Shown here: one piece after another, positions 1 through 64,000 of the stretch
How the letters are laid out: every line of letters starts with the position of its first letter
Numbering within the stretch: the stretch's first letter is position 1
NCBI RefSeq assembly: GCF_046054195.1
Contig: NZ_JBEQCS010000008.1
Location: 14,090 to 78,089 of the forward strand
Source: Celerinatantimonas sp. MCCC 1A17872
GTDB lineage: Bacteria; Pseudomonadota; Gammaproteobacteria; Enterobacterales; Celerinatantimonadaceae
Length of the DNA stretch: 64,000 nt
Reading direction: 5' to 3'
The notes under the pieces: generated by a model
The model's input: the letters and a program-made list of their open reading frames with translations, nothing else
What the model was told of the DNA's origin: nothing
Databases searched by the model: none
Program-made: the position numbers and the translations under genes

Positions 1-2213
1 CAACAGGGCAAGTACGTGATTTAACGCCACTGATTGAAATGGTTCATGCTCGCAAAGGGATAGCCTGTGTTGGGGCAGACCTGATGTCGCTGGTGTTATT
101 AAAAGCACCCGGTGAGATGGGCGCTGACGTAGTATTTGGTTCAACTCAGCGTTTTGGCGTGCCGATGGGCTACGGTGGTCCGCATGCGGCATTTTTTGCC
201 ACCCGTGATGCGTATAAACGCTCAACTCCGGGACGAATCATTGGGGTATCCAAAGATCGCCGTGGTAAAAACGCTTTGCGTATGGCGTTGCAGACCCGTG
301 AGCAGCATATTCGCCGTGAAAAAGCTAACTCGAATATCTGTACCGCTCAGGTGCTTTTAGCCAACATCGCATCTTTTTATGCTGTCTTTCATGGCCCTCA
401 AGGGTTAAAAACAATCGCTCAGCGTATTCATCGCATGGCTTCTATTGTTGCTGCCGCAGCGCATGCGCACGGTGTGAGTGTTCGCTTTGATCAGTTCTTT
501 GATACCGTTACGCTTGATGGCATTGATAAAGAGCAAGTGCTTGCTCGTTCCCAGCAAGCTCAAATTAACGTACGCAGTGACCTAGATAATGCGGTTGCCG
601 TAAGCCTTGATGAAACCACAACGGCAGCTGATTTAGCTATTTTGCTAGAAGTTTTATTTGGTAAAAGTGAGCAGATTTCAGTGGACGCGTTAGATGAACA
701 AGTGCGCAGCCAGCCGAATATTGCCACAGAACTGCTGCGAGTGTCAGCGATTTTAACGCATCCAGTATTTCATCTGTATCGCAGTGAAACAGAAGTGCTG
801 CGTTATATTCGCCGCTTGGAAGGACGCGATTTGGCGCTTAATCACTCTATGATTGCGCTAGGCTCGTGCACGATGAAATTAAACGCAACCGCGCAGATGA
901 TTCCAATTACTTGGCCAGAATTTGCTAATTTGCACCCATTCTGCCCTAAGGAGCAGGCAGCAGGTTATACCCGGCTTATCGCCCAATTAGAGAAATGGCT
1001 GGTTAATATCACCGGTTATGATGCGATTTGCATGCAGCCAAACTCGGGCGCGCAAGGTGAATACGCAGGATTATTGGCTATTCGCCATTATCAAGCGAGC
1101 ATTAATCAGGCGCAGCGTGATATCTGTTTAATTCCAAGCTCGGCTCATGGGACTAACCCAGCATCAGCACACATGGCTGGCTTAAATGTAGTGGTTGTTG
1201 AGTGTGACAAAGCTGGCAACATCGATGTTGAAGATCTTAAAAGCAAAGCGCAAAAATATTCTGAGCAGCTTTCCTGCATCATGGTGACTTATCCTTCAAC
1301 TCACGGTGTGTATGAACAGAGCATTCGTCAGATCTGCGAGATTATTCACCAATACGGTGGCCAAGTTTATTTAGACGGCGCCAATATGAACGCGCAGGTA
1401 GGGCTGACTTCTCCAGGCTTTATTGGTGCTGATGTATCGCATCTGAATCTGCATAAAACCTTTGCCATCCCTCATGGCGGTGGTGGCCCAGGTATGGGAC
1501 CTATCGGCGTTAAAGCTCATTTGGCTCCGTTTGTTCCAGGCCACAGTGTGGTTAAAGGTGAATCAACCCAACGCGCTGTTTCAGCAGCACCATTTGGGAG
1601 TGCTTCGATTTTACCTATTTCTTGGATGTACATTGCGATGCTCGGCTCTAAAGGATTACGCCGCGCCAGTGAAGTTGCAATTTTAAATGCGAACTACATC
1701 GCTAAATCGCTTAGCGAGCATTATCCAATTTTGTATACAGGTAATAATGGTCGCGTGGCGCATGAATGTATTATCGATTTGCGGCCATTGAAAGAGCAAA
1801 GTGGTATTAGCGAACTAGATATTGCTAAACGCTTAAATGACTATGGTTTCCATGCGCCAACGATGAGTTTCCCAGTGGCTGGAACGTTGATGGTTGAGCC
1901 AACTGAAAGTGAGTCAAAAGCTGAATTGGATCGTTTTATCGAAGCGATGATAGCGATTCGTCATGAAGCAGACCAAGTGAGTGCAGGCCAATGGCCAAGT
2001 GATGATAATCCGCTGGTGAATGCGCCGCATACTTTGGATGACTTAATCGAAGAGAACTGGACGCATCCATATTCAAAAGATATTGCTGCCTATCCATCAA
2101 TTGCGGTTCGCGCTAATAAATTCTGGCCTTATGTGAATCGTATTGACGATGTTTATGGCGACAGAAATCTCTTTTGTTCGTGTCTGCCACTTGATGCGTA
2201 TCGTGAAGAATAA
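1..2213 (+). CDS. gcvP: Glycine dehydrogenase (decarboxylating), glycine cleavage P protein. The 5' end lies outside the window; the C-terminal ~730 aa are present.
   Basis: The ORF runs in frame from the window edge. It carries the PLP-enzyme motifs of GcvP ([18 protein letters not shown]) and matches the length of the C-terminal 3/4 of the ~955-aa protein. Confidence 0.9.
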
Positions 2214-2312
2214 GTGTTTGTGAGGGCGAGGAATGAAGTTGGTTAACGATTTAATGAAGATGGTTATTTTAATTAAGTTGGTTAATCGATCATTCTAGTA
2301 CTCTTTGATGAA

Positions 2313-2337
2313 GGCGAGCCGAGAGGTTCGCCTTTTT
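2313..2337 (+). terminator. Rho-independent terminator of gcvP
   Basis: GC-rich hairpin GGCGAGCC-GAGA-GGTTCGCC followed by a TTTTT run, ~100 nt after the gcvP stop codon. Confidence 0.6.
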
Positions 2338-2553
2338 ACTAAGTTGCCTTGCCTAAATTGTTCATGCCCATCAACGTGTCAGCTTGATCTTAGCTGGCAC
2401 GAAAATGCTCCAAAACGAGTTAACTCGTTGTCTGAGGCGCAGTCAAAAACAGACGTTCTAGTCTAGAAATTTTCGTCCTAACTTCGTGCGCGTTTTCACA
2501 TTCCAATATGAATAAATGTTCTTAAAATCATGTGATTATAAAATCTATGGGTT

Positions 2554-2702
2554 AGATAATAGGTGGAAAAACGCGCATACGCGTTTTTCCAGATGGTATA
2601 TTTAATAGAATGCTGATAAGTTCTTTTTATACAGATAGTTAACTGTGCGCGTTTTTACTGGCCAAACAAGATAAATGCGCATGCGCACTAATAAAATGTT
2701 AT
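2554..2702 (+). repeat. ~150-bp repeat, copy A. It contains two palindromes (AAAACGCGCATACGCGTTTT and AAATGCGCATGCGCACT) and ends in GTTATG.
   Basis: ~93% identical to 12870-13019. Both copies end 16-18 nt upstream of a cassette ORF start. Confidence 0.8.
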
Positions 2703-2718
2703 GCGTACTAGGAAATAA

Positions 2719-3048
2719 ATGGAATTACCTTCATACGAAAAAGATCATTATGAATTAGACAACGGAGAAGAAATTCACCGTGAATATCCTGATTCATTTT
2801 GGATCCCTGAGGCGGCCAAAAGAGAATCTCTAAAGCCTGGTGATATTGTTAAGCTTATTTTTCGCTTGGAAGAAACTAAAGGCTCGGATGAAATATCGGT
2901 TGAGCGCATGTGGGTGGAAGTAACAGAGGTAACCCCTCCTTTTTATAAAGGTACTTTAGACAATGACCCGATAGACAGTGATTGTGTAGTCTGCGGGCAG
3001 TCAGTTACTCTCAATCCATGCCATGTAATTGCAATTTATGAAGAATGA
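2719..3048 (+). CDS. Cassette-borne hypothetical protein, tentatively DUF2314-like
   Basis: 109-aa ORF followed directly by an attC site. The ERMWVEVTEV motif is reminiscent of DUF2314. Confidence 0.5.
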   Translation: MELPSYEKDHYELDNGEEIHREYPDSFWIPEAAKRESLKPGDIVKLIFRLEETKGSDEISVERMWVEVTEVTPPFYKGTLDNDPIDSDCVVCGQSVTLNPCHVIAIYEE

Positions 3049-3053
3049 AACAC

Positions 3054-3125
3054 ATAACAAGGCAAGGCAGCATCACACCTTTGGTGTTGGACTCGCTAAA
3101 GCTCGCCGCTGCTTGCGGCGTTATG
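3054..3125 (+). other. attC recombination site (integron cassette boundary)
   Basis: Starts with ATAACAA just after the stop codon and ends GGCGTTATGT. Carries internal imperfect inverted repeats. Confidence 0.55.
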
Positions 3126-3139
3126 TCGCAAGGTGATTT

Positions 3140-3409
3140 ATGGAATGGGCTCTTATCGAGGCTGAATTGATGGCAGCATTCGAATTACTGCCGAGCAATA
3201 CAGTAGAGTCTGATAACGGCTACAGAAAAGATGATTTCTTAGACCATATCAATGCAAATGAACTGCTGTTAGCTATGGAAGAGCTAGATGGGGTAATCGA
3301 AGATAATCCAAGCCCTTCTAAGGAGTTTTGGCATCACTTAATTAGTGCCTCAAAGCTGATGGGCAATATTCATCTAATCAAATATGAGTCCGTATTAAAT
3401 GCAACATAA
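3140..3409 (+). CDS. Cassette-borne hypothetical protein (89 aa)
   Basis: ORF bracketed by attC sites. No recognisable motif. Confidence 0.45.
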   Translation: MEWALIEAELMAAFELLPSNTVESDNGYRKDDFLDHINANELLLAMEELDGVIEDNPSPSKEFWHHLISASKLMGNIHLIKYESVLNAT

Positions 3410-3490
3410 CAAGCCGCTCAAATTCGTTCCGGCCACAAAAAGCGTGGCCTCCACCGGACTCGCCAACGCTCGCTGTTTAGCGGGGCATTA
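3406..3490 (+). other. attC site with a degenerate right end
   Basis: ATAACAA overlaps the stop codon. The right end GTTTAGCGGGGCATTAG is imperfect. Confidence 0.4.
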
Positions 3491-3498
3491 GAGGTCTT

Positions 3499-3789
3499 AT
3501 GGAGATCGTAGAATTTCATGGAGTAAGGTGTCTTGAAAAGCCGCTTGAGGATTGGCAGAAATTTGTATGCAAGCATCTTAAAGATATGGTTACCGACCCA
3601 GAGTGTGGAAAGCCATCGTCAGTAAATCGAGTGCTCCAAGATGGCAGTAGAACATCAGAGATTTTCTTAATAGTTAATGGTCCATTGCCAGACATTGAGT
3701 CGGGTACAAATTCACCTCTCATTAAAAAATCTGACCATATTGAGTGTGGCCAATGTTGGATTAACGTGTATGCATCAAAAAACCTCTAA
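3499..3789 (+). CDS. Cassette-borne hypothetical protein (96 aa)
   Basis: ORF between attC sites. Confidence 0.45.
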   Translation: MEIVEFHGVRCLEKPLEDWQKFVCKHLKDMVTDPECGKPSSVNRVLQDGSRTSEIFLIVNGPLPDIESGTNSPLIKKSDHIECGQCWINVYASKNL

Positions 3790-3870
3790 CAAAGCGTTGA
3801 AATCAGTCGCTGCGCTCCTTGGAACCTCCAAAAGCTACGCTTTTCCCGGCCCTTTAACACGGCGTTATAT
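3787..3870 (+). other. attC site
   Basis: TAACAAAGCG on the left and GGCGTTATAT on the right. Confidence 0.6.
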
Positions 3871-3882
3871 GTTGGAGAGTTA

Positions 3883-4287
3883 ATGCCACAATTAGAACAA
3901 ATATTGACGGAATGGCTTTCTAATAAATTAAGTGATTCAGAATATTATAAGTATCTTATTGACCATTGTAGTGAATGTGAAAGTAGATTCACACGAGGCA
4001 AGTTTTTACAGCTTAAACATTTTAATCGCGTAGTAGCTCGTGAAATTTTAGATGAGCTCGCACCTTGTGATTTTTGTAACAAGGAATTTACGATAGAGAA
4101 GCTTTTTTCATTACGCGATAATCCGAATTTTGAACTAATTAACAAACCAGATTTTGTTAATATTAGTTTTCCGTATTCAGGTGTAATGGGTCCAGAGCAA
4201 TATGCTCGATGTAAAAAATGTGGAAGTATACTTTTGTTTATCGCACCAGAACGGGAATTTAAAGGTTGGTGGGGTAAGGTGGGGTAA
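3883..4287 (+). CDS. Cassette-borne Cys-rich hypothetical protein (134 aa)
   Basis: ORF with CxxC…CxxC spacing (CSECE…CDFCN…CKKCG) followed by an attC site. Confidence 0.5.
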   Translation: MPQLEQILTEWLSNKLSDSEYYKYLIDHCSECESRFTRGKFLQLKHFNRVVAREILDELAPCDFCNKEFTIEKLFSLRDNPNFELINKPDFVNISFPYSGVMGPEQYARCKKCGSILLFIAPEREFKGWWGKVG

Positions 4288-4385
4288 AACATATAATAAA
4301 TCGCTGCAATTGACAAAATAACTGTCACGAATTTTGGTTCCCAAAATGTAGCGCCAGCTATTTTGCAACTGAGCTCAGCGTTAGG
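4285..4385 (+). other. attC site, family B (shared core …AATAACTGTCACGAATTTTGGTTCCCAAAATGTAGCGCCA…GCTCAGCGTTAG)
   Basis: Near-identical copies at 13452-13545 and 14102-14195. Ends GCGTTAGGG. Confidence 0.65.
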
Positions 4386-4393
4386 GCTCAGAT

Positions 4394-4723
4394 ATGAATC
4401 GAGCATTTGGGAAAGTATTCAAAAGCGAAAATGGCATTGGGTACGGCGTAATCAGAAAAACCAAGGAGCCATTTCCTGAAGTTTTATCGGCTTCGGAGGT
4501 CCTGGCCGAAGACGATTGTGGTAACTATTTGGTTTTACTAAATGATGCCGTTTGCTTCTGGGATCACGAAACAAATGAGATCGAGGTTCTTTCTAATTCA
4601 ATAGATGAATTCGTTTCAAGGTGCTCGACTCCAGAAGAAGTAGAACTAGAGCCAGGCCAAGTTGAATCGGCTTGGATAGACCCCAAGTTTGCGAAGAAAT
4701 TCGGCATCACGAGCAAGTCCTAA
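4394..4723 (+). CDS. Cassette protein, possibly SMI1/KNR4 (SUKH) immunity-like
   Basis: 109 aa with GNYLVLL…VCFWDHETNE, which resembles the SUKH C-terminal motif. Confidence 0.45.
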   Translation: MNRAFGKVFKSENGIGYGVIRKTKEPFPEVLSASEVLAEDDCGNYLVLLNDAVCFWDHETNEIEVLSNSIDEFVSRCSTPEEVELEPGQVESAWIDPKFAKKFGITSKS

Positions 4724-4755
4724 CAAACGCATTAAAGTGGGCGGAGCGTTATAAC
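4721..4755 (+). other. Very short (35 bp) attC-like site
   Basis: TAACAAACGC…GCGTTATAAC with only ~15 bp between the core motifs. Confidence 0.35.
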
Positions 4756-4760
4756 CCAAA

Positions 4761-5276
4761 ATGATCATTGAGCAAGCGCTAGAATTCCTAGGCAAACATC
4801 AGCCTTTGCCATCGGATGAAGAAATATCAGAAGCTGAGATTGATACTTTCAACGAAGTAAGAAAGTTCCTGATTTCAAACCCTGACGAACGTGCAATTCC
4901 TCTTGTACTAAATGCGTTTGGCGATGAAGACGGATTTGGCGTCTACCAGGTTTGTGATGACATATTTAGACCATTTAAACCTGAGGTTGTTTTACCTCAC
5001 TTAAAAAATGAATTGGCAAGTAAACATTACGGGGTTCGCTATTGGGCTGCCCAGTGGGCAATGGAAATCAATTCACTTGATATAGTTCCTGAAATAAACG
5101 CTATGCTAGCAACCCCGGAAGATACGGAGGCTCACTATTATTGTGTTGCCGCGCTCATGGATATATGGCAAAAGACAAAAAATCCGTTTGTGTCTAAGTC
5201 AATAATTGAATTAGGCGGTAAATCCAAGAATACAGATATCTCAGAGCTAATCGATGAACACAAAACACAAAAATAA
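4761..5276 (+). CDS. Cassette-borne hypothetical protein (171 aa)
   Basis: ORF followed by an attC site. Helical-repeat-like sequence. Confidence 0.5.
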   Translation: MIIEQALEFLGKHQPLPSDEEISEAEIDTFNEVRKFLISNPDERAIPLVLNAFGDEDGFGVYQVCDDIFRPFKPEVVLPHLKNELASKHYGVRYWAAQWAMEINSLDIVPEINAMLATPEDTEAHYYCVAALMDIWQKTKNPFVSKSIIELGGKSKNTDISELIDEHKTQK

Positions 5277-5280
5277 GGTT

Positions 5281-5334
5281 ATAACAAAGCAATGTTGCGG
5301 ACTCGCTCTGCTCGCGCGCAAATTGTGGCGTTAG
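5281..5334 (+). other. attC site
   Basis: ATAACAAAGC…GGCGTTAGTTG. Confidence 0.55.
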
Positions 5335-5739
5335 TTGTTAAAAAGTCCGGAGATATTAATGACGTCAAAAGAGGTAGTGATTTCATTTTGGGAAGCGATG
5401 AAATCCAATGATTTTACCAACGCTTGTGAATGGCTTTCCGAAGATTTTGAAGGTTTTTGGCCTCAGAGTTCCGAACTTATTGTTGGACGTAAAAATTTTA
5501 CAGCAATAAACAGTTATTATCCTGCAAACGGAAAATGGTTATTTGACATCAATTCTATAGTTTGTGAGGACAAAACGGTTGTAACGGATATATCAATCAC
5601 TGATGGTGAATTCAAAGCACGAGCAATAACATTTCACACAGTCGAAAATGATTTAATTAAGAAGCAAGTAGAATTTTGGCCAGAAGATTATCCAGCACCG
5701 GAGTGGCGCTCGAAATGGGTCAAAAGGGTAGAAGTGTGA
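5335..5739 (+). CDS. SnoaL/NTF2-like cassette protein
   Basis: The N-terminal pattern SKEVVISFWEAMKSNDF… is typical of the SnoaL_2/NTF2 fold. The ATG at 5359 is an alternative start. Confidence 0.5.
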   Translation: MLKSPEILMTSKEVVISFWEAMKSNDFTNACEWLSEDFEGFWPQSSELIVGRKNFTAINSYYPANGKWLFDINSIVCEDKTVVTDISITDGEFKARAITFHTVENDLIKKQVEFWPEDYPAPEWRSKWVKRVEV

Positions 5740-5747
5740 AATACAAC

Positions 5748-5850
5748 TAACAAAGCAAAACAATGGACGCTTAACGCTTCGGTGCTTGTTGTTTTAGGTT
5801 TTAAATGTGCTGTAACATTGGTGAAAGCGCCACTGTTTGCGGCGTTAAGT
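5748..5850 (+). other. attC site
   Basis: TAACAAAGC…GCGGCGTTAAGT. Confidence 0.55.
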
Positions 5851-5869
5851 TTTTCTTGAGTTGAAGTAG

Positions 5870-6229
5870 ATGAGCGAGCCATTTGATAGATCAATTCCTG
5901 GATACACAGAGCTGACGGATTGGCCTAAGCCACCGCTATATCCTGAAAAGATAACCGAAATATGTCTTTATCGAAATGGAGCGGTTGTTGTCGTAATACA
6001 TGGAGGTTTGAGCTTCAATTTTGAGCCAAGTCTTGGGCGCCTCTGTTATGGTGAGAGTCATAGAGACGAAAATGCTGCCTTTATTAAAAAGGACTCACCA
6101 TTCGAAGCGCAGCTATATGCTTATCTGGAAGCTGCGAGAAAGAAATTGAGTCATGAAGAGTTTTCTGTATCAGATATCAAGCTTTTCAATAATTGTTTTA
6201 GCAAAGCCAAGGTTTATTCTAGTGTGTAA
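5870..6229 (+). CDS. Cassette-borne hypothetical protein (119 aa)
   Basis: ORF between attC sites. Confidence 0.45.
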   Translation: MSEPFDRSIPGYTELTDWPKPPLYPEKITEICLYRNGAVVVVIHGGLSFNFEPSLGRLCYGESHRDENAAFIKKDSPFEAQLYAYLEAARKKLSHEEFSVSDIKLFNNCFSKAKVYSSV

Positions 6230-6328
6230 AAACAGAACAATACAATCAATACCCGCCAGCAAGTTGGCTCGGATCTCTGTTCCGGCGCGTCGCTCCTTCA
6301 CTACGGCCCGTTATTGTAGGCGTTAGCA
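6230..6328 (+). other. attC site
   Basis: Ends GTAGGCGTTAGCA. Confidence 0.45.
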
Positions 6329-6343
6329 GAATAGAAGGAATAT

Positions 6344-6775
6344 TTGATGTCAGTGGAAGAAGTGGTTAGAGGTTTTATTGAACAAGTAAGGTCTGGGAAA
6401 AATCCAGACTTAGTCAGCAAGTATCTAGCCCCAGTAGTTGTAGCGCATCAGATTGTTTCTGGAGTCTCAGAAGCAATTGAAAGAACACCTGAAAACTATC
6501 GTGAACATGTAGAAGAATTTTTAGAAGTTTACGGTCATTTCGAGCTCTCAATCGAAGAGTTTTTGGTTCAAGGTCAAAAGGTTTATGTGCGTTGGCGTCA
6601 AGACGGTCACCATGAAGGTGTAATTTATGGTTACGAGCCGACAGGTCTAGAACTTTCTACAGTAGGAAGCGCTGTGTACCGAGTTAGTGAAAATCAAATA
6701 GTGGAATATTGGATTCAACAAGAGAATCAAGGTTTACGAGAGCAGTTGGAAACCAACCTTAAGAAATTCAGCTAA
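6344..6775 (+). CDS. SnoaL-like ester-cyclase family protein
   Basis: EEVVRGFIEQV…YLAPVVVAHQ matches the ester cyclase/SnoaL N-terminal signature. Confidence 0.6.
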   Translation: MMSVEEVVRGFIEQVRSGKNPDLVSKYLAPVVVAHQIVSGVSEAIERTPENYREHVEEFLEVYGHFELSIEEFLVQGQKVYVRWRQDGHHEGVIYGYEPTGLELSTVGSAVYRVSENQIVEYWIQQENQGLREQLETNLKKFS

Positions 6776-6840
6776 CAAACGAGTATGTGTAGAGGCTTTT
6801 GTGTAGCGTCGTTACTCGCACAGTTAATTAGGTGTTAGCT
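6773..6840 (+). other. attC site
   Basis: TAACAAACG…GGTGTTAGCT. The internal TGTGTAGCGTCGTTACTCGCACAGTTAAT stretch recurs at 7799-7830. Confidence 0.55.
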
Positions 6841-6856
6841 TGCTCCCTTTGTGTAA

Positions 6857-7351
6857 TTAGCTCAAGCTGGCCCGAACATCTGCAATCGTGATAAATAACT
6901 TGTTTTCAGCATGTTGAAATGCAGTGAAGCCGTATTTCTCGTAAAAGTGCAATGCGCCATCTTTTGCGTCAACGATAACGACTGGAAAGGCTACAGTGTC
7001 ACTAGCTGTTAATAATTTACGAAGGGCATCAATGAGTAACCATTCGCCGAATCCTTGGCCTTTGTAGCGTTCATCAACGGCTAAACGGGCAATAAGTCCG
7101 CCAGACGTTGATGAATGGTGTTTTTTTTGAAGTTTGCTCGGTAAAGCTTTTAGATCAATTGGTGTCATGGTTAAGGTATAAAACCCAATAACTTTCGAGT
7201 TATCGGTTTCATCTTCCAGAACAAAGGTTCTGGTATTATCTTTTTTAGCTTGTTGACTGGCCATAACTTTCAGATAGTTATTGAGCGCGTTGATACCACA
7301 GTTGAATCGGTTTCTATCATGTTTAGCCTTGTCGAGAAGTACCGTATTCAT
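6857..7351 (-). CDS. GNAT-family acetyltransferase toxin (TacT/KacT-like), in an inverted cassette
   Basis: 164 aa with a GNAT fold (…FYEKYGFTAF…). Overlaps the upstream DUF1778 antitoxin gene by 4 bp. Confidence 0.7.
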   Translation of the reverse strand: MNTVLLDKAKHDRNRFNCGINALNNYLKVMASQQAKKDNTRTFVLEDETDNSKVIGFYTLTMTPIDLKALPSKLQKKHHSSTSGGLIARLAVDERYKGQGFGEWLLIDALRKLLTASDTVAFPVVIVDAKDGALHFYEKYGFTAFQHAENKLFITIADVRASLS

Positions 7352-7623
7352 TGTTGAGTTTTTCCTTCGTAGCGCTGGGCTGCCACTTTCAGTTTTGTAT
7401 TCGCTTTTGCTGGTTGGTCGAGAGCATCCATCAGTAACATAGCGTCAATTCTGCTTAGTTTGAGGGTTTCTTCACGCTCGATAACCTGTTTAGCTTTTTC
7501 AATGGCAGCGTTCAGTACAAAAGAATTAATGCTAGACATACCGGTAATGGCAGCGGCTGTAGTCAGTAAATCTTGTGTATCAACATCTACTCTGGCAGTG
7601 ATACGGGGTAATGTAGAGGCCAT
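7348..7623 (-). CDS. DUF1778 (RHH) antitoxin partnered with the GNAT toxin
   Basis: 91 aa preceding the GNAT gene. This is the typical type II TA arrangement seen in superintegron cassettes. Confidence 0.7.
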   Translation of the reverse strand: MASTLPRITARVDVDTQDLLTTAAAITGMSSINSFVLNAAIEKAKQVIEREETLKLSRIDAMLLMDALDQPAKANTKLKVAAQRYEGKTQQ

Positions 7624-7734
7624 AGTTTTCTCCTTTGTGTCAAAGTGTCACACAAAACATTATGGTATTAAAGTCAAAATTAATCAATAAAAGTGTCACT
7701 TTGGCACATAAATAACAAGTTGTTAAACCGTAAT

Positions 7735-7839
7735 TTGTAACGCGCGGTATTCTTGGTTTGCAGGTAATTTGGTTTTTATAAAGCTGTGTAGCAGCTTCTG
7801 TGTAGCGTCGTTACTCGCACAGTTAATTTGGCGTTATGC
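7735..7839 (+). other. attC site closing the inverted TA cassette
   Basis: Ends TTGGCGTTATGC and shares internal sequence with attC 6773-6840. Confidence 0.45.
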
Positions 7840-8541
7840 ATAAAAAAGAATAACCAAAATGATTAATGGTATTTTGAAAATTTCAGAAAGCATTTATATC
7901 TTGCTTAAATTCAGAACGAGAATTAAAACTGCCTAGTGATATTTTAAAATAATTAATTATTTATAATTAGTACTTTGCTTACGTAAATAAATTCGTTGCT
8001 CTCACTTGAGCATTATGGGCAATCAATCAGTGTATTAGCTGATTGTTTTTTATTGATAACAACAATATTAGCAGGATATTTAGCCTGTTACTTCATGCCG
8101 TGAAACTATAATGATTCGCCATTTCTCTAATCTAATTCTGAGGGTTAACTCAATATTTATTTCGTGTTGGAAGCATCTAATAGTGGCTATGACAGTAAGC
8201 ATGAAATACCTGTTGCCACAGCTTTGAAATGAAACTCTAAGCTATACGTAACCTGCCTGTTCGAAGAGGAAAAAAGTGGACAATCAGGAGTTTTAATTAG
8301 ATTTATATTGATAGATTTGTCTGTATTTAAAGGTTGGCTAAAAAAGAATATAAGTAAAAAACTGCTGAAGATGTTTTTTTCTAGGAATTAGTTATGAACT
8401 GGGCAAATAAAGTCTGAATTAAAATTATAAAAGAAAGTATTTCATATAATTGTCTGCATCTGTATATTACACTAATTAGTAGCCAGTCTTGTCATTGTAA
8501 TATATTATCGAGCTGATTTTTCGTAATGGACTATAACTGAG

Positions 8542-9789
8542 TTGTATATGGATGACGTTTTATCTTCTTGCCTAAATGCTGAAGGAATGTCAGCACAATG
8601 CGTTTATGACAAAATTAATCAAGAGCTAGAAACCGATGGTGATCGGTATAAGGATCTTGGTAGTTTTACTGCTGTACAAATGAATCCTCAAGCCCGTCAG
8701 TTGGTGATGGATAATATGGGTATCAACCTCATCAACCAAAACGAGTTTCCGCAAACAACTAAAATTCACCAGATCTTAGTAACCACATTAGCCACGCTAC
8801 TGCATGCGCCAGATCAACAGCAAGTGACGGGATGTTCGACATCTGGATCGTCTGAAGCTTGTGCGATTGCCATGGTGGCCCATAAAGGTCGCTGGAAAGA
8901 ACGTGCGGCATTGACGGATAGACCCAATATCGTTTTAGGTTCGAATGCGCATTTATGCTGGCGAAAATTTGCCACTTATTTCGATATTGAAGTTCGGGAA
9001 GTGGTATTTAAAGATTTTAATCAGTATCCACTCGAAGATATGTTATCCCTGGTGGACCAAAACACTATCTGTGTTGTTGCCGTTATGGGATCAACCTATA
9101 CAGGGTTCTGTGAACCGATCAAGGCTATTAATGATGGACTAACTGAGCTTAATCAGCGTCATGGCTGGAATGTTGGTATTCATGTCGATGCTGCTACTGG
9201 CGGCTTTATCCGTCCGTTTATAGATGACTCATCTTTACCTGACTGGGATTTTACTTTACCGCTGGTCCAGTCTATTAATTTGTCCGGGCATAAATATGGT
9301 TTGGTTTATCCCGGTATAGGCTGGTTAATATTGCGGGACGAGACCATTTTGCCCGACAAAATGAATATGACCGCCAGTTATTTAACTGGGGAGACTCAGT
9401 CTTTTGCTATTACTTTTTCTCGTTCATCCGCTTTAGTTATTGCCCAATATTTTAATTTTCTCTTTTATGGCATCGCAGGTTATAAGGCTGTGATAGCAAA
9501 TTGTCTAAAACATGCCAAACAACTAACGTCAGTGTTGAATAAATTAGATGGCATTAAAGTGATTAGCGAACAGACATTGCCAATAGTTGCTTTTTTACTA
9601 GAAGATGATACCGGTGAGTTGTCAGAGACATTTACCGCGCAACTTAAACAAAAAGGTTGGTTGATTCCCTGCTATATGATGCCAAGCAATATTAAACAGA
9701 AAGTAATGCGAATTGTCATTCGGGAAGATATGACAAATGCCCGTCTGGACGAATTAATTCAGGATATTTGTGAGGTACATGCCAGATGA
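8542..9789 (+). CDS. Group II PLP-dependent decarboxylase, glutamate decarboxylase (GadB)-like
   Basis: The NLSGHKYGLVYPGIGWLILRD block parallels GadB [21 protein letters not shown], and the C-terminal half aligns colinearly with GadB. Preceded by 700 bp of AT-rich non-coding DNA. Confidence 0.75.
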   Translation: MYMDDVLSSCLNAEGMSAQCVYDKINQELETDGDRYKDLGSFTAVQMNPQARQLVMDNMGINLINQNEFPQTTKIHQILVTTLATLLHAPDQQQVTGCSTSGSSEACAIAMVAHKGRWKERAALTDRPNIVLGSNAHLCWRKFATYFDIEVREVVFKDFNQYPLEDMLSLVDQNTICVVAVMGSTYTGFCEPIKAINDGLTELNQRHGWNVGIHVDAATGGFIRPFIDDSSLPDWDFTLPLVQSINLSGHKYGLVYPGIGWLILRDETILPDKMNMTASYLTGETQSFAITFSRSSALVIAQYFNFLFYGIAGYKAVIANCLKHAKQLTSVLNKLDGIKVISEQTLPIVAFLLEDDTGELSETFTAQLKQKGWLIPCYMMPSNIKQKVMRIVIREDMTNARLDELIQDICEVHAR

Positions 9790-9838
9790 ATGTTGTTTTG
9801 TGTTTGACCAAAGGATTGGGAATTGGGGCATATTGGAT

Positions 9839-11224
9839 ATGAAGAGTAACAAAAAAACAAATATGGGAATATTTCGTCCCCACCCAAAAATCGAAGCTAT
9901 ATTGTTGTCTTGCGTAATTGTATCACTGGTCGGATGTTTGTCTTTTCTTATCTATAGTAAGTCCAGTTCGGTATTAAAAAATGAAATTAAATTAGGTTTA
10001 TTGTCTAATGTTTCAGCTGCGGCAACAACGATTAACGGGGATTTGCACCGAACATTTAATAAAAATACTTCGCGGCAAGATCCTAATTATCTCGCCGTGG
10101 CAAACTCATTAGAGAAAATCAGGGAAGCCTCTCATAATGTTCGTTATATCTATACGAATATTTTAAAAGGGGGCAAGGTCTATTTTGTGGTAAATCCTAG
10201 TCCACAAAATGATAACGATGGCGATGGTGTACCCGATTTAGCTCCCGCGCTGATGGAACAGTATGAGAACCCTGCTCCGGAATTAGTTCAAGCCCTAAAA
10301 GACCATAAAAGTGTAGTGACCAGTCCATATCAGGATAGTTGGGGCCGATTTATCAGTGGTTATGCTCCTTTTTATGATTCTCAGGGGCGTTTTGTTGGCG
10401 TGCTGGGGATGGATTTGCAACTAAATGACTTTGATCAGCGGATGCACCCTATCACACTGATTTTTGAGAAAACCGCTATTATTGTCTTTTTTGTTGGCTT
10501 GATTGTTGGCCTACTGACTTGGTTTTCAAGACGTTATACGGGCTCTATTCTTTTAGATAATCAAAAACTTACCAGTAATCAAACCCACTTTGAACAGTAT
10601 TTACAATCAGAAACGGGGCATTACCGTCAAGTCATAGAGGCAATTGGGCAAAAAGTGAAGTCAATGCCTTTAACAGAGACAACTCAGGTTCAAGATATCG
10701 AGCAATGGATATCAGCCTGGAATAACTATTTTCAATCTAGCCAAAGCAAGATATTCAGTGAGGACAATTTTCATCTGGATAGTATGCTCAACCATATTGC
10801 ACTAGCAACGAGTGATGTCGTTGCGCTTGATATCAATCAAGAACCCTCGGTCCCCAATTATTTTTACGGCAGTTCTGCGCAATATGAGACGCTATTAAGC
10901 GAATTAGTGAAGGCTCTGCATATTCTTCATGTTGACCGGGAAGTGATGCAACTATTTGTCAGACTAGAAAATGAGCTGGTGGAGGAAGTCAGTTTAGCTA
11001 TCTCTGTCTGTGTAGCAAAAGATGGGGTATCGAGCTGTCAGGCACCTGTCTTTACGCCCGATTTTTCTTTTGCTGAGACTTATAGTGTCCAGCAGATCCA
11101 GTTTTTCAGTACTGTTGCCAGGATAGAAGAATTGGGAGCAAGTATTGATTGGATTGATGACAAGACACAACAAGGATATCAGCTGACCTTTTCTGTCAGT
11201 AAATACAGGGAAGTCGAGCAATGA
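9839..11224 (+). CDS. Membrane sensor with a periplasmic Cache-like domain and an uncharacterised cytoplasmic domain
   Basis: Two TM segments flank a domain carrying the dCache-like motif GYAPFYDSQGRFVGVLGMDL. The ~230-aa C-terminal region has no HAMP, MCP, kinase or GGDEF motif. Start is uncertain; the ORF opens at 9770. Confidence 0.6.
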   Translation: MKSNKKTNMGIFRPHPKIEAILLSCVIVSLVGCLSFLIYSKSSSVLKNEIKLGLLSNVSAAATTINGDLHRTFNKNTSRQDPNYLAVANSLEKIREASHNVRYIYTNILKGGKVYFVVNPSPQNDNDGDGVPDLAPALMEQYENPAPELVQALKDHKSVVTSPYQDSWGRFISGYAPFYDSQGRFVGVLGMDLQLNDFDQRMHPITLIFEKTAIIVFFVGLIVGLLTWFSRRYTGSILLDNQKLTSNQTHFEQYLQSETGHYRQVIEAIGQKVKSMPLTETTQVQDIEQWISAWNNYFQSSQSKIFSEDNFHLDSMLNHIALATSDVVALDINQEPSVPNYFYGSSAQYETLLSELVKALHILHVDREVMQLFVRLENELVEEVSLAISVCVAKDGVSSCQAPVFTPDFSFAETYSVQQIQFFSTVARIEELGASIDWIDDKTQQGYQLTFSVSKYREVEQ

Positions 11225-12360
11225 GGAAGATAGCCCCTTTTATTTTGGTACTAGCCGCATTTGGGATACAACTTTCTTCGGGGATCAACTACATCACTTT
11301 CCCGTTGATTCTGCAATCGCAAGGGGTGAACAATTCCATGATTGGTTTGATTATGTCCTGTGACATTTTCGCCCTGATCGTGTTTTCACAGCGAATTTCT
11401 GTGGTTGTAAAAAAGTTGGGAGTACTGAATTCCATCATTATTTGTTCGGTTGTTCGAAGTGTGGTGGTCTATTTCTTATCTGCAAATCATATGGTTATCG
11501 GCTGGGTTTTAGGAATGTTTGCTTATGGCCTGATGACCAATGCATTATTGGTGATAGTGCAAACCTGGCTAAATCTGATGTCTGCAGGAAAAATCAAAGG
11601 GCTGATCATGGGCCTGTTTTCATCTTGTTTATCTCTGGGCATTGCGATGGCACCTATTGCAATACGGTTTATCGATATGACCAGTCAACAACCATTTTAC
11701 CTGAGTAGTGTGATATCGCTTCTGGTGTTAGTGGTGATGATCTCGGTTATCTCGACACGTCCCAGTTTTCATTCAGACAAAAAGGCTCGGATCGTATTTG
11801 TATTCAAACATTCAAAAATTATCATGTTATCGGCAGTGGTTGGTGGGTTCTGTTTTTTTGGATTACCGTCGTTTTTAACGATTTACGGGATAAAAAATGG
11901 TTTATCACCAGAAAATGCTGCGCTGTTACTGACCATGTTTATGTTGGGTAGTGTCACACTTGGTTTGTTGGTCAGTACATTGTCCGCGTTTATTAATCAT
12001 TATCAGCTTATTTTTGTTTGTGTATGTTTATCTGTTGTATGTGCATCTTTTCTTTCTTTATCAATTTACGCCAATCTGGGTGTGGCTTTGGGATTGCTCT
12101 ATCTGTGGGGCGGTTGTATGGGAGGAATATATGCGCTTGGACTTAATGTGGTGGGTGAGCAGTTTCGCCGTGAAGATCAAATGTCAGCCAACATGACTTA
12201 CACCATGATGGATGCTATCGGTGGTGTGATTGGTTTGTGTATTATTGGCACCAGTATGGATTGGGTGGGTAGTGAAGGGCTTTCTTATACCATTGTTGTG
12301 GCATCCATGCTTTATCTGATTTTTGTTTTCCGCCAACTAGCTCAGCGATTTACTTATTAA
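11221..12360 (+). CDS. MFS transporter
   Basis: 379 aa with ~12 hydrophobic segments. Overlaps the sensor gene by 4 bp. Confidence 0.75.
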   Translation: MRKIAPFILVLAAFGIQLSSGINYITFPLILQSQGVNNSMIGLIMSCDIFALIVFSQRISVVVKKLGVLNSIIICSVVRSVVVYFLSANHMVIGWVLGMFAYGLMTNALLVIVQTWLNLMSAGKIKGLIMGLFSSCLSLGIAMAPIAIRFIDMTSQQPFYLSSVISLLVLVVMISVISTRPSFHSDKKARIVFVFKHSKIIMLSAVVGGFCFFGLPSFLTIYGIKNGLSPENAALLLTMFMLGSVTLGLLVSTLSAFINHYQLIFVCVCLSVVCASFLSLSIYANLGVALGLLYLWGGCMGGIYALGLNVVGEQFRREDQMSANMTYTMMDAIGGVIGLCIIGTSMDWVGSEGLSYTIVVASMLYLIFVFRQLAQRFTY

Positions 12361-12485
12361 GTCTGCAACGGTTAAAGAGCACTGCGTTTCAATATCGGTT
12401 TGTTGCAATTGGTGATAACTGTTTTAATAAAGCTTGAGTTTTTAATTAAAATTGTGACGGATTGAATAAACAAATTTAAATAAAA

Positions 12486-12513
12486 AAGCGAACCACATGG
12501 TTCGCTTTTTTAT
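12486..12513 (+). terminator. Rho-independent terminator of the decarboxylase-sensor-MFS operon
   Basis: AGCGAACC-ACAT-GGTTCGCT followed by TTTTTTAT. Confidence 0.65.
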
Positions 12514-12869
12514 TTCGCTTGTCTCAATTTTATTTTTTGGCAAAAAAGTTAACTATTGTATAACATCTTTCGTTTGCATTGTTTCACAGTGATATTTATG
12601 GTGAAAGTGAATGAATACCTTAATCCAATATAGGTAGGTTTTTTCTGTTCTAATGCTGTAACCACGCATACGCATTTCTTCCTGAAGACCTTTCAGAAAT
12701 GGGCTTTTTAGACTCATAATAACTCCTTACCTCATGATGCTGTATATATGCACAGTGTTATTTGAGATTCTCGGATATCAAGGGAAACAGTGAAAAATTT
12801 TTGCGCGTTTATACATGAACAAATTCATATTATTTATGTTTATTAACAAGTTATGTGTTTTCGATTTGA

Positions 12870-13019
12870 GATAATAGGTTCGGAAAACGCGCATGCGCGT
12901 TTTCCCAGATAGTATATTTAATAGAATGCTGATAAGTTCTTTTTATACAGATAGTTAACTGTGCGCGTTTTTACTGGTCCAACAAGATAAATGCGCATGC
13001 ACACTAATAAAATGTTATG
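12870..13019 (+). repeat. ~150-bp palindrome-bearing repeat, copy B
   Basis: See copy A at 2554-2702. Ends GTTATG 16 nt before the GTG start of the next ORF. Confidence 0.8.
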
Positions 13020-13035
13020 TTTCAGGAGAGTTTAA

Positions 13036-13455
13036 GTGACTCAACAAAAACCAGAAGATTTTGTGAGTGAATATAAAGATATAGATTTTGGGAAACTGAA
13101 GTTGTATCGGGTCGAAGGCGCAAATATAACTCCGCCTACGCCATCTAAAAATGTAATTTCAACTGCTCTTTACAGAGGTTATATAGCTGAATACAAACTA
13201 ACTAAAGATGGGACACTTATCCTTTTGAGTTATAGTTATCCTACAAGCCGTAAAGAGTATAAAACGGATGCTGTAAATGAGATAGTGCATGGCGATTTTT
13301 CATTGGAGTTTAGAGAATCATTCTTTGGTACAAAAACCATTGTACCATTTCATAATGGCAAAATAGTTATTGATAAAAGCCAGTGGCGCATTATAGAAAA
13401 GTCTGGTTTAAACCCAGTTGAAATGATATTAAATAAATCAGAGAAAAAAACATAA
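13036..13455 (+). CDS. Cassette-borne hypothetical protein (139 aa, GTG start)
   Basis: AGGAGAG RBS 6 nt upstream of the GTG. Followed by a family-B attC. Confidence 0.5.
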   Translation: MTQQKPEDFVSEYKDIDFGKLKLYRVEGANITPPTPSKNVISTALYRGYIAEYKLTKDGTLILLSYSYPTSRKEYKTDAVNEIVHGDFSLEFRESFFGTKTIVPFHNGKIVIDKSQWRIIEKSGLNPVEMILNKSEKKT

Positions 13456-13545
13456 CAAATCGCTTCAATTGATAAAATAACTGTTACGAATTTTGCTTCG
13501 CAAAATATAGTGCCAGCTATTTTGCAACTGAGCTCAGCGTTAGAA
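13452..13545 (+). other. attC site (family B)
   Basis: ATAACAAATCGCTTCAATTGATAAAATAACTGTTACG…GCGTTAGAAG. Confidence 0.65.
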
Positions 13546-13564
13546 GCAATAGATCAAAGTTAAT

Positions 13565-14104
13565 ATGAACTGGCTTGAATTTAAAAAAATATCAGAAAGA
13601 GAATTTAAATATATAGAGCTTGAAGGTGGACTTTTCGGATACCAGATGCAGCCTGGAACAAAGTGGAATAAAGGGTTATCTGATGATCAAATTAGAAAGC
13701 TAGAAGACAAATTTGGCTTTAAATTATCAAATGATTATCGAGATTTTATTAAAGTGATGAATGGAATTGATACTGAGCTTATATCAATTGATCCGTTTGA
13801 ATTAGAAGATGATTCATATTCTCAGCTGTACTATGAATACCCGAAAGATTGCGAACGGATATCAGCGTTACTTGAAGAAATTGATAAATTTAAAGAATGT
13901 ATAGATGAAGTGTTAACTGATGCGGGGTTTAGCGTTAGTGACATCGAGGGATATGTTCCAACTTATGCGCATAGGTCTCTCGTTGTCTTCAAGGACAAGT
14001 CGCTATCACCTGTGATTTCAGTTTGGGGTAGCGATGTCGTTGTGTTGGCGGAAAACTTAGAAGAATATTGGATTAAAGAATTGGGATTAGAATATTGTTT
14101 CTAA
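13565..14104 (+). CDS. SMI1/KNR4 (SUKH-1) family immunity-like protein
   Basis: LSDDQIRKLEDKFGFKLSNDYRDFIKVMNG is the classic SUKH N-terminal motif. Confidence 0.65.
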   Translation: MNWLEFKKISEREFKYIELEGGLFGYQMQPGTKWNKGLSDDQIRKLEDKFGFKLSNDYRDFIKVMNGIDTELISIDPFELEDDSYSQLYYEYPKDCERISALLEEIDKFKECIDEVLTDAGFSVSDIEGYVPTYAHRSLVVFKDKSLSPVISVWGSDVVVLAENLEEYWIKELGLEYCF

Positions 14105-14195
14105 CAAATCGCAGCAATTGACAAAAATACATGTCACGAATTTTGGTTCCCAAAATGTAGCGCCATATATTTTTGCAACGATGCTCAGCGTTATA
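14102..14195 (+). other. attC site (family B)
   Basis: TAACAAATCGCAGCAATTGACAAAAATACATGTCACG…GCGTTATAC. Confidence 0.65.
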
Positions 14196-14210
14196 CTACT
14201 TAGGTAGGCT

Positions 14211-14610
14211 ATGGGATCACAAATAAAAATCTATCACTTATTTGTACATGAAAAATCGGGCAAATATTTTTTGCTTGAAGAGGTCCGTCGTAGTTTCTCG
14301 AACGTAAATGAATCAGATTATGTTCGAGTTTGCGATGAGGTTGAAAATAAAGTTGCAAATTTTGTTTCTACTGAACACCTGATACGAGTTGGAATAATGG
14401 AATATTTGCCATTGGGCGAGTATTATATTCAGCAAAAAATGGAGATATTCTTGATATTTATTATTGCGTTAATTTGCTGGATGATCGGTACATTATTTTA
14501 GGAACAGGAAATAGCGAAAAATTGTTTCTAGAAGAAGCTCTAGAGGAGTATCCAGATGAGGTTGATGCAAAACATATTCACAAGATTTCAGTAGAATATG
14601 TGAAAAAGTG
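14211..14610 (+). pseudogene. Cassette ORF disrupted by a frameshift at an A6 tract (14433-14438)
   Basis: Frame 0 ends in a short hydrophobic tail (IFLIFIIALICWMIGTLF). The +1 frame continues with a protein-like sequence (GDILDIYYCVNLLDDRYIILGTGNSEK…VEYVKK) to a TGA at 14608. One extra A in the run restores a 133-aa ORF. Confidence 0.4.
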
Positions 14611-14618
14611 AGCATTCT

Positions 14619-15083
14619 ATGACTCTTGATCTTGAAAAATTAATTCTTCTCTATGATGAAAATTTCATGGAGCTTAGTGTTAAAGGAGTGTTCAAAGAGT
14701 TCCTGGGTATCCCATTTGGAATAAATTTGAATAGTTGTAAAATTAGTTCATGTAAGTGTTTCACAGATTTTTTGCTTCCAACAATAAAATTCTCTAGATT
14801 TGATGAGTGGTTTGTGGATGAAAAAGCAGAGGAAGTTGAATACATCAAAAAGGCCTTATTATTCAACGCGCCTATATCTCTTGATAAAGACTCGATTCGT
14901 CTAGAAATAGAGAGTGTAAATCGATACTTGGAAGAAAATAAAATAGAACAAATTATCGAAATTGAAGGTTTTAATGAGTCACTTGAATATGGATATAAGT
15001 TCAATTTCAATTGGAACCACTGGTCAATGGTGGGAGTAAGTCAGAACTATTATTTGGCGTATCATTGGTATACAACAGAATAA
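14619..15083 (+). CDS. Cassette-borne hypothetical protein (154 aa). It shares a cassette with the preceding frameshifted ORF.
   Basis: Starts 8 nt after the upstream stop with no intervening attC. Confidence 0.45.
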   Translation: MTLDLEKLILLYDENFMELSVKGVFKEFLGIPFGINLNSCKISSCKCFTDFLLPTIKFSRFDEWFVDEKAEEVEYIKKALLFNAPISLDKDSIRLEIESVNRYLEENKIEQIIEIEGFNESLEYGYKFNFNWNHWSMVGVSQNYYLAYHWYTTE

Positions 15084-15193
15084 AATATACGAGGCCATTA
15101 AAGTGACGGCTTTCCCGTCAGTTGTTCTGTGGCTTTAGCTACATCGATACAAAACAATCAACTCTAAAGCTGCGTGTTATAACGGCGTTAGGG
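15084..15193 (+). other. attC site
   Basis: Ends GCGTGTTATAACGGCGTTAGGGC. Confidence 0.5.
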
Positions 15194-15208
15194 CTACATG
15201 GGTAAGGT

Positions 15209-15886
15209 ATGGATTTAGAAGCAGGTTTTTGGGTTAGAGATTTCGAGGTTGATCAAGTAGATTCGCAAATCATCCCGAAGGTAGGTGAACAGCGCATAGT
15301 TTATATTTCGCTAGACTCTGAACCGGAAAAAGGAAAAAAATATTACGTTTTATGGTTTCCTCCCTATTCAGCAATTAATGGCTGGGATGATAATCCCAAT
15401 GAAATTAAGAGAACGCATGTCGTTGAATGCACATTAACCTACCTTGAAAGCTTCCCATTTACAGATGAACAAATTAATAGTTTCGTTGACAAGTGGATTA
15501 TTGCTAAAGACAAAAGTAAGTATCAAGCAAATATCTTGAGTGTTACTCCATTTTTAGAATTCTGTGAAAATTACGAGGGGCATGATTATTTCTCCTTTCA
15601 GCGATGTGGTTATCCTGATGGGAGCACAAAAATGATATGGGAACTGTCTCGTGAATACCAAAAAGCTAAATTTGGTAGCAACCTTATATACATAACTGGT
15701 TGTGTTCCTGAGCAATTTTTCAGTGCTGTGATTGATGTCAGTGATAGCACAAAGTGTCGCGTTAAGTTTCATGAGCATTATGATCCCGGCATAGAACAAT
15801 GCTTAGTTATTAACTATGAGCTAAAAGGAGATGAACTAAAGTTTTTTAAAGAGGCAATAGAAAATGCTATTGAGCTTAAGCCTTAG
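15209..15886 (+). CDS. Cassette-borne hypothetical protein (225 aa)
   Basis: ORF followed by an attC site. Confidence 0.5.
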   Translation: MDLEAGFWVRDFEVDQVDSQIIPKVGEQRIVYISLDSEPEKGKKYYVLWFPPYSAINGWDDNPNEIKRTHVVECTLTYLESFPFTDEQINSFVDKWIIAKDKSKYQANILSVTPFLEFCENYEGHDYFSFQRCGYPDGSTKMIWELSREYQKAKFGSNLIYITGCVPEQFFSAVIDVSDSTKCRVKFHEHYDPGIEQCLVINYELKGDELKFFKEAIENAIELKP

Positions 15887-15889
15887 AAA

Positions 15890-16012
15890 CATCCCTAATA
15901 AGAGTTTCTCGTAAATACCTACCGCGATGCGGCCGAGGTTTTGTGGTTTCGCAGCGCTCATATTAATACCCAAGTCGCTCGTGCTTGTTCGCTGGTGAGG
16001 CAGGCGTTATAA
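15890..16012 (+). other. Last attC site of the array
   Basis: Ends CAGGCGTTATAAC. No further attC-like ends lie downstream. Confidence 0.5.
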
Positions 16013-16280
16013 CTTAGAAAATAATACGAAACTTCATGATTTAGAATATCCGCAACTAAAAGCAATCGTTCCGAAAATTTAGATATTGCCCTTGAGGCCA
16101 AGACATTAATTATATCGCAGCCTCGAAAGTTTGGTTAGGTGAAGGTGTCACTGTATCTGAAGCTGTCATTATCGAAGGTGCTTTCGAGTTCTGCTGTTGT
16201 ATAATGGTCGTTAAAATGGCTCGCAAGCTGCTTTATGGTTTCGATTAAACTGTTTTAGATAAGCGTTACCGGTCAGGATT

Positions 16281-18311
16281 TCAGTCGATTCTGAATCGAT
16301 CGATTTTCTCTTTCATCATTCGCATCACCTGCTCAAGTTGGTCTCCAGTATTTTCTAGTTGTCCGGAACGATTTGCCGTTTGAACGGATACATCACTGAT
16401 GGTGTTCATATTCCTATCAATTTCATTAGCAACCACTCCTAGCTGTTCTGAGGCACTGGCAATTTGTTCATTCATCTGAGTAATGGTGCCTACGGCGGCT
16501 TTGATCCCGCTGAGAGATTCATCCACTAAACTGACTTTTTCAACGCTGTTCTGGGCTAATGTTGCGGTACGCCCAATGACATTGACCGCTTGGCTAGAGC
16601 CTTCTTGCAGTGCTGAAATAATGTTGTTGATCTGTTGGGTCGATTCCTGTGTTCGTTGCGCCAGAGAGCGTACTTCATCTGCTACAACGGCAAAGCCTCT
16701 GCCTTGTTCTCCGGCGCGAGCAGCTTCGATTGCGGCATTCAACGCCAATAGATTGGTTTGTTCAGCAATCGCTCGAATCACTTCTACTACCGAGCCAACC
16801 TGTTCACTTTGTCCGTTGAGTGTTTCGATTGCCTGATGGACGTGATTTACTTCATCTGCCAGATTTTGAATGGTATTCACGGTATCTTGAACCAGACGGC
16901 GCCCATTTTCTGTAAGGGTGTCGGCCTGTTCTGCTGCATTGGCAGCTTCCTGAGCATTTTGTGCCACATCGTTAACGGTACTGGACATTTCCGTCATAGC
17001 CGTTGCTGCTTGTGTCGTTTCAGATTTTTGCAGCTCAATATCCTTTTGTGTTTCTTTCGAAACGTTGATGATGTCAACTACTGCTGTTTGTGCCTGACGG
17101 TTAGAAACCGAAACATCGGCAATGAGTGTTTTCAGTTTCAAATTCATTTGATTGAGTGACTGACTGAGTTGACCAATTTCATCTTTACTATTGACGGTGA
17201 TGACGGTGGTCAGATCCCCCTGAGACACGGTATTTGAAAACGTCAGTGCACGATTAATCTCCGCCACCATTCGTGAGGAAAGCCATATAGCAACCGAGAT
17301 GCTAATGAGTGCCGAGATGGCGATGAGTATAGAAAGATTCATCATCGCGGAACTTCGCTTGTCATTAATTTCTTGCATAGCTTGCGCCATCGAGGTCTGC
17401 ACATTGGTTTCCGCTTTATCGGCTTGACTGATAAAGCGCTCAAATGCAGTATCAAAGCCAGCATCGGAGTTGGCGGTATTAATTTTTTGTGTGTTGTAAT
17501 TATTAAATCGTTTTTCGGTGACAGAAATGAAAGTGGTTATCTGGCGAATGAGTTCAGCTTTATTTATTTGAGAGGTCTCTTGCGCTGTTTGAATCGCTTG
17601 GGCTGCATCTTGAAAATTCTTCAGGATATTTTCAATGTGGTTCTCTTCATCACCGGAAAGTAATTCTTCCAAAAACAAATGACCATTTGCCAGCAGGTAA
17701 CGTGCATTACCTAACTGTTCCAGATTGCGCATCAATCCTTGATTGAGCGATTGATTGGTCCAGGTCATCAGAGCAGACTGAAGCGTTTCATAAAGTTGAT
17801 CAAACTTCTGATCTTCGCCGCTACCGGCGGACATTGAGTTAGCAAAATTCGAATAACGTTGTTCGGCCATTTGCTTAAACACATCGATATTTTTGATCAC
17901 TTCGTTGAGGGAGTCTCTGACGTTGGGATCCTGACTGGCAAAAAAGATTCCTTCGTCATTTTTTCCGCCGTCAAGAACGGCTGTGGCATACCAGCGAGAT
18001 TGTTTTAGTAATGACCAGACTTCATTAATATCTTCAGCTTTGTCGCCACTGACAATTTCTTCAAATTTCAGGTGTGCCTCTGTCGCCAGTAATTTTATTT
18101 CCATCGTTGCATCTACTTGTGGTGCAAACACGACACCGGCTTGCTTGCCTGCTTCACCTATTTGGTGAACATACTTTAATCCCCAGAATCCACAGTTCAG
18201 GGTCAGTAATACCATGAGCAAGGAGAATAAAAGGAATTTTGCGCGAAGCGAATGAAAGAACATTCCGCTAGAAGCGGAAGTGGAACTGCTGATTGTTGAA
18301 GAAGCCACCAT
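16281..18311 (-). CDS. Methyl-accepting chemotaxis protein with a large helical periplasmic sensor
   Basis: Two TM segments, a HAMP domain and the MCP signalling domain (…[35 protein letters not shown]…). Confidence 0.85.
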
Positions 18312-18927
18312 AGAAATACCTGTTATGATTTACTCATTCCGACAGACAGTTTTGCCAATGCTGGCATCATACTGCTGTGTTTTCAGCTATTGCGTATGAG
18401 AGAGTATTCTCTGCTGTTTAGAAAGTGTAGACCAAAAAGATGGTGCGATAATGGTGCTTGGGAAATATGAAAGATTTGCTTAACAAAAAGGGCGTTTGAG
18501 AACATCCATTTTATGATGATAGTGGGTGCTGATTATTTGTATTCATCCGAATTCAAAGTCAGACATTATCGCCGGCATTAGTGATATTCACTTGTTGGCA
18601 ATGATGAAAATTAAATACCTTCTTTAATTTTATGGATGTCTCTATTAGCAAAATTCTCCATTAAGCTTAGCTATTTTTAAAGCTGATATGACCTTGCTGG
18701 ATAATCATATAATCTTCGCTATTGGTTTTTCTGGATATACATAACCTTTAAAAATAATTATGTTATTTGAAATTAGCACAAATCTCGGTTGCTAATGATT
18801 AAACGCTAATCGATATCCTTATAAGTCATGGCCATATCAATAGTTAATCGATGACTTTATATTGAACGATTAAAGTGATTGCAACTATCTATTTTTCAAA
18901 CAGTTTTGTATAGAGTCAGAGGGTACA

Positions 18928-19548
18928 ATGGAAGAGCAAAGTCAATATTTCACAGTTCATATTCCTCAAAAAGGGCCAATGGCTGGAATAGCTAATTGGA
19001 AACATTATTACTTTTTAGGGATAACAAGAGGTGAACTTGATTCTATTAACTTAAACTTTCAACAGGTTAGTGGCTTACTTAATATGATTGGTGTTAATTC
19101 ATTCATCGCCACTGGTTTAGCGGTAGATCCTATTTATGCAATCAACCGGACTCAAGAGACGATAGCTACGCCTTGGCTCAACATGTATGCCGTGTTAGCT
19201 CATTATCAAAGCGATATCATTAACGTTGCATACCAAGAGAAAAAGCCACTGTTTCTACCTGAAGAATGGTCGCGAGGTTTATTCTCGAAAAATTCGGGCT
19301 GGCCTGAGTCTTTAACAAAAAAACACGATTATCAGCTTAATGGCTATCAAATGTTTATTCTCCCATTCCTTGTTCCTGACCATACAGAGCTTGTTGATCT
19401 GACCCAATCGATGAAAGCGCCAGACGGTTCTATGGAAGTGTTTTGGTTTAGCTACTTTGATACGACCAATCCTGAACGGTTACTTAGTGACTTGGTGTCA
19501 CTTAAAAGTTTTATATTAGAACAAAGACAAGAACTGATCATACAGTAA
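18928..19548 (+). CDS. Hypothetical protein (206 aa)
   Basis: Long ORF with an unbiased composition and no recognisable motif. Confidence 0.45.
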   Translation: MEEQSQYFTVHIPQKGPMAGIANWKHYYFLGITRGELDSINLNFQQVSGLLNMIGVNSFIATGLAVDPIYAINRTQETIATPWLNMYAVLAHYQSDIINVAYQEKKPLFLPEEWSRGLFSKNSGWPESLTKKHDYQLNGYQMFILPFLVPDHTELVDLTQSMKAPDGSMEVFWFSYFDTTNPERLLSDLVSLKSFILEQRQELIIQ

Positions 19549-19699
19549 ACCTACTTTTTAGATTTACAGGCCGAGTGTTGTGTTTTTCTAACTGAGCTTG
19601 GTGTGATATCGAGATTGTGTTTGAATGCGCAAGTATTAAGAAATTATAAGAGTACCTAAAGCCTAGGCTAGCTAGTTTATTTTTTGATGAAGAGATCTT

Positions 19700-20164
19700 A
19701 TGACCTTGCAAGAAGAGTACTGTGAACTAGTATTGAACCATCTTAATCGCCTAAATAATAAGTTTGAAGCTCAGTTATCTGAGTTTGTAAACCAAGCGTT
19801 TAGTGATGATGTAAAGCACCTTACTATCGAATACTATTCACCTTGTTTTAGCGATGAGTTTTCAGTTTATTTTTATGCCCTGGATAAATCTGCAAATCGA
19901 GTTGGCGATATTCATAAGTTTTTAGAGCATTGTGCAGTGGTTGTCCCTGCTGAGATCTTTGACGATGAAAAATACGAGGACATAGACCCTTGGAGTACTG
20001 CCTCAGAGATTTTAGTGTCATGGCTTAGAGAACGTTGGCAAAATGTCGGAAGCCAGCAATATCCGGCATTTGTGGCTCATCATGACAGCCATTTCTTACG
20101 AAATCTGGCTGATGGCTCTCGGACTAACTGGGATGAATTAGCCAATGCAATGGCTAAACTTTAA
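19700..20164 (+). CDS. Hypothetical protein (154 aa)
   Basis: ORF only. Confidence 0.45.
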   Translation: MTLQEEYCELVLNHLNRLNNKFEAQLSEFVNQAFSDDVKHLTIEYYSPCFSDEFSVYFYALDKSANRVGDIHKFLEHCAVVVPAEIFDDEKYEDIDPWSTASEILVSWLRERWQNVGSQQYPAFVAHHDSHFLRNLADGSRTNWDELANAMAKL

Positions 20165-20231
20165 AGTGTTGTCGCTGTGATATAAATGATAGCAGTGACG
20201 CTCTTAACCACTTAAAAGTGAGCTGACTTGT

Positions 20232-20639
20232 TTAGTCTTTCTCTTTATCAAAACCCTGACGTGCTTTTTTAATCTCTGACCAGTTTGAAGCTATCCAATC
20301 CACTAAACTTTGCATTGGCACTAAAATACTTAAACCTAAATCGGTTAGCTCATATTCCACTCGGGGAGGCACTTCAGGAAAAACAGTGCGCGTGACAAAT
20401 CCATCTCGCTCTAAGTAGCGCAGTGTGGTGGTTAGCATTCTTTGCGAAATGCCATTGATCATCCTTTGTAATTCAGAAAATCGAGCCTTGTGATTGTAGG
20501 AGCGTGCTATGGTTACAATGACTAAAATGCTCCATTTATCACCAATTTTTGCAAGAAATTCACGAACCACTTTCGCATCATCGCTTGTACAAAGTAGTCC
20601 TTCAGGCCCAAACATGTTCTCTTGTGTCTTTTCTTTCAT
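20232..20639 (-). CDS. HxlR-family winged-helix transcriptional regulator
   Basis: GDKWSILVI…RFSELQRMINGISQRMLTTTLRYLERDGFVTR matches the HxlR signature. Confidence 0.8.
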   Translation of the reverse strand: MKEKTQENMFGPEGLLCTSDDAKVVREFLAKIGDKWSILVIVTIARSYNHKARFSELQRMINGISQRMLTTTLRYLERDGFVTRTVFPEVPPRVEYELTDLGLSILVPMQSLVDWIASNWSEIKKARQGFDKEKD

Positions 20640-20814
20640 ATCAGTTACCTCAACCTCACTCCCTGATTTTAAAGTGCCTTCTTGTTTTATACAAGCTAAC
20701 TATTCATACTTTTAGTATACAAAAGTAACCATTGTCGTCACAAAGCATGAGTCAAGTTGAGAGTGCCAACTGACAACACAGTAATGAGCTTTTAAACGAA
20801 AGGGTAGGATAAAT

Positions 20815-21771
20815 ATGACAGTTAAAACCGAATTTACTTTGACAAATACTTCTTCTTTAAATGAGCCGTCCCAAGTAACGACCGGTAGTAACCTCGGATA
20901 CTGCCGTTATAGTGTGGGCGATTTTGTAGTGACAACTATTTCTGATGGAAGCGTTACGTTCGATATCAGTCAATTATTGCTAAATATTACGTCTGAAGAG
21001 CTCGACAAAATTCTTAAAAAGAATGCGCTAAGTAAAAATTTTAACATGCAGGTGAATCAATTTTTGATTCAGACCCAAGAAAAATTAATCCTCGTCGATA
21101 CTGGGTTAGGGCGCGGCATCTTGCCAACAACTGGGTATCTTATCGACAATCTAGCTGCAGCTGGATATCAACCTGAGCAGGTCGATGCCTTGCTACTCAC
21201 CCATATGCATGGCGATCACATTGGTGGGCTTAGTGTTAATGGGATTGCTACTTTTCCCAATGCGTCACTTTATATTAATGAAAAAGAGCTTAATTATTGG
21301 TTGGATAAGACAAATTTAGCCAATGAGAGTGATGCGAATAATCAACGTCTATTTGAATATGCCCCTAGTATGATTGAACCCTACAAACGCTCCGAAAAGT
21401 TGCATTTATTTGTCGCTGGTGAGCAGATAGTCCCAGGCATCCGCTCGTGTGATTCTTCTGGTCACACTTTAGGTCATACCAGTTATCTGGTTGAAAGTCA
21501 GGGAGAAAAACTCTGCATCATTGGAGATATTATCAATGTTGGCCCCGTTCAATTTGAAAATGTCCGTGCGCGAATGAAAGGTTTTGATAGTGACCCTAAG
21601 AGCGCTGAAAAAACGAGAATAAAAACGTTTCATGAGGTATCGCAAGATGGAACATTGATCGCAGCCACTCATCTTGATTTTCCCGGTGTCGGTTATTTAC
21701 GCCAAGAGCACGATATTTTTGTTTTCACACCTTTAACAAATAAAAGTGATGATTCGGTTATCACGCTCTGA
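20815..21771 (+). CDS. MBL-fold metallo-hydrolase
   Basis: THMHGDHIGG metal-binding motif. Divergent from the HxlR regulator. Confidence 0.75.
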   Translation: MTVKTEFTLTNTSSLNEPSQVTTGSNLGYCRYSVGDFVVTTISDGSVTFDISQLLLNITSEELDKILKKNALSKNFNMQVNQFLIQTQEKLILVDTGLGRGILPTTGYLIDNLAAAGYQPEQVDALLLTHMHGDHIGGLSVNGIATFPNASLYINEKELNYWLDKTNLANESDANNQRLFEYAPSMIEPYKRSEKLHLFVAGEQIVPGIRSCDSSGHTLGHTSYLVESQGEKLCIIGDIINVGPVQFENVRARMKGFDSDPKSAEKTRIKTFHEVSQDGTLIAATHLDFPGVGYLRQEHDIFVFTPLTNKSDDSVITL

Positions 21772-21801
21772 TAGCCGATAAACACAACTGAAATACTTGC
21801 A

Positions 21802-23013
21802 GTGAACTCCCATCAAACGATAGGCACTTTCGTGAATAGTCAGATAAATAAAGATAATAAAACTGGATTGAAATTTATATTAGTTTTGGGGGCGTTGATG
21901 GCTTTCACTTCTTTTTCAACGGATATTTATCTTCCTGCAATGCCACAAATGTCAAAAGATTTAAATGGTGATGCAGAATTAACAATTACCGGGTTCTTAA
22001 TTGGCTTTGCTATTTCTCAACTTATTTGGGGGCCAATTAGCGACAGGTTTGGTCGTAAACTGCCGTTATTCCTAGGTGTGATTGTATTTATCATCGGATC
22101 AATAGGTTGTGCTCTGTCTGATAACATCACTGAAATTGTTTTTTGGCGAGTATTTCAAGCTATTGGCGCGTGTACCGGACCAATGCTTTCGCGAGCAATG
22201 ATTCGTGATTTATATACTCGCAAACAAGCGGCTCATATGTTGTCGACATTGATGATTATTATGGCAATAGCCCCTATTGTTGGACCACTGTTAGGAGGGC
22301 AAATCATCAAGGTCACCTCGTGGAAGGCTATTTTTTGGCTACTGAGCGCTATTGGTGTGGTAATGTCTTTGGCATTATTCACACTGCCTGAAACGTTACA
22401 AAAACATCAAAGGAATCACTACTCTATTATTCAGTCTTTCGCAAATTATATAAAGTTGTTGGGTAATTGGAAGTTTATGCGTTTTACACTATGCATTACT
22501 TTTTATTATATCGCAGCTTATGCCTTTATTACTGGCTCGCCATTTGTCTATATTAGTTATTATAAAATTTCTCCACAAAATTATGGATGGTTATTTGCTA
22601 TTAATGTAATTGGTGTGGTTGGCTTGAGCTTTATCAATAGATTCTTAGTGGTTCGTTATAAACTAGAATCATTGTTATTAGTCGCATCTTCCATTGCCAT
22701 GGTGGCTGTAGTGATTTTAGCCATATCCGTCAGAGTTGATTTTGGCGGTATTTATCTAATGATTGCGACAATCTTTGTCTTTTTCTCAATGAACGGAATT
22801 ATTGCTGCGACCTCAACGGTGGCAGCATTAGATGATGTTCCTGAGCTTGCGGGGGCTGCATCTGCGCTAATTGGAGCAATGCAGTATGGCAGTGGGATTG
22901 TATCGTCTTTGTTTTTGGCATGGTTTTGCGATGGTACGCCATGGACGATGGCATGGATTATCGCGCTTTTTACCATGCTCAGTACGCTGATGATTTATCT
23001 TAAAAGTAGATAA
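21802..23013 (+). CDS. MFS efflux transporter, Bcr/CflA subfamily
   Basis: N-terminal FSTDIYLPAMP…GPISDRFGRK motifs and 12 TM segments. Confidence 0.8.
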   Translation: MNSHQTIGTFVNSQINKDNKTGLKFILVLGALMAFTSFSTDIYLPAMPQMSKDLNGDAELTITGFLIGFAISQLIWGPISDRFGRKLPLFLGVIVFIIGSIGCALSDNITEIVFWRVFQAIGACTGPMLSRAMIRDLYTRKQAAHMLSTLMIIMAIAPIVGPLLGGQIIKVTSWKAIFWLLSAIGVVMSLALFTLPETLQKHQRNHYSIIQSFANYIKLLGNWKFMRFTLCITFYYIAAYAFITGSPFVYISYYKISPQNYGWLFAINVIGVVGLSFINRFLVVRYKLESLLLVASSIAMVAVVILAISVRVDFGGIYLMIATIFVFFSMNGIIAATSTVAALDDVPELAGAASALIGAMQYGSGIVSSLFLAWFCDGTPWTMAWIIALFTMLSTLMIYLKSR

Positions 23014-23365
23014 ATTATGTATAGTTAGATGCCTATTTGCGCCAATTTAGTTAGATGGTGTATTCCTCTTGGGATAATTTCATTATTTCCTGTGTCATGA
23101 TTGAGTTGGAAAATGGGATCTTCCAGCGCTGGTCAGCGAAATGGGCCTGATACCTTTGTTTATCGTGAAGAAAGTACTCATGGAAGTAAGTAGTCACAAG
23201 CTTCGGTACATGAGGGAGTAAATGCGTAAAACGTTACCTTAGAACTGTCTCATTAATGGGGAAGTGGATAGTCATACCAATATTAAAAATTTTATGTCAT
23301 AACTCTGTTTTTACATGTGATAGGCTAGTATGGTAGATGTAAATGGATAAATGAGACGAAAAATT

Positions 23366-24436
23366 ATGCAAATGACAATGCGCTGGTTTGGTCCAGTAGA
23401 AGATAAAATTTCTTTAAAAGATATTAGGCAAGTGCCCGGTGTTACCGGTGTCGTTGGCGCACTGTATGATGTGCCCGTGGGTGAGGTATGGCCGCAAGAC
23501 AAAATAGATGCATTGGTTAATCAGGTCCATGCTGCGGGTCTAAAGATGGAGGTCGTTGAAAGTGTCAACATTCATGATGACATTAAAATTGGACTCTCTA
23601 GCCGAGATAAACTGATAGAGAATTACAAGCAAACGATTCGAAATTTAGCAAAAGTTGGTGTGAAAGTTATTTGCTACAATTTCATGCCGGTTTTTGACTG
23701 GATCAAAACTGATATGAACTATGTTCTTGATGATGGTTCATTGACCATGGCATTTGAAAAAAAGGATATCGATAAAACACCAGAAGAAATTTTACACGAA
23801 GTTTTAGATAATTCTAATGGCTTTGCTCTTCCGGGATGGGAACCTGAACGTTTAGAGAAAATTCAAGAATTATTTACTAAATATAAAGATGTTGATGAAC
23901 AAAAACTTCGCGAAAATTTAGTCTATTTTTTAGAGAAAATCGTACCCGTATGTGAAGAAGTCGGAATAAAAATGGCTATTCATCCTGATGATCCACCATA
24001 TTCTATTTTTGGCTTACCACGTATTGTTAAAAATCGTAGTGATCTTGATTGGATATGTAATGCTGTTAATTCTGAAGCAAATGGTATTACTTTGTGTGTA
24101 GGTTCTATAGCTGAAGATCCTCAAAATAATGTCTATGAAATCTTAGCTGAATTCACTGCGCGCAAACGTATTCATTTTGCCCATGTTCGAAATATTAAAT
24201 TAATTCAAGATAAAGATTTTTATGAATGTGCACACCCGTCGCAATACGGCTCTTTAAATATGTATGAAATAATGAAGGCCCTTCATGAAAATAAATTTAA
24301 TGGTTATATCCGCCCGGATCATGGCCGTTCTATCTGGAATGAGACAGGTCGTCCTGGATATGGTCTTTATGATAGAGCTCTAGGCGTAACATATCTATTG
24401 GGATTATGGGAAGCGTTAGAAAACAGCAAGTCATAA
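23366..24436 (+). CDS. uxuA: D-mannonate dehydratase
   Basis: MQMTMRWFGP… matches the UxuA N-terminus MEQTWRWYGP, and the length is right. Start could be 23351, 23366 or 23372. Confidence 0.8.
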   Translation: MQMTMRWFGPVEDKISLKDIRQVPGVTGVVGALYDVPVGEVWPQDKIDALVNQVHAAGLKMEVVESVNIHDDIKIGLSSRDKLIENYKQTIRNLAKVGVKVICYNFMPVFDWIKTDMNYVLDDGSLTMAFEKKDIDKTPEEILHEVLDNSNGFALPGWEPERLEKIQELFTKYKDVDEQKLRENLVYFLEKIVPVCEEVGIKMAIHPDDPPYSIFGLPRIVKNRSDLDWICNAVNSEANGITLCVGSIAEDPQNNVYEILAEFTARKRIHFAHVRNIKLIQDKDFYECAHPSQYGSLNMYEIMKALHENKFNGYIRPDHGRSIWNETGRPGYGLYDRALGVTYLLGLWEALENSKS

Positions 24437-24578
24437 ACGGGGATTTTGCTTGATTAACAAATTAGAGATGACCGTTTTATCACAGAGCAAAGGCAGTTTT
24501 TGACCTAGGGATTCATTTTAGTTCAGGGGCTTTATAGCAGCGGCAAAGGTCGTTGTAGGTAAAGCTCCTTTTCACTAA

Positions 24579-24851
24579 GGTGATGTCTATTGGCGAGTCT
24601 ATGATAGTTGCTCGCTTGCCTGGGAAACTATCGAGACGGTAAAAGCCGTGATGGATCGGGTTCGTTATCTTGATTTAACTCGGGAACTGACAATGGAACA
24701 GGTTTTAGTTGAACATCAGACAATTATCGATGCGCTAGCTGATAAAAATGCCCATCTAGCAAGAACTTTGTTGCAGCAACATTTAACTGATTACCCACAA
24801 GTTATTGAATCGATTCGTCAGCGCTATCCTGATTGGTTTGCTGAACAGTAA
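24579..24851 (+). pseudogene. Remnant of a GntR/FadR-family (UxuR-like) regulator; only the C-terminal FCD portion is present
   Basis: …HQTIIDALADKNAHLARTLLQQHLTDY is FCD-domain-like. No HTH-encoding N-terminus lies upstream in any frame. Confidence 0.4.
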
Positions 24852-25150
24852 AGTTGAACCAGAGCTCAGTTATAGACTTAGTGTGTGCCTTACCCATGTT
24901 AATTTAGCTAGATAATTAGAAAATTTTACGACCGATAACAGAGTGTTTTAGTTGTTATGATGCGTATCAGACACAGCTTTTTTATTGGGTTGTTTTGTGA
25001 GCCTGACTCAACTGAATTTTTAAGATTAAGGGCGAGTACTTGCTATATTTGTCTCGATAGTTTCTGCTTTTTTAAGTTGTTGGCTGGATTTTATAGAGGA
25101 GCAGTCGATACTTATTAGCGAACACAAACTTATCGCAAAAGGAAGTAAAT

Positions 25151-27067
25151 GTGAGAGCACTGGGTTTAAAGTCAGTACTTATTATATCAATACTCTCATT
25201 AGTCGGTGTATCGGTTGCCATTTCTAACTATCTCTCTTATGCCAGGCAAAAAAGTAACTTGTCTGCACAAATTATTCAGGCTCATCAGCGGCTGGTGGCC
25301 GACCAGTCTCATTTAGTTGAACAGTTTATCAGTGAAAAAATCCAAGGTTTAAAAGGGTTAGGCGAAAAATATAAAGCAGCTTTGCTACCGGCTCATAATG
25401 CTCAAGAATATGTCGAACTAAGCCAACTGTTTGCGACGACTTTAAATACCGGAAGTTCCTTTATTGGTCTAGAAAAATCAGGTGATGCGTATTGGAATTT
25501 AACCAGTTCTAGCTGGCCTGATCATAAATTTGAAGGTGATATTCGCAAGATGCAATATTACCAAGATGGTCGTAAGGCCATAACCCCGTTAATTACTGCA
25601 CCATATCCAGATGAAGCTGACCCAAAAATTTACTGGATTAGTATGGTGCAGCGTATTGAGCAGGGGATGATTGGTGCTGATATGAAACTCGGGTTTTTAA
25701 ATAAGCTGGTGGTGGATGTCGCTAAAGAGCAAAAAGCGGTCGCATTGATCCTTAATCAAGACTCCATGGTGCTAGCATCATCTGAACCTGATGCCATCAA
25801 ACCGGGCGAAAAAGCTCTGAATGTCGCTTGGTTAAAACCTTCCGTTGAGAGTGTGGTTCAAAACACTCAAACAACTTATGAGCTTAAGCGTAAGGCGGGA
25901 GAGTTACTCTTTTCTCACCGAATCAATGTCGCTAATCAACATTGGTATTTTGCCATTATCGTTGATAAATCAGATGTTTTTGCAAGTCTTGTTGCTGCCC
26001 GTCATGCTGCCATGATTACGACTGTCATTCTTATCTTAGTGAGCATTGTGGTGGCCTTTTTGGTGATACAGCTTGTTTATCGGCCTATCTTGTCGCTTAA
26101 ATCAATGGTGAGTGGGTTATCCAGTGGGGATGCTGATTTAACGCAGCGACTAACGGTCTCGACCAACGATGATTTAGGCCAGATAGCTCAGAGTGTGAAT
26201 TTGTTTGTCGATAAATTGCAATCGATGATGAAAGATATTCGCCGAGCAACGTTAACGCTTGCGGATAATATCGAACAGATGGAGCAGTTTTCTAAAGATA
26301 ACTCAGCAATGCTCAACCACCACGTGACCGAGACGGAGCAGGTTGTTACAGCGATTGACCAAATGAGTGCAACTGCCAGTGCCATGGCTAATGACATTGC
26401 TAATGCTGCTGATTTGGCGCAGCGTACCAATGAAGAAAGTTTTGAATCTAGCAAGCTGGTAGCTAAATCGCAGAACAATATTGCTTCATTGATTAATGGT
26501 GTCGATAACGCCTCAGAACGCGTGAATGGCATGAATGAAGAAACTAAAAATATCAATACGATATTAAAAGTCATCGGGGAAATTTCAGAGCAAACTAATC
26601 TATTGGCGCTTAATGCCGCGATAGAAGCTGCTCGTGCTGGTGACCAAGGACGTGGGTTTGCTGTGGTCGCTGATGAAGTTCGCCAACTGGCGATGCGCAC
26701 TCAGCAGAGTACGAAGGAGATTGAAGAAGTTCTAAATCGCCTTGTGTTGGGAAGCCAAGATATTGTAACTGCGATGGAGCAGACGAAAAATCAGTGCGAA
26801 CAGACAGCGCAAGAGGCGCAAGGTGTTGCGACTGGGTTAGAGGTTGTTATTCAGTCGGTTGCTGAAATTAACGATTTGAGCCAACAGATAGCCACCGCAG
26901 CTGAAGAACAAACGAGTGTTACAGAGCATGTGAGTATGAATATGAATGCACTGAATGAAATTGTCAGTAATTTAGCGAGTAATGGCGAAAAAACGCATTC
27001 AGGCATGAAAGCTGTAGCATCGGTGAATCAACAGCTGACTGAGATTGTTGAGCGTTTTAAAGTTTAA
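25151..27067 (+). CDS. Methyl-accepting chemotaxis protein with a dCache_1 sensor
   Basis: TM, ~260-aa periplasmic domain, TM, HAMP and MCP domain ([35 protein letters not shown]). Confidence 0.85.
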
Positions 27068-27227
27068 TCATGCAAAATGCGCTAGCCTCGTGCAAGAGGG
27101 CAAATAATATCAATGCCGACTTACTGGCTGATTATCCTAAATAGATACAAACATATGGCCCAAAAGGGCATATGTTTGATAGGCTCGTTCAAATAATAGA
27201 TAAGCCAGAAACAGCCGTAAGATAAAA

Positions 27228-27665
27228 ATGTTAGGTAAATGTGTGATTGCTGAATATTTTGATGATGGCGAAGTAAGAGAAGAGTTTTGCCTTGAATTCA
27301 TCTCACTATGGGATGGCTGGTTAGGCCCTGAGCATTACCATAAACTAGATGAAGTAACGCCATCGCAATGGCAGCGGTTTCATCATCTTATTGCGTTGTT
27401 ATTTGCAAAATATGATTTATACGCCGTTGATTTAGAGAACTATTCGGCAGAAAAACTCACTCAATTCGATAACTTCTTACCCTCTTATGAGCAAGATTTA
27501 AATCGTGGGGCGAGTGAGTTCACAATGCTTATTATTCCTTCTCTTCACGCATTGCTTGTTGAAACATGGGATTACACTTATATCCTTTATCATCAAAATA
27601 ATGGCGCGGTTGAAGCGCTCAGTCCATTCGTTGGGCAAAGCCAACTCTTTCACTTTAGTGATTAA
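27228..27665 (+). CDS. Hypothetical protein (145 aa)
   Basis: ORF only. Confidence 0.4.
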   Translation: MLGKCVIAEYFDDGEVREEFCLEFISLWDGWLGPEHYHKLDEVTPSQWQRFHHLIALLFAKYDLYAVDLENYSAEKLTQFDNFLPSYEQDLNRGASEFTMLIIPSLHALLVETWDYTYILYHQNNGAVEALSPFVGQSQLFHFSD

Positions 27666-27700
27666 TTTAAGTTTTTTATGGCAATATCGCAGAGATAAGT

Positions 27701-28021
27701 ATGATAACTTTAACCAACCATCTGCTGGGGGCGTATATTGACGTAGCGCGATACCCTAAGTTGAGTGAAGTAATTCCTGATAAGAAGCTTGAGATTGTCG
27801 AGCTGATTGAACCTGATGAAATCGTGTTAGTCGCCGCTCGCTATCAGCCCTTTTTAGAGGGGATTGAAGCAGCTCCACTGGCGGTAACACTTGGTGATGA
27901 AATGTTGTTTATAGGAACAAGCGAAGATAATTCTGGGTTTATTTACTACGTGGATATTGAGTTCGGAGTATTCTTACTTGAGCAATCACTGAAGGATTTT
28001 GTCAGTGCTCTTGAGCGCTAG
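27701..28021 (+). CDS. Hypothetical protein (106 aa)
   Basis: ORF only. Confidence 0.4.
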   Translation: MITLTNHLLGAYIDVARYPKLSEVIPDKKLEIVELIEPDEIVLVAARYQPFLEGIEAAPLAVTLGDEMLFIGTSEDNSGFIYYVDIEFGVFLLEQSLKDFVSALER

Positions 28022-28476
28022 ATTCAATAATGGCCAATTTCCTTGCCCATTATAATGCCAAGCATCTTTTGAAATCTGCGATTTGTTATAGCAGTGTTTA
28101 TATTCTTTAGTGGTTTGGTTATTCAGTGATTTATGAGATCGTTTTTTGGATGTTCTCGCAACCATCTATCTGTGATTTTCCTGACTTTATTCAGATTCCT
28201 GAATAAACAAAATCTAGTATTTCCGTTCGATGTTTCCGATTAAATTGTGTTCAAATCTTTAGTCTTAAGTTATCTCATTAAAAATGATAGACAAATCTAC
28301 AAATAACATATAAGTATGGTAAATACATGTATTCTATTTACATGTAAATGATTTCATTTGACTCATTAATACGATAGCGTGGAAAGGGGATACATCATGC
28401 TCTATGAATAGGTCATTGAGGTAATTGCAGAGGAAGTTCTTCCTCTGTGTAATAGTCTTTTGGCCAGAGCTTTACT

Positions 28477-28989
28477 TTGAACCAACTGAAGCTTCAAATA
28501 CCGTTTTTAGGTGAAGTGAAATCCTATATTGAGACGAATAAGGAAACGATCATGAAATGGCAAAAAGACGCACTAGAGATAGATACCAACACCGAGAGGT
28601 TAAATGTTTCTCTAATCCACCAGTTTCTATGTGAACAATCAAGATGGGCCAAAGGTATTCCTCTCGAAACGGTCGAAAAATCGCTATTACGCTCTATCAA
28701 CTTTGGCATCTATAGTCAGAGTCAACAAATTGGCTTTGCCAGATTGATCTCTGACTGTGCAACGTTTGCAAATTTAGTTGATGTTTTTGTGTTACCTGAC
28801 TACCGCCATCAAGGTGTTGCTACGTGGTTGCTGAACTGCATCGTTGAACACCCGGATTTGCAAGGGTTAAGACGATGGACTCTGGCTGCCACACCTGAAG
28901 GTAAAAACCTGTATCGAAAAATAGGGTTCACTGAACTTGCTAAACCCGAGATTTTTATGGAGCGTTTTTCCCCTTCAATTTATCGGTAA
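28477..28989 (+). CDS. GNAT-family N-acetyltransferase
   Basis: …VDVFVLPDYRHQGVATWLL… acetyl-CoA binding motif. Start may be the ATG at 28552. Confidence 0.7.
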   Translation: MNQLKLQIPFLGEVKSYIETNKETIMKWQKDALEIDTNTERLNVSLIHQFLCEQSRWAKGIPLETVEKSLLRSINFGIYSQSQQIGFARLISDCATFANLVDVFVLPDYRHQGVATWLLNCIVEHPDLQGLRRWTLAATPEGKNLYRKIGFTELAKPEIFMERFSPSIYR

Positions 28990-29270
28990 CGGAGCGTTTG
29001 AGATAGGTAACTTCTTCTCTAGTAAACTTTTGTGTAGTTCAAAACATTGAAGAAAGCCATTCATAACAAACCATGCTGCCCTCATGCATATAATTAACTG
29101 TGGCCAATTTTTGTTGACCACTACAATGAATCATCAATCCCAATTTTTGAAATGGCCGAGTAAGTTTTAATTTAATGAATTCTCTAATATAAATAATAGC
29201 TTATCGACTTAAATGATAGATGCTTATTGCAGTGCTGTTTCTATTAAAGAACGCCGCTTTATTACGGGAT

Positions 29271-30875
29271 TTAATTTGCCAATCTTTGCACTTGTTCCCA
29301 ACGAATTCCAAATTTAGCTAAATACTTTTGCAAACGAGATGAGTCGTTATGGCTGGCTTTGCGGGTGCGGCTCACATCGAATAAGGCTCGTCCAGCTGAT
29401 GCAAGTGAGCTTTGGTTCGCGCAGACACTTAGCACATATTCAAGTTGGTGGCGATCAAAGCTATCTAGCGATGCAAGCGTTTCATCGCTTAGTAACTGCA
29501 CCGCTAAGGATACTGATTTTGTAGTATTTGGTTGCCAGTCAGCGCTCAGGCGTTGGGTTTCTTCATGCACATCACTTAGCGCAATTCGTGACGAATCAGC
29601 CAATGTGCAAAGCCGAGTAATGGATGAGCCTAAATCGCGAAAATTTCCGCGCCAAGTCGCATTAGCTGAATAGGCAAAGTTAAGGTAGGCGGTGCGAGCT
29701 TCTTTATTAAAGCGAATTTTGTTGCCATGTTTTTGGCTAAATTTTTGTAATTCAAATTCAATATTGGCTTCAATATCTTCTTTTCTGTCTTTAAGCCCCG
29801 GCAGTTCATAACTCCACAGATTAATTCGGGCGAGTAAATCTTCGCGAAACTCACCCTTATTCACTGCTAATTTCAAGTCACGATTGGTTCCGGCAATTAG
29901 CTGAAAATTACTTTGAATTTCTTTATCGCTGCCCACTGGATGAAATGACTTATTCTCAATCGCTCGCAGCAACATTGCTTGCTCTTCAAGGCCTAATTCT
30001 CCAACCTCATCTAAAAATAATAAGCCATTATCAGCTGCTTTTAAGAAACCTCCGCGAGCAGTGGCAGCTCCTGTAAACGCACCTTTGGTGTGTCCGAATA
30101 ATGCCGCCATCGCGTTTTCACCTTTTAAGGTGGCGCAGTTTACGGTAATTAACTCGCCTGTAAGGGCGGCGCGTTTTTTCTTCAGTTGATAAATACGTCC
30201 AGCTAGCTGACTTTTCCCGGCACCCGTTGGCCCCGTGAGTAAAATAGGGGCGTCAGAGCGAATCGCCACTTTTTCGATCTGGGCAATCATGGTGTTAAAC
30301 GCCGCACTTCGAGTAGCAATCCCACCTTTTAGAAAGTCGGTGCCGTGTTCGTGTTCAGCATCAAAACGGGTTGCTAGCTGATCGTATTTAGATAGATCCA
30401 GATCGATGATCTGAGTCCGCCCTTTGGCTTTGTCTTCTTGTGAGCTATCTGGCGATGTTTGAATTAATCGCCCCGGGAAATGGTGGCTTTCAGTGAGCAA
30501 AAAGCAGCAAATCTGAGCCACATGAGTCCCAGTGGTGATATGAAACAGGTAGTCATTTCGGTCAATATCAAACTCCAGGACCGAGCAAAAGTCATATAAC
30601 TTGGCATAGACTTCACCAAAATCCCAAGGGTCTGCAAAATCAATGCAGTGCAGTGTGACTTTTGTTTGTGCTGAGATGGTCTCAATATCCACCGCAACAT
30701 TATTGGCTAGGTGCCAGCTTGCATCAGGATAAATCAGATGTAACTCGTCAATCATAAGCGAGTCTTGGCTGACCAGAGAAATATTGGGACGCCATCTTTG
30801 CCAGCGTTTTTTGCCTCGTCCAACCGAATCAAGTTGAGTCCCTAACAGACTCACCACCACCGTTTTTTTAACCAA
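29271..30875 (-). CDS. rtcR: Sigma-54-dependent RNA-repair transcriptional activator RtcR
   Basis: N-terminus MVKKTVVVSLLGTQLD…RWRPNISL parallels the E. coli RtcR CARF-like domain. Has an AAA+ sigma54 domain (GPTGAGKS…GAFTGA) and a C-terminal HTH. 534 aa versus 532 aa in E. coli. Confidence 0.85.
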   Translation of the reverse strand: MVKKTVVVSLLGTQLDSVGRGKKRWQRWRPNISLVSQDSLMIDELHLIYPDASWHLANNVAVDIETISAQTKVTLHCIDFADPWDFGEVYAKLYDFCSVLEFDIDRNDYLFHITTGTHVAQICCFLLTESHHFPGRLIQTSPDSSQEDKAKGRTQIIDLDLSKYDQLATRFDAEHEHGTDFLKGGIATRSAAFNTMIAQIEKVAIRSDAPILLTGPTGAGKSQLAGRIYQLKKKRAALTGELITVNCATLKGENAMAALFGHTKGAFTGAATARGGFLKAADNGLLFLDEVGELGLEEQAMLLRAIENKSFHPVGSDKEIQSNFQLIAGTNRDLKLAVNKGEFREDLLARINLWSYELPGLKDRKEDIEANIEFELQKFSQKHGNKIRFNKEARTAYLNFAYSANATWRGNFRDLGSSITRLCTLADSSRIALSDVHEETQRLSADWQPNTTKSVSLAVQLLSDETLASLDSFDRHQLEYVLSVCANQSSLASAGRALFDVSRTRKASHNDSSRLQKYLAKFGIRWEQVQRLAN

Positions 30876-31026
30876 TTCAATCTATCCAAATAGATATATT
30901 TATATCTTTATTTCATCATTTAACTGTTTTTTCTGCAATTAAAAAATAGCCTTAGAAATTAAATTTAAAAAAATAACCAAATAAAAACAAATTGTTAAAA
31001 ATAAATTTTAATTTTTCATCTGCGTT

Positions 31027-31042
31027 TGGCACGTCACTTGTA
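31027..31042 (+). promoter_or_regulatory. Candidate sigma-54 promoter for the SPFH-rtcB operon
   Basis: TGGCAC-N5-TTGTA, with GG at -24 and GT instead of GC at -12. Sits ~150 bp from the rtcR start and is preceded by an A/T-tract-rich region. Confidence 0.5.
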
Positions 31043-31134
31043 ATAGTTAAATTGTTGTAATTGTTCGGAGTGTTTCGAAATAGCACCCTGGTGCGATAGG
31101 CTCTGCCTAAATCGTATGCCAGATTACAGCGTGA

Positions 31135-31187
31135 TTTTAAGTCTCGGTCGGCGAGATGTTTGGGTTCGATTCCCAACTTAAAAACCA
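31135..31187 (+). ncRNA. tRNA-like minihelix element 1: acceptor stem, hairpin, canonical T-arm and ACCA
   Basis: TTTTAAG pairs with CTTAAAA. TCTCG-GTCGG-CGAGA hairpin. T-arm TTGGG-TTCGATT-CCCAA. Ends A-CCA. No D-arm or anticodon arm. Confidence 0.45.
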
Positions 31188-31257
31188 ATGGATAGCTCAA
31201 TGGTAGAGCAACGAACAGCAAATTCGTGTGTCGTGGGTTCAACTCCCACTCCGCTTA
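31188..31257 (+). ncRNA. tRNA-like element 2: D-arm, anticodon-like arm and T-arm, with an imperfect acceptor stem
   Basis: D-arm GCTC-AATGGTA-GAGC. Arm ACGAA-CAGCAAA-TTCGT. T-arm GTGGG-TTCAACT-CCCAC. Only 4-5 of 7 acceptor pairs form, and position 33 is not U, so this is not a functional tRNA. Confidence 0.45.
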
Positions 31258-31423
31258 ATAGAAAAATCGGTGTGAAAGTCGTTATTACCGCTGGTTGGAT
31301 ATCGCTTTTTAATAGCGGGTTATGGCAAGCAGGATAGCTCCCCATAACACAAGTTAATCAGCCATTTTCAATCAAGTCATTAACATTTCACACCATCCCG
31401 TTTGGGATAATGAGGAAAATAAG

Positions 31424-32578
31424 ATGTTTAAGAAAAAAATTACAGTTGCAGATAACGAACGAGTATTGGTCTTCAAAGCAAATCAGCTTTGTGAAGTGTT
31501 GATGCCTGGTGAATATAAATTCAAAGGCTTCTCTCAAGAACCAGAGCTTAAAACTTACGATATTGGCAAGCTCTATTTTGCCGAAGAAAATACGGTTCGT
31601 TGGTTTAAAAAATACCCAATTTTAGCTGAGCATATTGACCATTATTACGTCGAAGATAGCCAAACAGCGTTGCTGTATCTTGACGACCAACTTCAAGGGG
31701 TGGTGAGCCCTGGCTGCCATCTATATTTGTGGCGCGATGCTGGTGATATCCGTTTGGATATTATCGATATCAGCGAGCAATTGCAGTTGGATGAAGCGGT
31801 GTTAAATGCCATTCGTAAAGTGGGTGCAAATGCCGGGAGCAAGCTGTTAAAAAGCAGCCGTACTCAGGCTATTACGCCAGTTAAAGAGTTTTTAATTCCT
31901 CTGGAACATGCCGCTTTATTGTATGTAGATGGTTGTTATCAACGCCAGTTACCACCAGGGCGCTACGGCTTTTGGATGTTTCATAAAAATGTCGATGTGA
32001 AAACTATCGATGTGCGTAACAAAATGTTGGAAGTGTCGGGTCAGGAAATTTTAAGCAAAGATCGGGTTAGCTTGCGCATCAACCTCAACGCGAATGTGAA
32101 AGTGGTCGATGCTGAATTGGCGCTGTTAAGTACGGAAACCGTGATGACGTATGTCTATAACACTTTGCAGTTAGCTTTGCGTGAGGCGGTTGGTGTGAAG
32201 ACTCTCGATGAGTTGCTGCTTGATAAGCTCTATGTCAATGAAACCGTCAAAGAGCTGGTGGTGGAACCTCTCAAAGCGGTCGGTGTTGAGCTGTTAAGTG
32301 TCGGGATGAAAGACATCATTTTACCAGGTGATATGAAAGCGATTTTAAATCAGGTAGTTGAAGCGCAAAAAGCAGCCGAAGCGAATGTGATTAAACGCCG
32401 TGAAGAAACCGCGGCTACGCGTAGCTTGAACAATACCGCGAAGATGATGGAGAACAACCCAACGTTGCTGCGTCTTAAAGAGCTGGAGTCGCTAGAAAAA
32501 ATCTCCGAAAAAATCGAAAACCTGACCGTTTACGGTGGGTTAGAAGGGTTGATGAATGGCGTTGTAAAAATCGCCTAA
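31424..32578 (+). CDS. SPFH/band-7 (slipin-like) domain protein with a unique N-terminal domain
   Basis: The C-terminal half has SPFH-like β/α repeats and a coiled-coil (…EAQKAAEANVIKRREETAA…). First gene of the RtcR-controlled operon. Confidence 0.65.
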   Translation: MFKKKITVADNERVLVFKANQLCEVLMPGEYKFKGFSQEPELKTYDIGKLYFAEENTVRWFKKYPILAEHIDHYYVEDSQTALLYLDDQLQGVVSPGCHLYLWRDAGDIRLDIIDISEQLQLDEAVLNAIRKVGANAGSKLLKSSRTQAITPVKEFLIPLEHAALLYVDGCYQRQLPPGRYGFWMFHKNVDVKTIDVRNKMLEVSGQEILSKDRVSLRINLNANVKVVDAELALLSTETVMTYVYNTLQLALREAVGVKTLDELLLDKLYVNETVKELVVEPLKAVGVELLSVGMKDIILPGDMKAILNQVVEAQKAAEANVIKRREETAATRSLNNTAKMMENNPTLLRLKELESLEKISEKIENLTVYGGLEGLMNGVVKIA

Positions 32579-32625
32579 AGTAAGTTTAAGAAACGGTGGC
32601 CTTTGGCCGCCGCTAAGGAATAAAG

Positions 32626-33852
32626 ATGTGTGAACAGCATTACAACATATTAACTGGCGAGAATCGCGTGGCGATTAAAGCGTGGACCAAAGGCGTGCCG
32701 TTTGAACCTGATGCGTTAGCGCAGCTGAGTAATATTGCCGCGATGGATATTGTTCATTCGCATATTGCTGTGATGCCAGATGTGCATGTGGGCAAAGGGG
32801 CAACGATTGGCAGTGTTATTCCATCGACTAAAGCCATCATCCCATCAGCGGTGGGAGTGGATATTGGGTGTGGTATGGTTGCGTTAAAAACCAGTTTAAC
32901 GGCCAGCCAGCTGCCTGATAATTTATCAGCTATTCGTAGTGCATTTGAAGCTGCTGTGCCACATGGTAGAACCTCAGGACGAGGTAAAAATGACCGTGGG
33001 TCTTGGGGTAATATCCCTGATCTTGTGGCTCTTGAATGGGTAAAGTTAGAAGCTCAGTTTGAGCGTATCTGTGAAAAACACCCGTCGATTCGAAGCAGCA
33101 ACAATGTTCACCATTTGGGTACGATGGGCACCGGAAATCACTTTTTAGAGCTGTGCGTGGACGAAAATGAACATATTTGGCTCATGCTGCACTCCGGCAG
33201 TCGTGGGGTCGGTAACCGGATTGGTTCATATTTTATTCAACTGGCTCGTAAAGAGATGGAACGTCATCAGAGCCAATTGCCAGATATGGATTTAGCGTAT
33301 CTGCAAGAGGGAAGCGAATATTTTGATGATTATGTTGAAGCGGTGCAGTGGGCACAGGATTTCGCTGCTAAAAATCGTGAAATCATGATGATCAATGCTC
33401 TCAATGCGCTGCGCCAACAGATCCCAGTTAAGTTTGAAACGGCGAGTATCGCAGTGAATTGTCACCATAACTACGTATCGCGGGAACACCATTTTGGTAA
33501 AGACTGCTATGTGACTCGAAAAGGTGCGGTGCGCGCTGAAAAAGGCGAGTTAGGGATTATTCCCGGTAGCATGGGCGCAAAATCGTTTATCGTGCGGGGG
33601 CTTGGTAATGCACAAAGCTTTAATAGCTGTAGCCATGGTGCCGGTCGAGTGATGTCTCGGACCAAAGCTAAAAAAGTCTTTAGCATAAAAGATCAGATTG
33701 CGGCGACCCAAGGGGTTGAGTGTCGTAAAGATGCGGCTGTAATTGATGAGATCCCGCATGCTTATAAAGATATTGAGCAGGTGATGGCGGCACAAAAAGA
33801 CTTAGTAGAAGTTGTGCATACTCTTAAACAGGTCGTATGCGTTAAAGGATGA
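32626..33852 (+). CDS. rtcB: RNA-splicing ligase RtcB
   Basis: 408 aa. Metal- and GMP-binding motifs HNYVSREHHFGK…, NSCSHGAGR and the His-Gly ladder. Confidence 0.9.
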   Translation: MCEQHYNILTGENRVAIKAWTKGVPFEPDALAQLSNIAAMDIVHSHIAVMPDVHVGKGATIGSVIPSTKAIIPSAVGVDIGCGMVALKTSLTASQLPDNLSAIRSAFEAAVPHGRTSGRGKNDRGSWGNIPDLVALEWVKLEAQFERICEKHPSIRSSNNVHHLGTMGTGNHFLELCVDENEHIWLMLHSGSRGVGNRIGSYFIQLARKEMERHQSQLPDMDLAYLQEGSEYFDDYVEAVQWAQDFAAKNREIMMINALNALRQQIPVKFETASIAVNCHHNYVSREHHFGKDCYVTRKGAVRAEKGELGIIPGSMGAKSFIVRGLGNAQSFNSCSHGAGRVMSRTKAKKVFSIKDQIAATQGVECRKDAAVIDEIPHAYKDIEQVMAAQKDLVEVVHTLKQVVCVKG

Positions 33853-33947
33853 GAGTAGTCAATATAAGTGGTGGCGAGTTGGCAAGCCATTAGTCGGTAA
33901 TGAAAGTTGAGTTGTTGGCAATTCGCCATGATGATAGGGGTTGTATT

Positions 33948-34760
33948 ATGAAAGTTGTCACAAGCCAAGTGTTGCAAAATGCGGTTGCGGAGAATGTACG
34001 CCAAGAAATTGTTGCGCGCATCGCTCAAGCAGAAGCAGAGCATCAGGTTAAAGTCTTGTATGCTGTTGAATCAGGTAGCCGAGCCTGGGGGTTTGCATCA
34101 ACCAATAGCGATTATGATGTGCGATTTATCTATGCGCACGAAGCTGACTGGTATCTGAGCATGGATGTTGAGGACCAGCGTGATGTGATTGAATATCCGA
34201 TTGTCGATGAGATAGACATCAATGGGTGGGATGTGCGAAAAGCGCTTCGATTATTTCGCAAGTCAAATCCAGCGATGGTCGAGTGGTTAAGTTCGGCTCT
34301 GATTTATGCTGATGATGGCGTCTTCGCTCGTGAATTGAGGCCACTTCTTAAAACGAGTTATTCGTTAAATAAGGGAATATTTCATTATTTAAATATGGCG
34401 CGAACAAACTATCGCGGTTATCTCAAAAGCCAGGAAGTACGTGTTAAAAAGTACTTTTATGTATTGCGCCCGCTACTGGCAATTCGTTGGTTGCTGAAAT
34501 ATCAAAGCGTTGCGCCCATTGAGTTCGAAAAACTATTAACGCTGCTTGATGAAGCGGATGTTCGAGAGCAGGTTGAGCGCTTATTAGTGCTCAAGCGTAA
34601 TGGACAAGAGCTCGATAGTGGGCCGCAGATTGTGCTCATCAATCAGTTTATTGAACAAGAGCTAAATCGCTATGAAACGCTCAAGCCACTACCTAATGAC
34701 TCGATGGCTGACAGCGCGACACTCAATCGAGTTTTTAGATGTGTGCTCAACAGCCTCTAG
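33948..34760 (+). CDS. RtcB-associated Pol-beta-superfamily nucleotidyltransferase (RlaP-type)
   Basis: GS…WG…SDYD nucleotidyltransferase motif (VESGSRAWGFASTNSDYDVRFIY). Confidence 0.7.
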   Translation: MKVVTSQVLQNAVAENVRQEIVARIAQAEAEHQVKVLYAVESGSRAWGFASTNSDYDVRFIYAHEADWYLSMDVEDQRDVIEYPIVDEIDINGWDVRKALRLFRKSNPAMVEWLSSALIYADDGVFARELRPLLKTSYSLNKGIFHYLNMARTNYRGYLKSQEVRVKKYFYVLRPLLAIRWLLKYQSVAPIEFEKLLTLLDEADVREQVERLLVLKRNGQELDSGPQIVLINQFIEQELNRYETLKPLPNDSMADSATLNRVFRCVLNSL

Positions 34761-34895
34761 CTTTTCTGATATGTTTGGCTGCTCAAACGGGCAGCCCTTT
34801 TTTAGTTGGGGCGTTGGTTAAGCCCTAATCGGTGAGTTAGATGAAGGTTGGCAGACGTTGTGATAAATCCATATACACCCAGTTCAATCGCCGCT

Positions 34896-35453
34896 ATGTT
34901 AGATAGCTATCAGTATCTAGTGATTATCGATATTGAACATACCTGCACGGCTGATGGTTCGATTGTGGCTGATGAGCGCGAAATTATTGAAATCGGCGCG
35001 GTCATTGTCGATTCTCAAAATTTTGCACCGGTTGCGACGTTTGGCCGTTTTGTAAAGCCCGTACAGCATCCGATATTGGATGATTTTTGTGTTACGTTAA
35101 CGGGTATTCAACGCGCTGATGTTGCCAGTGGTGAAGGTTTCAAAGAGGTTCTTAGTGCTTTTAACCAATGGCGAAAAACTTATCGAGATTATTTGCTCTG
35201 TTCCTGGGGCAGTTATGATCAGGTGCAACTTGATTTAGACTGCCGCTATTATGCTCTGGCGCCTATTTCTGCTGAGCCTTTTTTCAATCTCAAAAAAGCC
35301 TTTGCTAAAGTGCAGCGGCTCAAATCGCAAGTCGGAATGAAGCGCGCCATGGCGCATGTTGGCCTAGCTCAACAAGGCGCTCATCACCGAGCGTTAAGCG
35401 ATGCGCAAAATATTGCTCGATTGCTGCCGTTTATATTTTTAAAAGATAAGTAG
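34896..35453 (+). CDS. DEDDh 3'-5' exonuclease (KapD/ERI-1-like)
   Basis: Exo I motif LVIIDIEHTC, then …EIIEIGAV… and a C-terminal H…D. Start uncertain; alternative TTG at 34848 or GTG at 34857. Confidence 0.65.
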   Translation: MLDSYQYLVIIDIEHTCTADGSIVADEREIIEIGAVIVDSQNFAPVATFGRFVKPVQHPILDDFCVTLTGIQRADVASGEGFKEVLSAFNQWRKTYRDYLLCSWGSYDQVQLDLDCRYYALAPISAEPFFNLKKAFAKVQRLKSQVGMKRAMAHVGLAQQGAHHRALSDAQNIARLLPFIFLKDK

Positions 35454-35686
35454 CCCCTAAAGATAGATTGCGGGTGGTCAGTTAAGTGTTATCGCCCATG
35501 AAATCGAATTTTTGGCCGATATCAGCTTAAATTCCCTCAAACTCATATCATGGTATGATTCAATTAATTTAAAAGCCAAAATCATCTGATTTAACGCCTT
35601 TGCTCACTTAAATTGAGTAAAAGTGCTTTTTTGTGTCTTTTTCCACATCTGCTCGGAATTATCAGAACAAATTAGGAGTAAACAAA

Positions 35687-36673
35687 ATGAGTTTAAGCCA
35701 AAGTAAATTGGCCATTATTGGGATGGGCCATGTTGGTTGTGCGTTAGCTCACCATCTAACTATCGGCAACTTTTGTGATGAACTTGTTCTGATAAATCGG
35801 CGCAAAGAAAAAGCTTGGGCTGAGGCTGAAGATTTAAAACACTCCTTAGGTTTTTCTGAAAGTCGGATGCGCATTTATGCCGGTGATTACACCGATTGCG
35901 GCGATGCCGATATCGTCGTGCTAGCCGTGGCCGCGCCTTATCAAGAGGGCAATACTCGCCTTGATATGCTCGATAAAGCCAGCCAGATTGTCAGTGAAAT
36001 CGTGCCACAAGTCATGCAAAGTGGCTTTGCGGGGATATTCATTGTGATTACCAACCCAGTTGATGCGATTAGCTACTTGGTCCATAAGATTTCTGGTATC
36101 CCTTCACATCGGGTCATCGGCACAGGCACCTCACTTGATTCAGCTCGGCTGAGATATTTTTTGGCAGAAACGATGGATGTCGACCCACGCAGTGTCGAAG
36201 CCCTATGCATGGGCGAGCATGGCGATTCTCAGATGATCCCATGGAGTCAGGTGACAGTTGGCGCTAAAAGCTTTACTCAAATTTTGCACGATAATCCAGA
36301 ACGACTCGAAGGCATTGATATTCACAAGGTTCAGCAAGAAATTAGTCAAATCGCCTATCAGGTGGTGAAGGCTAAAAGTGCAACCGATTATGGTATCGCT
36401 GCTGTTGCGGCGCGTATGATTAAAGCAATTGTTCGAGATGGCAATATTGTGATGCCTGCCTCTGTGATGTTAAACGGTGAGTATGCACAAAATGATGTGT
36501 ATGCCGGCGTCCCGGCAGTGATTACCCGAAATGGGATTAAAGAGTTGGTGACCTATCATCTAACTGATTCTGAAATTAGCGCATTTAAACAGTCAATCGC
36601 TGTGTTAAAAGATGCCAACCGCCAGATGCTAAGTGCACTTGGCTTGGAAACTCATGCGGGAAAATCAGAGTAA
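35687..36673 (+). CDS. ldh: L-lactate dehydrogenase
   Basis: NAD-binding KLAIIGMGHVG and the LDH signature MGEHGDSQ. AGGAGTA RBS 7 nt before the ATG at 35687. Confidence 0.75.
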   Translation: MSLSQSKLAIIGMGHVGCALAHHLTIGNFCDELVLINRRKEKAWAEAEDLKHSLGFSESRMRIYAGDYTDCGDADIVVLAVAAPYQEGNTRLDMLDKASQIVSEIVPQVMQSGFAGIFIVITNPVDAISYLVHKISGIPSHRVIGTGTSLDSARLRYFLAETMDVDPRSVEALCMGEHGDSQMIPWSQVTVGAKSFTQILHDNPERLEGIDIHKVQQEISQIAYQVVKAKSATDYGIAAVAARMIKAIVRDGNIVMPASVMLNGEYAQNDVYAGVPAVITRNGIKELVTYHLTDSEISAFKQSIAVLKDANRQMLSALGLETHAGKSE

Positions 36674-36772
36674 TTAGCGTTTTTCGAGCAGTGTTTAGTT
36701 GCCGATAAGTCAGAATAAATTAAACGCTAACTGCTCGATATATTGGTTTAATATGGCCATCAATCCAGCGCA

Positions 36773-37798
36773 TCAATGGGATAAAAATTGAGTGATAGCG
36801 CTAATGATTTGCTGGTGAATCAGCATACGCTGTGCCATTGAATCTGGGCAAAGCTTTTGCAGCGCTGGAATCTTCTTTTTACTCATTTTGCAGCGGTTAA
36901 ACCCATCAAACAGACTCGCTTGGGGAATATTAAGTTGGGTGCTGTTGGGTTGGGTCATGGTTATCTGCTTTTTACCTAAAGTGATCACAAGCGCTTTGAG
37001 GTAAGTCTGATTGGCTTTTGCGCTAAGAACACCAAGGTATTCAGGTGCAATAGCCACAACGGAGTGAATCCGTTTGTCTAAATATGATTCCAAGAGCTTG
37101 GTTTGATTGGCTTCATTAAGCGTGATTTGGTGGGATTTAAACCACTGACAATCAATTTTTTTTGCTGTGTTCCCATCACATAAATGCTGATAAGCCGAGC
37201 GGTTAATCGCCGAACCTGCCAGCATCAATCCAGTGGTTGCGCCAAAGGCAAAGCCAACAAAATGAATTTTTGTGGAATCGATGTGTTTGCGCCATTTATT
37301 ATCGGCTAATAATGCTGTTAAAACGGTTTGGGCAAGCTGTGGTCGCTGCCAGATAAAATTGACCGCATCCTTGGGACTCATTGCTCTGGGTGGATTAATT
37401 TCAGCTACGATAAATCCTTTTGTTGCAAGAGCTGAACTGAGCCATGCACCTGAGTTATCCGCACTTCGAAGCCCACCATGAAGCAGAATAACGAGTGGAT
37501 GAAGGCCGGCTTTGACAGTTTGGCTAGCGACGGCTTTTTCTCCTTGAAAGAGTGCATTTGAGCCGATTTCAATTGTTGTTGGGGGCGCTATATATTTTGC
37601 GCCATCGGGGTACCAAAGCGTCACGCTGCTTTTAAAAGCATCTTTGTCTAAATGATATTGCACCGTTGCAGGCAGAGCCGCCGATGCTTCCATCGCGTGC
37701 GCTGCAAAAATAGTAAGTGAGAGTGTAACGACTGCGAAAATACGATAAATAAAGAGTGATAATCCATATCTTGTCATAAATAAGTCCCAGAGATGCAC
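36773..37798 (-). CDS. Secreted alpha/beta-hydrolase-fold protein (dienelactone hydrolase/PAF-AH-like)
   Basis: N-terminal signal peptide. LLHGGLRSADN. The nucleophile-elbow position reads GFAFG, with Ala where Ser/Cys is expected. Confidence 0.5.
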   Translation of the reverse strand: MHLWDLFMTRYGLSLFIYRIFAVVTLSLTIFAAHAMEASAALPATVQYHLDKDAFKSSVTLWYPDGAKYIAPPTTIEIGSNALFQGEKAVASQTVKAGLHPLVILLHGGLRSADNSGAWLSSALATKGFIVAEINPPRAMSPKDAVNFIWQRPQLAQTVLTALLADNKWRKHIDSTKIHFVGFAFGATTGLMLAGSAINRSAYQHLCDGNTAKKIDCQWFKSHQITLNEANQTKLLESYLDKRIHSVVAIAPEYLGVLSAKANQTYLKALVITLGKKQITMTQPNSTQLNIPQASLFDGFNRCKMSKKKIPALQKLCPDSMAQRMLIHQQIISAITQFLSH

Positions 37799-37952
37799 TT
37801 TGCTAAAGGCCTACCAAAAGTGAAATTACAATATCCTGTAAAGCTTAAGATAGCGAGCAAATAACTTAGTATGATTATTGGGTTCTGATTAGTATTGTAA
37901 TGAGCTAATTGATATGAGTGCTGAATAGAAAAATTCGTAACACGGAGGTTTA

Positions 37953-38699
37953 ATGACTAAATACGCTGTGCTCAGTGATATTCACAGTAATATTTATGCA
38001 CTGCAAGCTGTTGTGGCTGATGCAAGAGAGCAGAATGTTAATGGATTTATTAACTTAGGCGATATCCTTTATGGCCCAATTGCGCCTCGAGCAACATATG
38101 ATTATTTACAAGAGTTAGGGGCAATTACGATTTCTGGCAATCAAGACCGACAGATATATTGCTCTAGTGCCGATGAAATCGCGAATAATCCAACAATGCA
38201 ATTTATTTTGGCTGATCTTGGGCCGCAGCCACTCGCGTGGATGAAGGCTTTGCCTTTTGATTTGCACATCAACGAGCAAATTTATGCTTGTCATGGGACG
38301 CCGCAAAGTGATTTAGTCTATCTATTAGAAAATGTCTGTGAAGGTTTTCCAAAGCTTAAGTCGGATGGTGAAATTCTTGCTCAGTTAAATGGTATTTCTT
38401 CAGCGCTTATTTTATGTGGACATACGCATATTCCCCGTTGTGTCGAACTCTCAACTGGGCAGCTTGTGATAAATCCAGGCAGCGTTGGCTTGCCAGCTTA
38501 TCGAGATGATGATCCTTGTCATCATGCTATGGAAACATTTTCATCGCGAGCATCGTATGTGATTATCGAGCAGCAATTAGAGCAAAACTGGCAGGTTGCC
38601 TTTCGCAAAGTCAGCTACGATGCTTCCCTTGCCGCTCAAAAAGCCCAAAACCAAGGCCGGCTAGATTGGTACCAAGCGTTGACCACAGGGCGCTGCTAA
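37953..38699 (+). CDS. Metallophosphoesterase (calcineurin-like)
   Basis: YAVLSDIHSN…GDILYGP…GHTH motifs. Confidence 0.7.
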   Translation: MTKYAVLSDIHSNIYALQAVVADAREQNVNGFINLGDILYGPIAPRATYDYLQELGAITISGNQDRQIYCSSADEIANNPTMQFILADLGPQPLAWMKALPFDLHINEQIYACHGTPQSDLVYLLENVCEGFPKLKSDGEILAQLNGISSALILCGHTHIPRCVELSTGQLVINPGSVGLPAYRDDDPCHHAMETFSSRASYVIIEQQLEQNWQVAFRKVSYDASLAAQKAQNQGRLDWYQALTTGRC

Positions 38700-38868
38700 T
38701 CATTGATTGGCCATAAAGGTGTATTTTTTTGTCGCGCGCTAAAGTCATTTGGCAATATTTTCTCTGACTTGTACAAATTCGGCTGTTCATCGTATTTAGA
38801 GCCGTGTGCTAGCTTAATTCCATGTCGTTTTTATCTTTTAAACGAGCAAGTATGGAATAAAGAGCGCT

Positions 38869-39996
38869 ATGGCAACTGCATTTTTTTCTATTCCAGATAT
38901 CTATTTCGGCGATCATTCGCTTCGCTTCTTAGCCAAACTATCTCAGCATAAAGTCGCTATTGTGACGGATGCTTTTATGGCTTCTTCGGGTAAAACTCAA
39001 GAATTAATTCAAGCAATGCCTGATGCCCGTGTTGCGGTATTTTCTGAGGTGACACCGGACCCGAGTGTTGATGTTTTAAAAGCGGGCGTGAAGCAATTGC
39101 AACATTTTCATCCAGATACAATCATTGCGCTGGGCGGTGGCTCATCACTTGATGCGGCAAAAGGCATCAAAGTGACTCTAGAAGATTATGATCAAAGCCA
39201 GAAAATTGAATTAATTGCGATACCGACAACCAGTGGTTCTGGTTCAGAAGTAACTTCGTATGCGATTATCTCAGACCCTGCAAATGGGCATAAATACCCA
39301 CTCATTTCCAAAGAGTTAGTCCCTGATTGCGCAATTCTCGATCCGCAATTAGTTATGAGTGTGCCAACGCATGTCTCGATGGATACGGGCATGGATGTGT
39401 TAACCCACGCCATTGAAGCCATTGTATCAACCGGTGCTAATGACTTTAGTGATGCACTTGCGCAAAAGGCTATCGCTTTGACCACCATGAATTTACCACT
39501 GATTTTTCAAAACCCACAAGATATCGTTGCGCGTGAACATATGCACAACGCGTCATGCATGGCGGGGATGGCATTTAATAGTGCCGGCCTTGGACTGGTG
39601 CATGCGATGGCCCACGCGATTGGCGGAATGTTACACATTGCCCATGGCCGAGCTAATGCCATGTTATTGGCGTTAGTCATTGAGTTTAATGCCAAAGATA
39701 ACAATGCGAAAACCCTCGCAAATTATCATCGTTGTGCCCAGATGATGGGGATTAAAGAAGACAGTGATACAGCGGCCATTGCTGCAATGGTTCGCATGAT
39801 TCGTTTCTTTAATCAACGCTTTGGTATTGCTAATACCTTGATCGAAATGGGCAAAAATAGCGCTGAGCTTGAAGCGTTGCGCCCATCTATCGTGGCGGCT
39901 GCGCAAAATGACCGCTGCCTTGCTAGCAATCCTCGTTCAGTTGGTGAGAGCGAGCTTAGCGAGTTGTTTAATCGCGTTGCCGGGCTATCTGGATAA
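38869..39996 (+). CDS. Iron-containing alcohol dehydrogenase (EutG/PduQ-like)
   Basis: ALGGGSSLDAAKG NAD motif and an Fe-binding His cluster (HAMAHAIGG). First gene of the BMC operon. Confidence 0.85.
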   Translation: MATAFFSIPDIYFGDHSLRFLAKLSQHKVAIVTDAFMASSGKTQELIQAMPDARVAVFSEVTPDPSVDVLKAGVKQLQHFHPDTIIALGGGSSLDAAKGIKVTLEDYDQSQKIELIAIPTTSGSGSEVTSYAIISDPANGHKYPLISKELVPDCAILDPQLVMSVPTHVSMDTGMDVLTHAIEAIVSTGANDFSDALAQKAIALTTMNLPLIFQNPQDIVAREHMHNASCMAGMAFNSAGLGLVHAMAHAIGGMLHIAHGRANAMLLALVIEFNAKDNNAKTLANYHRCAQMMGIKEDSDTAAIAAMVRMIRFFNQRFGIANTLIEMGKNSAELEALRPSIVAAAQNDRCLASNPRSVGESELSELFNRVAGLSG

Positions 39997-40101
39997 GATT
40001 GTCTTGCGCTTTCAAGCTGGTAAAAAAAGTGCAGCGTAAAGGCAAAAACAATAAATCCAAACCTCATAGTCTAATAGTATCGATTGTTTTGGGGAGCAGT
40101 T

Positions 40102-40794
40102 ATGAATGATGTCCAAGTGCAGGCCGCTCTAATTACCCGGCAAATTATGCAGGAGTTAGTAAAAAAAGAGGCCGTTGCCGTTAACTCTTGTACCCAATTA
40201 TCAACAAAACTTGCGGTTCCTGTTGGAATATCGAATCGGCATGTGCATTTAAGCCGCGAAGATATGGACGTCTTATTTGGCAGTGGCGTTGAGCTAACTC
40301 GTTATAAAGCGGTCAAGCAGCCCGGCCAATATGCAGCTGATCAGACTGTGGTTTTGCGCGGCCCAAAAGGGGAGATTCAACGAGTCCGTATTCTTGGGCC
40401 GTTAAGAAGCGCCACTCAGATAGAGATTTCAATTGCAGATAGCTTCACCTTGGGAGTTAAAGCGCCACTTAGGATGTCTGGAGAGTTAGATAATTCCGCT
40501 GGTATTGAGATAGTGGGGCCTCGGGGCGTGGTGAAAAAAGATCATGGTGCAATCGTTGCCTGGCGACATATCCATATTTCACCTCAGGATGCTGAGCATT
40601 TTCAGCTCAGTGATGGTATGCAAATTGATGTTCAAACCCAAGGTGCTAGAGGCGGAATCTTGCAGCATGTGGTCGTTCGCGTGAGCTCTGATGCGGTGCT
40701 TGAAATGCATCTTGATGTTGAAGAAGCCAATGCACTAGGGCTTAAAAATGGTGATTTAGTTTATGGCTTAAGCAAGGCTTGCTCCCATGGCTAA
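40102..40794 (+). CDS. pduL: Phosphate propanoyl/acetyl-transferase PduL
   Basis: VPVGISNRHVHLS… and a second …AWRHIHISPQD repeat, characteristic of PduL. Confidence 0.85.
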   Translation: MNDVQVQAALITRQIMQELVKKEAVAVNSCTQLSTKLAVPVGISNRHVHLSREDMDVLFGSGVELTRYKAVKQPGQYAADQTVVLRGPKGEIQRVRILGPLRSATQIEISIADSFTLGVKAPLRMSGELDNSAGIEIVGPRGVVKKDHGAIVAWRHIHISPQDAEHFQLSDGMQIDVQTQGARGGILQHVVVRVSSDAVLEMHLDVEEANALGLKNGDLVYGLSKACSHG

Positions 40795-41623
40795 AGCCCA
40801 TACGCGAAGGCTTAAAGAGTTGGCAGCGCTGATGCGCCATCATGCGTGTCATCGTCGCCACGGGCCTTATAAAGTTGGAGTCGATTTAGGAACGGCGAAT
40901 ATTGCGCTAGTCGTGGTTGATTACGCCAATCAACCGGTGACAGGCATTAGTTATCCATCAACGGTTGTGAAAGATGGTGTTGTGGTGGATTACCTAAAAG
41001 CGAGCGAAGTCGTATCTATGCTCAAAGCTCAGTTAGAAGAGCGCCTTGGTGAGCCTTTGAAATATGCTGCCACAGCGATTCCTCCGGGAATTTCCTCAGG
41101 TGACACGAAAGTAATTGTTAACGTAGTTGAAGCGGCTGGATTTACGGTTACCAATGTGATGGATGAGCCAGTTGCAGCAGCAGTTGCCTTAAACATCACC
41201 GATGGTGCCGTCGTAGATGTTGGTGGTGGCACAACTGGGATGAGTGTGTTTTGCAATAACCAAGTTATCTTTAGCGCCGATGAGCCAACTGGCGGCACAC
41301 ATATGACATTGGTCGTTGCTGGCGCTTTGAATCTTCAATACGAGCAAGCAGAAGCGTTAAAAATTGCAAAAGAGAATGAAGCGCAAGTCTTTGAGCTGAT
41401 TCGGCCAGTTGTTGAAAAAATGGCGACGTTAGTTTGTGGATGGCTGGGGCAGTATCCAGTTAAAAAATTATGGCTGGTGGGCGGGGCAAGTAGTTTCTCG
41501 CAGTTTGCCGATGTATTTAGTGGTGTGACGAATGTTCCCAGTGTTGTGGCCCCTGAGCCGCTATTAGTAACGCCATTGGGAATTGCTATCAAGGCAAAAG
41601 AGGTGGCATCTGTTCATTTATGA
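40787..41623 (+). CDS. eutJ: EutJ-like actin-fold ATPase/chaperone
   Basis: KVGVDLGTANIALVVVD… and …DVGGGTTGMSV motifs. 8-bp overlap with pduL. Confidence 0.8.
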   Translation: MAKAHTRRLKELAALMRHHACHRRHGPYKVGVDLGTANIALVVVDYANQPVTGISYPSTVVKDGVVVDYLKASEVVSMLKAQLEERLGEPLKYAATAIPPGISSGDTKVIVNVVEAAGFTVTNVMDEPVAAAVALNITDGAVVDVGGGTTGMSVFCNNQVIFSADEPTGGTHMTLVVAGALNLQYEQAEALKIAKENEAQVFELIRPVVEKMATLVCGWLGQYPVKKLWLVGGASSFSQFADVFSGVTNVPSVVAPEPLLVTPLGIAIKAKEVASVHL

Positions 41624-42309
41624 AAAATCCATCGTTTGAGCACAAACTTGATGCAATGATTTTTGCAATCCTTGAGCAAAAACGCTTAAAAGCCAAGTTG
41701 CTGCGAGTGGTTATCACCGGTTCTGATATGCGCTCATTAGAGCGGATCTTTGCCTGTATCGATGCGTTATATCATCGTGGTTACGCCATTGCGATATCGT
41801 TTTCATATTCAGCTTTTAACTCGATGCTCGCCCAAGTTTGTCAGCGTTGGATAGAGGTGAAAAAGCTTAATATCACAACAGATAACTGTGGCCCTCATTT
41901 ACCAAAAGATGACTATTACGGCGTTTTTTTCCCGGCATTGTCGATGAATAGCTTGGCTAAAATAGCTCAGTGTCTGAATGATAATATTGCCTGTGAATGG
42001 GCATTTGATGCGCTTGCATGCCGGCGCCCTGTCTATGTCACACTCAGCGTCGATGAGGACGAAAGTCATTTTTCCAGCACAATGCGCCAATGCCTGAGCG
42101 ATTACGTCAAAGCTCTTAAAGGCCTTGGGGTACACGTGCTCACCCAAGCTTGCCCAGCGGCTCATAACCGCCGACAGCTAATCACTGTTGCCGACGTTCG
42201 TAAGATGCAAAAGCTGACATCTTTGTCTGTCGAGGCTGATGCGCTAATTACCCCAGCGGCACGGGATGAAATCAATCGTTTACAACTTGTTCTGAATAGA
42301 AAAAGTTAG
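41620..42309 (+). CDS. Hypothetical microcompartment-associated protein, possibly PduM-like
   Basis: Occupies the PduM position (after PduL, before the vertex protein). C-terminal …LITPAARDEINRLQLVL resembles PduM …VVTAMARDAANARNIQLI. Confidence 0.4.
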   Translation: MKNPSFEHKLDAMIFAILEQKRLKAKLLRVVITGSDMRSLERIFACIDALYHRGYAIAISFSYSAFNSMLAQVCQRWIEVKKLNITTDNCGPHLPKDDYYGVFFPALSMNSLAKIAQCLNDNIACEWAFDALACRRPVYVTLSVDEDESHFSSTMRQCLSDYVKALKGLGVHVLTQACPAAHNRRQLITVADVRKMQKLTSLSVEADALITPAARDEINRLQLVLNRKS

Positions 42310-42318
42310 GAGGAACAT

Positions 42319-42591
42319 ATGTATCTGGCCAAAGTGACTGGTGCAATTGTATCAACCACCAAGCATGAATCTTTAATTGGAACCAAGTTATTGGTTGTGA
42401 GCCGCATGGATGCGAATCATCAGATAACTGGCTATCCAGAAATTGCTGTTGATTGCGTTGGTGCGGGCAATGGTGAAGTGGTGATCGTTGCTGTGGGTAG
42501 TTCGGCTCGTAAAAGTCGCGAGCAGGTAAACTCAGTGATTGATGCTGCTGTGGTGGGAATTGTTGACTCTCTCGAAGTGAATGATGATTAG
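42319..42591 (+). CDS. eutN: BMC vertex protein (EutN/PduN/CcmL, BMC-P)
   Basis: 90 aa. MYLAKVTGAIVSTTKHESLIGTKLLVV… is typical of BMC-P. Confidence 0.85.
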   Translation: MYLAKVTGAIVSTTKHESLIGTKLLVVSRMDANHQITGYPEIAVDCVGAGNGEVVIVAVGSSARKSREQVNSVIDAAVVGIVDSLEVNDD

Positions 42592-42624
42592 GCGATAAAA
42601 ACTCGATGATTTAAGGCCACTATT

Positions 42625-43143
42625 ATGAGCGTCAATCAAACCCGCGAAAGTCGAAGTCTTGATCATCTCATTGATCAGGCAATTGACCAATACGCTTATG
42701 AGCCAGTGACAACGCTAAGCTTAAACGATGCGATGACACTGGGGCGATTGGCCCACGAACAAGCGCATCAAATAGGTGTTGCAATCGTCTTTAGCATGCT
42801 CGATTCAATGGGCTATCAACGTTACTTTTTCAGCATGGATAATGCACTGCTAGTCAGCCACCAATTGGCGTATCGCAAGGCTTGGAGCGCGGTTGCTTTA
42901 AAAATGCCAACGCATGAGCTAGCAAGCCTTTGTCAACCCGGGCAAAGCTTGTATGGGCTGTTGAATCACCCAGATATCTGTTGTGTTGGGGGCGGGCTAC
43001 CTTGTTGGCATAAAGGACAACTGTTAGGTGCAATTGGCATTAGTGGCGGAAGTGTCGAGCAGGATATGTCGGTTGCCAGCAATACTTTGTTTAAATTTAG
43101 CCAGTCTCGTTATTTACTGACGTCGTCACCATTGGCGGTGTAA
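42625..43143 (+). CDS. DUF336 (GlcG / PduO C-terminal-like) haem-binding family protein
   Basis: …GGGLP…GQLLGAIGISGGSVEQD signature. Confidence 0.7.
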   Translation: MSVNQTRESRSLDHLIDQAIDQYAYEPVTTLSLNDAMTLGRLAHEQAHQIGVAIVFSMLDSMGYQRYFFSMDNALLVSHQLAYRKAWSAVALKMPTHELASLCQPGQSLYGLLNHPDICCVGGGLPCWHKGQLLGAIGISGGSVEQDMSVASNTLFKFSQSRYLLTSSPLAV

Positions 43144-43164
43144 GCCAAATCAGCCGAGGTTGTT

Positions 43165-44373
43165 ATGCCATCATCTGAGCGCGGCATTTTAGTCATTAAT
43201 TGTGGTTCATCATCGCTGAAATTTTCAGTGTTGCCGCAGGATAAGGATACTCCACTTTTTTATGGTATCGCGCAAAAGCTGGGGTTATCCGATGCCGAGA
43301 TCACCTTTCATGATGAGCAAGGACAAACTTGTTGTTACCCACTTAAACGCAGCTCTCACCAATGTGCGTTAGAAACATTGTTTGCCTATATGCGCCAGCA
43401 TTCAATGCTAGGGTCGTTATGTGCGATTGGTCATCGCGTGGCGCATGGCGGGAACCTCTTTAGCCATTCGGTATTGATTAATGATGAAGTGATTGCTCAA
43501 ATCCGAGGGCTTTGTGCGCTTGCTCCGCTGCATAATCCAGCGAATTTAATTGGTATTCGCAGCGCCTTGGAATTATTACCTGATATTCCCCAAGTCGCTG
43601 TATTTGATACCGCTTTTCATCAAACTATCCCCGCCAAAGCATATACTTATGCAATCCCTTTGGAATATCGCGAATTGTATCAGGTGCGCCGATATGGCTT
43701 TCATGGCAGCTCGCATCGCTACATTACCGCAGAAACTATTCATCGGTTGGGGTTAAATCCGGCGCAATGTGGGATTGTGATTGCTCATTTAGGCAATGGC
43801 TCATCGGTTTGTGCGGTAAAAAATGCGCAAAGCGTGGATACCTCGATGGGAATGACGCCGCTCGAAGGCCTAGTCATGGGAACTCGTTGTGGCGACCTAG
43901 ATTGCGGAGTCCTCGCATATTTAGCACGGTGCACTAAACAGTCGATTGAGTCGTTATATGAGTTAATGAACAATCAGTCCGGTTTACTTGGCTTATCTGG
44001 TATATCGAGTGATTTTCGCGCTTTACAAAGCGAAAGACTATCGGGAAACCCCCAAGCAACACTTGCCATCGATGTCATGATCCATCGTCTGGCGCGTCAT
44101 ATTGGGGGGCATATGGCTTCGTTAGAGCATTTGGATGCATTAGTGTTTACCGGTGGAATCGGTGAAAATTCGCCGCTGGTTCGAGAGTTGACCGTTAAAA
44201 GTCTGGCGGTTTTTGGTTTTCGTTTGGATGAGCGGCAAAATAACGCAATGTGCTGCGGTGAAAGCGGCATTATTTCGCAACCTAACACCCCTGTGGTAAT
44301 GGTTATTCCAACCAATGAAGAAAAAATGATAGCCAAAGATGCAGCCGATATTGCACAGGGTATTGCATTGTAA
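43165..44373 (+). CDS. Acetate/propionate kinase (AckA/PduW family)
   Basis: ILVINCGSSSLKF and the phosphate-binding motif FHGSSHRY. Confidence 0.85.
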   Translation: MPSSERGILVINCGSSSLKFSVLPQDKDTPLFYGIAQKLGLSDAEITFHDEQGQTCCYPLKRSSHQCALETLFAYMRQHSMLGSLCAIGHRVAHGGNLFSHSVLINDEVIAQIRGLCALAPLHNPANLIGIRSALELLPDIPQVAVFDTAFHQTIPAKAYTYAIPLEYRELYQVRRYGFHGSSHRYITAETIHRLGLNPAQCGIVIAHLGNGSSVCAVKNAQSVDTSMGMTPLEGLVMGTRCGDLDCGVLAYLARCTKQSIESLYELMNNQSGLLGLSGISSDFRALQSERLSGNPQATLAIDVMIHRLARHIGGHMASLEHLDALVFTGGIGENSPLVRELTVKSLAVFGFRLDERQNNAMCCGESGIISQPNTPVVMVIPTNEEKMIAKDAADIAQGIAL

Positions 44374-44729
44374 TTATTAGCTCTACCAAGGCATTTATGT
44401 GGGTTATCTTATCCATTTCATCGCTATTTATATCTGCTGTTTTTAGTTTTTATCCCCCTCGTTGGCAGCGTCTGCGTTCGCTTGTTTTCTCTTTTGAATA
44501 AACCTGCAATTTATTGCATCTATCTAAGCGATGACCGCAAAAGAATCCCCCTAGGGGGCAAAACATTTTTCGGTAATCTTCATATGATGAAGATGCTAGG
44601 GAGGGTTGATCTTTGGTAGTTGCAAAACTAATCACAAAAGGTCCACTCCTCTAGTTAAAACGCATCAAGGTGAGCCGGGAGCGCTTAAGCCTTTTTGCTT
44701 TAATTATCATCGAAATTGCCGAGGTAGAT

Positions 44730-45011
44730 ATGCAACAAGAAGCATTAGGTATGGTTGAAACAAAAGGGTTGGTTTCTGCCATTGAAGCCGCCGATACCAT
44801 GGTTAAGTCTGCCAATGTGACACTGGTTGGTTACGAAAAAATTGGTTCAGGATTAGTCACTGTTATGGTCCGCGGTGATGTCGGAGCGGTAAAAGCTGCC
44901 ACCGATGCAGGATCCTCTGCTGCGGCGAAAGTTGGCGAATTGGTTTCTGTCCACGTCATTCCTCGTCCACATGTCGAAGTCGAAAAAATTCTACCCAAAA
45001 CGCTTGAGTAA
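44730..45011 (+). CDS. BMC-H shell protein (PduA/EutM-like)
   Basis: [35 protein letters not shown] 6 nt upstream of the ATG. Confidence 0.85.
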
Positions 45012-45026
45012 TCCATTTAGAGGGGC

Positions 45027-45818
45027 GTGACAATGAAAGAGAATCTTGTTGAGCAGATTATTTCTGAGGTAATGAATAATCAAAGTCATGTCGGTGAGCC
45101 AAGCCAAACTACGAAAAGCGGCCCATGTGGGTTAACTGAGTTTGTGGGTAGTTCTGAACTTGGTCATACCATCGGTTTAGTGATAGCAAGCGTCGATAGC
45201 CAGCTGCACGAAGTGATGAATATCGATACTAAATATCGCTCCATCGGTATTTTGGGCGCTCGCACAGGTGCCGGCCCACACATTTTTGCAGCCGATGAAG
45301 CGGTTAAAGCCACGAACAGTGAAATTGTCGCCATTGAGCTGTGCCGAGACACTGAAGGTGGTGGCGGCCATGGCTCTTTAATTATCTTTGGCGCTGAAGA
45401 CGTATCAGATGTGCGCCGCGCGGTGGAAGTTGCTCTGTCCGAGCTCAAACGCACTATGGGCGATGTTTATGGCTCACCCGCTGGCCATTTGGAATTTCAA
45501 TACACAGCTCGGGCCAGCTATGCGCTTAATAAAGCGTTTGGTGCGCCAATTGGCCGCTCATTCGGTATGACTTGTGCCGCTCCTGCCGCTATTGGGGTTG
45601 TGATCGCAGATACTGCTGCCAAAGCTGCGGTAATTGAGCCTGTTGCCTATTCGAGCCCGCAAAAGGGAACTTGTTTTAGCAACGAAGCCATATTTACTTT
45701 TGCGGGGGATTCTGGCGCCGTTCGCCAGGCCATTGTAGCGGCTCGAGAAGTTGGGTTGCAGTTACTCTCAACGATGGACTCAGCGCCAATTAAATCAACG
45801 ACAACTCCATATATTTAA
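45027..45818 (+). CDS. pduB: Tandem-BMC-domain shell protein (PduB-like, BMC-T)
   Basis: 263 aa with two permuted BMC domains and a GGGG loop, PduB-like. Confidence 0.75.
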   Translation: MTMKENLVEQIISEVMNNQSHVGEPSQTTKSGPCGLTEFVGSSELGHTIGLVIASVDSQLHEVMNIDTKYRSIGILGARTGAGPHIFAADEAVKATNSEIVAIELCRDTEGGGGHGSLIIFGAEDVSDVRRAVEVALSELKRTMGDVYGSPAGHLEFQYTARASYALNKAFGAPIGRSFGMTCAAPAAIGVVIADTAAKAAVIEPVAYSSPQKGTCFSNEAIFTFAGDSGAVRQAIVAAREVGLQLLSTMDSAPIKSTTTPYI

Positions 45819-45855
45819 GTTCATTGGTGCGCGTTTAAGTGGCGTGTAGTAAGGA

Positions 45856-47376
45856 ATGGCTAGTATGAATGATACTGAAATTACTCAGGCGGTCGCGCAT
45901 GTTTTGAGTAAATATACCCAAACAAACCCGCCTGAAGAGCATACCTGTCAGAGCGAAAATTCAAGCTTTGAGTTGGATAGAATCGTTGCTAAGGCTTTGG
46001 CCGAGAAGTTTTCAACCGCTGCCGTTGAGCCGCTATCTGCTCCAACGATTGACTCTCATGCAGGTGTCTTTGCAGCGATGGATGAAGCAATTGGTGCAGC
46101 TTTACAGGCTCAGATCCAATATCGGCATTGTTCAATGCGTGATAGAGAAAGCTTTATCAGTGGGATCCGCAGCATTTTTATTCAGGAGTCAATTCTTGAA
46201 AAAATTTCGCGGATGACAGTCGATGAAACAGGCATGGGCAATTACGATGATAAATTGATTAAAAATCGAATTGCTGCCACTAAAACCCCTGGTACCGAAG
46301 ATCTCACAACGTTTGCGTTATCTGGTGATGATGGCCTTTCATTGATGGAATATTCGGCTTATGGGGTGATTGGCTCGATTACCCCAACCACCAATCCAAC
46401 CGAAACCATTATCAACAATACTATTGGCATGTTGGCTGCTGGAAATACCGTGGTATTTAGCCCACATCCGCGCTCAACCAAAGTATCGCTCTATACCATC
46501 GATTTAATTAACCGCAAACTTGCTGAGCTTGGCGCACCTAACAACTTAGTTGTCACAGTTGCCAAGCCATCGATTGAGAATACCAATGCGTTAATGAATG
46601 ACCCGCGGGTCAACATGCTGGTTGCAACGGGTGGGCCTTCGATAGTGCGCGCCATTATGTCGACCGGGAAAAAGGCAATTGGTGCTGGAGCCGGGAACCC
46701 GCCTGTGGTCGTGGATGAAACGGCCAATGTGGAAAAAGCCGCTCAAGACATCATCAACGGCTGTGCCTTTGATAATAATCTGCCGTGCATCGCCGAAAAA
46801 GAGCTGATTGTCGTTAATGAAGTGGCTGACTATTTGATTCATTGCATGAAAAAATGCGGCGGTTATTTATTGTGCGATCCCAAATTAGCTCATCAGCTGC
46901 AGAATCTGGTCATCAATGCCAAAGGCACTGGCCCTAAAACTGAGTTTGTCGGTAAGAACGCCCGTTATCTTTTGGAACAGTTGGGAATTGACGCGCCAGC
47001 TGACATAAAAGTGATTCTCATTGAAACAGAACGAGACGACCCATTTGTTGTGAATGAGTTGATGATGCCGATTTTGCCAATTGTGCGCGTGGGCAACGTC
47101 GATGAAGCGATTGATTTGGCAGTAAAAGTTGAGCATGGCAACCGTCATACCGCGATGATGCATTCGATGAATGTAGAAAAATTAACCAAAATGGCCCGTT
47201 TAATCCAGACCACTATTTTTGTCAAAAATGGGCCATCGTATGCCGGAATTGGTGTGGGTGGCGAAGGCCATACCACCTTTACGATTGCAGGCCCTACCGG
47301 TGAAGGGCTGACTTCGGCCCGCTCGTTTGCCCGGCATCGGCGCTGCGTGATGGTCGAAGCGTTGAATGTTCGCTAG
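45856..47376 (+). CDS. CoA-acylating aldehyde dehydrogenase (EutE/PduP-like)
   Basis: 506 aa. ALDH fold with a catalytic Cys region (…NNLPCIAEKE…) and an N-terminal ~40-aa extension that may act as an encapsulation peptide. Confidence 0.85.
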   Translation: MASMNDTEITQAVAHVLSKYTQTNPPEEHTCQSENSSFELDRIVAKALAEKFSTAAVEPLSAPTIDSHAGVFAAMDEAIGAALQAQIQYRHCSMRDRESFISGIRSIFIQESILEKISRMTVDETGMGNYDDKLIKNRIAATKTPGTEDLTTFALSGDDGLSLMEYSAYGVIGSITPTTNPTETIINNTIGMLAAGNTVVFSPHPRSTKVSLYTIDLINRKLAELGAPNNLVVTVAKPSIENTNALMNDPRVNMLVATGGPSIVRAIMSTGKKAIGAGAGNPPVVVDETANVEKAAQDIINGCAFDNNLPCIAEKELIVVNEVADYLIHCMKKCGGYLLCDPKLAHQLQNLVINAKGTGPKTEFVGKNARYLLEQLGIDAPADIKVILIETERDDPFVVNELMMPILPIVRVGNVDEAIDLAVKVEHGNRHTAMMHSMNVEKLTKMARLIQTTIFVKNGPSYAGIGVGGEGHTTFTIAGPTGEGLTSARSFARHRRCVMVEALNVR

Positions 47377-47399
47377 TTCGTTTTAAGGTGGAGCTGAGC

Positions 47400-47699
47400 A
47401 TGAAAGTTCGAATTATCAATGCGCCAGGGGCCGATGTTTTAGCCATGCTAAAACGGCGAATTTCACCCGAGCTAAGACAAAGCATCGATTTGGTCTGCAC
47501 CGATGCAATTGGGTTAGTGCTATTGCCGATTCCTGATCTGTATTTTTATGCAGATAAAGTCAGCAAAAGGGCCAATGTCACAGTCACTGAGATCTGTGGA
47601 ACTTGTCCTCAGCATGTCACCACCCTTGGCATTTTTGGCGAGCTTTCCGCAGTAAGAGACGCGGTTCAAGTGATAGAGGAGGACTCAGAGAGTTTCTGA
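47400..47699 (+). CDS. Permuted BMC-domain shell protein (EutS/PduU-like)
   Basis: ~100 aa. The pattern …IDLVCTDAIGLVLL…ANVTVTEI…GIFGELSAV fits a permuted BMC fold. Confidence 0.55.
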   Translation: MKVRIINAPGADVLAMLKRRISPELRQSIDLVCTDAIGLVLLPIPDLYFYADKVSKRANVTVTEICGTCPQHVTTLGIFGELSAVRDAVQVIEEDSESF

Positions 47700-47707
47700 G
47701 TGAACCG

Positions 47708-48316
47708 ATGAATAAGCTCCTCATCTTAGCCGGTGATTTTTCAGAAGATTATGAAGTAATGGTGCCTTTTCAGGCGCTAAAAATGCTCGGATTTGATGTT
47801 GATGTGGTATGCCCGGGAAAGTTAAGTGGTGAATGTATAAAAACAGCGATTCACGATTTTGAAGGGGATCAGACTTACAGCGAAAAACCTGGCCATTTGT
47901 TTGTATTAAATGCCTCGTTTCGCGATCTCAACCTTGCTGAATATAGCGGTTTATATATCACCGGTGGGCGTTCATCAGAGTATTTAAGACTGGATGCAAG
48001 GGTGTTGCATGTTGTGGATTATGCCATTCACTTTGCGCTTCCCATGGCAGCGATTTGCCATGGAGTCCAGATCTTGGTTGCAGCTAATGTGCTTAAAGGA
48101 AGAAAAGTAACAGGGTATCCGAGTGTGAAACCTGAAGTCGAACTTGCGGGTGGGCAATGGGTTAGCGCTTGTGATGATGGGGCAGTAACCGATGGCAATT
48201 TGGTGACGGCTCCCACTTGGAAAGCGCATCCGGAACTGTTACGTGCGTTTATTCATTTGCTTGGGATTCGCTTCATGCAGAAGGCATCAGGCTCTGTCGC
48301 AAGGCTAAATAATTAA
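47708..48316 (+). CDS. DJ-1/PfpI-family protein (class I glutamine amidotransferase-like)
   Basis: Nucleophile elbow AAICHGVQIL and the overall DJ-1 fold pattern. 9 nt after the EutS-like gene. Confidence 0.7.
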   Translation: MNKLLILAGDFSEDYEVMVPFQALKMLGFDVDVVCPGKLSGECIKTAIHDFEGDQTYSEKPGHLFVLNASFRDLNLAEYSGLYITGGRSSEYLRLDARVLHVVDYAIHFALPMAAICHGVQILVAANVLKGRKVTGYPSVKPEVELAGGQWVSACDDGAVTDGNLVTAPTWKAHPELLRAFIHLLGIRFMQKASGSVARLNN

Positions 48317-48362
48317 GGTGTGATCTCGCTGTCTCGCCTTATCATATTTCGGGAGTAATTCT

Positions 48363-50912
48363 ATGTTAGAGAAAGGTTTTTCTAATCCGACCGATCGTGT
48401 TGTAAGACTCAAAACCATGATTCTGCAAGCTAAACCTTATGTAGAATCCGAACGAGCCGTGCTAGCAACCGAGGCCCATAAAGAGAATCAACATTTGCCT
48501 GCTGTTATGCGCCGGGCAAAAATGGTTGAAAAAATATTCAATGAATTGCCGGTGACTATTCGCCCTGATGAGCTGATTGTTGGGTCGGTAACCAAGCATC
48601 CGCGTTCGACTGAAATCTGCCCTGAGTTTTCATTCGATTGGGTAGAAAAAGAGTTCGAGACGATGGCTTCGCGAATGGCTGACCCATTTATTATTGAAAA
48701 ACAAACCGCTCAGCAATTACATGATGCATTTTTGTATTGGCCGGGTAAAACCACCAGTGAGCTGGCTTCGTCATATATGTCCCAGTCAACGCATGACAGT
48801 ATGGATAATGGCGTCTTTACGGTGGGTAACTACTATTTTGGCGGTGTTGGGCATGTTTGTGTCGATTATGGCAAAATTCTGAAAATTGGTTTTCAAGGAA
48901 TTATCGACGAAGTCACAAGTGCGCTGGAAAATTTAGACAGAACTAAACCTGATTACATTAAAAAAGAACAGTTCTACCATGCAGTATTGATTAGCTATCA
49001 AGCTGCGATTAATTATGCGCATCGTTATGCCGACGAAGCGGCGCGACTTGCTCAGCAAGAGCATAATCCGCAGCGAAAACAAGAACTCCAGCAGATCTCC
49101 AAAAACTGTCGCAGAGTCCCTGAATTTGGCGCAACTACCTTCTGGGAAGCCTGCCAAACATTCTGGTTTTTGCAAAGTATGTTGCAAATCGAATCCAGTG
49201 GCCATTCCATTTCACCGGGACGTTTTGACCAGTACATGTATCCATATTTAGCGGGCGATCATGCAATATCTGATGAGTTTGCCCAAGAGCTGGTGGATTG
49301 CTGCTGGATAAAACTCAACGATATCAATAAAACGCGTGATGAGGTCTCAGCTCAAGCATTTGCCGGTTACGCAGTGTTTCAAAATTTATGTGTTGGTGGC
49401 CAAAATGAACAAGGTTTAGATGCAACCAACCGTTTGAGTTATATGTGTATGGAAGCCTGCGCTCACGTTAGTTTGCCGCAGCCGTCATTTTCTATTCGAG
49501 TTTGGCAAGGCACGCCAGATGAATTTTTGTTCCGAGCTTCAGAAGTGGTTCGCTTAGGGCTCGGTGTGCCAGCGATGTATAACGATGAGGTGATTATTCC
49601 AGCGCTGCAAAACCGTGGTGTGTCACTTAAAGATGCTCGAAATTATTGCATTATTGGCTGCGTTGAACCGCAATGCCCGAATAAAACAGAAGGTTGGCAC
49701 GATGCAGCATTCTTTAATGTGGCAAAAGTGCTCGAAATTACCCTGCACAATGGCCGGGTTGGCAATAAACAGCTAGGGCCAGTGACGGGTGAAATGACCC
49801 AATGGCATAGTATCGAAGACTTTTATAGCGCATTTGAAAAACAGATGGCGCATTTTGTCCATAACTTGGTTGAAGCGTGTAATAGCGTCGATATGGCACA
49901 TGCCGAACGCTGTCCTCTGCCATTTTTATCCGCCATGGTTGATGATTGCATTGGTCGAGGAAAATCTTTGCAAGAGGGCGGTGCTATCTATAACTTCACG
50001 GGCCCGCAAGCTTTCGGGATTGCCGACAGTGGCGACTCTGTTTACGCAATGCAAAAACACGTGTTCGATGAAGGAAAAATCTCGCTTGAAGAGCTAAAAG
50101 GCGCATTGGATGCAAACTTTGGCCATGGGGTCGGTGAGAAAGTTGCAAGTAATACATCAAACTCTTATGCCGAACAAGATGTCTATGCCGTGGTTAAACG
50201 AATTATCGATCAAAATAGTTCGTTATCTCCGGCGGCAATTAAAGACGAGGTCTATCGTCAGTTAAATACAGTTTCTAACTCTGCGGTTGTGAGCACTGGC
50301 AATCTGTCTCGCTATGAAGAGCTACGCCATCTTTTGGAAAATACCCCGTGTTTTGGCAACGATATTGATGATGTTGACTACGTTGCTCGTCGGTGTGCTC
50401 TGGTTTATTGCAAAGAAGTTGAAAAATATACAAATCCTCGTGGCGGCCAGTTCCAGGCCGGTATTTATCCGGTGTCGGCTAATGTGCTCTTTGGTAAAGA
50501 TGTTGCCGCTTTACCTGATGGACGATTGGCAAAAGAGCCGCTCGCCGATGGGGTTTCACCTCGTCAGGGTAAAGATACCCAAGGGCCAACCGCTGCTGCT
50601 AACTCAGTGGCGAAACTTGATCACTTTATCGCATCAAATGGCACGCTATATAACCAGAAGTTTTTGCCATCAGCCTTAAAAGGTGAAAATGGTATTCGTA
50701 ACTTTAGTGGTTTGGTTCGCAGTTACTTTGATAAAAAAGGGATGCATGTGCAATTTAATGTGGTCGACAGAGACACCCTTATTGAGGCACAAAAACATCC
50801 TCAGGAGCATCAGGATTTAGTGGTTCGAGTGGCGGGGTATAGTGCGCAATTTATTGTACTGGCTAAAGAAGTTCAGGACGATATTATCAGCCGAACTGAG
50901 CAGCATTTTTAA
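48363..50912 (+). CDS. Glycyl radical enzyme of the PFL-like family. The dehydratase/lyase subclass could be 1,2-propanediol dehydratase or choline TMA-lyase; undetermined.
   Basis: 849 aa. Glycyl-radical motif VRVAGYSAQF near the C-terminus and catalytic Cys-x-Glu (IIGCVEP). Confidence 0.9.
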   Translation: MLEKGFSNPTDRVVRLKTMILQAKPYVESERAVLATEAHKENQHLPAVMRRAKMVEKIFNELPVTIRPDELIVGSVTKHPRSTEICPEFSFDWVEKEFETMASRMADPFIIEKQTAQQLHDAFLYWPGKTTSELASSYMSQSTHDSMDNGVFTVGNYYFGGVGHVCVDYGKILKIGFQGIIDEVTSALENLDRTKPDYIKKEQFYHAVLISYQAAINYAHRYADEAARLAQQEHNPQRKQELQQISKNCRRVPEFGATTFWEACQTFWFLQSMLQIESSGHSISPGRFDQYMYPYLAGDHAISDEFAQELVDCCWIKLNDINKTRDEVSAQAFAGYAVFQNLCVGGQNEQGLDATNRLSYMCMEACAHVSLPQPSFSIRVWQGTPDEFLFRASEVVRLGLGVPAMYNDEVIIPALQNRGVSLKDARNYCIIGCVEPQCPNKTEGWHDAAFFNVAKVLEITLHNGRVGNKQLGPVTGEMTQWHSIEDFYSAFEKQMAHFVHNLVEACNSVDMAHAERCPLPFLSAMVDDCIGRGKSLQEGGAIYNFTGPQAFGIADSGDSVYAMQKHVFDEGKISLEELKGALDANFGHGVGEKVASNTSNSYAEQDVYAVVKRIIDQNSSLSPAAIKDEVYRQLNTVSNSAVVSTGNLSRYEELRHLLENTPCFGNDIDDVDYVARRCALVYCKEVEKYTNPRGGQFQAGIYPVSANVLFGKDVAALPDGRLAKEPLADGVSPRQGKDTQGPTAAANSVAKLDHFIASNGTLYNQKFLPSALKGENGIRNFSGLVRSYFDKKGMHVQFNVVDRDTLIEAQKHPQEHQDLVVRVAGYSAQFIVLAKEVQDDIISRTEQHF

Positions 50913-50975
50913 ATCGCATCGAACAGGCCGTTCGATGAGCGGCCTGCAGTCTTTTCAAGATTAAAGAGCAGTGCT

Positions 50976-51896
50976 ATGAATAACGACGTTGATTATAATG
51001 CGCAGGGTGTTCTTTTTAATATTCAGCGATATTCGCTCCATGATGGTCCGGGGATCCGCACGATTCCTTTTTTTAAAGGTTGTCCACTTTCATGTAAATG
51101 GTGCAGCAATCCAGAGTCTCAGAATCCACATCCAGAAATCGTTTATAACCAGATAAGTTGTGTGCATTGTGGTAAATGTCTCGCAGCTTGTCCTGAGCAT
51201 GCAATTGCTCTGAGTAATCCATTTTTCATTGACCGGGATAAATGTATTAACTGTGGTCATTGTGCGGATGTTTGCCCAACTGGGGCGCTTGAGATCAAAG
51301 GTAAAACGATGTCGGTTGAGCAGGTGTTGCTTGAGCTTAAAAAAGAGGAAAATCTGTTTCGACGATCTGGTGGTGGTGTGACACTCTCCGGGGGTGAACC
51401 GCTCCAGCAACCGGTATTTGCTCGAGAACTACTCAAAGGGTGTAAAGAAAAAGGCTGGCATACGGCGATGGAAACCACTGGATGTGCGCCCAAAGAGGTG
51501 ATTGAAGATGTGTTTCCATGGGTTGATTTGGCATTAACTGATATTAAAGCGCTGAATCCCAAGATTCATAGAGAAAATACCGGTGTGGACAACACGCTGA
51601 TTTTAGAGAATTTGATGCGTATTTCGTTTATCACGAAAGTAGTGGTGCGGATCCCGGTGATTCCTGGTGTAAACGATAATCCAGATGAAATTCGCGCAAT
51701 TGGGGAATTTGCCAGATTACTCTCCAATGTGGATACCATTCATCTATTGCCTTATCACACCTATGGCCAAAATAAATATTCTCTGCTGGGGCGAATTTAT
51801 CCCATGGGAGATACACCTGTTATGGCCGATGAACAAGTTGAGCCTTTACGTGACGTGATAGAATCACTTGGCTTTCAGTGTCACATTGGTGGCTAG
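50976..51896 (+). CDS. Glycyl-radical-enzyme activating enzyme (radical SAM)
   Basis: CPLSCKWC radical-SAM cluster motif plus two ferredoxin-like Cx2Cx2Cx3C motifs. Confidence 0.9.
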   Translation: MNNDVDYNAQGVLFNIQRYSLHDGPGIRTIPFFKGCPLSCKWCSNPESQNPHPEIVYNQISCVHCGKCLAACPEHAIALSNPFFIDRDKCINCGHCADVCPTGALEIKGKTMSVEQVLLELKKEENLFRRSGGGVTLSGGEPLQQPVFARELLKGCKEKGWHTAMETTGCAPKEVIEDVFPWVDLALTDIKALNPKIHRENTGVDNTLILENLMRISFITKVVVRIPVIPGVNDNPDEIRAIGEFARLLSNVDTIHLLPYHTYGQNKYSLLGRIYPMGDTPVMADEQVEPLRDVIESLGFQCHIGG

Positions 51897-51921
51897 CTTT
51901 TGTAACCCTTAGCTGTTTGAT

Positions 51922-51956
51922 AAGCCATACATTGATTTGTGTGGCTTTATTTTTAT
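51922..51956. terminator. Hairpin terminator between the convergent activase and BMC-H genes
   Basis: AAGCCATACA-ttgattt-TGTGTGGCTT followed by TATTTTTAT. Confidence 0.5.
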
Positions 51957-51980
51957 CTGCTTAGTCGCAATGGTTCATTG

Positions 51981-52547
51981 TTATTGGCCACTTTTGTCGG
52001 AGTCTGCTTTGGGAGCTGCTTTTTTAGTCGTTTTTCGTGGGGCTCGTCGGGTTCTCGTTGTCGCAGTTTTACTGGTAGGTTTGGTGGCTGGTTTAACAGG
52101 CGTTGATTCTGGCCGTTGTATTAAAGCTGTCGTTTGGTGAGGGGCATTAAGCGTGCTCTGCGTTGGTTTTTTATCTGATGTCGCAACTTGTTTTAAGCTT
52201 TTTGATGCTTCAGTGTCATTGGGCGCAGGTGTTTTTTGGGTAGTCGGTGCAGGTGGCGCTTTAACCGTTTCGGCAGTATTTATCAGAGCATCTAGTCCGT
52301 TGGCCGTGCGTGCAATCACGCGATGCGCCCAGACTTTTCCCATTCGGTTGGCGGCAGCTACGCCAGAGGCAACCGCGGCGTTAATTGCGCCGACATCACC
52401 TTCGAGTTTTACTGTGACCAAGCCATTGCCTTTGGTTAGCTCATAGCCGATTAGTGTGACATTGGCTGATTTTACAGCAGCATCAGCAGCCTCTATCGCG
52501 GCGGTTAAGCCAACGGTTTCGATTAAACCTAAACTATGGTTAGACAT
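51981..52547 (-). CDS. BMC-H shell protein with a ~100-aa Lys/Thr/Pro-rich disordered C-terminal tail
   Basis: The N-terminal 90 aa form a canonical BMC domain (LGLIETVGLTAAIEAADAAVKSANV). The tail is low-complexity (…KPTQSTLNAPHQTT…TRRAPRKTTKKAAPK…). AGGAGA RBS. Confidence 0.8.
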   Translation of the reverse strand: MSNHSLGLIETVGLTAAIEAADAAVKSANVTLIGYELTKGNGLVTVKLEGDVGAINAAVASGVAAANRMGKVWAHRVIARTANGLDALINTAETVKAPPAPTTQKTPAPNDTEASKSLKQVATSDKKPTQSTLNAPHQTTALIQRPESTPVKPATKPTSKTATTRTRRAPRKTTKKAAPKADSDKSGQ

Positions 52548-52576
52548 ACTGTTCTCCTAATCGAATTTTCATGATG

Positions 52577-53743
52577 TTATGCCGCGCAGTTTGCTCGATG
52601 AGCGTCTTCTCGTAATTGCTCCGCTTTATCTATTTTTTCCCAGGGGAAGATATTGCGACCAAAATGGCCGTAGCAAGCTGTTTTTCGATAACGCGGAGTG
52701 AGTAAATCCAAGTGTTGGATAATTTGATAAACACTTAGCTCAAAATGTTCTTGGATTAAGCCGAGTATTTTTTCTTTGGCAATGGTTTCGCTACCAAATG
52801 TTTGAATATCTATAGAAATTGGGGCAGGGACCCCAATGGCCCAAGCCAGCTGAATTTCACATTGTGATGCAAGCCCTGCGGCGACAATATTTTTAGCGAT
52901 ATAGCGGGCGACATACGCGCCAGAGCGGTCCACTTTGGATGGGTCTTTACCTGAAAAAGCGCCACCTCCGTGGTGAGCAGCACCACCATAGGTATCAACA
53001 ATAATTTTTCTGCCTGTTAGTCCACAATCGGCGGCGGGGCCCCCGATGACAAATGGTCCGGCTGGATTAACGAGCAGTTGTGTATCATGTTTTAGCCATG
53101 CGTTTGGCAATACTGGTTTAATAATCTCTTCAATCACCGCTTCTTGTAACTGTTTTTGGCTGATATCGATGTGGTGCTGAGTGGATAGCACGACTGTTTG
53201 AGCTTGTATTACGTGGCGCTGGTTAAATCGCAAACTCACCTGAGACTTAGCATCAGGCAATAGAAAATCTAGCGTATGACTTTTACGAACGAAGGCATGT
53301 CGCTGCATTAATCGATGAGCAAACAGCAGTGCCGCAGGCATATATTCGGGCGTTTCATCGCAGGCATATCCATAGGTGATGCCTTGATCGCCAGCCCCTT
53401 GTTCTTGATTATCTTTGGCTCGAATAGCATCGCTGATATTCAATGACTGTTGGCCAAGTAAGTTAATCAGCCGGCAATGTTTGGCATCGAATCCTTTGTC
53501 GGCACTGTCATAACCTATCTCTTCGATGGTGCGATGGACAACTTGCTCAATATCAAATGTGGCCGATGAGCTAATTTCACCGGCTAAAACGATAGCATCA
53601 GATTTTAGAAGGCATTCACAGGCAACTTTTGCGCTTGGATCGCGAAGCAAAAAGCCATCTAGAATGGCATCACTGATTTGATCTGCCATTTTATCTGGAT
53701 GTCCTTCACCGACTGATTCTGATGTGAACAGATGACTATCCAT
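52577..53743 (-). CDS. metK: S-adenosylmethionine synthetase, divergent paralog
   Basis: MetK motifs LFTSESVGEGHPDK, GAGDQG and …GGGAFSGKDPSKVDRS. Only ~50% identical to E. coli MetK by eye. Confidence 0.85.
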   Translation of the reverse strand: MDSHLFTSESVGEGHPDKMADQISDAILDGFLLRDPSAKVACECLLKSDAIVLAGEISSSATFDIEQVVHRTIEEIGYDSADKGFDAKHCRLINLLGQQSLNISDAIRAKDNQEQGAGDQGITYGYACDETPEYMPAALLFAHRLMQRHAFVRKSHTLDFLLPDAKSQVSLRFNQRHVIQAQTVVLSTQHHIDISQKQLQEAVIEEIIKPVLPNAWLKHDTQLLVNPAGPFVIGGPAADCGLTGRKIIVDTYGGAAHHGGGAFSGKDPSKVDRSGAYVARYIAKNIVAAGLASQCEIQLAWAIGVPAPISIDIQTFGSETIAKEKILGLIQEHFELSVYQIIQHLDLLTPRYRKTACYGHFGRNIFPWEKIDKAEQLREDAHRANCAA

Positions 53744-53895
53744 TGCCCGCCAGTGTGATGATTCATTTCTTGTTAAGAATAAAAGAGCGATGGGCTAAGC
53801 GACATACACTATCTTGCGTGAATAGGGGAATTTTTTGCGCTGTTGATAAACTTTGAGCAGATTCATCATCTGTGGGGGATTGATTTTTTACAAGC

Positions 53896-54948
53896 TCAAA
53901 GTGTATCCACTTGCATACGCCGATACTCGGATGGCGCTTCGCCTGTTTCTTTTTTAAAGATACGACAAAAATAATTCGAGTCTTGCCATGATAACTCCAG
54001 CGCAATGGCGTTGATTTTTAATTCACTAAAGATAAGCAGTGAGCGAGCAATTGCTATTTTTCGCCCTGTGACATAATTAGAAAAACCGACACCGGTATGT
54101 TTCTTAAAGGCTCGACTGAGATAACAGGAGCTAACATACGATTTTTCGGCAATGCTATCTAATGTGACGTTAGTGAGAATATCATGCTCAATGTGAAATT
54201 TCGCGCGGCGTAAAAAATCCATATTATTACTCATGTTTTTAAAGGCGTGAGTAAATAATTTTTGAGATATTTTCATGAGTTGAAAAATTAACTGAGAATA
54301 GATGAGCTTATTTAAACTACTTTGGTGTACCTTTTGAGAAAGCATATTTAAGCTGTCTAATTCAACCTGATAGTTATCATCGGCTGATTCTAAATAAAGG
54401 TGAATAGTATCTAATAGCGTTAAAATAGCGCATTTAGCGGTTTGCAGCTCTTGATGAGAATCTAAGAATGCCTGATTGATATGGTTAAATATGAAGTCAT
54501 GCCAGAGCGGATAATCGCAGCTTTCAAGCATTTTGTTTAAGTCTTTTTTCAGCGTGCGAGTTGCGGCTATATCGTTATCATTGCAGCCGAGATTTTTTTT
54601 GATTGTTTCGACTAATGTTGTTTTTTTGACCGGTTTAAGCAGATAGTCCTCTACTTTAAGATTGATCATGGCGCGCAGCAGATCGAAGTCGTCATTCGCG
54701 GTGGTCACGATAACTTTGGTATCTCGGTTTTTAGCTTTGAGGTATTCAATCACCTCTTTACCATTGGGTAACGGGATATTGATATCAACAAACATCATGT
54801 CGATCTGTGTTAGTTTATCAATCAGATCAATTGCTTTTCGGCCTGTTGATGCTTCATGAAGAACCGCATTATCCACACATTCTGAAATGATCCGATGCAA
54901 AGATTCAAGTTCAATAGGCTCATCTTCAACAACAATAATATTGTACAT
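53896..54948 (-). CDS. Response regulator with CheY receiver and AraC-type HTH (YesN-like)
   Basis: Receiver (…MMFVDINIPLPNGKEV…) and a C-terminal AraC HTH (…SYVSSCYLSRAFKKHTGV…). Confidence 0.8.
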   Translation of the reverse strand: MYNIIVVEDEPIELESLHRIISECVDNAVLHEASTGRKAIDLIDKLTQIDMMFVDINIPLPNGKEVIEYLKAKNRDTKVIVTTANDDFDLLRAMINLKVEDYLLKPVKKTTLVETIKKNLGCNDNDIAATRTLKKDLNKMLESCDYPLWHDFIFNHINQAFLDSHQELQTAKCAILTLLDTIHLYLESADDNYQVELDSLNMLSQKVHQSSLNKLIYSQLIFQLMKISQKLFTHAFKNMSNNMDFLRRAKFHIEHDILTNVTLDSIAEKSYVSSCYLSRAFKKHTGVGFSNYVTGRKIAIARSLLIFSELKINAIALELSWQDSNYFCRIFKKETGEAPSEYRRMQVDTL

Positions 54949-54980
54949 AATGTATCTCGCTACATGTTGTTCATCTAAAT

Positions 54981-56228
54981 TTATTGTTTGTACTGGATTG
55001 GAAATGTCAGTGTAATAGTCGTGCCACCCATTGGTTTAAATGGGCTAGCAATTTCCAATTTTGATTGCTCTCCAAATAAAAGTTGTAAACGGTTAATGAT
55101 ATTATTAATGCCAATCCCTCCTTTTTGGCGGTTTTGGTTCCCGGAAAGAATGTGTTCAATATCGTCAGGTGATATGCCATTGCCATTATCTGATAGGGTA
55201 ATAATGACATTTTCACCATCATCTTTAGCATAGATATCTAATTGGCTTTTTGTTTCTCTTGGTTCGACAACATAATTAAAGAAATTTTCTACTAAAGGCT
55301 GCATAATTAAAAATGGGCAGATAATTTCTAGATATTTTGGGGCAATGTCACAGGTGTAATCAAATCTATCTCCCATTCTTACTTTTTGGATAGACATATA
55401 ATTTTGCACATATTTTACTTCGTGGCCTAAAGTAATTAAGCCGCGGCTATTTTTACGCAATAAATAACGCATCATATCTGAAAATTCATGCACCATGGTT
55501 TCGGTGCGTTGGGCATCTTCAAGATAAGCCAAGCGGCCAATCGTATTGAGGACATTAAATAAAAAATGAGGATTCACCTGATACGACAATGCTTTAAATT
55601 CAGCCTCATGAAGGGAGCGTTCGATTTCCATGCGTTTACGCAGTTCATCGGTTAATTCAAGCTCTTTTTGGTGGAGTTCACGTTGAATTGTATTGGTGTA
55701 TGCTTGCTCAACCAGATAAGAAACTAGATTAAACAGTGCATAAGAGATAGCCGAAAAGCGCTCATAAGGCATGGTTTGAATCGTCGAATCTTGAGATACA
55801 TTGAGTTGCAACTCATCGCGCAGATGGTTTTGCTCAAGAATATACTCAATAGCCTGCTCGTTGTCTTTCTCAACGTGGACCTGGCCTGAGATAAATGCGC
55901 CCAGATAGTGGCCATTAATCATAATCGGTACGGCACATTCGATGAATCCGCAATCACAGCGATAGACAACCGGTTTTTGTGCTTTCATCGCGGCCCTTCC
56001 GCCAGCATCATCGTTGTCGTAACAAATTTTGGCAAGTTCAGGGTTATTGCGAAAGTGAATGCATCTAGCGCAAAAGCCACTGGGGTGGGTTACCGGTACG
56101 CCATTCTCATCAACAATCACAAGCGCAACCATCATGGACTTACTGAAGTTATCTTGTAAGGTTTGCAGGCGTGCGACATCGATATATTCAGTAAGTTTAT
56201 AATGAGAAGCCATGATGGATACCTTCAA
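54981..56228 (-). CDS. Cytoplasmic sensor histidine kinase with an N-terminal PocR-like domain (YesM/LytS-type)
   Basis: No TM segment. N-terminal Cys-rich PocR-like region. [13 protein letters not shown]-box and a HATPase_c domain. Confidence 0.75.
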
Positions 56229-56598
56229 AAAATCTACATTACAAAATATATAAAAAGGTAAAAATTAATTAATTGAGAATGTTCACAGGTAAAAGATTTT
56301 AAGATTCACCACCGAACAATGGCGCAAGAATTGTGACTTAATAAATCATCTTTTTGTGGGTAATGTGATGCAAAGTGTCCAATTGTCATATTTTTAATAT
56401 ATCTTTGTCGCGAAGTTTTATTGGCTAAACAAGCCATTTTATAAAAGGGCTTTATAAAACGAATAGAGACAGAGTTTATGTTTATCCTTTAAGCTATAGC
56501 GGTGATGATGTAAGTAAAGGTGTAAGCGTTATTACCTTGTTTATTAATAGGTTGCATGTAACAATGGCTATGAATTTTGAGCGTTATAATAGGATTTT

Positions 56599-57072
56599 AT
56601 GCAAGAGCACTGTCGGGAATATCTTGAGCATTATTTAAATTCGTTACCCAAAGAGATTGCTCAGCAATATCAATCTTTTAGTGCAGATTACTTTTGCGCC
56701 AGTCAACACAGTGCCGACTTATGTGCCAAGCTCATTTTTTGTGGTGAAAAACGCGCAACTTGTAGCATGGATTATTGGTATCGCCACGCGGGTGAAACAA
56801 GACCTATGCCTGGTCATTTGCAGGTTGTGACCACATTTTCTGGCGAGCCTGTCTGTGTCATTGAAACCCTAAGCGTAACAACCTGTCGATATTGTGATGT
56901 CACTGCAGAATTTGCCTTTGCTGAAGGCGAGGGCGATAAAACCCTTAAATGGTGGCAAAAAGCGCATTGGGATTTTTTCTCAAAAGAATGTGCTGAATTA
57001 GGCATTGAGCCAAATGAGCAAATGTTGTTAGTGTTAGAGCACTTTAAAGTGGTTTATCCACGTAGTGTCTAA
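56599..57072 (+). CDS. ASCH-domain protein
   Basis: 157 aa with ASCH-like topology. Tentative. Confidence 0.5.
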   Translation: MQEHCREYLEHYLNSLPKEIAQQYQSFSADYFCASQHSADLCAKLIFCGEKRATCSMDYWYRHAGETRPMPGHLQVVTTFSGEPVCVIETLSVTTCRYCDVTAEFAFAEGEGDKTLKWWQKAHWDFFSKECAELGIEPNEQMLLVLEHFKVVYPRSV

Positions 57073-57193
57073 TATTCAAAAAGATGATTTAAATGGCTGA
57101 AGTTAGTTTACAAGGACATCACTCTGTTGTTATTTAACATATTGAATACACAGGTTACTTTTAGTGAAATATACAATTTAGCGAGAGCACTAA

Positions 57194-57805
57194 ATGGCAT
57201 TTTTGGTCGATAATTTATACAGTTTTTGCCAGCAAGAGATAAAAAATTTTATTAAAGCGCATCCAAGTGAAACATTTTATGCGTTCGCTATTGATGCCAA
57301 CCTATTGTGTTTTAATAGTGAAGAGCAGTTTCAAAAGACATTAGCTCAATATCATGCAGTATGGCAGCGCAAAGCGCGGATGATCTCAAGCTGGGATGAT
57401 TTATCAGAACAAGATTTAAAAGATGTTGAACATCTTTTGGGTATTTATGAAAAGTATCAAGGACTCGACAGAACTGATACCAAACAGTGCCTAGCAATTA
57501 TTAATAAACAAAGAGAAAAACTGCAGGGACAAGAAAATCCATATAACAGCCAAGCAGAAATTGAATCACTGAAAGCCAATACGGGCGATTGGGCTTATCA
57601 GGGATTTAGTGAAATGGCTGAGCAAGATGGCTTTGATTTTGAACTCTATGATGTTCATTACGAATTGGATGAACAAGACCAGAGCTCAAGTGATTACGCG
57701 AATGCTATGGATGAGCTGATAAAACGGCTAACAGCAAGTGATACTTTTGCAGGTCTTAAAACTACAACAGATTTTTCAATTCATCGTGTGGAACATGATG
57801 ATTAA
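57194..57805 (+). CDS. Hypothetical protein (203 aa, acidic C-terminus)
   Basis: ORF only. Confidence 0.45.
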   Translation: MAFLVDNLYSFCQQEIKNFIKAHPSETFYAFAIDANLLCFNSEEQFQKTLAQYHAVWQRKARMISSWDDLSEQDLKDVEHLLGIYEKYQGLDRTDTKQCLAIINKQREKLQGQENPYNSQAEIESLKANTGDWAYQGFSEMAEQDGFDFELYDVHYELDEQDQSSSDYANAMDELIKRLTASDTFAGLKTTTDFSIHRVEHDD

Positions 57806-58038
57806 CATTTAAACTAATTGAACGTTAAATAGATAAAGCTCCGTGAGCTCAACTTAAAAGTGCAACACTTGCCAATATCAGCCAGCCAATGGCTTTTCTG
57901 TAAAGATAATCGCTGAGCTTGCTGGCTTAAGCAATTTAGCTTGCATAACTTACATTTGTCCATAGGATCTCTGTATACCCCAAGGTTGTCGCAAAGTGTA
58001 TTTCGTTGCACTTTGCTTTTTTTGCGATAGGAAAACAG

Positions 58039-58941
58039 ATGCCAAGCATTTCTACTGATACCAATACCTGGATCCCTAAGAAGGGGCAGCCACTTAGTTT
58101 TAGCCAATCCCATGATATAAACCCTGTCATTTTGCCCGATGAACACTCTGTTGGTTTGGCGATGTTTAATCAGCTGCAAGAGGTTGCTAACAACAAACAA
58201 GGCGATATCAATATTGCTTTGTTAGGGGGCAGAGGCGCGCAGGCATTGCATAAACATTTAGGTGAATTAGCCAAAGGTTCTTCTATTGATGCTCTGTTAG
58301 CACGGCTCAATGTCTTCACCCAAGATGCGCTTGCCCCAATGCATATGGATAATGGCCTTAGCTTTGTGCGTGATTTTGAGCGCTTATTAGGTGATGATTT
58401 TTTCAAAAAAATTAAATCATTCACTCCGATGCAAACTCAAACGGACGACATTCTTCATGAGATGGACAAGTATCTAGATAAAATGAATGCGCTCGGTGGG
58501 TTGGATGTGTTCTTTTTAGGGCATGGCCCGGAAGCGCAAGGCGCATCGCATCTGGCTTACATTAAACCGGGATCTGGCGCTGATATTAACGATATCGCGG
58601 GTATTATTCCTATTTCAAACACAATTTTAGAGCACCATATCAGCAAATTTAAAGCAGGCGGAAGCTCTGTTAGCGCTGAAGATGAAGCAGAATGTCGCAG
58701 CGCTAAATATATTTTAACACTGGGCCCTGCTGCTATTTTAAGTGCGAAAAAAATTGTGCAATCAGTGGTGGATGCCGATTCTGCTCCGGCTAAAAAAATC
58801 ACCTATAAAAATGTTCTCAATACCACTTTGGCAACTGAGCATGACGCAATACTCGCTCAGCTTGATAAAAACCCTGGGCTTTGGGTTCGTTTTCATCCCA
58901 ATGTTGTTAGCTATGTCTTGCCAAACGTGTTGCAAGATTAA
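58039..58941 (+). CDS. Glucosamine-6-phosphate deaminase / 6-phosphogluconolactonase-superfamily protein (NagB-like)
   Basis: …NIALLGGRGAQ… and …FFLGHGPEAQGASHLAYIKPGSG parallel the NagB GIGPDGHIAFNEP region. RBS precedes the ATG at 58039. Confidence 0.45.
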   Translation: MPSISTDTNTWIPKKGQPLSFSQSHDINPVILPDEHSVGLAMFNQLQEVANNKQGDINIALLGGRGAQALHKHLGELAKGSSIDALLARLNVFTQDALAPMHMDNGLSFVRDFERLLGDDFFKKIKSFTPMQTQTDDILHEMDKYLDKMNALGGLDVFFLGHGPEAQGASHLAYIKPGSGADINDIAGIIPISNTILEHHISKFKAGGSSVSAEDEAECRSAKYILTLGPAAILSAKKIVQSVVDADSAPAKKITYKNVLNTTLATEHDAILAQLDKNPGLWVRFHPNVVSYVLPNVLQD

Positions 58942-59079
58942 TCGATGAGAGTCGTCCTAAAAACTGTCAACCTATTTTAGGACGGCTCAAAAGCAGCAGA
59001 TAAGACGATGAAGAGTATGCTTGCAGTCAATAGGTTAAACAGTTGCAAAGCCGCTTAATTTAAGCTTGGCGACTTAACG

Positions 59080-59673
59080 TTATTGATCCCAAAGTGAAAG
59101 AATATGCTCGCTAGCAGCAAAAAGTGCTTGGGCTGATGCGCCATCACGGGCCTGAATTGAAATTCCTTTTATGAAGGTATCAATGGCCATCGTAAATGTG
59201 TCGATATTAGTGGTTGCTGGTAATTCGCCTTCATCAACTGCGCGTTTTACACATTCTTTGAGTGCTTGATAAGATTTTTGTCGAGCGTGACGCGTTAGCT
59301 CTTCCACTGCCTTATTTTCTTCGCCGCAGTTTAATCCTGATAGTACCGCCATACATCCAGAAGGCGAGGTTTTGGATGTTTGGACACTAATGGTCTTATG
59401 GAGCATATTTTTTAGAGCTTGTTTGGCACAAACGTCTTGGTTTTTTAACTCTGAAATAAACTCGCCACAAGTTTGTGAGTAGTGGCGAAAGCACTCTTCG
59501 TACAGAGATTGTTTTGAGCCAAAGGCGGCATAAAAACTCGCTGAAGAAAGACCCAGCGTTTTGCGAAGTTCGGCTAGAGATGTGCTCTCAAAGCCATTTT
59601 CCCAAAAAAGATTCATGGCTTGTTCAATAGCATTGTCTCTATCAAACTCTCTTGGGCGTCCAGTTCTGGCCAT
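59080..59673 (-). CDS. TetR/AcrR-family transcriptional regulator
   Basis: N-terminal HTH (…GFESTSLAELRKTLGLSSASFYAAFGSKQSLY). Confidence 0.8.
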   Translation of the reverse strand: MARTGRPREFDRDNAIEQAMNLFWENGFESTSLAELRKTLGLSSASFYAAFGSKQSLYEECFRHYSQTCGEFISELKNQDVCAKQALKNMLHKTISVQTSKTSPSGCMAVLSGLNCGEENKAVEELTRHARQKSYQALKECVKRAVDEGELPATTNIDTFTMAIDTFIKGISIQARDGASAQALFAASEHILSLWDQ

Positions 59674-59762
59674 TGATTTGTCCTCTTTTTCGGGGAAATT
59701 TATATGTGAAGTATTTTACTTATGGATTGATAGGTCCACAACCATGTTGAGGCAAATTTGCG

Positions 59763-60422
59763 TTAGCGAACTTTAGTTTTCGATGGTGATGCTTCGATAT
59801 CAAATCCTGCATTTATCCATTCAAATAGGCCATTTTGATAAACTTTTAATTCAATGTCATGGCTTAAAAGATGTTTCATTGCACTGATGGCTTGAATGCA
59901 ATAAATACCTTCGCAGTAAATCACAATGGTTTGCTCGCTCTGGGGAGAAAACTGAGCGCTCCATTGCTCAAATTGTTCAACCGCAATATTTATGGCACCA
60001 GGAATATGACCTTTTTGATATTCCAGCTCAGAGCGTACATCAATGATCAATAAGTCATCTTGGCGACTCAGCTTTTCAAGAAGTTCTCTAAGGTTGATTT
60101 TTAGCGAGTTCTCGGCGATTAACGTAGTCAATGGTGTGTTCGATTGTGTTAACTCTTTGACATACTGATAAAGCGTTAATACCTCATCATTGTAGAGCCT
60201 ATAGTAGACACGAATACCTTGTTTACGAAAGCTCACCAGATGCTGCTGGCGCATCACTTTAAGGTGAGCCGAGATTGATTTTATGGAAATATGCATGGTT
60301 GATGCTAAATCTTCGACGCAATACTCCCCAAAACTGAGTAGCTCTATCAGTTGGAGTCGCGTTTCGTTGCCCAAGGCCTTGGCTAGCGCAGCAGCATTTT
60401 CAAAAAATTGTTTCTCAAACAA
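59763..60422 (-). CDS. ArsR/SmtB-family HTH regulator fused to a rhodanese domain
   Basis: ArsR HTH (LLSFGEYCVEDLASTMHISIKSISAHLKVM) and a C-terminal rhodanese with an active-site Cys (IVIYCEGIYC). Confidence 0.75.
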   Translation of the reverse strand: MFEKQFFENAAALAKALGNETRLQLIELLSFGEYCVEDLASTMHISIKSISAHLKVMRQQHLVSFRKQGIRVYYRLYNDEVLTLYQYVKELTQSNTPLTTLIAENSLKINLRELLEKLSRQDDLLIIDVRSELEYQKGHIPGAINIAVEQFEQWSAQFSPQSEQTIVIYCEGIYCIQAISAMKHLLSHDIELKVYQNGLFEWINAGFDIEASPSKTKVR

Positions 60423-60528
60423 AGAACAAACCCAGAGATGCTAGTGAAAGCGTGATTATATCATATAGATGGGCGTAGTCCTTGCCCAGTTGCCAAGGAC
60501 TCGCCCTAGAGGGTTGGGGAAAAAGAGT

Positions 60529-61923
60529 TTATTGATAAAGCTTGTAAATTGCGTTTTGGTTTAGATCTTCGGCCGCCTCATGGATCCCCTCGGAGATAGT
60601 TGGGTGCGCATGAATGGTTCCAAGAATATCATCGTAGGTTGCATTTAAAGTTAAACTCAACGCGCCTTCATGGATCATATCGCTCGCGCGAGGGCCTAAA
60701 ATATGTAAGCCGACAATTCGGGCCGTCTGTGCATCCACAATCCATTTGACCAGGCCAGTCTGGTTATGAATCACGGTTTTGGCGTTATCACCAAGTGATG
60801 AAAGGCCAACTTTGATGGTTTTATATTGTTTTTTCGCGGCTTCTTCGGTTAAGCCTACGCTGGCAAATTCGGGTTGTGTGTAGACACAGGCAGGAACCGT
60901 TTTTGAGCTATAGTCACTTTGTTGACCGGCAATATTCTCAGCCGCCACAATCCCTTGTGCTGATGCTACATGCGCTAACATATAGCCACCGGTACAATCG
61001 CCAATTGCATAGATGTGTTCGATGTTCGTTTGCATCTGTTCATTTACATCAATGGCTCCTCGGCTGATGGCAACCTGTGTGTTTTCTAAGCCAAATCCAT
61101 GAGTTAGTGGTTTGCGACCGACTGCCATTAGCACTTGCGTTGCTTCTAAATGAAGTGGTTGGCCTTGATTATCAACACTGACTGTTAGTTTGCCATCATC
61201 TAAGGCTTGAATCTCTTGGACCTTCGCATTGGTGTAAATTGAAATGCCTTCGCGCTCTAAGAGCGTCGCCAGTTCTTGGGTTAATTGCTGGTCCATATGC
61301 GGCAGAATTTTGGGGGCTGCTTCAATAATGGTCACTTTTGCGCCGAATCGATTCAGCATCTGTGCAAATTCAATTCCGATGACACCGCCGCCAATAATGA
61401 CCATCTCTTTGGGAACAGATTCAAGACACAGGGCTTCATCGCTGGTGATCACCCCTTTTAAATGAGCACCTGGAATATTAACAATGGCGGGCTCTGAACC
61501 GGTGGCTAAAATGAGTTGTTCAAATTCGATGTGTTGCTCAGTGCCATCGGGGTAAAGAAGCAATGCTTCTTTTTCATTAATCAGTGAGGCATTGGCTCGA
61601 ATCAATTCAACGCCTTTTGCTGGAATGAGTTGGTCAAGATTAGTCGTGATGTTGTTAATAATTTGATTTTTTCGGGCTTGGAGTTTGTGCATATCGACGC
61701 TGATGTGCTCGACATTTAATCCAATTGTCTCGGCATGCGAGCATTCAGCTAATAATTCTGATGTATACAGCATAGTTTTGGTTGGAATACACCCTTGATG
61801 TAGACAGGTTCCTCCTAATTTATATTTCTCAACAACCGTTACTTTTTTGCCTAATTCAGCCAGTTTAATTGCCGCTACATGGCCACCTGGGCCACCACCG
61901 ATGACGAGTACATTCGTTTTCAT
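60529..61923 (-). CDS. Dihydrolipoyl-dehydrogenase-family FAD/NAD(P) disulfide oxidoreductase
   Basis: FAD motif VIGGGPGG, redox-active disulfide GGTCLHQGCIPTK, and a C-terminal dimerisation domain. Confidence 0.8.
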   Translation of the reverse strand: MKTNVLVIGGGPGGHVAAIKLAELGKKVTVVEKYKLGGTCLHQGCIPTKTMLYTSELLAECSHAETIGLNVEHISVDMHKLQARKNQIINNITTNLDQLIPAKGVELIRANASLINEKEALLLYPDGTEQHIEFEQLILATGSEPAIVNIPGAHLKGVITSDEALCLESVPKEMVIIGGGVIGIEFAQMLNRFGAKVTIIEAAPKILPHMDQQLTQELATLLEREGISIYTNAKVQEIQALDDGKLTVSVDNQGQPLHLEATQVLMAVGRKPLTHGFGLENTQVAISRGAIDVNEQMQTNIEHIYAIGDCTGGYMLAHVASAQGIVAAENIAGQQSDYSSKTVPACVYTQPEFASVGLTEEAAKKQYKTIKVGLSSLGDNAKTVIHNQTGLVKWIVDAQTARIVGLHILGPRASDMIHEGALSLTLNATYDDILGTIHAHPTISEGIHEAAEDLNQNAIYKLYQ

Positions 61924-62172
61924 ATTTTCCTCATTTTCCTATTATTCTATCTTTCTATAGATTAATGGAATAATGTCTTGTTCTTCGGTATCATTATTTG
62001 ATTCAAATCAAATTTGACGAACTCTTTCCACTAGGAGGAATGTTTTGTTCACTCATTATTGTGAGGGTGGATGAATTAATGTGAAGTTTTGTTTTGATGT
62101 GCATTATTGGTGAAATATAGATTTATATTCTATTTTTCTATCTATCTTAAAATAATATTTTAGAGAAAAACG

Positions 62173-62664
62173 ATGAGTCATATTGTGATGTTCTGCCTTT
62201 TTGTTGGGATAGGCTCCACCATTGTCTTAGATGTTTGGGTTGAAATTGTTAAAAAGGTAACGGGTATTCCGCCGACCAACTGGGGCGCGGTTGGGCGCTG
62301 GGTTAGTCGGATTCCAAAGGGGCTGTTATTTCTCGATACCAGCGATACACGAGATTTTAGTTCGTTTGAAAAAACGCTTGGCTGGTGTTTCCACTACATC
62401 ATTGGTGTGGCTTATGCGGTGTTATTGCTTTTATTAGGTGGCGTTTCATTTATCGCGCATCCAACGCTTATGCCTATTTTCCTGATTGGGGTTTGTTTGA
62501 GTTCGTTGGCAGGATTAATGATTTTGATGCCATGCTTAGGCGGTGGATTCTTCGCTCGCAAGGTTCCCAATCCATTCACGATTATCGTTTATATTATCAT
62601 TGCTCATATTCTTTTCGCTCTGGGTCAATACGTCTTTTCCATCATGTATAACGTCATCTTTTAG
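62173..62664 (+). CDS. Small integral membrane protein (DUF2938-like)
   Basis: 163 aa with 4-5 predicted TM helices. Confidence 0.5.
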   Translation: MSHIVMFCLFVGIGSTIVLDVWVEIVKKVTGIPPTNWGAVGRWVSRIPKGLLFLDTSDTRDFSSFEKTLGWCFHYIIGVAYAVLLLLLGGVSFIAHPTLMPIFLIGVCLSSLAGLMILMPCLGGGFFARKVPNPFTIIVYIIIAHILFALGQYVFSIMYNVIF

Positions 62665-62684
62665 ATAAAATCTGGTCGTATTCA

Positions 62685-63293
62685 ATGAAAATCCAAACCA
62701 TTGGATTGTATATTTGTTTAGTTCTTTTAGCTCCGTTCAGTTACGCGCAGGACCATTTTCAAGAAGGTGTTAACTATCAAGTAGTGGCTCAACCCGCGAC
62801 TAAACAGCCACAAATTATGGAGTTTTTCTCCTATGGTTGCCCACATTGCTTTGCACTTGAGCCGATTATGCTTTCCCTTAGAAAGCAGGTTCCCGCTAAT
62901 GTTCAGTTTAAGCGCACTCATGTGGCATTTGTTGGTGGAGATAGTGGCCCTTTGTTACAGCGCGCGTATGCAATCAGTGATGTGTTGGGCGTTGAGAAAA
63001 AATTCACGCCCATCTTCTTTTTCCATATCATGCGATTGCACCATTTTATCGACTCAACGCAGGCGCTTCGTCAAATCTTTATCGATAATGGTGTGTCGGC
63101 CAGTGATTTTGATGGCAGTGTGAATAGTTTTTTTGTGAACAATATGATCGCGCAAATGGATGCACGAACACAGGCTTATCATATTCGAGGTGTTCCGACC
63201 GTAGTGATTAATGGCCGCTATCAAATTGTGCCTTCATCGATCAAATCGGTTCAGCAATATATTAATTTAGTGAATTTTCTGCTGAAGAAGTAA
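62685..63293 (+). CDS. dsbA: Thiol:disulfide interchange protein DsbA
   Basis: Signal peptide. Thioredoxin-fold active site FFSYGCPHCF. Confidence 0.8.
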   Translation: MKIQTIGLYICLVLLAPFSYAQDHFQEGVNYQVVAQPATKQPQIMEFFSYGCPHCFALEPIMLSLRKQVPANVQFKRTHVAFVGGDSGPLLQRAYAISDVLGVEKKFTPIFFFHIMRLHHFIDSTQALRQIFIDNGVSASDFDGSVNSFFVNNMIAQMDARTQAYHIRGVPTVVINGRYQIVPSSIKSVQQYINLVNFLLKK

Positions 63294-63382
63294 CGTTCAA
63301 AAGTCTGACATGCCCATTGGCTGGTAGCACTCTCAAGTGCTACCAGCCAATGGGCATGTCAGAACAACCCTAAAGACTGGAA

Positions 63383-64000
<618 letters not shown>

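Follow-up and report, generated by a model that had tools for sequence, protein, structure and literature searches.

Locus organisation

The window, i.e., the whole stretch of 64 kb that was analysed, belongs to Celerinatantimonas sp. MCCC 1A17872, as identified by exact protein matches. The locus under study lies between gcvP and a gene of a methyl-accepting chemotaxis protein, the flanks already recognised in the earlier reading made from the sequence alone (hereafter, the sequence-only reading). It consists of two cassette arrays, both with an attI of their own at the head, of 10 (2699–7839) and 4 (13015–16012) cassettes, 14 in total, with a non-cassette block of about 5 kb between them. 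A single continuous array of 13.5 kb starting at 2554 had been proposed; this position is the start of an attI repeat, not of an attC site, and the two arrays are separated by the 5 kb of non-cassette DNA. Region 7840–12880 holds three large non-cassette genes, a terminator, a remnant of intI, and a second attI. No recombinase or transposase, either IntI-like or Pfam-annotated, was seen adjoining the arrays. The main features are listed below (in crossover sites, the slash marks the point of strand exchange).

39–2213, plus strand: 3' part of gcvP, running off the window start (Pfam GDC-P, GcvP2_C); left chromosomal flank
~2306–2336: terminator-like hairpin after gcvP, read from sequence
2344–2480, plus strand: left module of a class B head, no intI present
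2486–2704, plus strand: attI copy 1, crossover G2698/TT, directly behind gcvP and without intI
7840–12515, plus strand: non-cassette block between array 1 and the intI remnant
12484–12717, minus strand: intI pseudogene, 54 codons to an in-frame stop (12553–12717), then weaker similarity to about codon 81
12740–12755: LexA box CTGTATATATGCACAG, lying 22 nt before the start codon of intI, read from sequence
12756–13020, plus strand: attI copy 2, crossover G13014/TT, contiguous with the intI remnant
16281–18311, minus strand: gene of a methyl-accepting chemotaxis protein (Pfam MCPsignal, HAMP); right chromosomal flank

attC sites and cassette boundaries

Small plus-strand ORFs followed by attC-like sites of the form TAACAA...GCGTTA were confirmed at 3052–7839 and 13450–16012. 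The earlier estimate of about 14 sites agrees with our count (all on the plus strand; c1–c10 in array 1, c11–c14 in array 2):

3052–3126: c1
3404–3493: c2, R' is ATT, not GTT
3784–3870: c3
4291–4386: c4, family B, R'' is TAAT
4718–4754: c5, 37 nt, degenerate
5279–5336: c6
5745–5850: c7
6232–6328: c8, atypical register
6770–6840: c9, 5' arm absent, 52 nt common to c10
7710–7839: c10
13450–13545: c11, family B
14099–14196: c12, family B
~15083–15193: c13, degenerate R''
15893–16012: c14, R'' is TAAT, arms poorly paired

Nine of the 14 sites shared a fixed register (R'' of 7 nt, 5 nt, 3 bp, one bulge, 6 bp ... 6 bp, 3 bp, 5 nt, R' of 7 nt), and five (c5, c8, c9, c13, and c14) fell outside it, being degenerate or atypical. 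Among the fixed-register sites, all nine L-box pairs varied on both sides. With the register picked by eye, the covariation score of these sites was 0.451, compared to at most 0.115 with the partner slid, and 0 of 500 shuffles reached this value. When the scorer was trained without family B, the held-out family-B sites scored 30.0, 32.4, and 26.4, against a top score of 27.9 in 20 shuffled windows and of 24.4 for the best other match in the real window. A scorer trained on the window sites alone detected 19 sites in external loci, all 19 on the attI strand, one of them being a V. cholerae-type repeat; in loci with a detected attI core, 18 of 18 sites were downstream of it. The identification of these units as integron cassettes with attC sites is thus upheld by the fixed register, the covariation, and the held-out scoring.

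Plain minimum free energy folding gave the canonical hairpin for some attC sites only, and our own covariance model, built from trimmed sites, recovered only the short ones. The bulged bases on the bottom strand of c4 and c12 were T-N6-C, a combination best excised by SonIntIA and IntI2 (PMC3053210).

The attC sites of both arrays were heterogeneous and formed at least three unrelated families, as had been stated before. Family B indeed recurs three times (c4, c11, and c12) with an identity of 90–92%, and c12 shares 94.5% identity with one attC of the Celerinatantimonas sp. YJH-8 integron. Decay has set in at several of the attC sites.

Most cassette boundaries followed one rule: the four variable bases after GTT at the 5' end of a cassette match the complement of its own attC R''. 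The match was perfect in 8 of 13 cassettes, with a mean of about 3.5 out of 4, vs. a mean of 1.9 and 3.8% of perfect matches for non-own pairs. The first cassette behind either attI also obeyed this rule; the 5' end of cassette 11, ATGT, is the exact complement of its own R''.

Cassette cargo

The cargo anticipated by the sequence-only reading was supported by Pfam, except for one of the SUKH assignments. A good SUKH/SMI1_KNR4 match was obtained for ORF 13565–14104, while that of ORF 4394–4723 was below the cut-off. SnoaL matches were found at 5335–5739 and 6344–6775. The inverted cassette contains two genes:

6857–7351, minus strand: GNAT toxin (Pfam Acetyltransf_7, E 5.5e-10)
7348–7623, minus strand: TacA/DUF1778 antitoxin (Pfam TacA1, E 9.4e-23)

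Region 6857–7623 probably encodes a TacAT-like type II toxin-antitoxin system, with the antitoxin gene directly upstream and a 4-nt overlap at 7348–7351. Cassette proteins were also found in Rheinheimera and Microbulbifer at ≥90% identity, and this recurrence suggests that the cargo is mobile.

Remnant of the integrase gene

The locus had been regarded as integrase-less. In terms of function this remains correct: neither tblastn nor profile searches detected a functional intI, or a catalytic or IntI-specific region, anywhere in the 64-kb window. The intI pseudogene (12553–12717, minus strand) is, nevertheless, located inside the region that had been described as lacking an integrase. Tblastn of the 320-aa IntI of plasmid pNi1-3, named SonIntIA (PMC9229058), against the window gave a sole match at 12717–12484, corresponding to amino acids 1–81. 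The remnant matched Pfam Phage_int_SAM_4 (E 2.7e-15), and its best NCBIfam match was the integron integrase TIGR02249 (positions 1–54 of 315). What is left of the integrase is amino acids 1–54 (to ~81); the catalytic domain is absent, and similarity past codon 62 is marginal.

By our own count, the stub and SonIntIA share about 81% identity over 54 aa. For P0004, a consensus-like relative of the N-terminus of the remnant, identity was 95% to plasmid SonIntIA and 67% to IntI2, which, on comparison of the N-terminus alone, places the integrase closest to SonIntIA/IntI2. In the protein collection, the relatives of the remnant were without exception short pieces with differing frameshifts; there are also intact versions of 319 aa.

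Control of integron intI genes by the SOS response is established. The position of the LexA box in the window equals that of CTGTTATTTTATACAG in pNi1-3 and of the box in Tn7.

attI sites and the class B head

The sequence-only reading had supposed that attI and the intI-proximal part were lost or never present. Two attI copies, recognised by homology, were found instead, at G2698/TT and G13014/TT; both end in a GTTRRRY core, where cassettes join. Their type is that of attI2 and SonIntIA. The two copies form a direct repeat in the same orientation and are 94–96% identical over ~150 nt. Both are alignable to the attI of intact SonIntIA integrons on Shewanella plasmids; in the intact integrons L001, L002, L003, L007, and L008, the matching part is the stretch between intI and attI, and in every aligned sequence conservation ends exactly at the crossover G/TT, immediately after AAAATGTTA. 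The core ACTAATAAAATGTTA is common to both copies and attI2 of Tn7. Copy 2 is contiguous with the intI remnant, an arrangement as in intact SonIntIA integrons. In neither attI region did a consensus scan for the promoter Pc give a convincing sigma-70 site.

It is highly improbable that the second attI and the composite structure of copy 1 (see below) are artefacts of a short-read draft assembly. The window is a part of a 194-kb draft contig, and a metagenome contig identical to 12211–12881 ends precisely where the repeat begins to interfere, i.e., at the repeat itself, which shows that assemblers are confused by it. However, the flanking sequences on either side of each copy are unique to it, and the copies differ at ~6–9 positions spread over 150 nt with the longest identical run of ~66 nt; therefore, the two are different sequences, and a collapsed repeat does not explain them.

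The proximal part of copy 1 (2554–2703) is of SonIntIA type (class A), and the distal part (2469–2553) is of class B type. Copy 1 is thus a mosaic with a switch near 2554. The class B left module consists of a remnant of an attC-like palindrome (~2344–2427) and a conserved block (2410–2478), and lacks here the ~96-nt piece with a LexA box that its relatives have. It is 86% identical to S. mangrovi L010, and 2361–2422 is ~92% identical to a segment of pP9014 adjoining blaGMA-1. The left edge of class B heads is sharp at TGC/CCCAAAACGAG in six unrelated contexts. Rfam gave no match for the left module.

Class B heads stand alone in Shewanella plasmids and in S. mangrovi, Shewanella sp. AS1, and S. 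decolorationis S12. Two further plasmids carry them, one of type IncC with fosG and one from Moellerella with dfrA1, in a umuC/ssb/parB neighbourhood; the flanks retrieved around these heads contained no IntI. In S. mangrovi, both classes are represented, each by one locus (L010 and L011). These data, along with the mosaic copy 1, make it possible, although somewhat doubtful, that two independent platforms came to lie side by side, i.e., a class B array without intI behind gcvP and a separate SonIntIA integron, and that the proximal 150 nt of the two attI sites were made alike by later homologous exchange. Such a history needs two unrelated insertions within 10 kb in the same orientation, and the presence of family-B attC in both arrays fits a shared history instead.

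The non-cassette block

The block between array 1 and the intI remnant has the following content:

7840–8541: AT-rich leader
8542–9789, plus strand: glutamate decarboxylase (Pfam; NCBIfam TIGR01788, 436 bits, above cut-off)
9770–11224, plus strand: PDC-domain membrane protein (Pfam)
11221–12360, plus strand: MFS transporter (Pfam)
12478–12515: bidirectional terminator, right end of the block

Homologues of the decarboxylase module are patchy in distribution, including Cohaesibacter and metagenomes, and in relatives the module is not attached to intI. In one relative (L018), homology to the block ends 50 nt past the MFS stop codon.

The block starts directly after R' of c10 (G7833/TT), and on its right lies the attI copy 2 crossover (G13014/TT). 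A co-integrate would have this structure: an older class B array without intI (c1–c14) took up a circular element of SonintIA, attI, and the decarboxylase module by attI x attC recombination at c10, so that 7836–13016 (5.2 kb) is one insert between two G/TT crossovers, and intI decayed later. The ATGT start of cassette 11 is what is expected after a former attC or attI crossover, and the foreign nature of the module is consistent with this scenario. We consider it a doubtful one, as the empty state was seen in no comparator genome, the left edge of the block could not be placed to the base, and the class A proximal half of attI copy 1 needs an extra gene conversion.

Proposed history and state of the locus

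Taken together, the locus is very probably what decay has left of a chromosomal integron from the SonIntIA/IntI2 clade. When an integron of the SonIntIA type works, intI is repressed by LexA until SOS induction; IntI then joins the folded bottom strand of a cassette attC to attI at G/TT, so incoming cassettes land beside attI and are read from the platform promoter. In strain MCCC 1A17872, this platform is left as two attI sites of the same orientation, both of which probably once served genuine attI x attC insertions. Copy 2, with its end at 13016, has kept the LexA box and the first 54–81 codons of intI; the remainder of intI is lost, and the stub is adjoined by a foreign glutamate-decarboxylase/sensor/MFS module. 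Copy 1 ends at 2700, and its distal part belongs to a class B head without intI, of the kind also present in Shewanella, on chromosomes as well as plasmids, and on plasmids of enterobacteria. Since the locus appears unable to make an integrase, the 14 cassettes would be frozen unless an IntI of the SonIntIA/IntI2 clade is supplied in trans.

It is unlikely that the locus is still a working cassette reservoir, with both attI sites and the intact attC sites served in trans by an intact IntI of the same clade, the gene of which would lie in another part of the genome or on a plasmid. The cores of both attI sites are intact and do not differ from those found in functional relatives, the full geometry is kept in nine attC sites, intact IntI occurs in other Celerinatantimonas species, and half of all CALINs sit in genomes with IntI encoded elsewhere (PMC4889954). 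On the other hand, the IntI of other Celerinatantimonas share just 66–68% identity with SonIntIA, and their attI sites are of another sequence. The best 120 SonIntIA homologues include no intact IntI from MCCC 1A17872, which argues weakly against this possibility, and the point mutations in recombination boxes (ATT in c2, TAAT in c4 and c14) along with the truncated c5 and c9 suggest relaxed selection.

We also put forward, as a tentative and rather speculative proposal, that integrase-less arrays bearing attI and a class B head are a recurrent, laterally spreading satellite platform, and not chance debris, dependent on a SonIntIA/IntI2-type integrase in trans, the array in the window having been parked by the dead integron that once served it. 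The head of such a satellite would comprise the conserved ~70-nt left module with its sharp common edge, usually a LexA-type box, and then attI. On plasmids of enterobacteria, arrays of this sort are already found with dfrA1 and fosG.

Comparison with known systems

With two or more attC sites and no intact intI nearby, the locus resembles a CALIN. Since no functional intI is present in the 64-kb window, the operational CALIN label of IntegronFinder probably applies, the attC calls being those of our own tests and not of IntegronFinder's model; the accompanying idea, that no attI and nothing of intI is left, does not hold. Judging from PMC4889954, the 54-aa stub would fail the IntegronFinder criteria for intI. 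One route proposed for the origin of CALINs is that a complete integron loses its integrase (Cury et al. 2016, PMC4889954). In that survey, intI pseudogenes were sought via the C-terminal IntI domain and PF00589 only and were found near 15 of 279 CALINs, so an N-terminal stub like the present one would be missed, and attI was searched for classes 1–3 only. The present locus has both an intI stub and attI sites.

The Vibrionaceae superintegrons, to which the arrays had been likened, share with them chromosomal location, small ORFs, cargo mostly of unknown function, and an inverted toxin-antitoxin cassette. The assignment itself was not retained: superintegrons have a Vibrionaceae host, tens to hundreds of cassettes, homogeneous attC sites, and an intact intIA, whereas here just 14 cassettes with at least three attC families, vs. 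one species-specific repeat, are found behind a SonIntIA/IntI2-clade platform with a decayed intI in a non-Vibrionaceae host.

The class 2 integron of Tn7 (intI2*, attI2) has an IntI of the same clade, the identical attI core, and the GAGATAAT block and LexA box in common with the locus, and its integrase is likewise naturally inactivated. Its intI2 has the full length and is interrupted by a single internal stop codon, whereas about three-quarters of intI are deleted here. The class 2 platform is located within a Tn7 transposon, whereas no Pfam-annotated recombinase or transposase gene was seen beside the present arrays.

The closest known systems also include the SonIntIA-type integrons of Shewanella (S. 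oneidensis MR-1 type; S. decolorationis plasmid pNi1-3, PMC9229058). Besides the N-terminus of intI and the LexA box position, they share with the locus a co-linear intI-attI intergenic region, an attI 88–95% identical up to the G/TT crossover, the same attC geometry, and an internal GGACTCGC motif common to several attC sites. The locus differs from them by the intI stub, the second attI without intI, the Celerinatantimonas host, and the 5-kb metabolic module between the arrays. It is an element of an ordinary kind with an unusual layout.

Layout of the locus

Between gcvP and an MCP gene, small plus-strand ORFs were followed by TAACAA...GCGTTA sites. The features of the locus are as follows.

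2213, plus strand: end of gcvP, left flank
2568-2703: direct repeat in attI copy 1, without intI beside it
2699-7839: first cassette block (attC sites c1-c10)
8542-9789: glutamate decarboxylase (TIGR01788, 436 bits, above the cut-off)
9770-11224: membrane protein with a PDC sensor domain
11221-12360: MFS transporter
12478-12515: terminator with a perfect 18-bp stem
12553-12717, minus strand: intI stub, an ORF of 54 codons
12740-12755: predicted LexA box
12884-13019: direct repeat in attI copy 2, beside the intI stub
13015-16012: second cassette block (attC sites c11-c14)
16281-18311, minus strand: MCP gene, right flank

The sequence-only reading had described a single cassette array whose integrase and attI were missing. 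Integron cassettes without a working integrase were indeed present; the delimitation as one array did not hold, since the cassettes form two blocks with about 5 kb of non-cassette DNA between them. The integrase was not wholly absent, its stub being found on the minus strand, and attI was present twice, behind gcvP and beside the stub. The likening to a Vibrionaceae superintegron was set aside, the host being Celerinatantimonas sp. MCCC 1A17872 by exact protein matches, with the locus on a contig of 194 kb. The locus shows, as a concrete example, how a CALIN arises: intI is cut to an N-terminal stub, and attI and most attC sites are intact. The attI and intact attC sites could still serve an integrase supplied in trans.

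Downstream of gcvP, up to about 31 kb (2200-31000), the G+C content was 0.34-0.43, compared to 0.44-0.49 at 32000-53000; the low-GC stretch reaches well past the cassette arrays. Within 29271-33852, a tRNA-Cys(GCA) gene (31186-31257) lies between the regulator gene rtcR (minus strand) and the RNA-repair operon, in the order rtcR, tRNA, Band-7/SPFH gene, rtcB.

Integrase remnant

The stub, reading MSLKSPFLKGLQEEMRMRGYSIRTEKTYLYWIKVFIHFHH..., matched Pfam Phage_int_SAM_4 (E 2.7e-15, profile positions 1-53 of 85), and its best NCBIfam match was the integron integrase TIGR02249 (positions 1-54 of 315). A consensus-like relative of the fragment showed 95% identity to integron integrases annotated on Shewanella decolorationis and S. 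xiamenensis plasmids and 67% identity to IntI2. The name SonIntIA is given in PMC9229058 to the integrase encoded by plasmid pNi1-3. With this 320-aa protein as tblastn query, the sole match in the window was at 12717-12484, covering aa 1-81 with 63% identity, so about three quarters of intI, including the catalytic and IntI-specific parts, is gone. The predicted LexA box (CTGTATATATGCACAG) is located 22 nt upstream of the intI start codon; the position of a LexA-type box upstream of intI is alike in the window, pNi1-3, and Tn7.

Close relatives of the intI N-terminus in the protein collection (P0002-P0029) were all short pieces of 30-83 aa with differing frameshifts, from Pseudoalteromonas, Vibrio fluvialis, Shewanella, and Klebsiella; intact 319-aa versions of this integrase exist too. 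Pseudogenisation of this SonIntIA-like intI seems to be common. Three pairs of the short pieces may each lie on the same chromosome.

Canonical attC sites, e.g., GCCTAACAAGTCATTCAAGCGG...CCGCTTAACTCCAGCGTTAGGT, were seen after ORFs by the SonintIA gene of pNi1-3 (1-5700 of the compared locus, minus strand). This integron was classed as In0 (no cassettes) in PMC9229058.

Two attI sites

Both copies of the 136-nt direct repeat (96% identity) end in GTTATG. The repeat was aligned with the region from intI to the first cassette of intact SonIntIA integrons (L001, L002, L003, L007, and L008). Copy 2 was co-linear with these loci from the intI start on, and in every aligned attI sequence conservation ended at AAAATGTTA|. 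Judged from this alignment, the end of conservation is the predicted attI crossover, G|TT. Both attI copies finish with 15 nt, ACTAATAAAATGTTA, that are the same as the Tn7 attI2 core. Promoter scans of both attI regions with the sigma-70 consensus gave no convincing site and were uninformative.

Copy 1, with its GTT at 2698-2700, was a mosaic, and no intI remnants were found beside it. Its proximal 150 nt were 94-95% identical to copy 2 and to the attI of loci with a SonIntIA-type intI (class A). Its distal part (2469-2553), together with a block at 2405-2478, matched an intI-less head of S. mangrovi at 86% and gave no alignment to class-A loci on their intI side. A piece of about 96 nt that holds a LexA-type box in S. 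mangrovi is missing from copy 1.

Structure of the attC sites

One gapless register fitted nine sites (c1, c2, c3, c4, c6, c7, c10, c11, and c12): R'' of 7 nt, 5 unpaired, 3 bp, 1 bulged base, 6 bp ... 6 bp, 3 bp, 5 unpaired, and R' of 7 nt. In this nine-site structure, the L-box pairs changed on both sides (9/9), and 81.5% of cells paired. The covariation score was 0.451 vs. at most 0.115 with the partner slid by 1-3 columns and was reached by 0 of 500 shuffles; the register was picked by eye, which favours it, yet it is a single register across all nine sites.

A position-matrix-plus-pairing scorer was trained without the family-B sites c4, c11, and c12. Held out, these scored 30.0, 32.4, and 26.4, compared to 24.4 for the best score elsewhere in the real 64 kb and, in 20 shuffled windows, a top score of 27.9 and a mean maximum of 22.1. 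Trained on window sites only, the scorer gave 19 matches in external loci, all on the attI strand; in loci with a detected attI core, 18 of 18 lay downstream of attI. One external match, on an IncC plasmid, was a V. cholerae-type repeat.

The bulged base was G on the top strand (C on the bottom) in c1, c3, c4, c6, and c12, and a second bulge six bases further was A (bottom T) in c4, c7, c11, and c12. The two bulges give T-N6-C, the combination best excised by SonIntIA and IntI2 (PMC3053210). Box changes were ATT in place of GTT in c2 and TAAT in place of TAAC in c4 and c14.

Five sites were off-register. The 37-nt c5 has no L box, and c8 needs a different spacer; c9 has its last 52 nt in common with c10, with the partner 5' arm absent and its own R' pairing with its own R''; c13 and c14 have good R' halves and poor 5' arms. 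Bottom-strand MFE folding returned the canonical hairpin for c1, c4, c6, c7, c11, and c12 and not for the other sites, with mostly weak z-scores; AT-rich attC sites are poorly tested by unconstrained folding.

Several other procedures were unsuccessful. Unanchored pairwise arm alignment put most sites in the wrong register, an initial loose pattern scanner gave 12 matches vs. 6 in shuffles and did not discriminate, and MAFFT on full-length sites left the 3' arms unaligned. A covariance model from sites trimmed to 51 nt recovered short sites only, because long variable loops are penalised. Rfam (gathering threshold for the window, E-value mode for 2200-2760) returned tRNA only, with no family for these sites and no attC model among the matches.

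A lone short attC-like site outside any array, at 28050-28091 on the minus strand (TATAACAAATCGCAG...TTGGCATTATAA), has 13 nt in common with the 5' arm of family B and was the second-best match of the trimmed covariance model (23.3 bits).

Cassette boundaries and cargo

The four variable bases after the 5' GTT were the complement of the cassette's own R'' in 8 of 13 cases (mean about 3.5 of 4), compared to a mean of 1.9 and 3.8% perfect matches for non-own combinations. The rule also held for the first cassette behind each attI. Such a match is what the insertion of circular cassettes at G|TT leaves behind.

Pfam assigned the following cassette products; the remaining ORFs had no Pfam family.

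2719-3048: DUF2314 (weak)
5335-5739 and 6344-6775: SnoaL
6857-7623: TacA/GNAT pair, inverted
13565-14104: SMI1/KNR4, with a sub-threshold match at 4394-4723

The inverted toxin-antitoxin cassette is flanked by a 52-nt direct repeat (6786-6837 and 7785-7836, 90%), which corresponds to the 3' parts of c9 and c10. Cassette 13 (14211-15083) contains two ORFs (96 and 154 aa) that no attC separates; they could be parts of a single gene split by a frameshift, or the cassette could carry two genes.

Two cassette proteins fell into clusters at 90% identity with members from Rheinheimera and Microbulbifer. Shewanella-type attC sites of the arrays have an internal GGACTCGC motif. The family-B attC and one from the intact integron of Celerinatantimonas sp. 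YJH-8 were 94.5% identical, so that both Shewanella-type attC and sites of the host genus's type occur in the arrays. An attC family common to the window and to Celerinatantimonas integrons points to cassette exchange between platforms.

Origin of the platform and of the block between the arrays

Two other Celerinatantimonas species carry an intact IntI with 66-68% identity to SonIntIA, located beside cutC and beside folD and not gcvP, and a genus-conserved integron locus was rejected on this ground. Their attI sequences also differ from those of the window. With other loci and other attI in its congeners, the window platform looks laterally acquired. With this locus, the known range of the SonIntIA/IntI2-clade platform of Shewanella reaches Celerinatantimonas.

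The decarboxylase module was patchily distributed, with relatives 95-77% identical in metagenomes and 75% identical in the alphaproteobacterium Cohaesibacter. It was considered and rejected as a conserved neighbour of intI: homology with locus L018 stops 50 nt past the MFS stop codon, no IntI follows the module in metagenomic locus L020, and neither locus has an adjoining IntI. It follows that the module and intI are not native neighbours. The L020 relative (4241-9170) of the operon 8542-12360 has an extra gene between decarboxylase and sensor, with a neurotransmitter-gated ion-channel ligand-binding domain.

Differences between the two attI copies are scattered over several positions along their length, which makes a simple assembly collapse unlikely. 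A metagenome contig of 671 nt matched 12211-12881 with 100% identity and is broken off at the attI repeat. The block, together with the truncated intI and its attI, is bounded by the crossovers of c10 and attI copy 2, and an origin as an attI x attC co-integrate would fit these bounds. Two platforms lying side by side, with later exchange, would fit as well, as copy 1 is a mosaic and class-B (intI-less) heads also exist on their own.

Integrase-less attI heads in other genomes

An exact scan for the attI core (GTTAACTGTGCGCGTTTTTACTGG), with one genome per species, gave nine loci. Four of them (L003, L007, L008, and L011) have intI, and L006 has just a tyrosine recombinase at 30% identity. No IntI similarity was found in the fetched flanks of L004, L009 (Shewanella sp. 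AS1), L005, and L010 (S. mangrovi), nor in those of the attI-headed arrays L012, L013, L016, and L017; S. mangrovi has a class-A locus too (L011). No intI remnants were found beside eight external loci with an intI-less head (class B).

In class-B heads, attI is preceded by a left module of about 70 nt (CCAAAACGAGTTAACTCGTTGTCTG.GGCGCAGTCAAA..CAGAC...), present at 2410-2478 of the window, at 6308-6381 of L010, and at about 3000 in L012, L014, L021, and L022. In six unrelated contexts its left edge falls at one and the same base, TGC|CCCAAAACGAG. It follows directly on a LysR gene in L010, L016, and L021, and it occurs without attI on Vibrio plasmids. The module had no Rfam match (2200-2760) and no IntI similarity. 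A transposon reading of its left edge was rejected: 2200-16300 contained no inverted-repeat partner for it, and the window lacked a second copy.

An attC-like palindrome at 2361-2422 was about 92% identical to its counterpart on Photobacterium/Vibrio plasmids, including 2052-2113 of the pP9014 locus (AACTCATTT...AAATGAGTT), where it flanks blaGMA-1. The class-B head starts at the GTTAAC of this palindrome.

Standard CALIN pseudogene screens rely on the C-terminal IntI domain and PF00589 and are blind to N-terminal intI stubs (PMC4889954). That such stubs and attI sites are overlooked in standard CALIN analyses is a useful caution (PMC4889954). If the intI-less attI heads described here are confirmed, attI-bearing orphan arrays would be a vehicle for resistance cassettes overlooked by integrase-based surveys. 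Arrays headed by attI without intI are also found on Shewanella plasmids (pSA70-2 and HD6452). The same intI-less head occurs in an IncC plasmid family of Enterobacter, Citrobacter, and E. coli, with fosG as the first cassette, and on a Moellerella plasmid (neighbours umuC, ssb, and parB), with dfrA1 as the first cassette. An intI-less attI with a conserved head is present in several genera, beside dfrA1 and fosG on clinical plasmids.

What the first reader, a model, noticed from the sequence alone, without database searches (positions are those of the whole stretch)
7836..12513. GadB-like decarboxylase, Cache sensor with an orphan cytoplasmic domain, and MFS transporter inserted within the cassette array
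The three-gene unit has its own 700-bp AT-rich upstream region and a strong terminator. It is far larger than the neighbouring cassettes and no attC lies between it and the next 150-bp repeat.

The decarboxylase is clearly glutamate-decarboxylase-like. It is paired with an MFS transporter rather than the usual GadC-type APC antiporter. The membrane protein has a periplasmic Cache-like domain (GVLGMDL motif) but its ~230-aa cytoplasmic part lacks any recognisable signalling output.

This may be a decarboxylation/antiport system, for acid resistance or production of GABA or another amine, with a built-in ligand sensor of an unknown mechanism.
Basis: partly seen in the sequence, partly recalled or inferred. 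Interest (0 to 1): 0.6.

Follow-up and report, generated by a model that had tools for sequence, protein, structure and literature searches.

The report
ELIC-type amine operon lacking its channel
These three genes are a version of the bacterial operon that normally houses the neurotransmitter-receptor-like channel ELIC, here with the channel gene cleanly deleted, leaving a GABA-type amine-making enzyme, a membrane sensor with a dead kinase domain and a transporter; this helps show what these little-understood operons do.

Summary
The three genes, the AT-rich leader and the terminator are all at the stated coordinates.

The unit is not a gene cassette. It lies between the last attC of one cassette run and a roughly 58-codon stub of the integron integrase gene, which heads a second run.

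It is an ELIC-type operon (decarboxylase, pentameric ligand-gated channel, Cache protein, MFS), as found in Dickeya, Vibrio, Cohaesibacter and flavobacteria. Here the channel gene has been deleted, leaving a ~45-nt scar at 9795-9838.

The "orphan" cytoplasmic domain is a degenerate histidine-kinase module. It has the DHp and ATPase folds but no conserved His and no ATP-binding boxes.

The decarboxylase is a true GAD-family enzyme. It has Asn at the GadB Asp86 position and lacks the His465 tail. These two changes make engineered GadB active at pH 7-8, so classic acid resistance is unlikely.

The Cache-pseudokinase and MFS genes form the constant, translationally coupled core in more than 25 loci. 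GAD or histidine decarboxylase is swapped in front of them.

Best reading: amine (GABA-like) synthesis and export at neutral pH, with a periplasmic amine sensor acting on its partner transporter. The identities are shown; the mechanism is inferred.

The parts
7712..7840 (+). attC of the preceding toxin-antitoxin cassette (GNAT toxin 6857-7351, TacA antitoxin 7348-7623, both minus strand). This is the left boundary of the unit.
   Evidence: It starts ATAACAAG and ends GGCGTTATGC, like the other attC sites of the run.
7841..8538 (+). AT-rich leader (~32% GC) that is not conserved in relatives. It is the presumed promoter region.
   Evidence: GC profile. Homology to the nearest relative L089 starts only at 8539. 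There are only short ORFs and no Rfam hit. Promoter-like sites are not above chance.
8548..9789 (+). GAD-family PLP decarboxylase, 413 aa. It has Asn at the EcGadB Asp86 position and no C-terminal His465 tail.
   Evidence: TIGR01788 436 bits against a cut-off of 380. AtGAD1 3hbx 323 bits and GadB 1pmm 233 bits.
9795..9838 (+). Deletion scar: the remnant of the last ~14 codons of a pentameric ligand-gated ion channel gene.
   Evidence: blastn of L089 against the window: 558-1799 matches 8539-9780 and 2872-3001 matches 9801-9930. L089 1800-2871, the channel gene, is missing. L085 has the same scar.
9839..11224 (+). Two-TM membrane protein of 461 aa: TM1, periplasmic Cache/PDC sensor (nt 9956-10453), TM2, then a cytoplasmic degenerate histidine-kinase module (DHp plus CA fold, nt 10523-11221).
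   Evidence: PF22673. AF2 pLDDT 88.8 for the full protein and 90.8 for the sensor. Foldseek matches histidine kinases and dCache_1 amino-acid and amine receptors. GacS E=8.7e-5. hhalign 96%.
11221..12360 (+). MFS transporter of 379 aa. Its start overlaps the previous stop (ATGA). Asp331 in TM11 is invariant, and position 48 in TM2 is Asp or Glu.
   Evidence: PF07690 117 bits. It is 77% identical to the Cohaesibacter operon MFS.
12478..12515 (.). Bidirectional intrinsic terminator with an 18-bp perfect stem.
12535..12717 (-). Stub of the integron integrase gene: the first ~58 codons, with an in-frame stop at codon 55. The remainder is deleted.
   Evidence: PF13495 E=1e-14 and TIGR02249. The only tblastn hit in the whole window is 12711-12475, with recognisable similarity ending near 12535.
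12718..13019 (+). Integrase-promoter and attI-side region ending in GTTATGT. It includes the 136-nt repeat at 12884-13019, and the second cassette run follows it.
2568..2703 (+). Second copy (96% identical) of the 136-nt attI-side repeat. It ends in GTTATGC, heads the first cassette run, and lies next to gcvP with no integrase gene.

Best explanation
The unit is a derivative of the conserved ELIC-type operon (PLP decarboxylase, pentameric ligand-gated channel, Cache-pseudokinase, MFS) from which the channel gene has been deleted. The remaining three genes are still under purifying selection.

Proposed working:
1. The cytoplasmic decarboxylase turns glutamate into GABA at neutral pH. It may also turn another acidic amino acid into its omega-amine, such as beta-alanine or hypotaurine.
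2. The MFS carries the amine out of the cell.
3. The partner protein detects periplasmic amine with its Cache domain. Because its kinase-like module cannot phosphorylate, it passes the signal on by protein contact, most likely to the MFS encoded by the overlapping gene. This would give feedback control of secretion.

Shown: the gene identities, the homology to the ELIC operon, the deletion scar, the degenerate kinase fold, the residue pattern of the decarboxylase, the constant Cache-MFS pairing and the purifying selection.

Inferred: the substrate and product, the direction of transport, the sensor's ligand and the sensor-transporter contact.
For: **Operon homology.**
- Dickeya (L002-4) and Cohaesibacter (L001) have decarboxylase, Neur_chan_LBD protein, PDC protein and MFS in this order. 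The Dickeya channel is ELIC itself (705 bits to 2yn6).
- The nearest GAD relative (83% aa, L089/L090) still has a 350-aa channel gene between the GAD and PDC genes.
- The window lacks exactly that 1.07 kb and keeps a ~45-nt remnant of its 3' end.
- A metagenome contig with 86% nt identity (L085) has the same scar.

**Selection.** dN/dS between the window and L085 is 0.07 for the MFS and 0.21 for the PDC protein (sensor 0.14, cytoplasmic part 0.27).

**Constant core.**
- In the survey of 84 fetched loci plus the window, 28 of the 29 entries whose PDC protein has the pseudokinase tail have the MFS gene immediately downstream (these include the window and repeated records of two species). Most show a 4-nt overlap or a 3-nt gap.
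- Almost no PDC protein fused to a true kinase or SpoIIE has an MFS gene directly downstream.
- The decarboxylase in front is swapped between families: GAD type in the window, Cohaesibacter and flavobacteria; histidine-decarboxylase-like in Dickeya, Vibrio and Celerinatantimonas YJH-8; true histidine decarboxylase (394 bits) in Lentisphaerae and cyanobacteria.

**Pseudokinase.**

**Neutral-pH GAD.** The window enzyme and its 25 nearest homologues have Asn at the Asp86 position and no His465 tail, while canonical GADs keep Asp. GadB_D86N-H465A is active at pH 7-8 and releases product better (PMC12961736).

**Sensor.**
- The best structural matches are ligand-binding modules of amino-acid, GABA and amine receptors: Tlp3, PctC with GABA bound, Mlp24 and the Methanosarcina domains.
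- The amino-group Asp (GMDL) is invariant. The carboxylate-binding Arg of Mlp24 aligns to Ala, which is the pattern described for amine sensors (PMC10104139).
- The sensor is 54-73% identical across operons with different decarboxylases. This fits a generic primary-amine ligand, like ELIC's pharmacology (PMC3119659).

**MFS.** It has a conserved acidic residue in TM2 and in TM11.
Against: - No experiment exists for any protein of the Cache-pseudokinase or MFS families.
- No fusion of the Cache protein with the MFS was found among 55 MFS homologues, so physical contact rests on gene adjacency alone.
- The sensor-to-Mlp24 alignment used for the ligand argument is not statistically significant on its own (E=0.16).
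- The D-to-N change also broadens substrate range in Bacteroides GAD, so the product may not be GABA.
- The sensor carries an invariant DxDxDG-like loop (NPSPQNDNDGDGxPD). It may bind Ca2+ or have a non-amine role.
- The same sensor conservation across GAD and histidine-decarboxylase operons could mean the ligand is unrelated to the amine.
It was cross-checked only through the three solved GADs aligned, all of which have Asp at that column.
Confidence: 0.5

Rival explanations
1. Energy-yielding or pH-buffering decarboxylation cycle. The MFS would work as an electrogenic precursor/product exchanger (glutamate in, GABA out), as OxlT does for oxalate and formate. The Cache domain would sense the external substrate amino acid, not the product, and switch the exchanger on.
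For: The decarboxylase-plus-transporter layout is that of known proton-motive decarboxylation pathways (established knowledge: GadB/GadC, HdcA/HdcP, Oxc/OxlT, the last using an MFS). A decarboxylase of some kind precedes the Cache-MFS pair in about 25 loci. The sensor's closest structural relatives include amino-acid receptors. A neutral-pH GAD would let such a cycle run without acid stress.
Against: The sensor lacks the carboxylate-binding Arg by the weak alignment. It is 54-73% identical between operons whose substrates would be glutamate and histidine, which is hard to reconcile with substrate-specific sensing. Linkage to a channel gated by primary amines points to the product as the signal. 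About a dozen loci have the Cache-MFS pair with no decarboxylase within ~4.5 kb upstream or ~3.5 kb downstream.
Confidence: 0.2
2. The Cache-pseudokinase is a RetS-like modulator. It would pair through its DHp-like helices with an unlinked active histidine kinase, or with the second Cache-MFS module of the same genome, and so change gene expression. The MFS would act independently of it.
For: RetS and GacS are among the best structural and profile matches. RetS is known to act by heterodimerising with GacS (PDB 7n0e). True-kinase relatives share the same sensor (P0069-P0076). The same genome encodes a paralogous Cache protein and MFS on one 312-kb contig (P0048, P0131). Histidine-kinase genes lie 2-3 kb downstream of the Vibrio and Celerinatantimonas YJH-8 operons.
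Against: The window has no kinase or response regulator next to the unit. The cytoplasmic domain evolves very fast: only E379 and K455 are invariant, and a single-sequence search of 1.84 billion representatives gives 4 hits. That argues against a conserved, housekeeping kinase partner. The strict adjacency and translational coupling is with the MFS.
Confidence: 0.15
3. Classic glutamate-dependent acid resistance. The decarboxylase would consume protons at low pH and the transporter would exchange glutamate for GABA.
For: The enzyme is a GAD-family member above the TIGR01788 cut-off, and a transporter gene lies in the same operon.
Against: The enzyme has Asn instead of Asp86 and lacks the His465 tail, which are the two devices that restrict EcGadB to pH below 6. 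There is no GadC-type APC antiporter. Hosts of the operon family are marine, plant-associated and freshwater bacteria. Relatives link the operon to an amine-gated channel.
Confidence: 0.07
4. A decaying, non-functional remnant. The operon would have lost its key gene (the channel), sits beside a dead integrase, and is on its way to loss.
For: The channel gene is deleted. The neighbouring intI is truncated. The upstream region is not conserved, and no promoter is demonstrated.
Against: All three ORFs are intact. The same three-gene form occurs in a second lineage at 86% nt identity, with dN/dS of 0.07-0.27. Three-gene forms with no channel between decarboxylase and Cache genes, and two-gene forms, are common in other phyla.
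Confidence: 0.05

Closest known systems
The ELIC operon of Dickeya (Erwinia chrysanthemi): decarboxylase, ELIC, PDC protein, MFS. [quoted passage not shown] 6A (PMC3119659).
   Same: The gene order is the same, and three of the four genes are homologous. The PDC sensor is 54% identical by tblastn (about 60% in the sensor-domain alignment), and the MFS is 42% identical. The overlap between the PDC and MFS genes is the same.
   Different: The channel gene is deleted here, leaving a scar at 9795-9838. The decarboxylase is not orthologous. The window has a TIGR01788 GAD. The Dickeya enzyme scores 193 bits on the histidine decarboxylase model NF002748 (below its cut-off of 305) and has no hit to the GAD model listed at E<=1e-5.
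The Cohaesibacter, Aquimarina and Flavobacteriaceae four-gene operons (GAD type), which are uncharacterised
   Same: They share the same GAD clade with Asn at the Asp86 position. Identities to Cohaesibacter are GAD 57%, PDC protein 45% over its full length and MFS 77%.
   Different: They keep an ELIC homologue (251 bits to ELIC) between the GAD and PDC genes.
The E. coli GadA/GadB-GadC glutamate-dependent acid resistance system
   Same: It has a PLP-dependent GAD fold, with Lys276, His275, Asp243, Thr212 and Arg422 conserved. A transporter gene is linked to the enzyme gene.
   Different: The window enzyme has Asn for Asp86, no His465 tail and a shorter N-terminus. Its transporter is an MFS rather than an APC antiporter, and the operon includes a Cache-pseudokinase gene.
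RetS of Pseudomonas and the histidine-kinase-related domain of plant phytochromes (kinase folds that no longer act as canonical kinases)
   Same: They have the DHp plus CA fold. Output presumably goes through protein contact.
   Different: The window protein has no receiver domains. All ATP-binding boxes and the His are lost. No kinase partner is known, and the linked gene is a transporter.
Sensor-transporter pairs such as UhpB-UhpC, DcuS-DctA and BceS-BceAB (established knowledge)
   Same: A membrane sensor with a kinase-type cytoplasmic module is encoded next to, and works with, a transporter. UhpC is an MFS protein.
   Different: In those systems the kinase is active and a response regulator carries the output. 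Here the kinase is dead and no regulator is linked, so the information flow is probably from sensor to transporter.
dCache_1 amino-acid and amine receptors (PctC with GABA, Tlp3, Mlp24, PctD and the dCache_1AM class)
   Same: The fold matches their ligand-binding module. The Asp that holds the ligand's amino group is conserved.
   Different: The window sensor is a single PDC module, not a double one. It carries a 28-residue NPSPQNDNDGDGxPD loop and has no RxWY motif. Its output is a pseudokinase rather than an MCP, kinase or cyclase.

Membership tests
Glutamate decarboxylase (TIGR01788 / PF00282 group II) | The whole-protein score is above the curated cut-off. | tested here: met
   436.4 bits against a cut-off of 380.4. 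The best solved relatives are GADs.
Glutamate decarboxylase (TIGR01788 / PF00282 group II) | The PLP-binding Lys in the SGHK motif and the catalytic His, Asp, Thr and Arg are present. | tested here: met
Acid-activated bacterial GAD (EcGadB type) | Asp86 faces the substrate gamma-carboxylate. | tested here: not met
   The window enzyme and its 25 nearest homologues have Asn. There is Asp in 92 of the 120 listed homologues and in the three solved GADs aligned.
Acid-activated bacterial GAD (EcGadB type) | A C-terminal tail carries His465 and plugs the active site above pH 5.5. | tested here: not met
   The protein ends 11 residues after EcGadB position 437 and has no His at the aligned position.
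Gad acid-resistance system | A GadC-type APC glutamate/GABA antiporter is linked to the enzyme gene. | tested here: not met
   The linked transporter is an MFS (PF07690).
Histidine kinase (HisKA + HATPase_c) | A DHp helical hairpin is followed by an alpha/beta ATPase fold. | tested here: met
   AF2 pLDDT 88.8. Foldseek matches WalK, GacS, RetS, CpxA and HK853 with E from 4e-12 to 1e-7. hhalign 96%. GacS E=8.7e-5.
Histidine kinase (HisKA + HATPase_c) | A conserved phospho-acceptor His lies on DHp helix 1. | tested here: not met
   No column of that helix has His in more than 5 of 35 family members.
Histidine kinase (HisKA + HATPase_c) | The N, G1 (DxGxG) and G2 (GxGxG) ATP-binding boxes are present. 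| tested here: not met
   The N-box Asn aligns to Ala. The G1 and G2 positions are not conserved. There is no Pfam hit.
Histidine kinase (HisKA + HATPase_c) | A cognate response regulator is encoded nearby. | tested here: not met
   None lies within the unit or its flanks.
Cache / PDC extracytoplasmic sensor (PF22673) | There is a profile hit, and a PDC fold sits between two TM helices. | tested here: met
   27.6 bits against a cut-off of 27. Sensor model pLDDT 90.8. Foldseek matches dCache_1 and sCache domains.
Amine-type Cache sensors (dCache_1AM logic) | The amino-group Asp is kept and the carboxylate-binding Arg is absent. | tested here: inconclusive
   The Asp of GMDL is invariant. Mlp24's RPWY aligns to APEL, but only in a weak alignment (E=0.16). 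The full AM motif was not mapped, and this is a single-module domain.
Major facilitator superfamily | There is a PF07690 hit over the whole length. | tested here: met
   117.5 bits over residues 9-338.
Integron gene cassette | An attC recombination site lies at the 3' end of the unit. | tested here: not met
   There is no attC-like site between 7841 and 13019. A terminator and an intI stub follow instead.
Integron gene cassette | The unit is compact, usually with one promoterless ORF. | tested here: not met
   The unit is 4.7 kb, with three genes, a 0.7-kb leader and its own terminator.
ELIC-type operon | A pentameric ligand-gated channel gene lies between the decarboxylase and PDC genes. | tested here: not met
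   The gene is absent, with a ~45-nt 3' remnant only.
ELIC-type operon | A PDC-pseudokinase gene is followed by an overlapping MFS gene, with a PLP decarboxylase gene upstream. | tested here: met

The most novel reading that the evidence does not exclude
The Cache-pseudokinase and MFS pair would be a previously undescribed sensor-transporter complex at the heart of a bacterial transmitter-like module. The cell would make a small amine at neutral pH, release it through the MFS, and read its outside concentration with the Cache domain. In fuller versions it would also read it with an ELIC-type ionotropic receptor or a Cache-PP2C phosphatase. This would be an autocrine or population-level amine signalling system. 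The window would be a natural channel-less version, showing that the synthesis, release and sensing core works without the channel.
Probability: 0.3. Interest if true: 0.8.

Novelty: new variant of a known kind. Interest (0 to 1): 0.62.

Why it matters
ELIC is one of the most studied structural models for human neurotransmitter receptors. Yet no paper found here establishes what it does for the bacterium, and its natural ligand was still unknown in the 2011 study.

This finding places ELIC in a modular gene set: an amine-making enzyme, the channel, a Cache-pseudokinase and an MFS. The constant core is the Cache-pseudokinase/MFS pair, and the enzyme is interchangeable (GAD or histidine decarboxylase). 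The window offers a natural, selected deletion of the channel.

That makes concrete experiments possible. One can ask which amine is made, whether the sensor binds it, and whether the dead kinase gates the transporter.

The work also identifies a natural GAD clade carrying the two changes that enzyme engineers introduced to obtain GABA synthesis at neutral pH. That may be useful for biocatalysis.

Tried and rejected
- **Exact-sequence look-ups.** Look-ups of the window's MFS, its Cache protein and the paralogue P0048 found nothing on record. The source contig and the second module could therefore not be read.
- **First attC finder.** It required ungapped stem pairing and found none. It was replaced by reading the intergenic sequences and by a core-site pattern that gave 12 plus-strand hits against 4 expected.
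- **Giant-cassette reading.** Rejected because there is no 3' attC.
- **The "150-bp repeat" as an attC.** Rejected. It is an attI-side segment present at the head of both cassette runs.
- **RNA elements.** Rfam found no RNA element in the unit.
- **Promoter.** The promoter scan was no better than chance, so the "own promoter" is not demonstrated.
- **Repeats.** There are no meaningful repeats inside the unit apart from the terminator.
- **MFS against solved structures.** No hit by sequence.
- **MFS-Cache fusions.** A search among MFS homologues found none.
- **Cytoplasmic domain alone.** A single-sequence search of 1.84 billion representatives gave only 4 hits. This confirms that it looks orphan by sequence, but it did not size the family.
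- **Literature.** Searches for an operon-level description found only the decarboxylase remark of Zimmermann and Dutzler 2011. Tasneem et al. 2005 report a Cache neighbour in Rhodopseudomonas only.
- **Origin of the layout.** I could not decide how the arrangement (repeat, cassettes, unit, intI stub, repeat, cassettes) arose. Candidates are attI x attC integration of a circle carrying the unit, or a duplication followed by deletions.

Full report
**What is in the sequence**

The region holds three co-directional ORFs on the + strand.
- A decarboxylase at 8548-9789. It scores 436 bits on the glutamate decarboxylase model TIGR01788 (cut-off 380) and hits PF00282.
- A two-TM protein at 9839-11224. 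Its only family hit is the PDC/Cache model PF22673 (27.6 bits), over the stretch containing GVLGMDL.
- An MFS transporter at 11221-12360 (PF07690). Its ATG overlaps the previous stop codon as ATGA.

The 707 bp upstream has about 32% GC. An 18-bp perfect hairpin with flanking T-runs at 12478-12515 ends the unit. A promoter is not demonstrated, because promoter-like sites are no more frequent than in shuffled sequence.

**Integron context**

The intergenic stretches from 3054 to 7840, and again from 13452 to about 19100, are genuine attC sites. Each starts xTAACAAR and ends GGCGTTAxxx.

Nothing attC-like lies between the unit and the next repeat. What does lie there is the first ~58 codons of an integron integrase gene on the minus strand, at 12535-12717.
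- It hits PF13495 at E=1e-14 and TIGR02249.
- It has an in-frame stop at codon 55.
- It is the only integrase-like sequence in the whole window.

After the stub comes its promoter and attI-side region, which ends in GTTATGT at 13019. The "150-bp repeat" is a 136-nt part of this region. A 96% identical copy at 2568-2703 heads the first cassette run, directly after gcvP and with no integrase gene.

The layout is therefore: gcvP, repeat, about ten cassettes, the unit, intI stub, repeat, more cassettes. The unit is not a cassette. It has no 3' attC, it is 4.7 kb long, and it has its own leader and terminator. I could not decide how the arrangement arose.

**Source and relatives**

The Cache protein is identical to a protein of Celerinatantimonas sp. 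MCCC 1A17872. Its homologues led to the main result.

In Dickeya and Cohaesibacter the gene order is decarboxylase, Neur_chan_LBD protein, PDC protein, MFS. The Dickeya channel is ELIC itself (705 bits to PDB 2yn6). The Cohaesibacter channel is an ELIC homologue (251 bits). Zimmermann and Dutzler noted the decarboxylase next to ELIC and used it to argue for GABA as a ligand (PMC3119659). I found no description of the other two genes.

**The channel gene has been deleted**

The nearest relative of the window's decarboxylase (83% aa; metagenome contigs L089 and L090) has a 350-aa channel gene between the GAD and PDC genes.

At the DNA level, L089 558-1799 aligns to window 8539-9780, and L089 2872-3001 aligns to window 9801-9930. 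The 1.07 kb between them, which is the channel gene, is missing. Window 9795-9838 is the remnant of its last ~14 codons, directly before the PDC start codon. This also fixes the true start of the PDC gene at 9839.

A second metagenome contig, L085 (86% nt identity), carries the same scar. Between the window and L085, dN/dS is 0.07 for the MFS and 0.21 for the PDC protein. The three-gene form is therefore older than the split of these lineages and has been kept by selection.

Homology to relatives starts at 8539 and ends at 12410. The AT-rich leader and the junction with intI are therefore specific to this genome. Relatives have other neighbours: a HAD-like hydrolase, a homocysteine-methyltransferase-like fragment, an FAD oxidase, and phage-type integrases in L001 and L087.

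**A modular gene set**

I scanned one genome per species and classified 84 loci.

| Layout | Where it occurs |
|---|---|
| GAD, channel, Cache-pseudokinase, MFS | Cohaesibacter, Aquimarina, Flavobacteriaceae |
| Histidine-decarboxylase-like enzyme, channel, Cache-pseudokinase, MFS | Dickeya, Vibrio, Celerinatantimonas YJH-8 |
| True histidine decarboxylase (394 bits against a cut-off of 305), Cache-pseudokinase, MFS, then a Cache-SpoIIE phosphatase | Lentisphaerae, Desulfatirhabdiaceae |
| True histidine decarboxylase, Cache-pseudokinase, MFS, then a distant channel | Cyanobacteria |
| Cache-pseudokinase and MFS only | Riflebacteria and others |
| Short Cache protein plus MFS | Several MAGs (Psychrosphaera, Chlorobiaceae, Lysobacteraceae, Alteromonadaceae) |
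| GAD and channel only | Flavobacterium johnsoniae |

- Of the 29 survey entries (the window and repeated records of two species included) whose Cache protein has the pseudokinase tail, 28 have the MFS gene immediately downstream, usually with a 4-nt overlap.
- Cache proteins with a real kinase or phosphatase output almost never have one directly downstream.
- The constant core is therefore the Cache-pseudokinase/MFS pair. The decarboxylase is interchangeable and the channel is optional.
- The same genome encodes a second Cache protein and MFS on one 312-kb contig (P0048, P0131).

**The "orphan" cytoplasmic domain**

By single-sequence search it really is an orphan. It has no Pfam or NCBIfam hit, and it has 4 hits among 1.84 billion representatives.

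Structure and profile comparisons give a different answer.
- The AlphaFold model (pLDDT 88.8) shows a long helix, a second helix and an alpha/beta domain.
- Foldseek returns only histidine kinases at the top: WalK 4e-12, YF1, plant phytochrome, GacS, RetS, ZraS, CpxA and HK853.
- The family profile hits GacS at E=8.7e-5.
- hhalign against relatives that share the sensor but have real kinase domains gives 96% probability.

The module is degenerate.
- No His is conserved on the first helix.
- The N-box Asn aligns to Ala, and the G1 and G2 boxes are gone.
- Only E379 and K455 are invariant in the C-terminal half.

It is a pseudokinase.

**The sensor**

A separate model of residues 40-205 (pLDDT 90.8) matches the ligand-binding module of several receptor types.
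- Amino-acid and amine receptors: Tlp3, PctC with GABA bound, Mlp24, Mlp37 and TlpA.
- The Methanosarcina kinase sensors.
- Single-Cache formate and citrate sensors.

The Asp of GMDL is invariant. In a weak alignment it corresponds to the Asp that holds the ligand's amino group. In the same alignment, the Arg-Pro-Trp-Tyr that holds the carboxylate in Mlp24 aligns to Ala-Pro-Glu-Leu. Keeping the Asp while losing the Arg is the pattern reported for amine sensors (PMC10104139). This is suggestive only.

The sensor is 54-73% identical across operons with GAD, histidine-decarboxylase-like and true histidine decarboxylase enzymes, whereas the cytoplasmic part is barely alignable. That fits a generic primary-amine ligand. 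It would also fit a ligand unrelated to the amine. The invariant NPSPQNDNDGDGxPD loop looks like a Ca2+ site.

**The decarboxylase**

Its best solved relatives are Arabidopsis GAD1, Lactobacillus brevis GAD and E. coli GadB. The catalytic residues are kept.

The window enzyme and its 25 nearest homologues have Asn where EcGadB has Asp86, and they end before the His465 tail. Many of these homologues lie on contigs of the same length as Cache and MFS homologues. Canonical GADs keep Asp.

A 2026 study shows that GadB_D86N-H465A stays active at pH 7-8 and releases GABA better. It also reports that the same change in Bacteroides GAD widens the substrate range to Asp, cysteine sulfinate and homocysteate (PMC12961736).

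This clade is thus a natural counterpart of the engineered neutral-pH enzyme. That argues against classic acid resistance and leaves the exact amine open.

**The MFS**

It has no close solved relative. It has an invariant Asp in TM11 and an Asp or Glu in TM2. This fits a cationic substrate or proton coupling.

**Mechanism**

- **Best reading (0.5):** a neutral-pH amine synthesis and export module. The Cache domain reads periplasmic amine, and the dead kinase module acts by contact on the MFS encoded by the overlapping gene.
- **Rivals:**
  - A precursor/product exchange cycle for energy or pH buffering (0.2).
  - A RetS-like modulator of an unlinked kinase (0.15).
  - Classic acid resistance (0.07).
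  - A decaying remnant (0.05).

The identities, the deletion, the fold, the residue pattern, the gene linkage and the selection are shown. The substrate, the transport direction, the ligand and the protein contact are inferred.

**Verdict**

The unit is a new variant, lacking the channel, of a little-studied but widespread operon type whose best-known member houses ELIC. It is of real interest because it makes the biology of prokaryotic ligand-gated channels testable, and because it reveals a conserved Cache-pseudokinase/MFS pair.

Noticed in passing
window 2568-2703 and 12884-13019 (weaker similarity from 2484 and 12797): There are two copies of an attI-side segment, each heading a run of cassettes. 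The first lies directly after gcvP with no integrase gene. The second lies next to a 58-codon intI stub. No intact integrase is present in the 64 kb, so the array is probably frozen unless an integrase is supplied in trans.
   Followed up: partly
L002:5604-6974 (Dickeya dianthicola), also L010, L008, L013-L015: The decarboxylase next to ELIC, cited in 2011 as "annotated glutamate decarboxylase" in support of GABA as the natural ligand, scores 193 bits on the histidine decarboxylase model NF002748. That is below the model's cut-off. It has no hit to the GAD model listed at E<=1e-5. ELIC's natural agonist in Dickeya may therefore not be GABA.
   Followed up: partly
L012:10620-12176, L016:10516-12102, L076: In Lentisphaerae and Desulfatirhabdiaceae, the histidine decarboxylase, Cache-pseudokinase and MFS genes are followed by a second protein. 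It has the same Cache sensor fused to a SpoIIE/PP2C phosphatase. It takes the place that the channel occupies elsewhere, as an alternative receiver.
   Followed up: partly
L017, L019-L021 (cyanobacteria), about 10.6-12.2 kb in each locus: A distant, longer (~415 aa) pentameric-channel homologue follows the MFS gene instead of preceding the Cache gene.
   Followed up: no
L088:6001-8300 (Flavobacterium johnsoniae): A short GAD that keeps Asp at the Asp86 position is directly followed by a channel gene. There is no Cache or MFS gene here. This is a two-gene enzyme-plus-receptor version.
   Followed up: no
window 10193-10237 (aa 119-133 of the Cache protein): An invariant loop, NPSPQNDNDGDGxPD, is inserted in the Cache fold. 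It is a DxDxDG-type motif that looks like a calcium site. It is conserved across all pseudokinase-type members.
   Followed up: no
window 29271-33852: A tRNA-Cys(GCA) gene at 31186-31257 sits between rtcR (minus strand) and a Band7/SPFH gene followed by rtcB. That is an RNA-repair operon with a tRNA gene at its head.
   Followed up: partly
window 16281-18311 (minus strand): A 676-aa methyl-accepting chemotaxis protein gene, on the opposite strand, lies between attC-bearing cassettes. It is another oversized non-cassette-like gene inside the array zone.
   Followed up: no
window 4286-4384, 13445-13543, 14101-14194: Three attC sites are about 90% identical to one another, unlike the other attC sites, which are diverse. 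This suggests recent cassette duplication or a common cassette source shared between the two runs.
   Followed up: no
L001:14744-17359 and L087:12709-13353: The four-gene operon in Cohaesibacter lies next to phage-type integrase, resolvase and T5orf172 genes. Together with the differing flanks in L085, L086 and L089, this suggests the module travels on genomic islands.
   Followed up: no

What the first reader, a model, noticed from the sequence alone, without database searches (positions are those of the whole stretch)
12870..13019. Duplicated 150-bp palindrome-bearing module placed just upstream of two cassette ORFs
Two ~93%-identical copies (2554-2702 and 12870-13019) each end in GTTATG 16-18 nt before an ORF start. 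Each carries two near-perfect palindromes built on GCGCATGCGC (AAAACGCGCATGCGCGTTTT and AAATGCGCATGCGCACT) plus AT-rich sequence resembling -10 elements.

They are longer than the other attC sites and have a different interior. The palindromes look like operator sites for a dimeric regulator. One copy sits at the gcvP-proximal start of the array. The other resumes the array after the large three-gene insert.

They could be an unusual attC class, attI-like relics, or a mobile promoter/operator unit supplying expression to otherwise promoterless cassettes.
Basis: seen in the sequence. Interest (0 to 1): 0.55.

Follow-up and report, generated by a model that had tools for sequence, protein, structure and literature searches.

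The report
Integron attI sites, one orphaned
The duplicated 150-base module is the cassette-insertion site (attI region) of a Shewanella/class-2-type integron, present twice in the window: once beside a truncated integrase gene and once with no integrase gene at all.

Summary
There are two copies, at 2552-2698 and 12866-13014, about 94% identical and unrelated outside these limits.

They are not attC sites. Their bottom strands do not fold end to end, and they have no R'' partner.

They are the cassette-proximal half of an integron attI region:
- Copy B lies 150 nt from a LexA box and the first 81 codons of a truncated integron-integrase gene.
- In nine related genomic loci the same module lies next to an intI reading frame of about 320 codons, frameshifted in two.
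- It aligns along its whole length with the attI2 region of Tn7 class 2 integrons and ends in the attI2 core AATAAAATG|TTRRRY.
- In 80 relatives the conserved sequence stops at the same G|TT and continues into 78 different sequences.

Copy A belongs to an integrase-less "orphan" form of the platform. Orphans make up 55 of the 69 assessable relatives, mostly Shewanella, with several per genome.

The two palindromes are a conserved signature of this attI lineage. Two GCATGC cores lie about 104 nt apart, and the distal one is always 13 nt before the crossover. What binds them is unknown.

Promoter activity is inferred only by homology to Pc2A/Pc2B.

The parts
2404..2424 (+). Left edge of the copy A platform: a degenerate 'attX' hairpin remnant, AATGCTCCAAAACGAG|TTAAC.
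   Evidence: In the alignment with 13 class I orphan platforms, homology begins here and everything to the left is unrelated. The hairpin motif CTAAC..TTTTGCCCCAAA..G|TTAAC marks this edge in classes I and V; in classes III and IV it lies further upstream of the module (-225 to -545). It also lies about 95 nt beyond the intI stop in L049 and L067.
2425..2551 (+). intI-proximal half of orphan platform A. It has no intI, and an internal deletion of about 63 nt has removed the LexA box. It contains a TGCGCGTTT/CRP-like site, CGTGCGCGTTTTCACA (2485-2500), and the -10-like hexamer TAAAAT at 2523-2528 and 2539-2544.
   Evidence: Alignment with class I orphans; motif enrichment; coordinates. The CRP and promoter readings are inferences by analogy with V. 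cholerae (PMC3948777).
2552..2698 (+). Module copy A, the cassette-proximal half of the attI region. Features: P1 2565-2590 (core GCATAC 2575-2580); AT-rich centre holding the Pc2B-equivalent (TTAATA 2602-2607, 17 nt, TTTTAT 2625-2630); TGTGCGCGTTTTTACT 2644-2659; P2 2673-2688 (core GCATGC 2679-2684); L-box-like CACTAAT 2686-2692; crossover G at 2698.
2698..2704 (+). R box GTTATGC of copy A. The inferred crossover lies between 2698 and 2699.
   Evidence: Family conservation ends exactly here. It matches the attI2 core AATAAAATGTTRRRY (PMC12901181).
2699..7833 (+). Cassette array A, about 10 cassettes with canonical attC sites (R'' YTAACAAAGC ... R' GCGTTAK). It includes an inverted TacA/GNAT toxin-antitoxin cassette at 6857-7623. 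The last crossover is at 7833|7834.
   Evidence: Sequence reading, Pfam, attC folds.
12484..12717 (-). Truncated integron-integrase gene (delta-intI): codons 1-81, with a stop after codon 54.
   Evidence: tblastn against the IntI of L067 gives 65% identity over aa 1-81. NCBIfam TIGR02249 'integron integrase' gives E 1.7e-10 on the 54-aa ORF. Translation.
12740..12755 (.). LexA box CTGTATATATGCACAG over the intI promoter.
   Evidence: It fits CTG-N10-CAG with an AT-rich centre, and the same position is conserved across the family. A match to CTG-N10-CAG is found upstream of intI in 43 of 60 metagenome loci. SOS control of intI is documented in PMC3108266.
12800..12815 (+). Upstream TGCGCGTTT motif, TTTGCGCGTTTATACA, between the intI promoter and the module.
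   Evidence: A copy at the same relative place occurs in several metagenome clades.
12866..13014 (+). Module copy B. Features: P1 12882-12905 (core 12891-12896); TGTGCGCGTTTTTACT 12960-12975; P2 12989-13004 (core 12995-13000); L-box-like CACTAAT 13002-13008; crossover G at 13014.
13014..13020 (+). R box GTTATGT of copy B. The inferred crossover lies between 13014 and 13015.
13015..16006 (+). Cassette array B, with four canonical attC sites. The last crossover is at 16006|16007.
   Evidence: Sequence reading, repeats D2/D3, folds.

Best explanation
**What it is.** Each copy is the cassette-proximal half of the attI region of a chromosomal integron of the Shewanella/class 2 lineage. The attI region is the double-stranded DNA site where the integron integrase IntI inserts incoming cassettes.

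**How it most likely works.**
- IntI binds a simple site at the 3' end, made of the L-box-like CACTAAT, 5 nt, and the R box GTTATGY.
- It exchanges one strand with the folded bottom strand of a cassette's attC.
- The cassette is joined between the G and the TT (2698|2699 and 13014|13015).
- Its ORF then starts 15-16 nt after the hexamer GTTATG (20 and 21 nt after the junction).

**Expression (inferred).** By homology with Tn7's attI2 region, the same stretch and the about 100 nt upstream of it should carry the outward cassette promoters.

**The palindromes.** The two GCATGC-centred palindromes are conserved parts of this attI type. P2 lies at a fixed 13 nt from the crossover and P1 about 104 nt further upstream. 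They are probably binding sites for a protein that assembles or regulates the site. That protein could be IntI itself or a widely conserved host factor.

**The two copies differ in state.**
- Copy B still has the SOS (LexA) box and the first 81 codons of intI. The rest of the gene is gone.
- Copy A is an integrase-less 'orphan' platform of a type that is multi-copy in Shewanella genomes.
- Neither copy can supply integrase. Both arrays could be serviced only by an IntI made elsewhere, or they are now frozen.

**Shown versus inferred.**
- Shown: homology, position relative to intI, the junction behaviour, and the conservation of the motifs.
- Inferred: IntI binding, promoter activity, what the palindromes bind, and activity in trans.
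For: **1. Linkage to intI.**
- A motif scan of one genome per species returned 89 stretches, about 84 of them true relatives.
- Nine relatives have a divergent intI reading frame of about 320 codons starting about 170 nt upstream of P1. It is frameshifted in two of the nine.
- The L067 protein scores 398 bits on TIGR02249 'integron integrase' against a cut-off of 265.
- The window's copy B has the N-terminal remnant of that gene.

**2. Homology to a known attI.**
- IntI of L067 is 62% identical to IntI2.
- The Tn7 intI2-to-cassette region aligns with the window platforms through TGAGATAAT, P1, the AT-rich centre and P2.
- It ends ACTAATAAAATG|TT, as both modules do.
- AATAAAATGTTRRRY is the published minimal attI2 core (PMC12901181).

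**3. Junction behaviour.**
- Column conservation collapses immediately after ATGTTA.
- Among 80 junctions, 78 have distinct downstream sequences and 73 begin TTA.
- In the 8 loci read, 6 of them orphan platforms, the downstream genes are followed by canonical attC sites.

**4. An independent, IntI-based sample.**
- Of 58 distinct intI-upstream regions from metagenomes (IntI 48-93% identical), 24 carry two exact GCATGC hexamers 101-127 nt apart. Only 3 of 11,600 shuffles do.
- In all 24 the distal hexamer is followed by exactly 13 nt and then GTT.
- The motif-selected genome set gives the same 13-nt offset in 73 of 81.

**5. Not an attC.**

**6. Promoters in the homologous region.** Pc2A and Pc2B were shown experimentally inside attI2 (PMC5559693). 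In V. cholerae the cassette promoter Pc also lies between intIA and attI (PMC3948777).
Against: - No recombination, binding or transcription data exist for this sequence.
- Copy A has no intI within the window, and copy B's intI is truncated, so neither site is demonstrably active now.
- The R boxes GTTATGC and GTTATGT depart from GTTRRRY at one position.
- The consensus promoter scan finds no sigma-70 match in the copy A region and none inside copy B. The same scan also finds none in Tn7's attI2 region, where promoters are proven, so this is weak evidence.
- P1 was part of the search pattern for the genome set, so its invariance there is partly by construction. Only the metagenome set and Tn7 are unbiased for P1.
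- 34 of the 58 unbiased intI-upstream regions lack an exact GCATGC pair.
Confidence: 0.85

Rival explanations
1. The module is an unusually long class of attC site, the 3' recombination site of a cassette. It would be recombined as a folded single strand.
For: It ends in GTTATG at the same distance from the next ORF as the array's attC sites. It contains inverted repeats.
Against: - There is no RYYYAAC partner at its 5' end.
- The bottom strand gives only local hairpins (P1 alone; P2 with the middle motif), and the terminal ATAAC stays unpaired. Of the eight window attC sites folded the same way, at least five form one long hairpin closing at or near their ends.
- It follows gcvP and a terminator, or an intI remnant, not a cassette ORF.
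- Palindrome variants across the clade are not compensatory.
Confidence: 0.02
2. The module, or the whole platform of about 300-450 nt, is a gene-less, promoter-carrying cassette. It would be a portable expression unit that moves on its own and is dropped in front of promoterless cassettes.
For: - Gene-less cassettes with promoter activity exist in Vibrionaceae superintegrons (PMC11014356).
- Orphan platforms sit at many unrelated loci.
- Their left edge in classes I and V coincides with G|TTAAC of a short hairpin.
- Pieces of attI2 up to 244 nt long are known to act as cassette ends (PMC12901181).
Against: - The 150-nt unit has no recombination site at its own 5' end.
- Every case examined is at the head of an array or next to intI, never between two ordinary cassettes.
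- The platform keeps the intI promoter region and LexA box. That points to derivation from a full integron by loss of intI, not to a cassette designed for expression.
Confidence: 0.1
3. It is a miniature transposable element (MITE, or an IS200/IS605-type element bearing palindromes) scattered through the genome.
For: It is multi-copy and dispersed, with up to 7 copies per Shewanella genome. It has two similar sub-terminal palindromes.
Against: - It has no terminal inverted repeats and no target-site duplications.
- The left boundary differs by class, while the right boundary is always the integron crossover.
- No transposase gene was seen in the ORF maps of the 11 loci examined. The only recurrent neighbour found is intI.
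Confidence: 0.02
4. The palindromes act mainly as transcription signals. P1 would be a bidirectional intrinsic terminator or insulator between the integrase side and the cassettes. P1 and P2 together would be operators of a dimeric repressor that controls cassette expression.
For: - The terminator scan flags P1 and P2 on the minus strand of copy A and P2 in L067.
- P1 has flanking A and T runs.
- By homology, P1 lies between the Pc2A and Pc2B positions and P2 lies downstream of Pc2B (PMC5559693).
Against: - In other clades the P1 stem shrinks to 3-5 bp and loses its A/T runs, while the GCATGC core stays. A hairpin function is therefore not what is conserved.
- P2's fixed 13-nt distance to the crossover fits a role in recombination better than a role in transcription.
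- No regulator gene is linked to the module.
Confidence: 0.2

Closest known systems
attI2 region of class 2 integrons (Tn7)
   Same: - The integrase is 62% identical.
- The layout is the same: intI, LexA-type box, about 300 nt, crossover.
- The region is alignable throughout. TGAGATAAT, two GCATGC-centred palindromes 106 nt apart (104 here) and an identical ACTAATAAAATG|TT end are shared.
- The cassette promoters lie in this region (PMC5559693).
   Different: - Outside the motifs the sequence has diverged: mean column identity of the three-sequence alignment, which includes both window copies, is 70%.
- The Tn7 palindromes are degenerate (CGGCATGCACG, GAGCATGCTT).
- The window has an extra TGTGCGCGTTTTTACT site between P1 and P2.
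- Tn7's LexA-like box does not bind LexA (PMC5559693), whereas the copy B box has an AT-rich centre.
- The window copies are chromosomal and lack a working intI.
attI1 of class 1 integrons
   Same: It is a double-stranded site ending in G|TTRRRY. An L box lies 5 nt upstream (CCCTAAA in attI1, CACTAAT here), and further upstream elements are present (PMC12901181, PMC3146285).
   Different: The accessory elements of attI1 are two direct repeats resembling the core site (GTTACGC, GTTATGG). Here they are GC-rich palindromes unrelated to the core. attI1 is 65 bp long, and its Pc lies inside intI1.
Vibrio cholerae superintegron intIA-attIA region
   Same: It has divergent Pint and Pc between intIA and attI, a LexA box on Pint, and a CRP box between them that serves both promoters (PMC3948777). 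The window has a CRP-like site, CGTGCGCGTTTTCACA, whose centre lies 41.5 nt before the start site predicted for a TAAAAT hexamer (inference).
   Different: No sequence comparison with this region was made. VchIntIA belongs to another integrase clade (established knowledge, not tested here).
CALIN / SALIN (attC clusters or single attC sites with no integrase nearby)
   Same: Array A is a cluster of attC sites with no integrase next to it. A 'peculiar amount' of such clusters was reported in Shewanella (PMC9229058).
   Different: Here the cluster is headed by a conserved attI platform from which only intI is missing. The papers read do not mention this.
Delta-attI-type cassettes (PMC12901181)
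   Same: Pieces of attI2, from 11 nt to 238 nt upstream of the crossover, occur away from intI and are still recombined.
   Different: Those pieces sit at the 3' end of a resistance cassette inside mobile integrons. Here the whole platform, with the intI promoter region, heads its own array on a chromosome.

Membership tests
integron attI site (attI2 / Shewanella type) | Lies between a divergently transcribed intI and the first cassette. | tested here: met
   Copy B has the intI remnant 12484-12717(-), 150 nt upstream of the module. Nine relatives have an intI reading frame of about 320 codons at the same distance, frameshifted in two.
integron attI site (attI2 / Shewanella type) | The same criterion applied to copy A. 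| tested here: not met
   No IntI-like sequence lies within 1,500 nt upstream; gcvP is there instead. Pfam scans of 20 of the larger ORFs in the first 31 kb found no tyrosine recombinase; ORFs beyond that were not scanned. Copy A is homologous to attI but orphaned.
integron attI site (attI2 / Shewanella type) | Conserved sequence ends at G|TTRRRY, and unrelated cassettes begin at TT. | tested here: met
   There are 78 distinct downstream sequences among 80 junctions, and 73 begin TTA. Conservation falls to noise after ATGTTA.
integron attI site (attI2 / Shewanella type) | Homology to an experimentally used attI. | tested here: met
   Alignment with the Tn7 attI2 region. The core AATAAAATGTTRRRY is published (PMC12901181).
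integron attI site (attI2 / Shewanella type) | Simple site made of inversely oriented L and R integrase-binding boxes. | tested here: inconclusive
   CACTAAT lies 5 nt before GTTATGY and resembles the attI1 L box CCCTAAA in 5 of 7 positions. This stretch varies across the clade. Binding sites have not been defined for attI2 either (PMC12901181).
integron attI site (attI2 / Shewanella type) | Recombined with attC by the cognate IntI. | not testable with these tools
   This needs an in vivo recombination assay.
attC site | R'' (RYYYAAC) and R' (GTTRRRY) are inverted core sites, and the bottom strand folds into one imperfect hairpin. | tested here: not met
   DNA-parameter folds show only local hairpins and no pairing of the ends. 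Of the eight window attC sites folded the same way, at least five form one long hairpin closing at or near their ends.
attC site | Lies at the 3' end of a cassette ORF. | tested here: not met
   Copy A follows gcvP and its terminator. Copy B follows the intI remnant.
cassette promoter Pc (class 2 type, inside attI) | Outward sigma-70 promoter with demonstrated activity. | tested here: inconclusive
   The consensus scan finds none. It also misses the proven Tn7 promoters. The Pc2B-equivalent is TTAATA-17-TTTTAT at 2602-2630.
SOS-regulated intI promoter | LexA box (CTG-N10-CAG with an AT-rich centre) over the intI promoter. | tested here: met
   Copy B has CTGTATATATGCACAG at 12740-12755. In copy A it has been removed by a deletion of about 63 nt.
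MITE / insertion sequence | Terminal inverted repeats, target-site duplication, and a parent element with a transposase. | tested here: not met
   Boundaries are class-specific on the left and lie at the integron crossover on the right. No transposase gene was seen in the 11 loci whose ORFs were mapped.
CALIN (attC cluster lacking an integrase) | Two or more attC sites with no intI nearby. | tested here: met
   Array A (2699-7833): at least 9 attC sites were read in the sequence, with no integrase adjacent.

The most novel reading that the evidence does not exclude
The integrase-less platforms could be non-autonomous 'satellite integrons'.

**What they would retain and do.**
- Each keeps a working attI and the cassette promoters, and in most cases the SOS-box region.
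- They recruit and exchange cassettes using an IntI made elsewhere in the cell.
- They spread as cassette-like units bounded by the short attX hairpin (…TTTTGCCCCAAA…G|TTAAC) on one side and attI on the other.

**What this would explain.**
- The many CALINs in Shewanella.
- Their appearance on ICEs and IncC plasmids next to resistance cassettes.

**A linked idea.** The paired GCATGC palindromes would be the so far undefined accessory binding sites of attI2-type sites. They could bind IntI, or a XerC-like or other universal factor. P2's left half, AATGCGCAT, resembles the XerC arm of dif. That resemblance is from memory and was not tested.
Probability: 0.25. Interest if true: 0.75.

Novelty: new member of a known kind. 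Interest (0 to 1): 0.45.

Why it matters
**Annotation.** attI sites are annotated only for the few clinical integron classes. This gives a recognisable sequence signature for the attI of the whole Shewanella/class 2 lineage: two GCATGC palindromes about 104 nt apart, with the distal one 13 nt before G|TT.

**An open question becomes testable.** The structural elements of attI2 are stated to be still undefined (PMC12901181). The comparison made here nominates specific bases to mutate.

**Origin of CALINs.** In this lineage many attC clusters lacking an integrase are not loose fragments. They are headed by a conserved attI platform from which only intI has been lost. That makes the origin and possible in-trans activity of CALINs experimentally approachable.

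**Clinical relevance.** The same orphan platform sits directly in front of a dfrA1 cassette in Proteus. It also precedes a fosG-like cassette on IncC plasmids in Enterobacteriaceae. It may therefore matter for how resistance cassettes are expressed and moved outside classical integrons.

Tried and rejected
**Negative or rejected results**
- Rfam at gathering thresholds, on the window and on 18 related loci: nothing at the module or its upstream region. The only hits were a tRNA, a group II intron domain and a guanidine-II riboswitch elsewhere.
- Exact-protein look-ups of the two downstream cassette ORFs and of UxuA, to find the source genome: none on record. The organism remains unidentified.
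- IS200/IS605-type element or MITE, my first idea after seeing many copies per genome: dropped once the upstream LexA box and intI were seen.
- A long-range P1-P2 stem in single-stranded DNA or RNA: the halves are complementary in the window, but variants in other clades are not compensatory.
- Strict helical phasing of P1 and P2 (DNA looping): distances of 101-107, 110, 113 and 127 nt in the unbiased set do not support a fixed phase.
- An intI remnant inside class I orphans: none found by tblastn at the cut-offs used, E 1e-3 and 1e-5. Instead, blastn shows that the block lying just beyond the intI stop in intact integrons is joined to the promoter region in orphans.
- E. coli genomes: the module occurs in only 1 of 5,426, inside an ICE. 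At the DNA level it is therefore not the Tn7 attI2 itself.

**Not held in the library**
- Drouin et al. 2002, on the S. oneidensis integrase and its attI.

**Left as leads only**
- The CRP reading of GTGCGCGTTTTCAC.
- The IHF-like TATCAAnnnnTTA just 5' of class II modules.

Full report
**1. Observation**

- The two copies are real. Pairwise alignment and the repeat finder give a 136-nt ungapped block, 2568-2703 versus 12884-13019, at 96% identity.
- With the 5' end included, the shared unit runs from TT(A/G)AGATAATAGG (2552 / 12866) to AAAATG (2698 / 13014). Unrelated sequence lies on both sides.
- A profile HMM built from 81 relatives finds these two copies and no others in the window (E 3e-44 and 4e-47).
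- Both copies end in GTTATG, 15-16 nt before an ORF start (ATG 2719; GTG 13036).
- TGCGCGTTT occurs 10 times in the window against 1.1 expected. Seven of the ten lie in the modules or about 68 nt upstream of them. This was the first sign that the conserved unit is larger than 150 nt.

**2. Context in the window**

- gcvP ends at 2213.
- From 2699 to 7833 there is a run of small ORFs. Each is followed by a classical attC site (R'' YTAACAAAGC ... R' GCGTTAK), read directly. At least five of the eight window attC sites tested fold as one long bottom-strand hairpin.
- A block follows that is not cassette-like: a PLP-dependent decarboxylase, a membrane protein with a PDC sensor domain, and an MFS transporter, at 8542-12360.
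- A second array runs from 13015 to 16006.
- No integrase was found among the 20 larger ORFs of the first 31 kb scanned with Pfam; ORFs beyond that were not scanned.

**3. Relatives**

- One scan of a collection holding one genome per species was run with GCGCATRCGCGTTT-N45-75-TGCGCGTTT. It returned 89 stretches. About 84 are true relatives and 5 are chance hits.
- Most are from Shewanella, with up to seven per genome on different contigs. Others come from Vibrio litoralis, V. plantisponsor, Enterovibrio MAGs and a Proteus hauseri.
- The module is conserved from TAGATAATAGG to AAAATGTTA. Column conservation drops to noise immediately after that point.
- Among 80 junctions there are 78 different downstream sequences, and 73 begin TTA.
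- In the 8 loci read, 6 of them orphan platforms, the downstream genes are followed by canonical attC sites.
- A fixed end joined to ever-different cassettes at G|TT is the behaviour of an integron recombination site.

**4. What lies upstream**

- Printing 200 nt upstream of every copy showed a conserved architecture that falls into about six sequence classes. It comprises another TGCGCGTTT motif, an SOS box of the CTGTATATATATACAG type, and then the start of a divergent gene.
- In the class to which copy B belongs, that gene is a reading frame of about 320 codons in nine loci, frameshifted in two.
- The V. plantisponsor protein is an integron integrase by NCBIfam (TIGR02249, 398 bits, cut-off 265).
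- In the window the same gene is present only as codons 1-81, at 12717 down to 12484, at 65% identity. It has a stop after codon 54.
- It is preceded by the LexA box CTGTATATATGCACAG at 12740-12755.
- Copy B is therefore the intI-to-first-cassette region of an integron whose integrase gene has been cut off by the three-gene block.

**5. Homology to attI2**

- The integrase is 62% identical to IntI2 of Tn7.
- I fetched a Tn7-type class 2 integron and read the region from the intI2 start to the crossover. It aligns with both window platforms along the whole module:
  - TGAGATAAT;
  - ACGGCATGCACGATTT, which corresponds to P1;
  - an AT-rich centre;
  - ACGAGCATGCTTACTAATAAAATG|TT, which corresponds to P2 plus the core.
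- The two GCATGC centres are 106 nt apart in Tn7 and 104 nt apart in the window.
- A 2026 paper gives AATAAAATGTTRRRY as the minimal attI2 core. It also states that the binding sites of attI2 have not been defined (PMC12901181).
- In class 2 integrons the cassette promoters Pc2A and Pc2B lie inside this region (PMC5559693). By alignment:
  - the Pc2A -10 falls just 5' of the 150-nt module;
  - Pc2B falls between P1 and P2 (window TTAATA-17-TTTTAT, 2602-2630), inside the 66 nt that are identical in the two window copies;
  - the negligible Pc2C falls at the crossover.
- The simple promoter scanner finds nothing in copy A. It also finds nothing in the Tn7 region, so its silence is uninformative.

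**6. The palindromes**

- P1 was part of my search pattern, so I needed an unbiased sample. I searched metagenome contigs with an alignment of eight integrases.
- I then looked at the 520 nt upstream of intI in the 60 loci that had enough sequence, 58 of them distinct.
- Twenty-four carry two exact GCATGC hexamers 101-127 nt apart. Only 3 of 11,600 shuffles do.
- In all 24 the distal hexamer is followed by exactly 13 nt and then GTT.
- The five regions whose IntI is only 48-50% identical lack the pair.
- The conserved unit is roughly GCATGC-N-CG-N-TTT. It reads rightwards in P1 and leftwards in P2.
- The flanks vary without compensation. Examples are GAGCATGCTCG, CGGCATGCACG and TGCGCATGCGCA.
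- The A/T runs that make P1 look like a terminator in the window are absent elsewhere.
- What is conserved is therefore a sequence, not a hairpin, which points to protein recognition.
- P1-P2 distances are not phase-locked.
- The L-box-like stretch between P2 and the crossover varies more than P2 itself.
- No gene is consistently linked to the module except intI, and the motif survives in Tn7 in enterobacteria. The binder is therefore either IntI or a factor common to all these hosts. I cannot decide between them.

**7. Not an attC, MITE or terminator**

- With DNA parameters, at least five of the eight window attC sites tested fold as one long hairpin closing at or near their ends.
- The modules form only local hairpins and leave the terminal ATAAC unpaired.
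- There are no terminal inverted repeats, no target duplications and no transposase.

**8. Copy A and the orphans**

- Sixty-nine relatives have at least 1,300 nt of upstream sequence or an IntI hit. Of these, 9 have full intI, 5 have partial intI (some cut by contig ends) and 55 have none.
- The orphans keep the LexA-box region.
- In class VI orphans, the about 240 nt that lie just beyond the intI stop codon in an intact relative (L004) are joined to the promoter region. The whole ORF has been removed cleanly.
- In classes I and V the left edge of homology is the G|TTAAC of a short hairpin, CTAAC..TTTTGCCCCAAA..GTTAAC. The same hairpin lies about 95 nt beyond the intI stop in L049 and L067. 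A half-copy closes several arrays.
- Window copy A is a class I orphan. Homology starts at about 2404, and a deletion of about 63 nt has removed the LexA box.
- Orphans of one class sit beside different housekeeping genes in different species.
- One lies in an ICE in a single E. coli genome.
- Another lies on IncC plasmids, directly in front of a fosG-like cassette.
- The Shewanella integron survey I read reports many CALINs and SALINs but no attI-like head (PMC9229058).

**9. Verdict**

- The finding is a genuine repeat, and its nature is clear. It consists of two attI regions of a Shewanella/class 2-type integron, one with a truncated integrase gene and one orphaned.
- That places it in a known kind.
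- The parts that go beyond current description are the conserved palindrome pair with its fixed offset and the abundance of integrase-less platforms heading arrays.
- Function in trans, the binding partner and promoter activity remain inferences.

Noticed in passing
L005, L008, L013, L016, L021, L029, L055, L069, L070, L085 and others; window 2404-2424: A short hairpin (CTAAC..TTTTGCCCCAAA..G|TTAAC, 'attX') marks the left edge of orphan platforms of classes I and V and lies further upstream in classes III and IV. It also lies about 95 nt beyond the intI stop in intact integrons (L049, L067). A half-copy (…TTTTGTCCCAAAGCGTGCT) closes several arrays (L002, L018, L044, L058, L070). It may be a minimal attC-like site.
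   Followed up: partly
L016, L021, L085, L055, L070 (300-1,000 nt upstream of the module): ORF-less units of about 290 nt, bounded by attX hairpins, are repeated in tandem upstream of platforms. They share GGCTCGACGGCGGCATCC…CATGCCGCCAACGGTCACAGTTGCAAC.
   Followed up: no
Class I orphan loci, about -250 to -190 from P1 (e.g. L016, L005, L069, L081): A conserved 18-codon ORF (MKIxRxESLxLxAPQTT[S/C]*) reads away from the LexA box where intI would start. Several differences between species look synonymous. In window copy A its start codon is mutated (CAT to CGT at about 2471-2473).
   Followed up: no
L004 -1417..-1179 from P1; L010, L015, L023, L053, L061, L075, L078 -474..-231: A block of about 240 nt lies just beyond the intI stop and is retained in class VI orphans. 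It has a promoter-like TTGACC…TATAAC and a terminator-like end, so it could be a small RNA gene. There is no Rfam hit.
   Followed up: partly
L027, L036, L046, L054 (immediately after the module): The same foreign sequence starts exactly at the crossover (…AAAATG|TTGAACTAAGCCGCTGCGCGGAGC). In L036 and L046 it encodes a 287-aa tyrosine recombinase about 31% identical to IntI. This looks like an element that targets the attI crossover.
   Followed up: partly
L048 (Proteus hauseri) and L090 (E. coli IncC plasmid NZ_AP028311.1, 5001-5567): Resistance cassettes sit directly on an integrase-less platform. In Proteus it is a 157-aa DfrA1-like gene. On IncC plasmids of E. coli, Citrobacter and Enterobacter it is a FosG-family gene, preceded by two tyrosine-recombinase genes interleaved with two hypothetical genes.
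   Followed up: partly
L019 7646-7834: A tandem duplication lies inside the module, with a hybrid P2/P1 junction. It looks as if recombination occurred between the two near-identical palindromes.
   Followed up: no
window 6857-7623 (-): An inverted cassette encodes a GNAT-family toxin (164 aa) and a TacA-type antitoxin (91 aa). It sits between two 90%-identical 52-nt repeats (6786-6837 and 7785-7836); the first is the 3' part of the preceding cassette's attC, the second the 3' part of its own.
   Followed up: partly
window 7837-12483: An AT-rich spacer of 0.7 kb is followed by a three-gene block: PLP-dependent decarboxylase, membrane protein with a PDC sensor domain, and MFS transporter. It ends in a strong bidirectional terminator hairpin (12478-12515) that abuts the truncated intI. 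This block has replaced codons 82-319 of intI.
   Followed up: partly
window 4720-4756 and 14211-15187: There is a very short attC (CCTAACAAACGCATTAAAGTGGGCGGAGCGTTATAAC, about 37 nt). One cassette carries two ORFs (96 and 154 aa) before a single attC.
   Followed up: no
L092 2180-1870 (reverse strand): In this class 2 integron, about 310 nt with no obvious ORF lie between the attI2 crossover and the dfrA1 cassette (…AAAATG|TTCTGTCTCGCC … ATATCG|TTAACC). This may be a gene-less cassette.
   Followed up: no
Class II loci just 5' of the module (L067, L049); window 12836-12852: A match to the IHF consensus WATCAANNNNTTR (TATCAATAGGTTA in L067; TATTAACAAGTTA in the window) lies immediately upstream of the module.
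   Followed up: no
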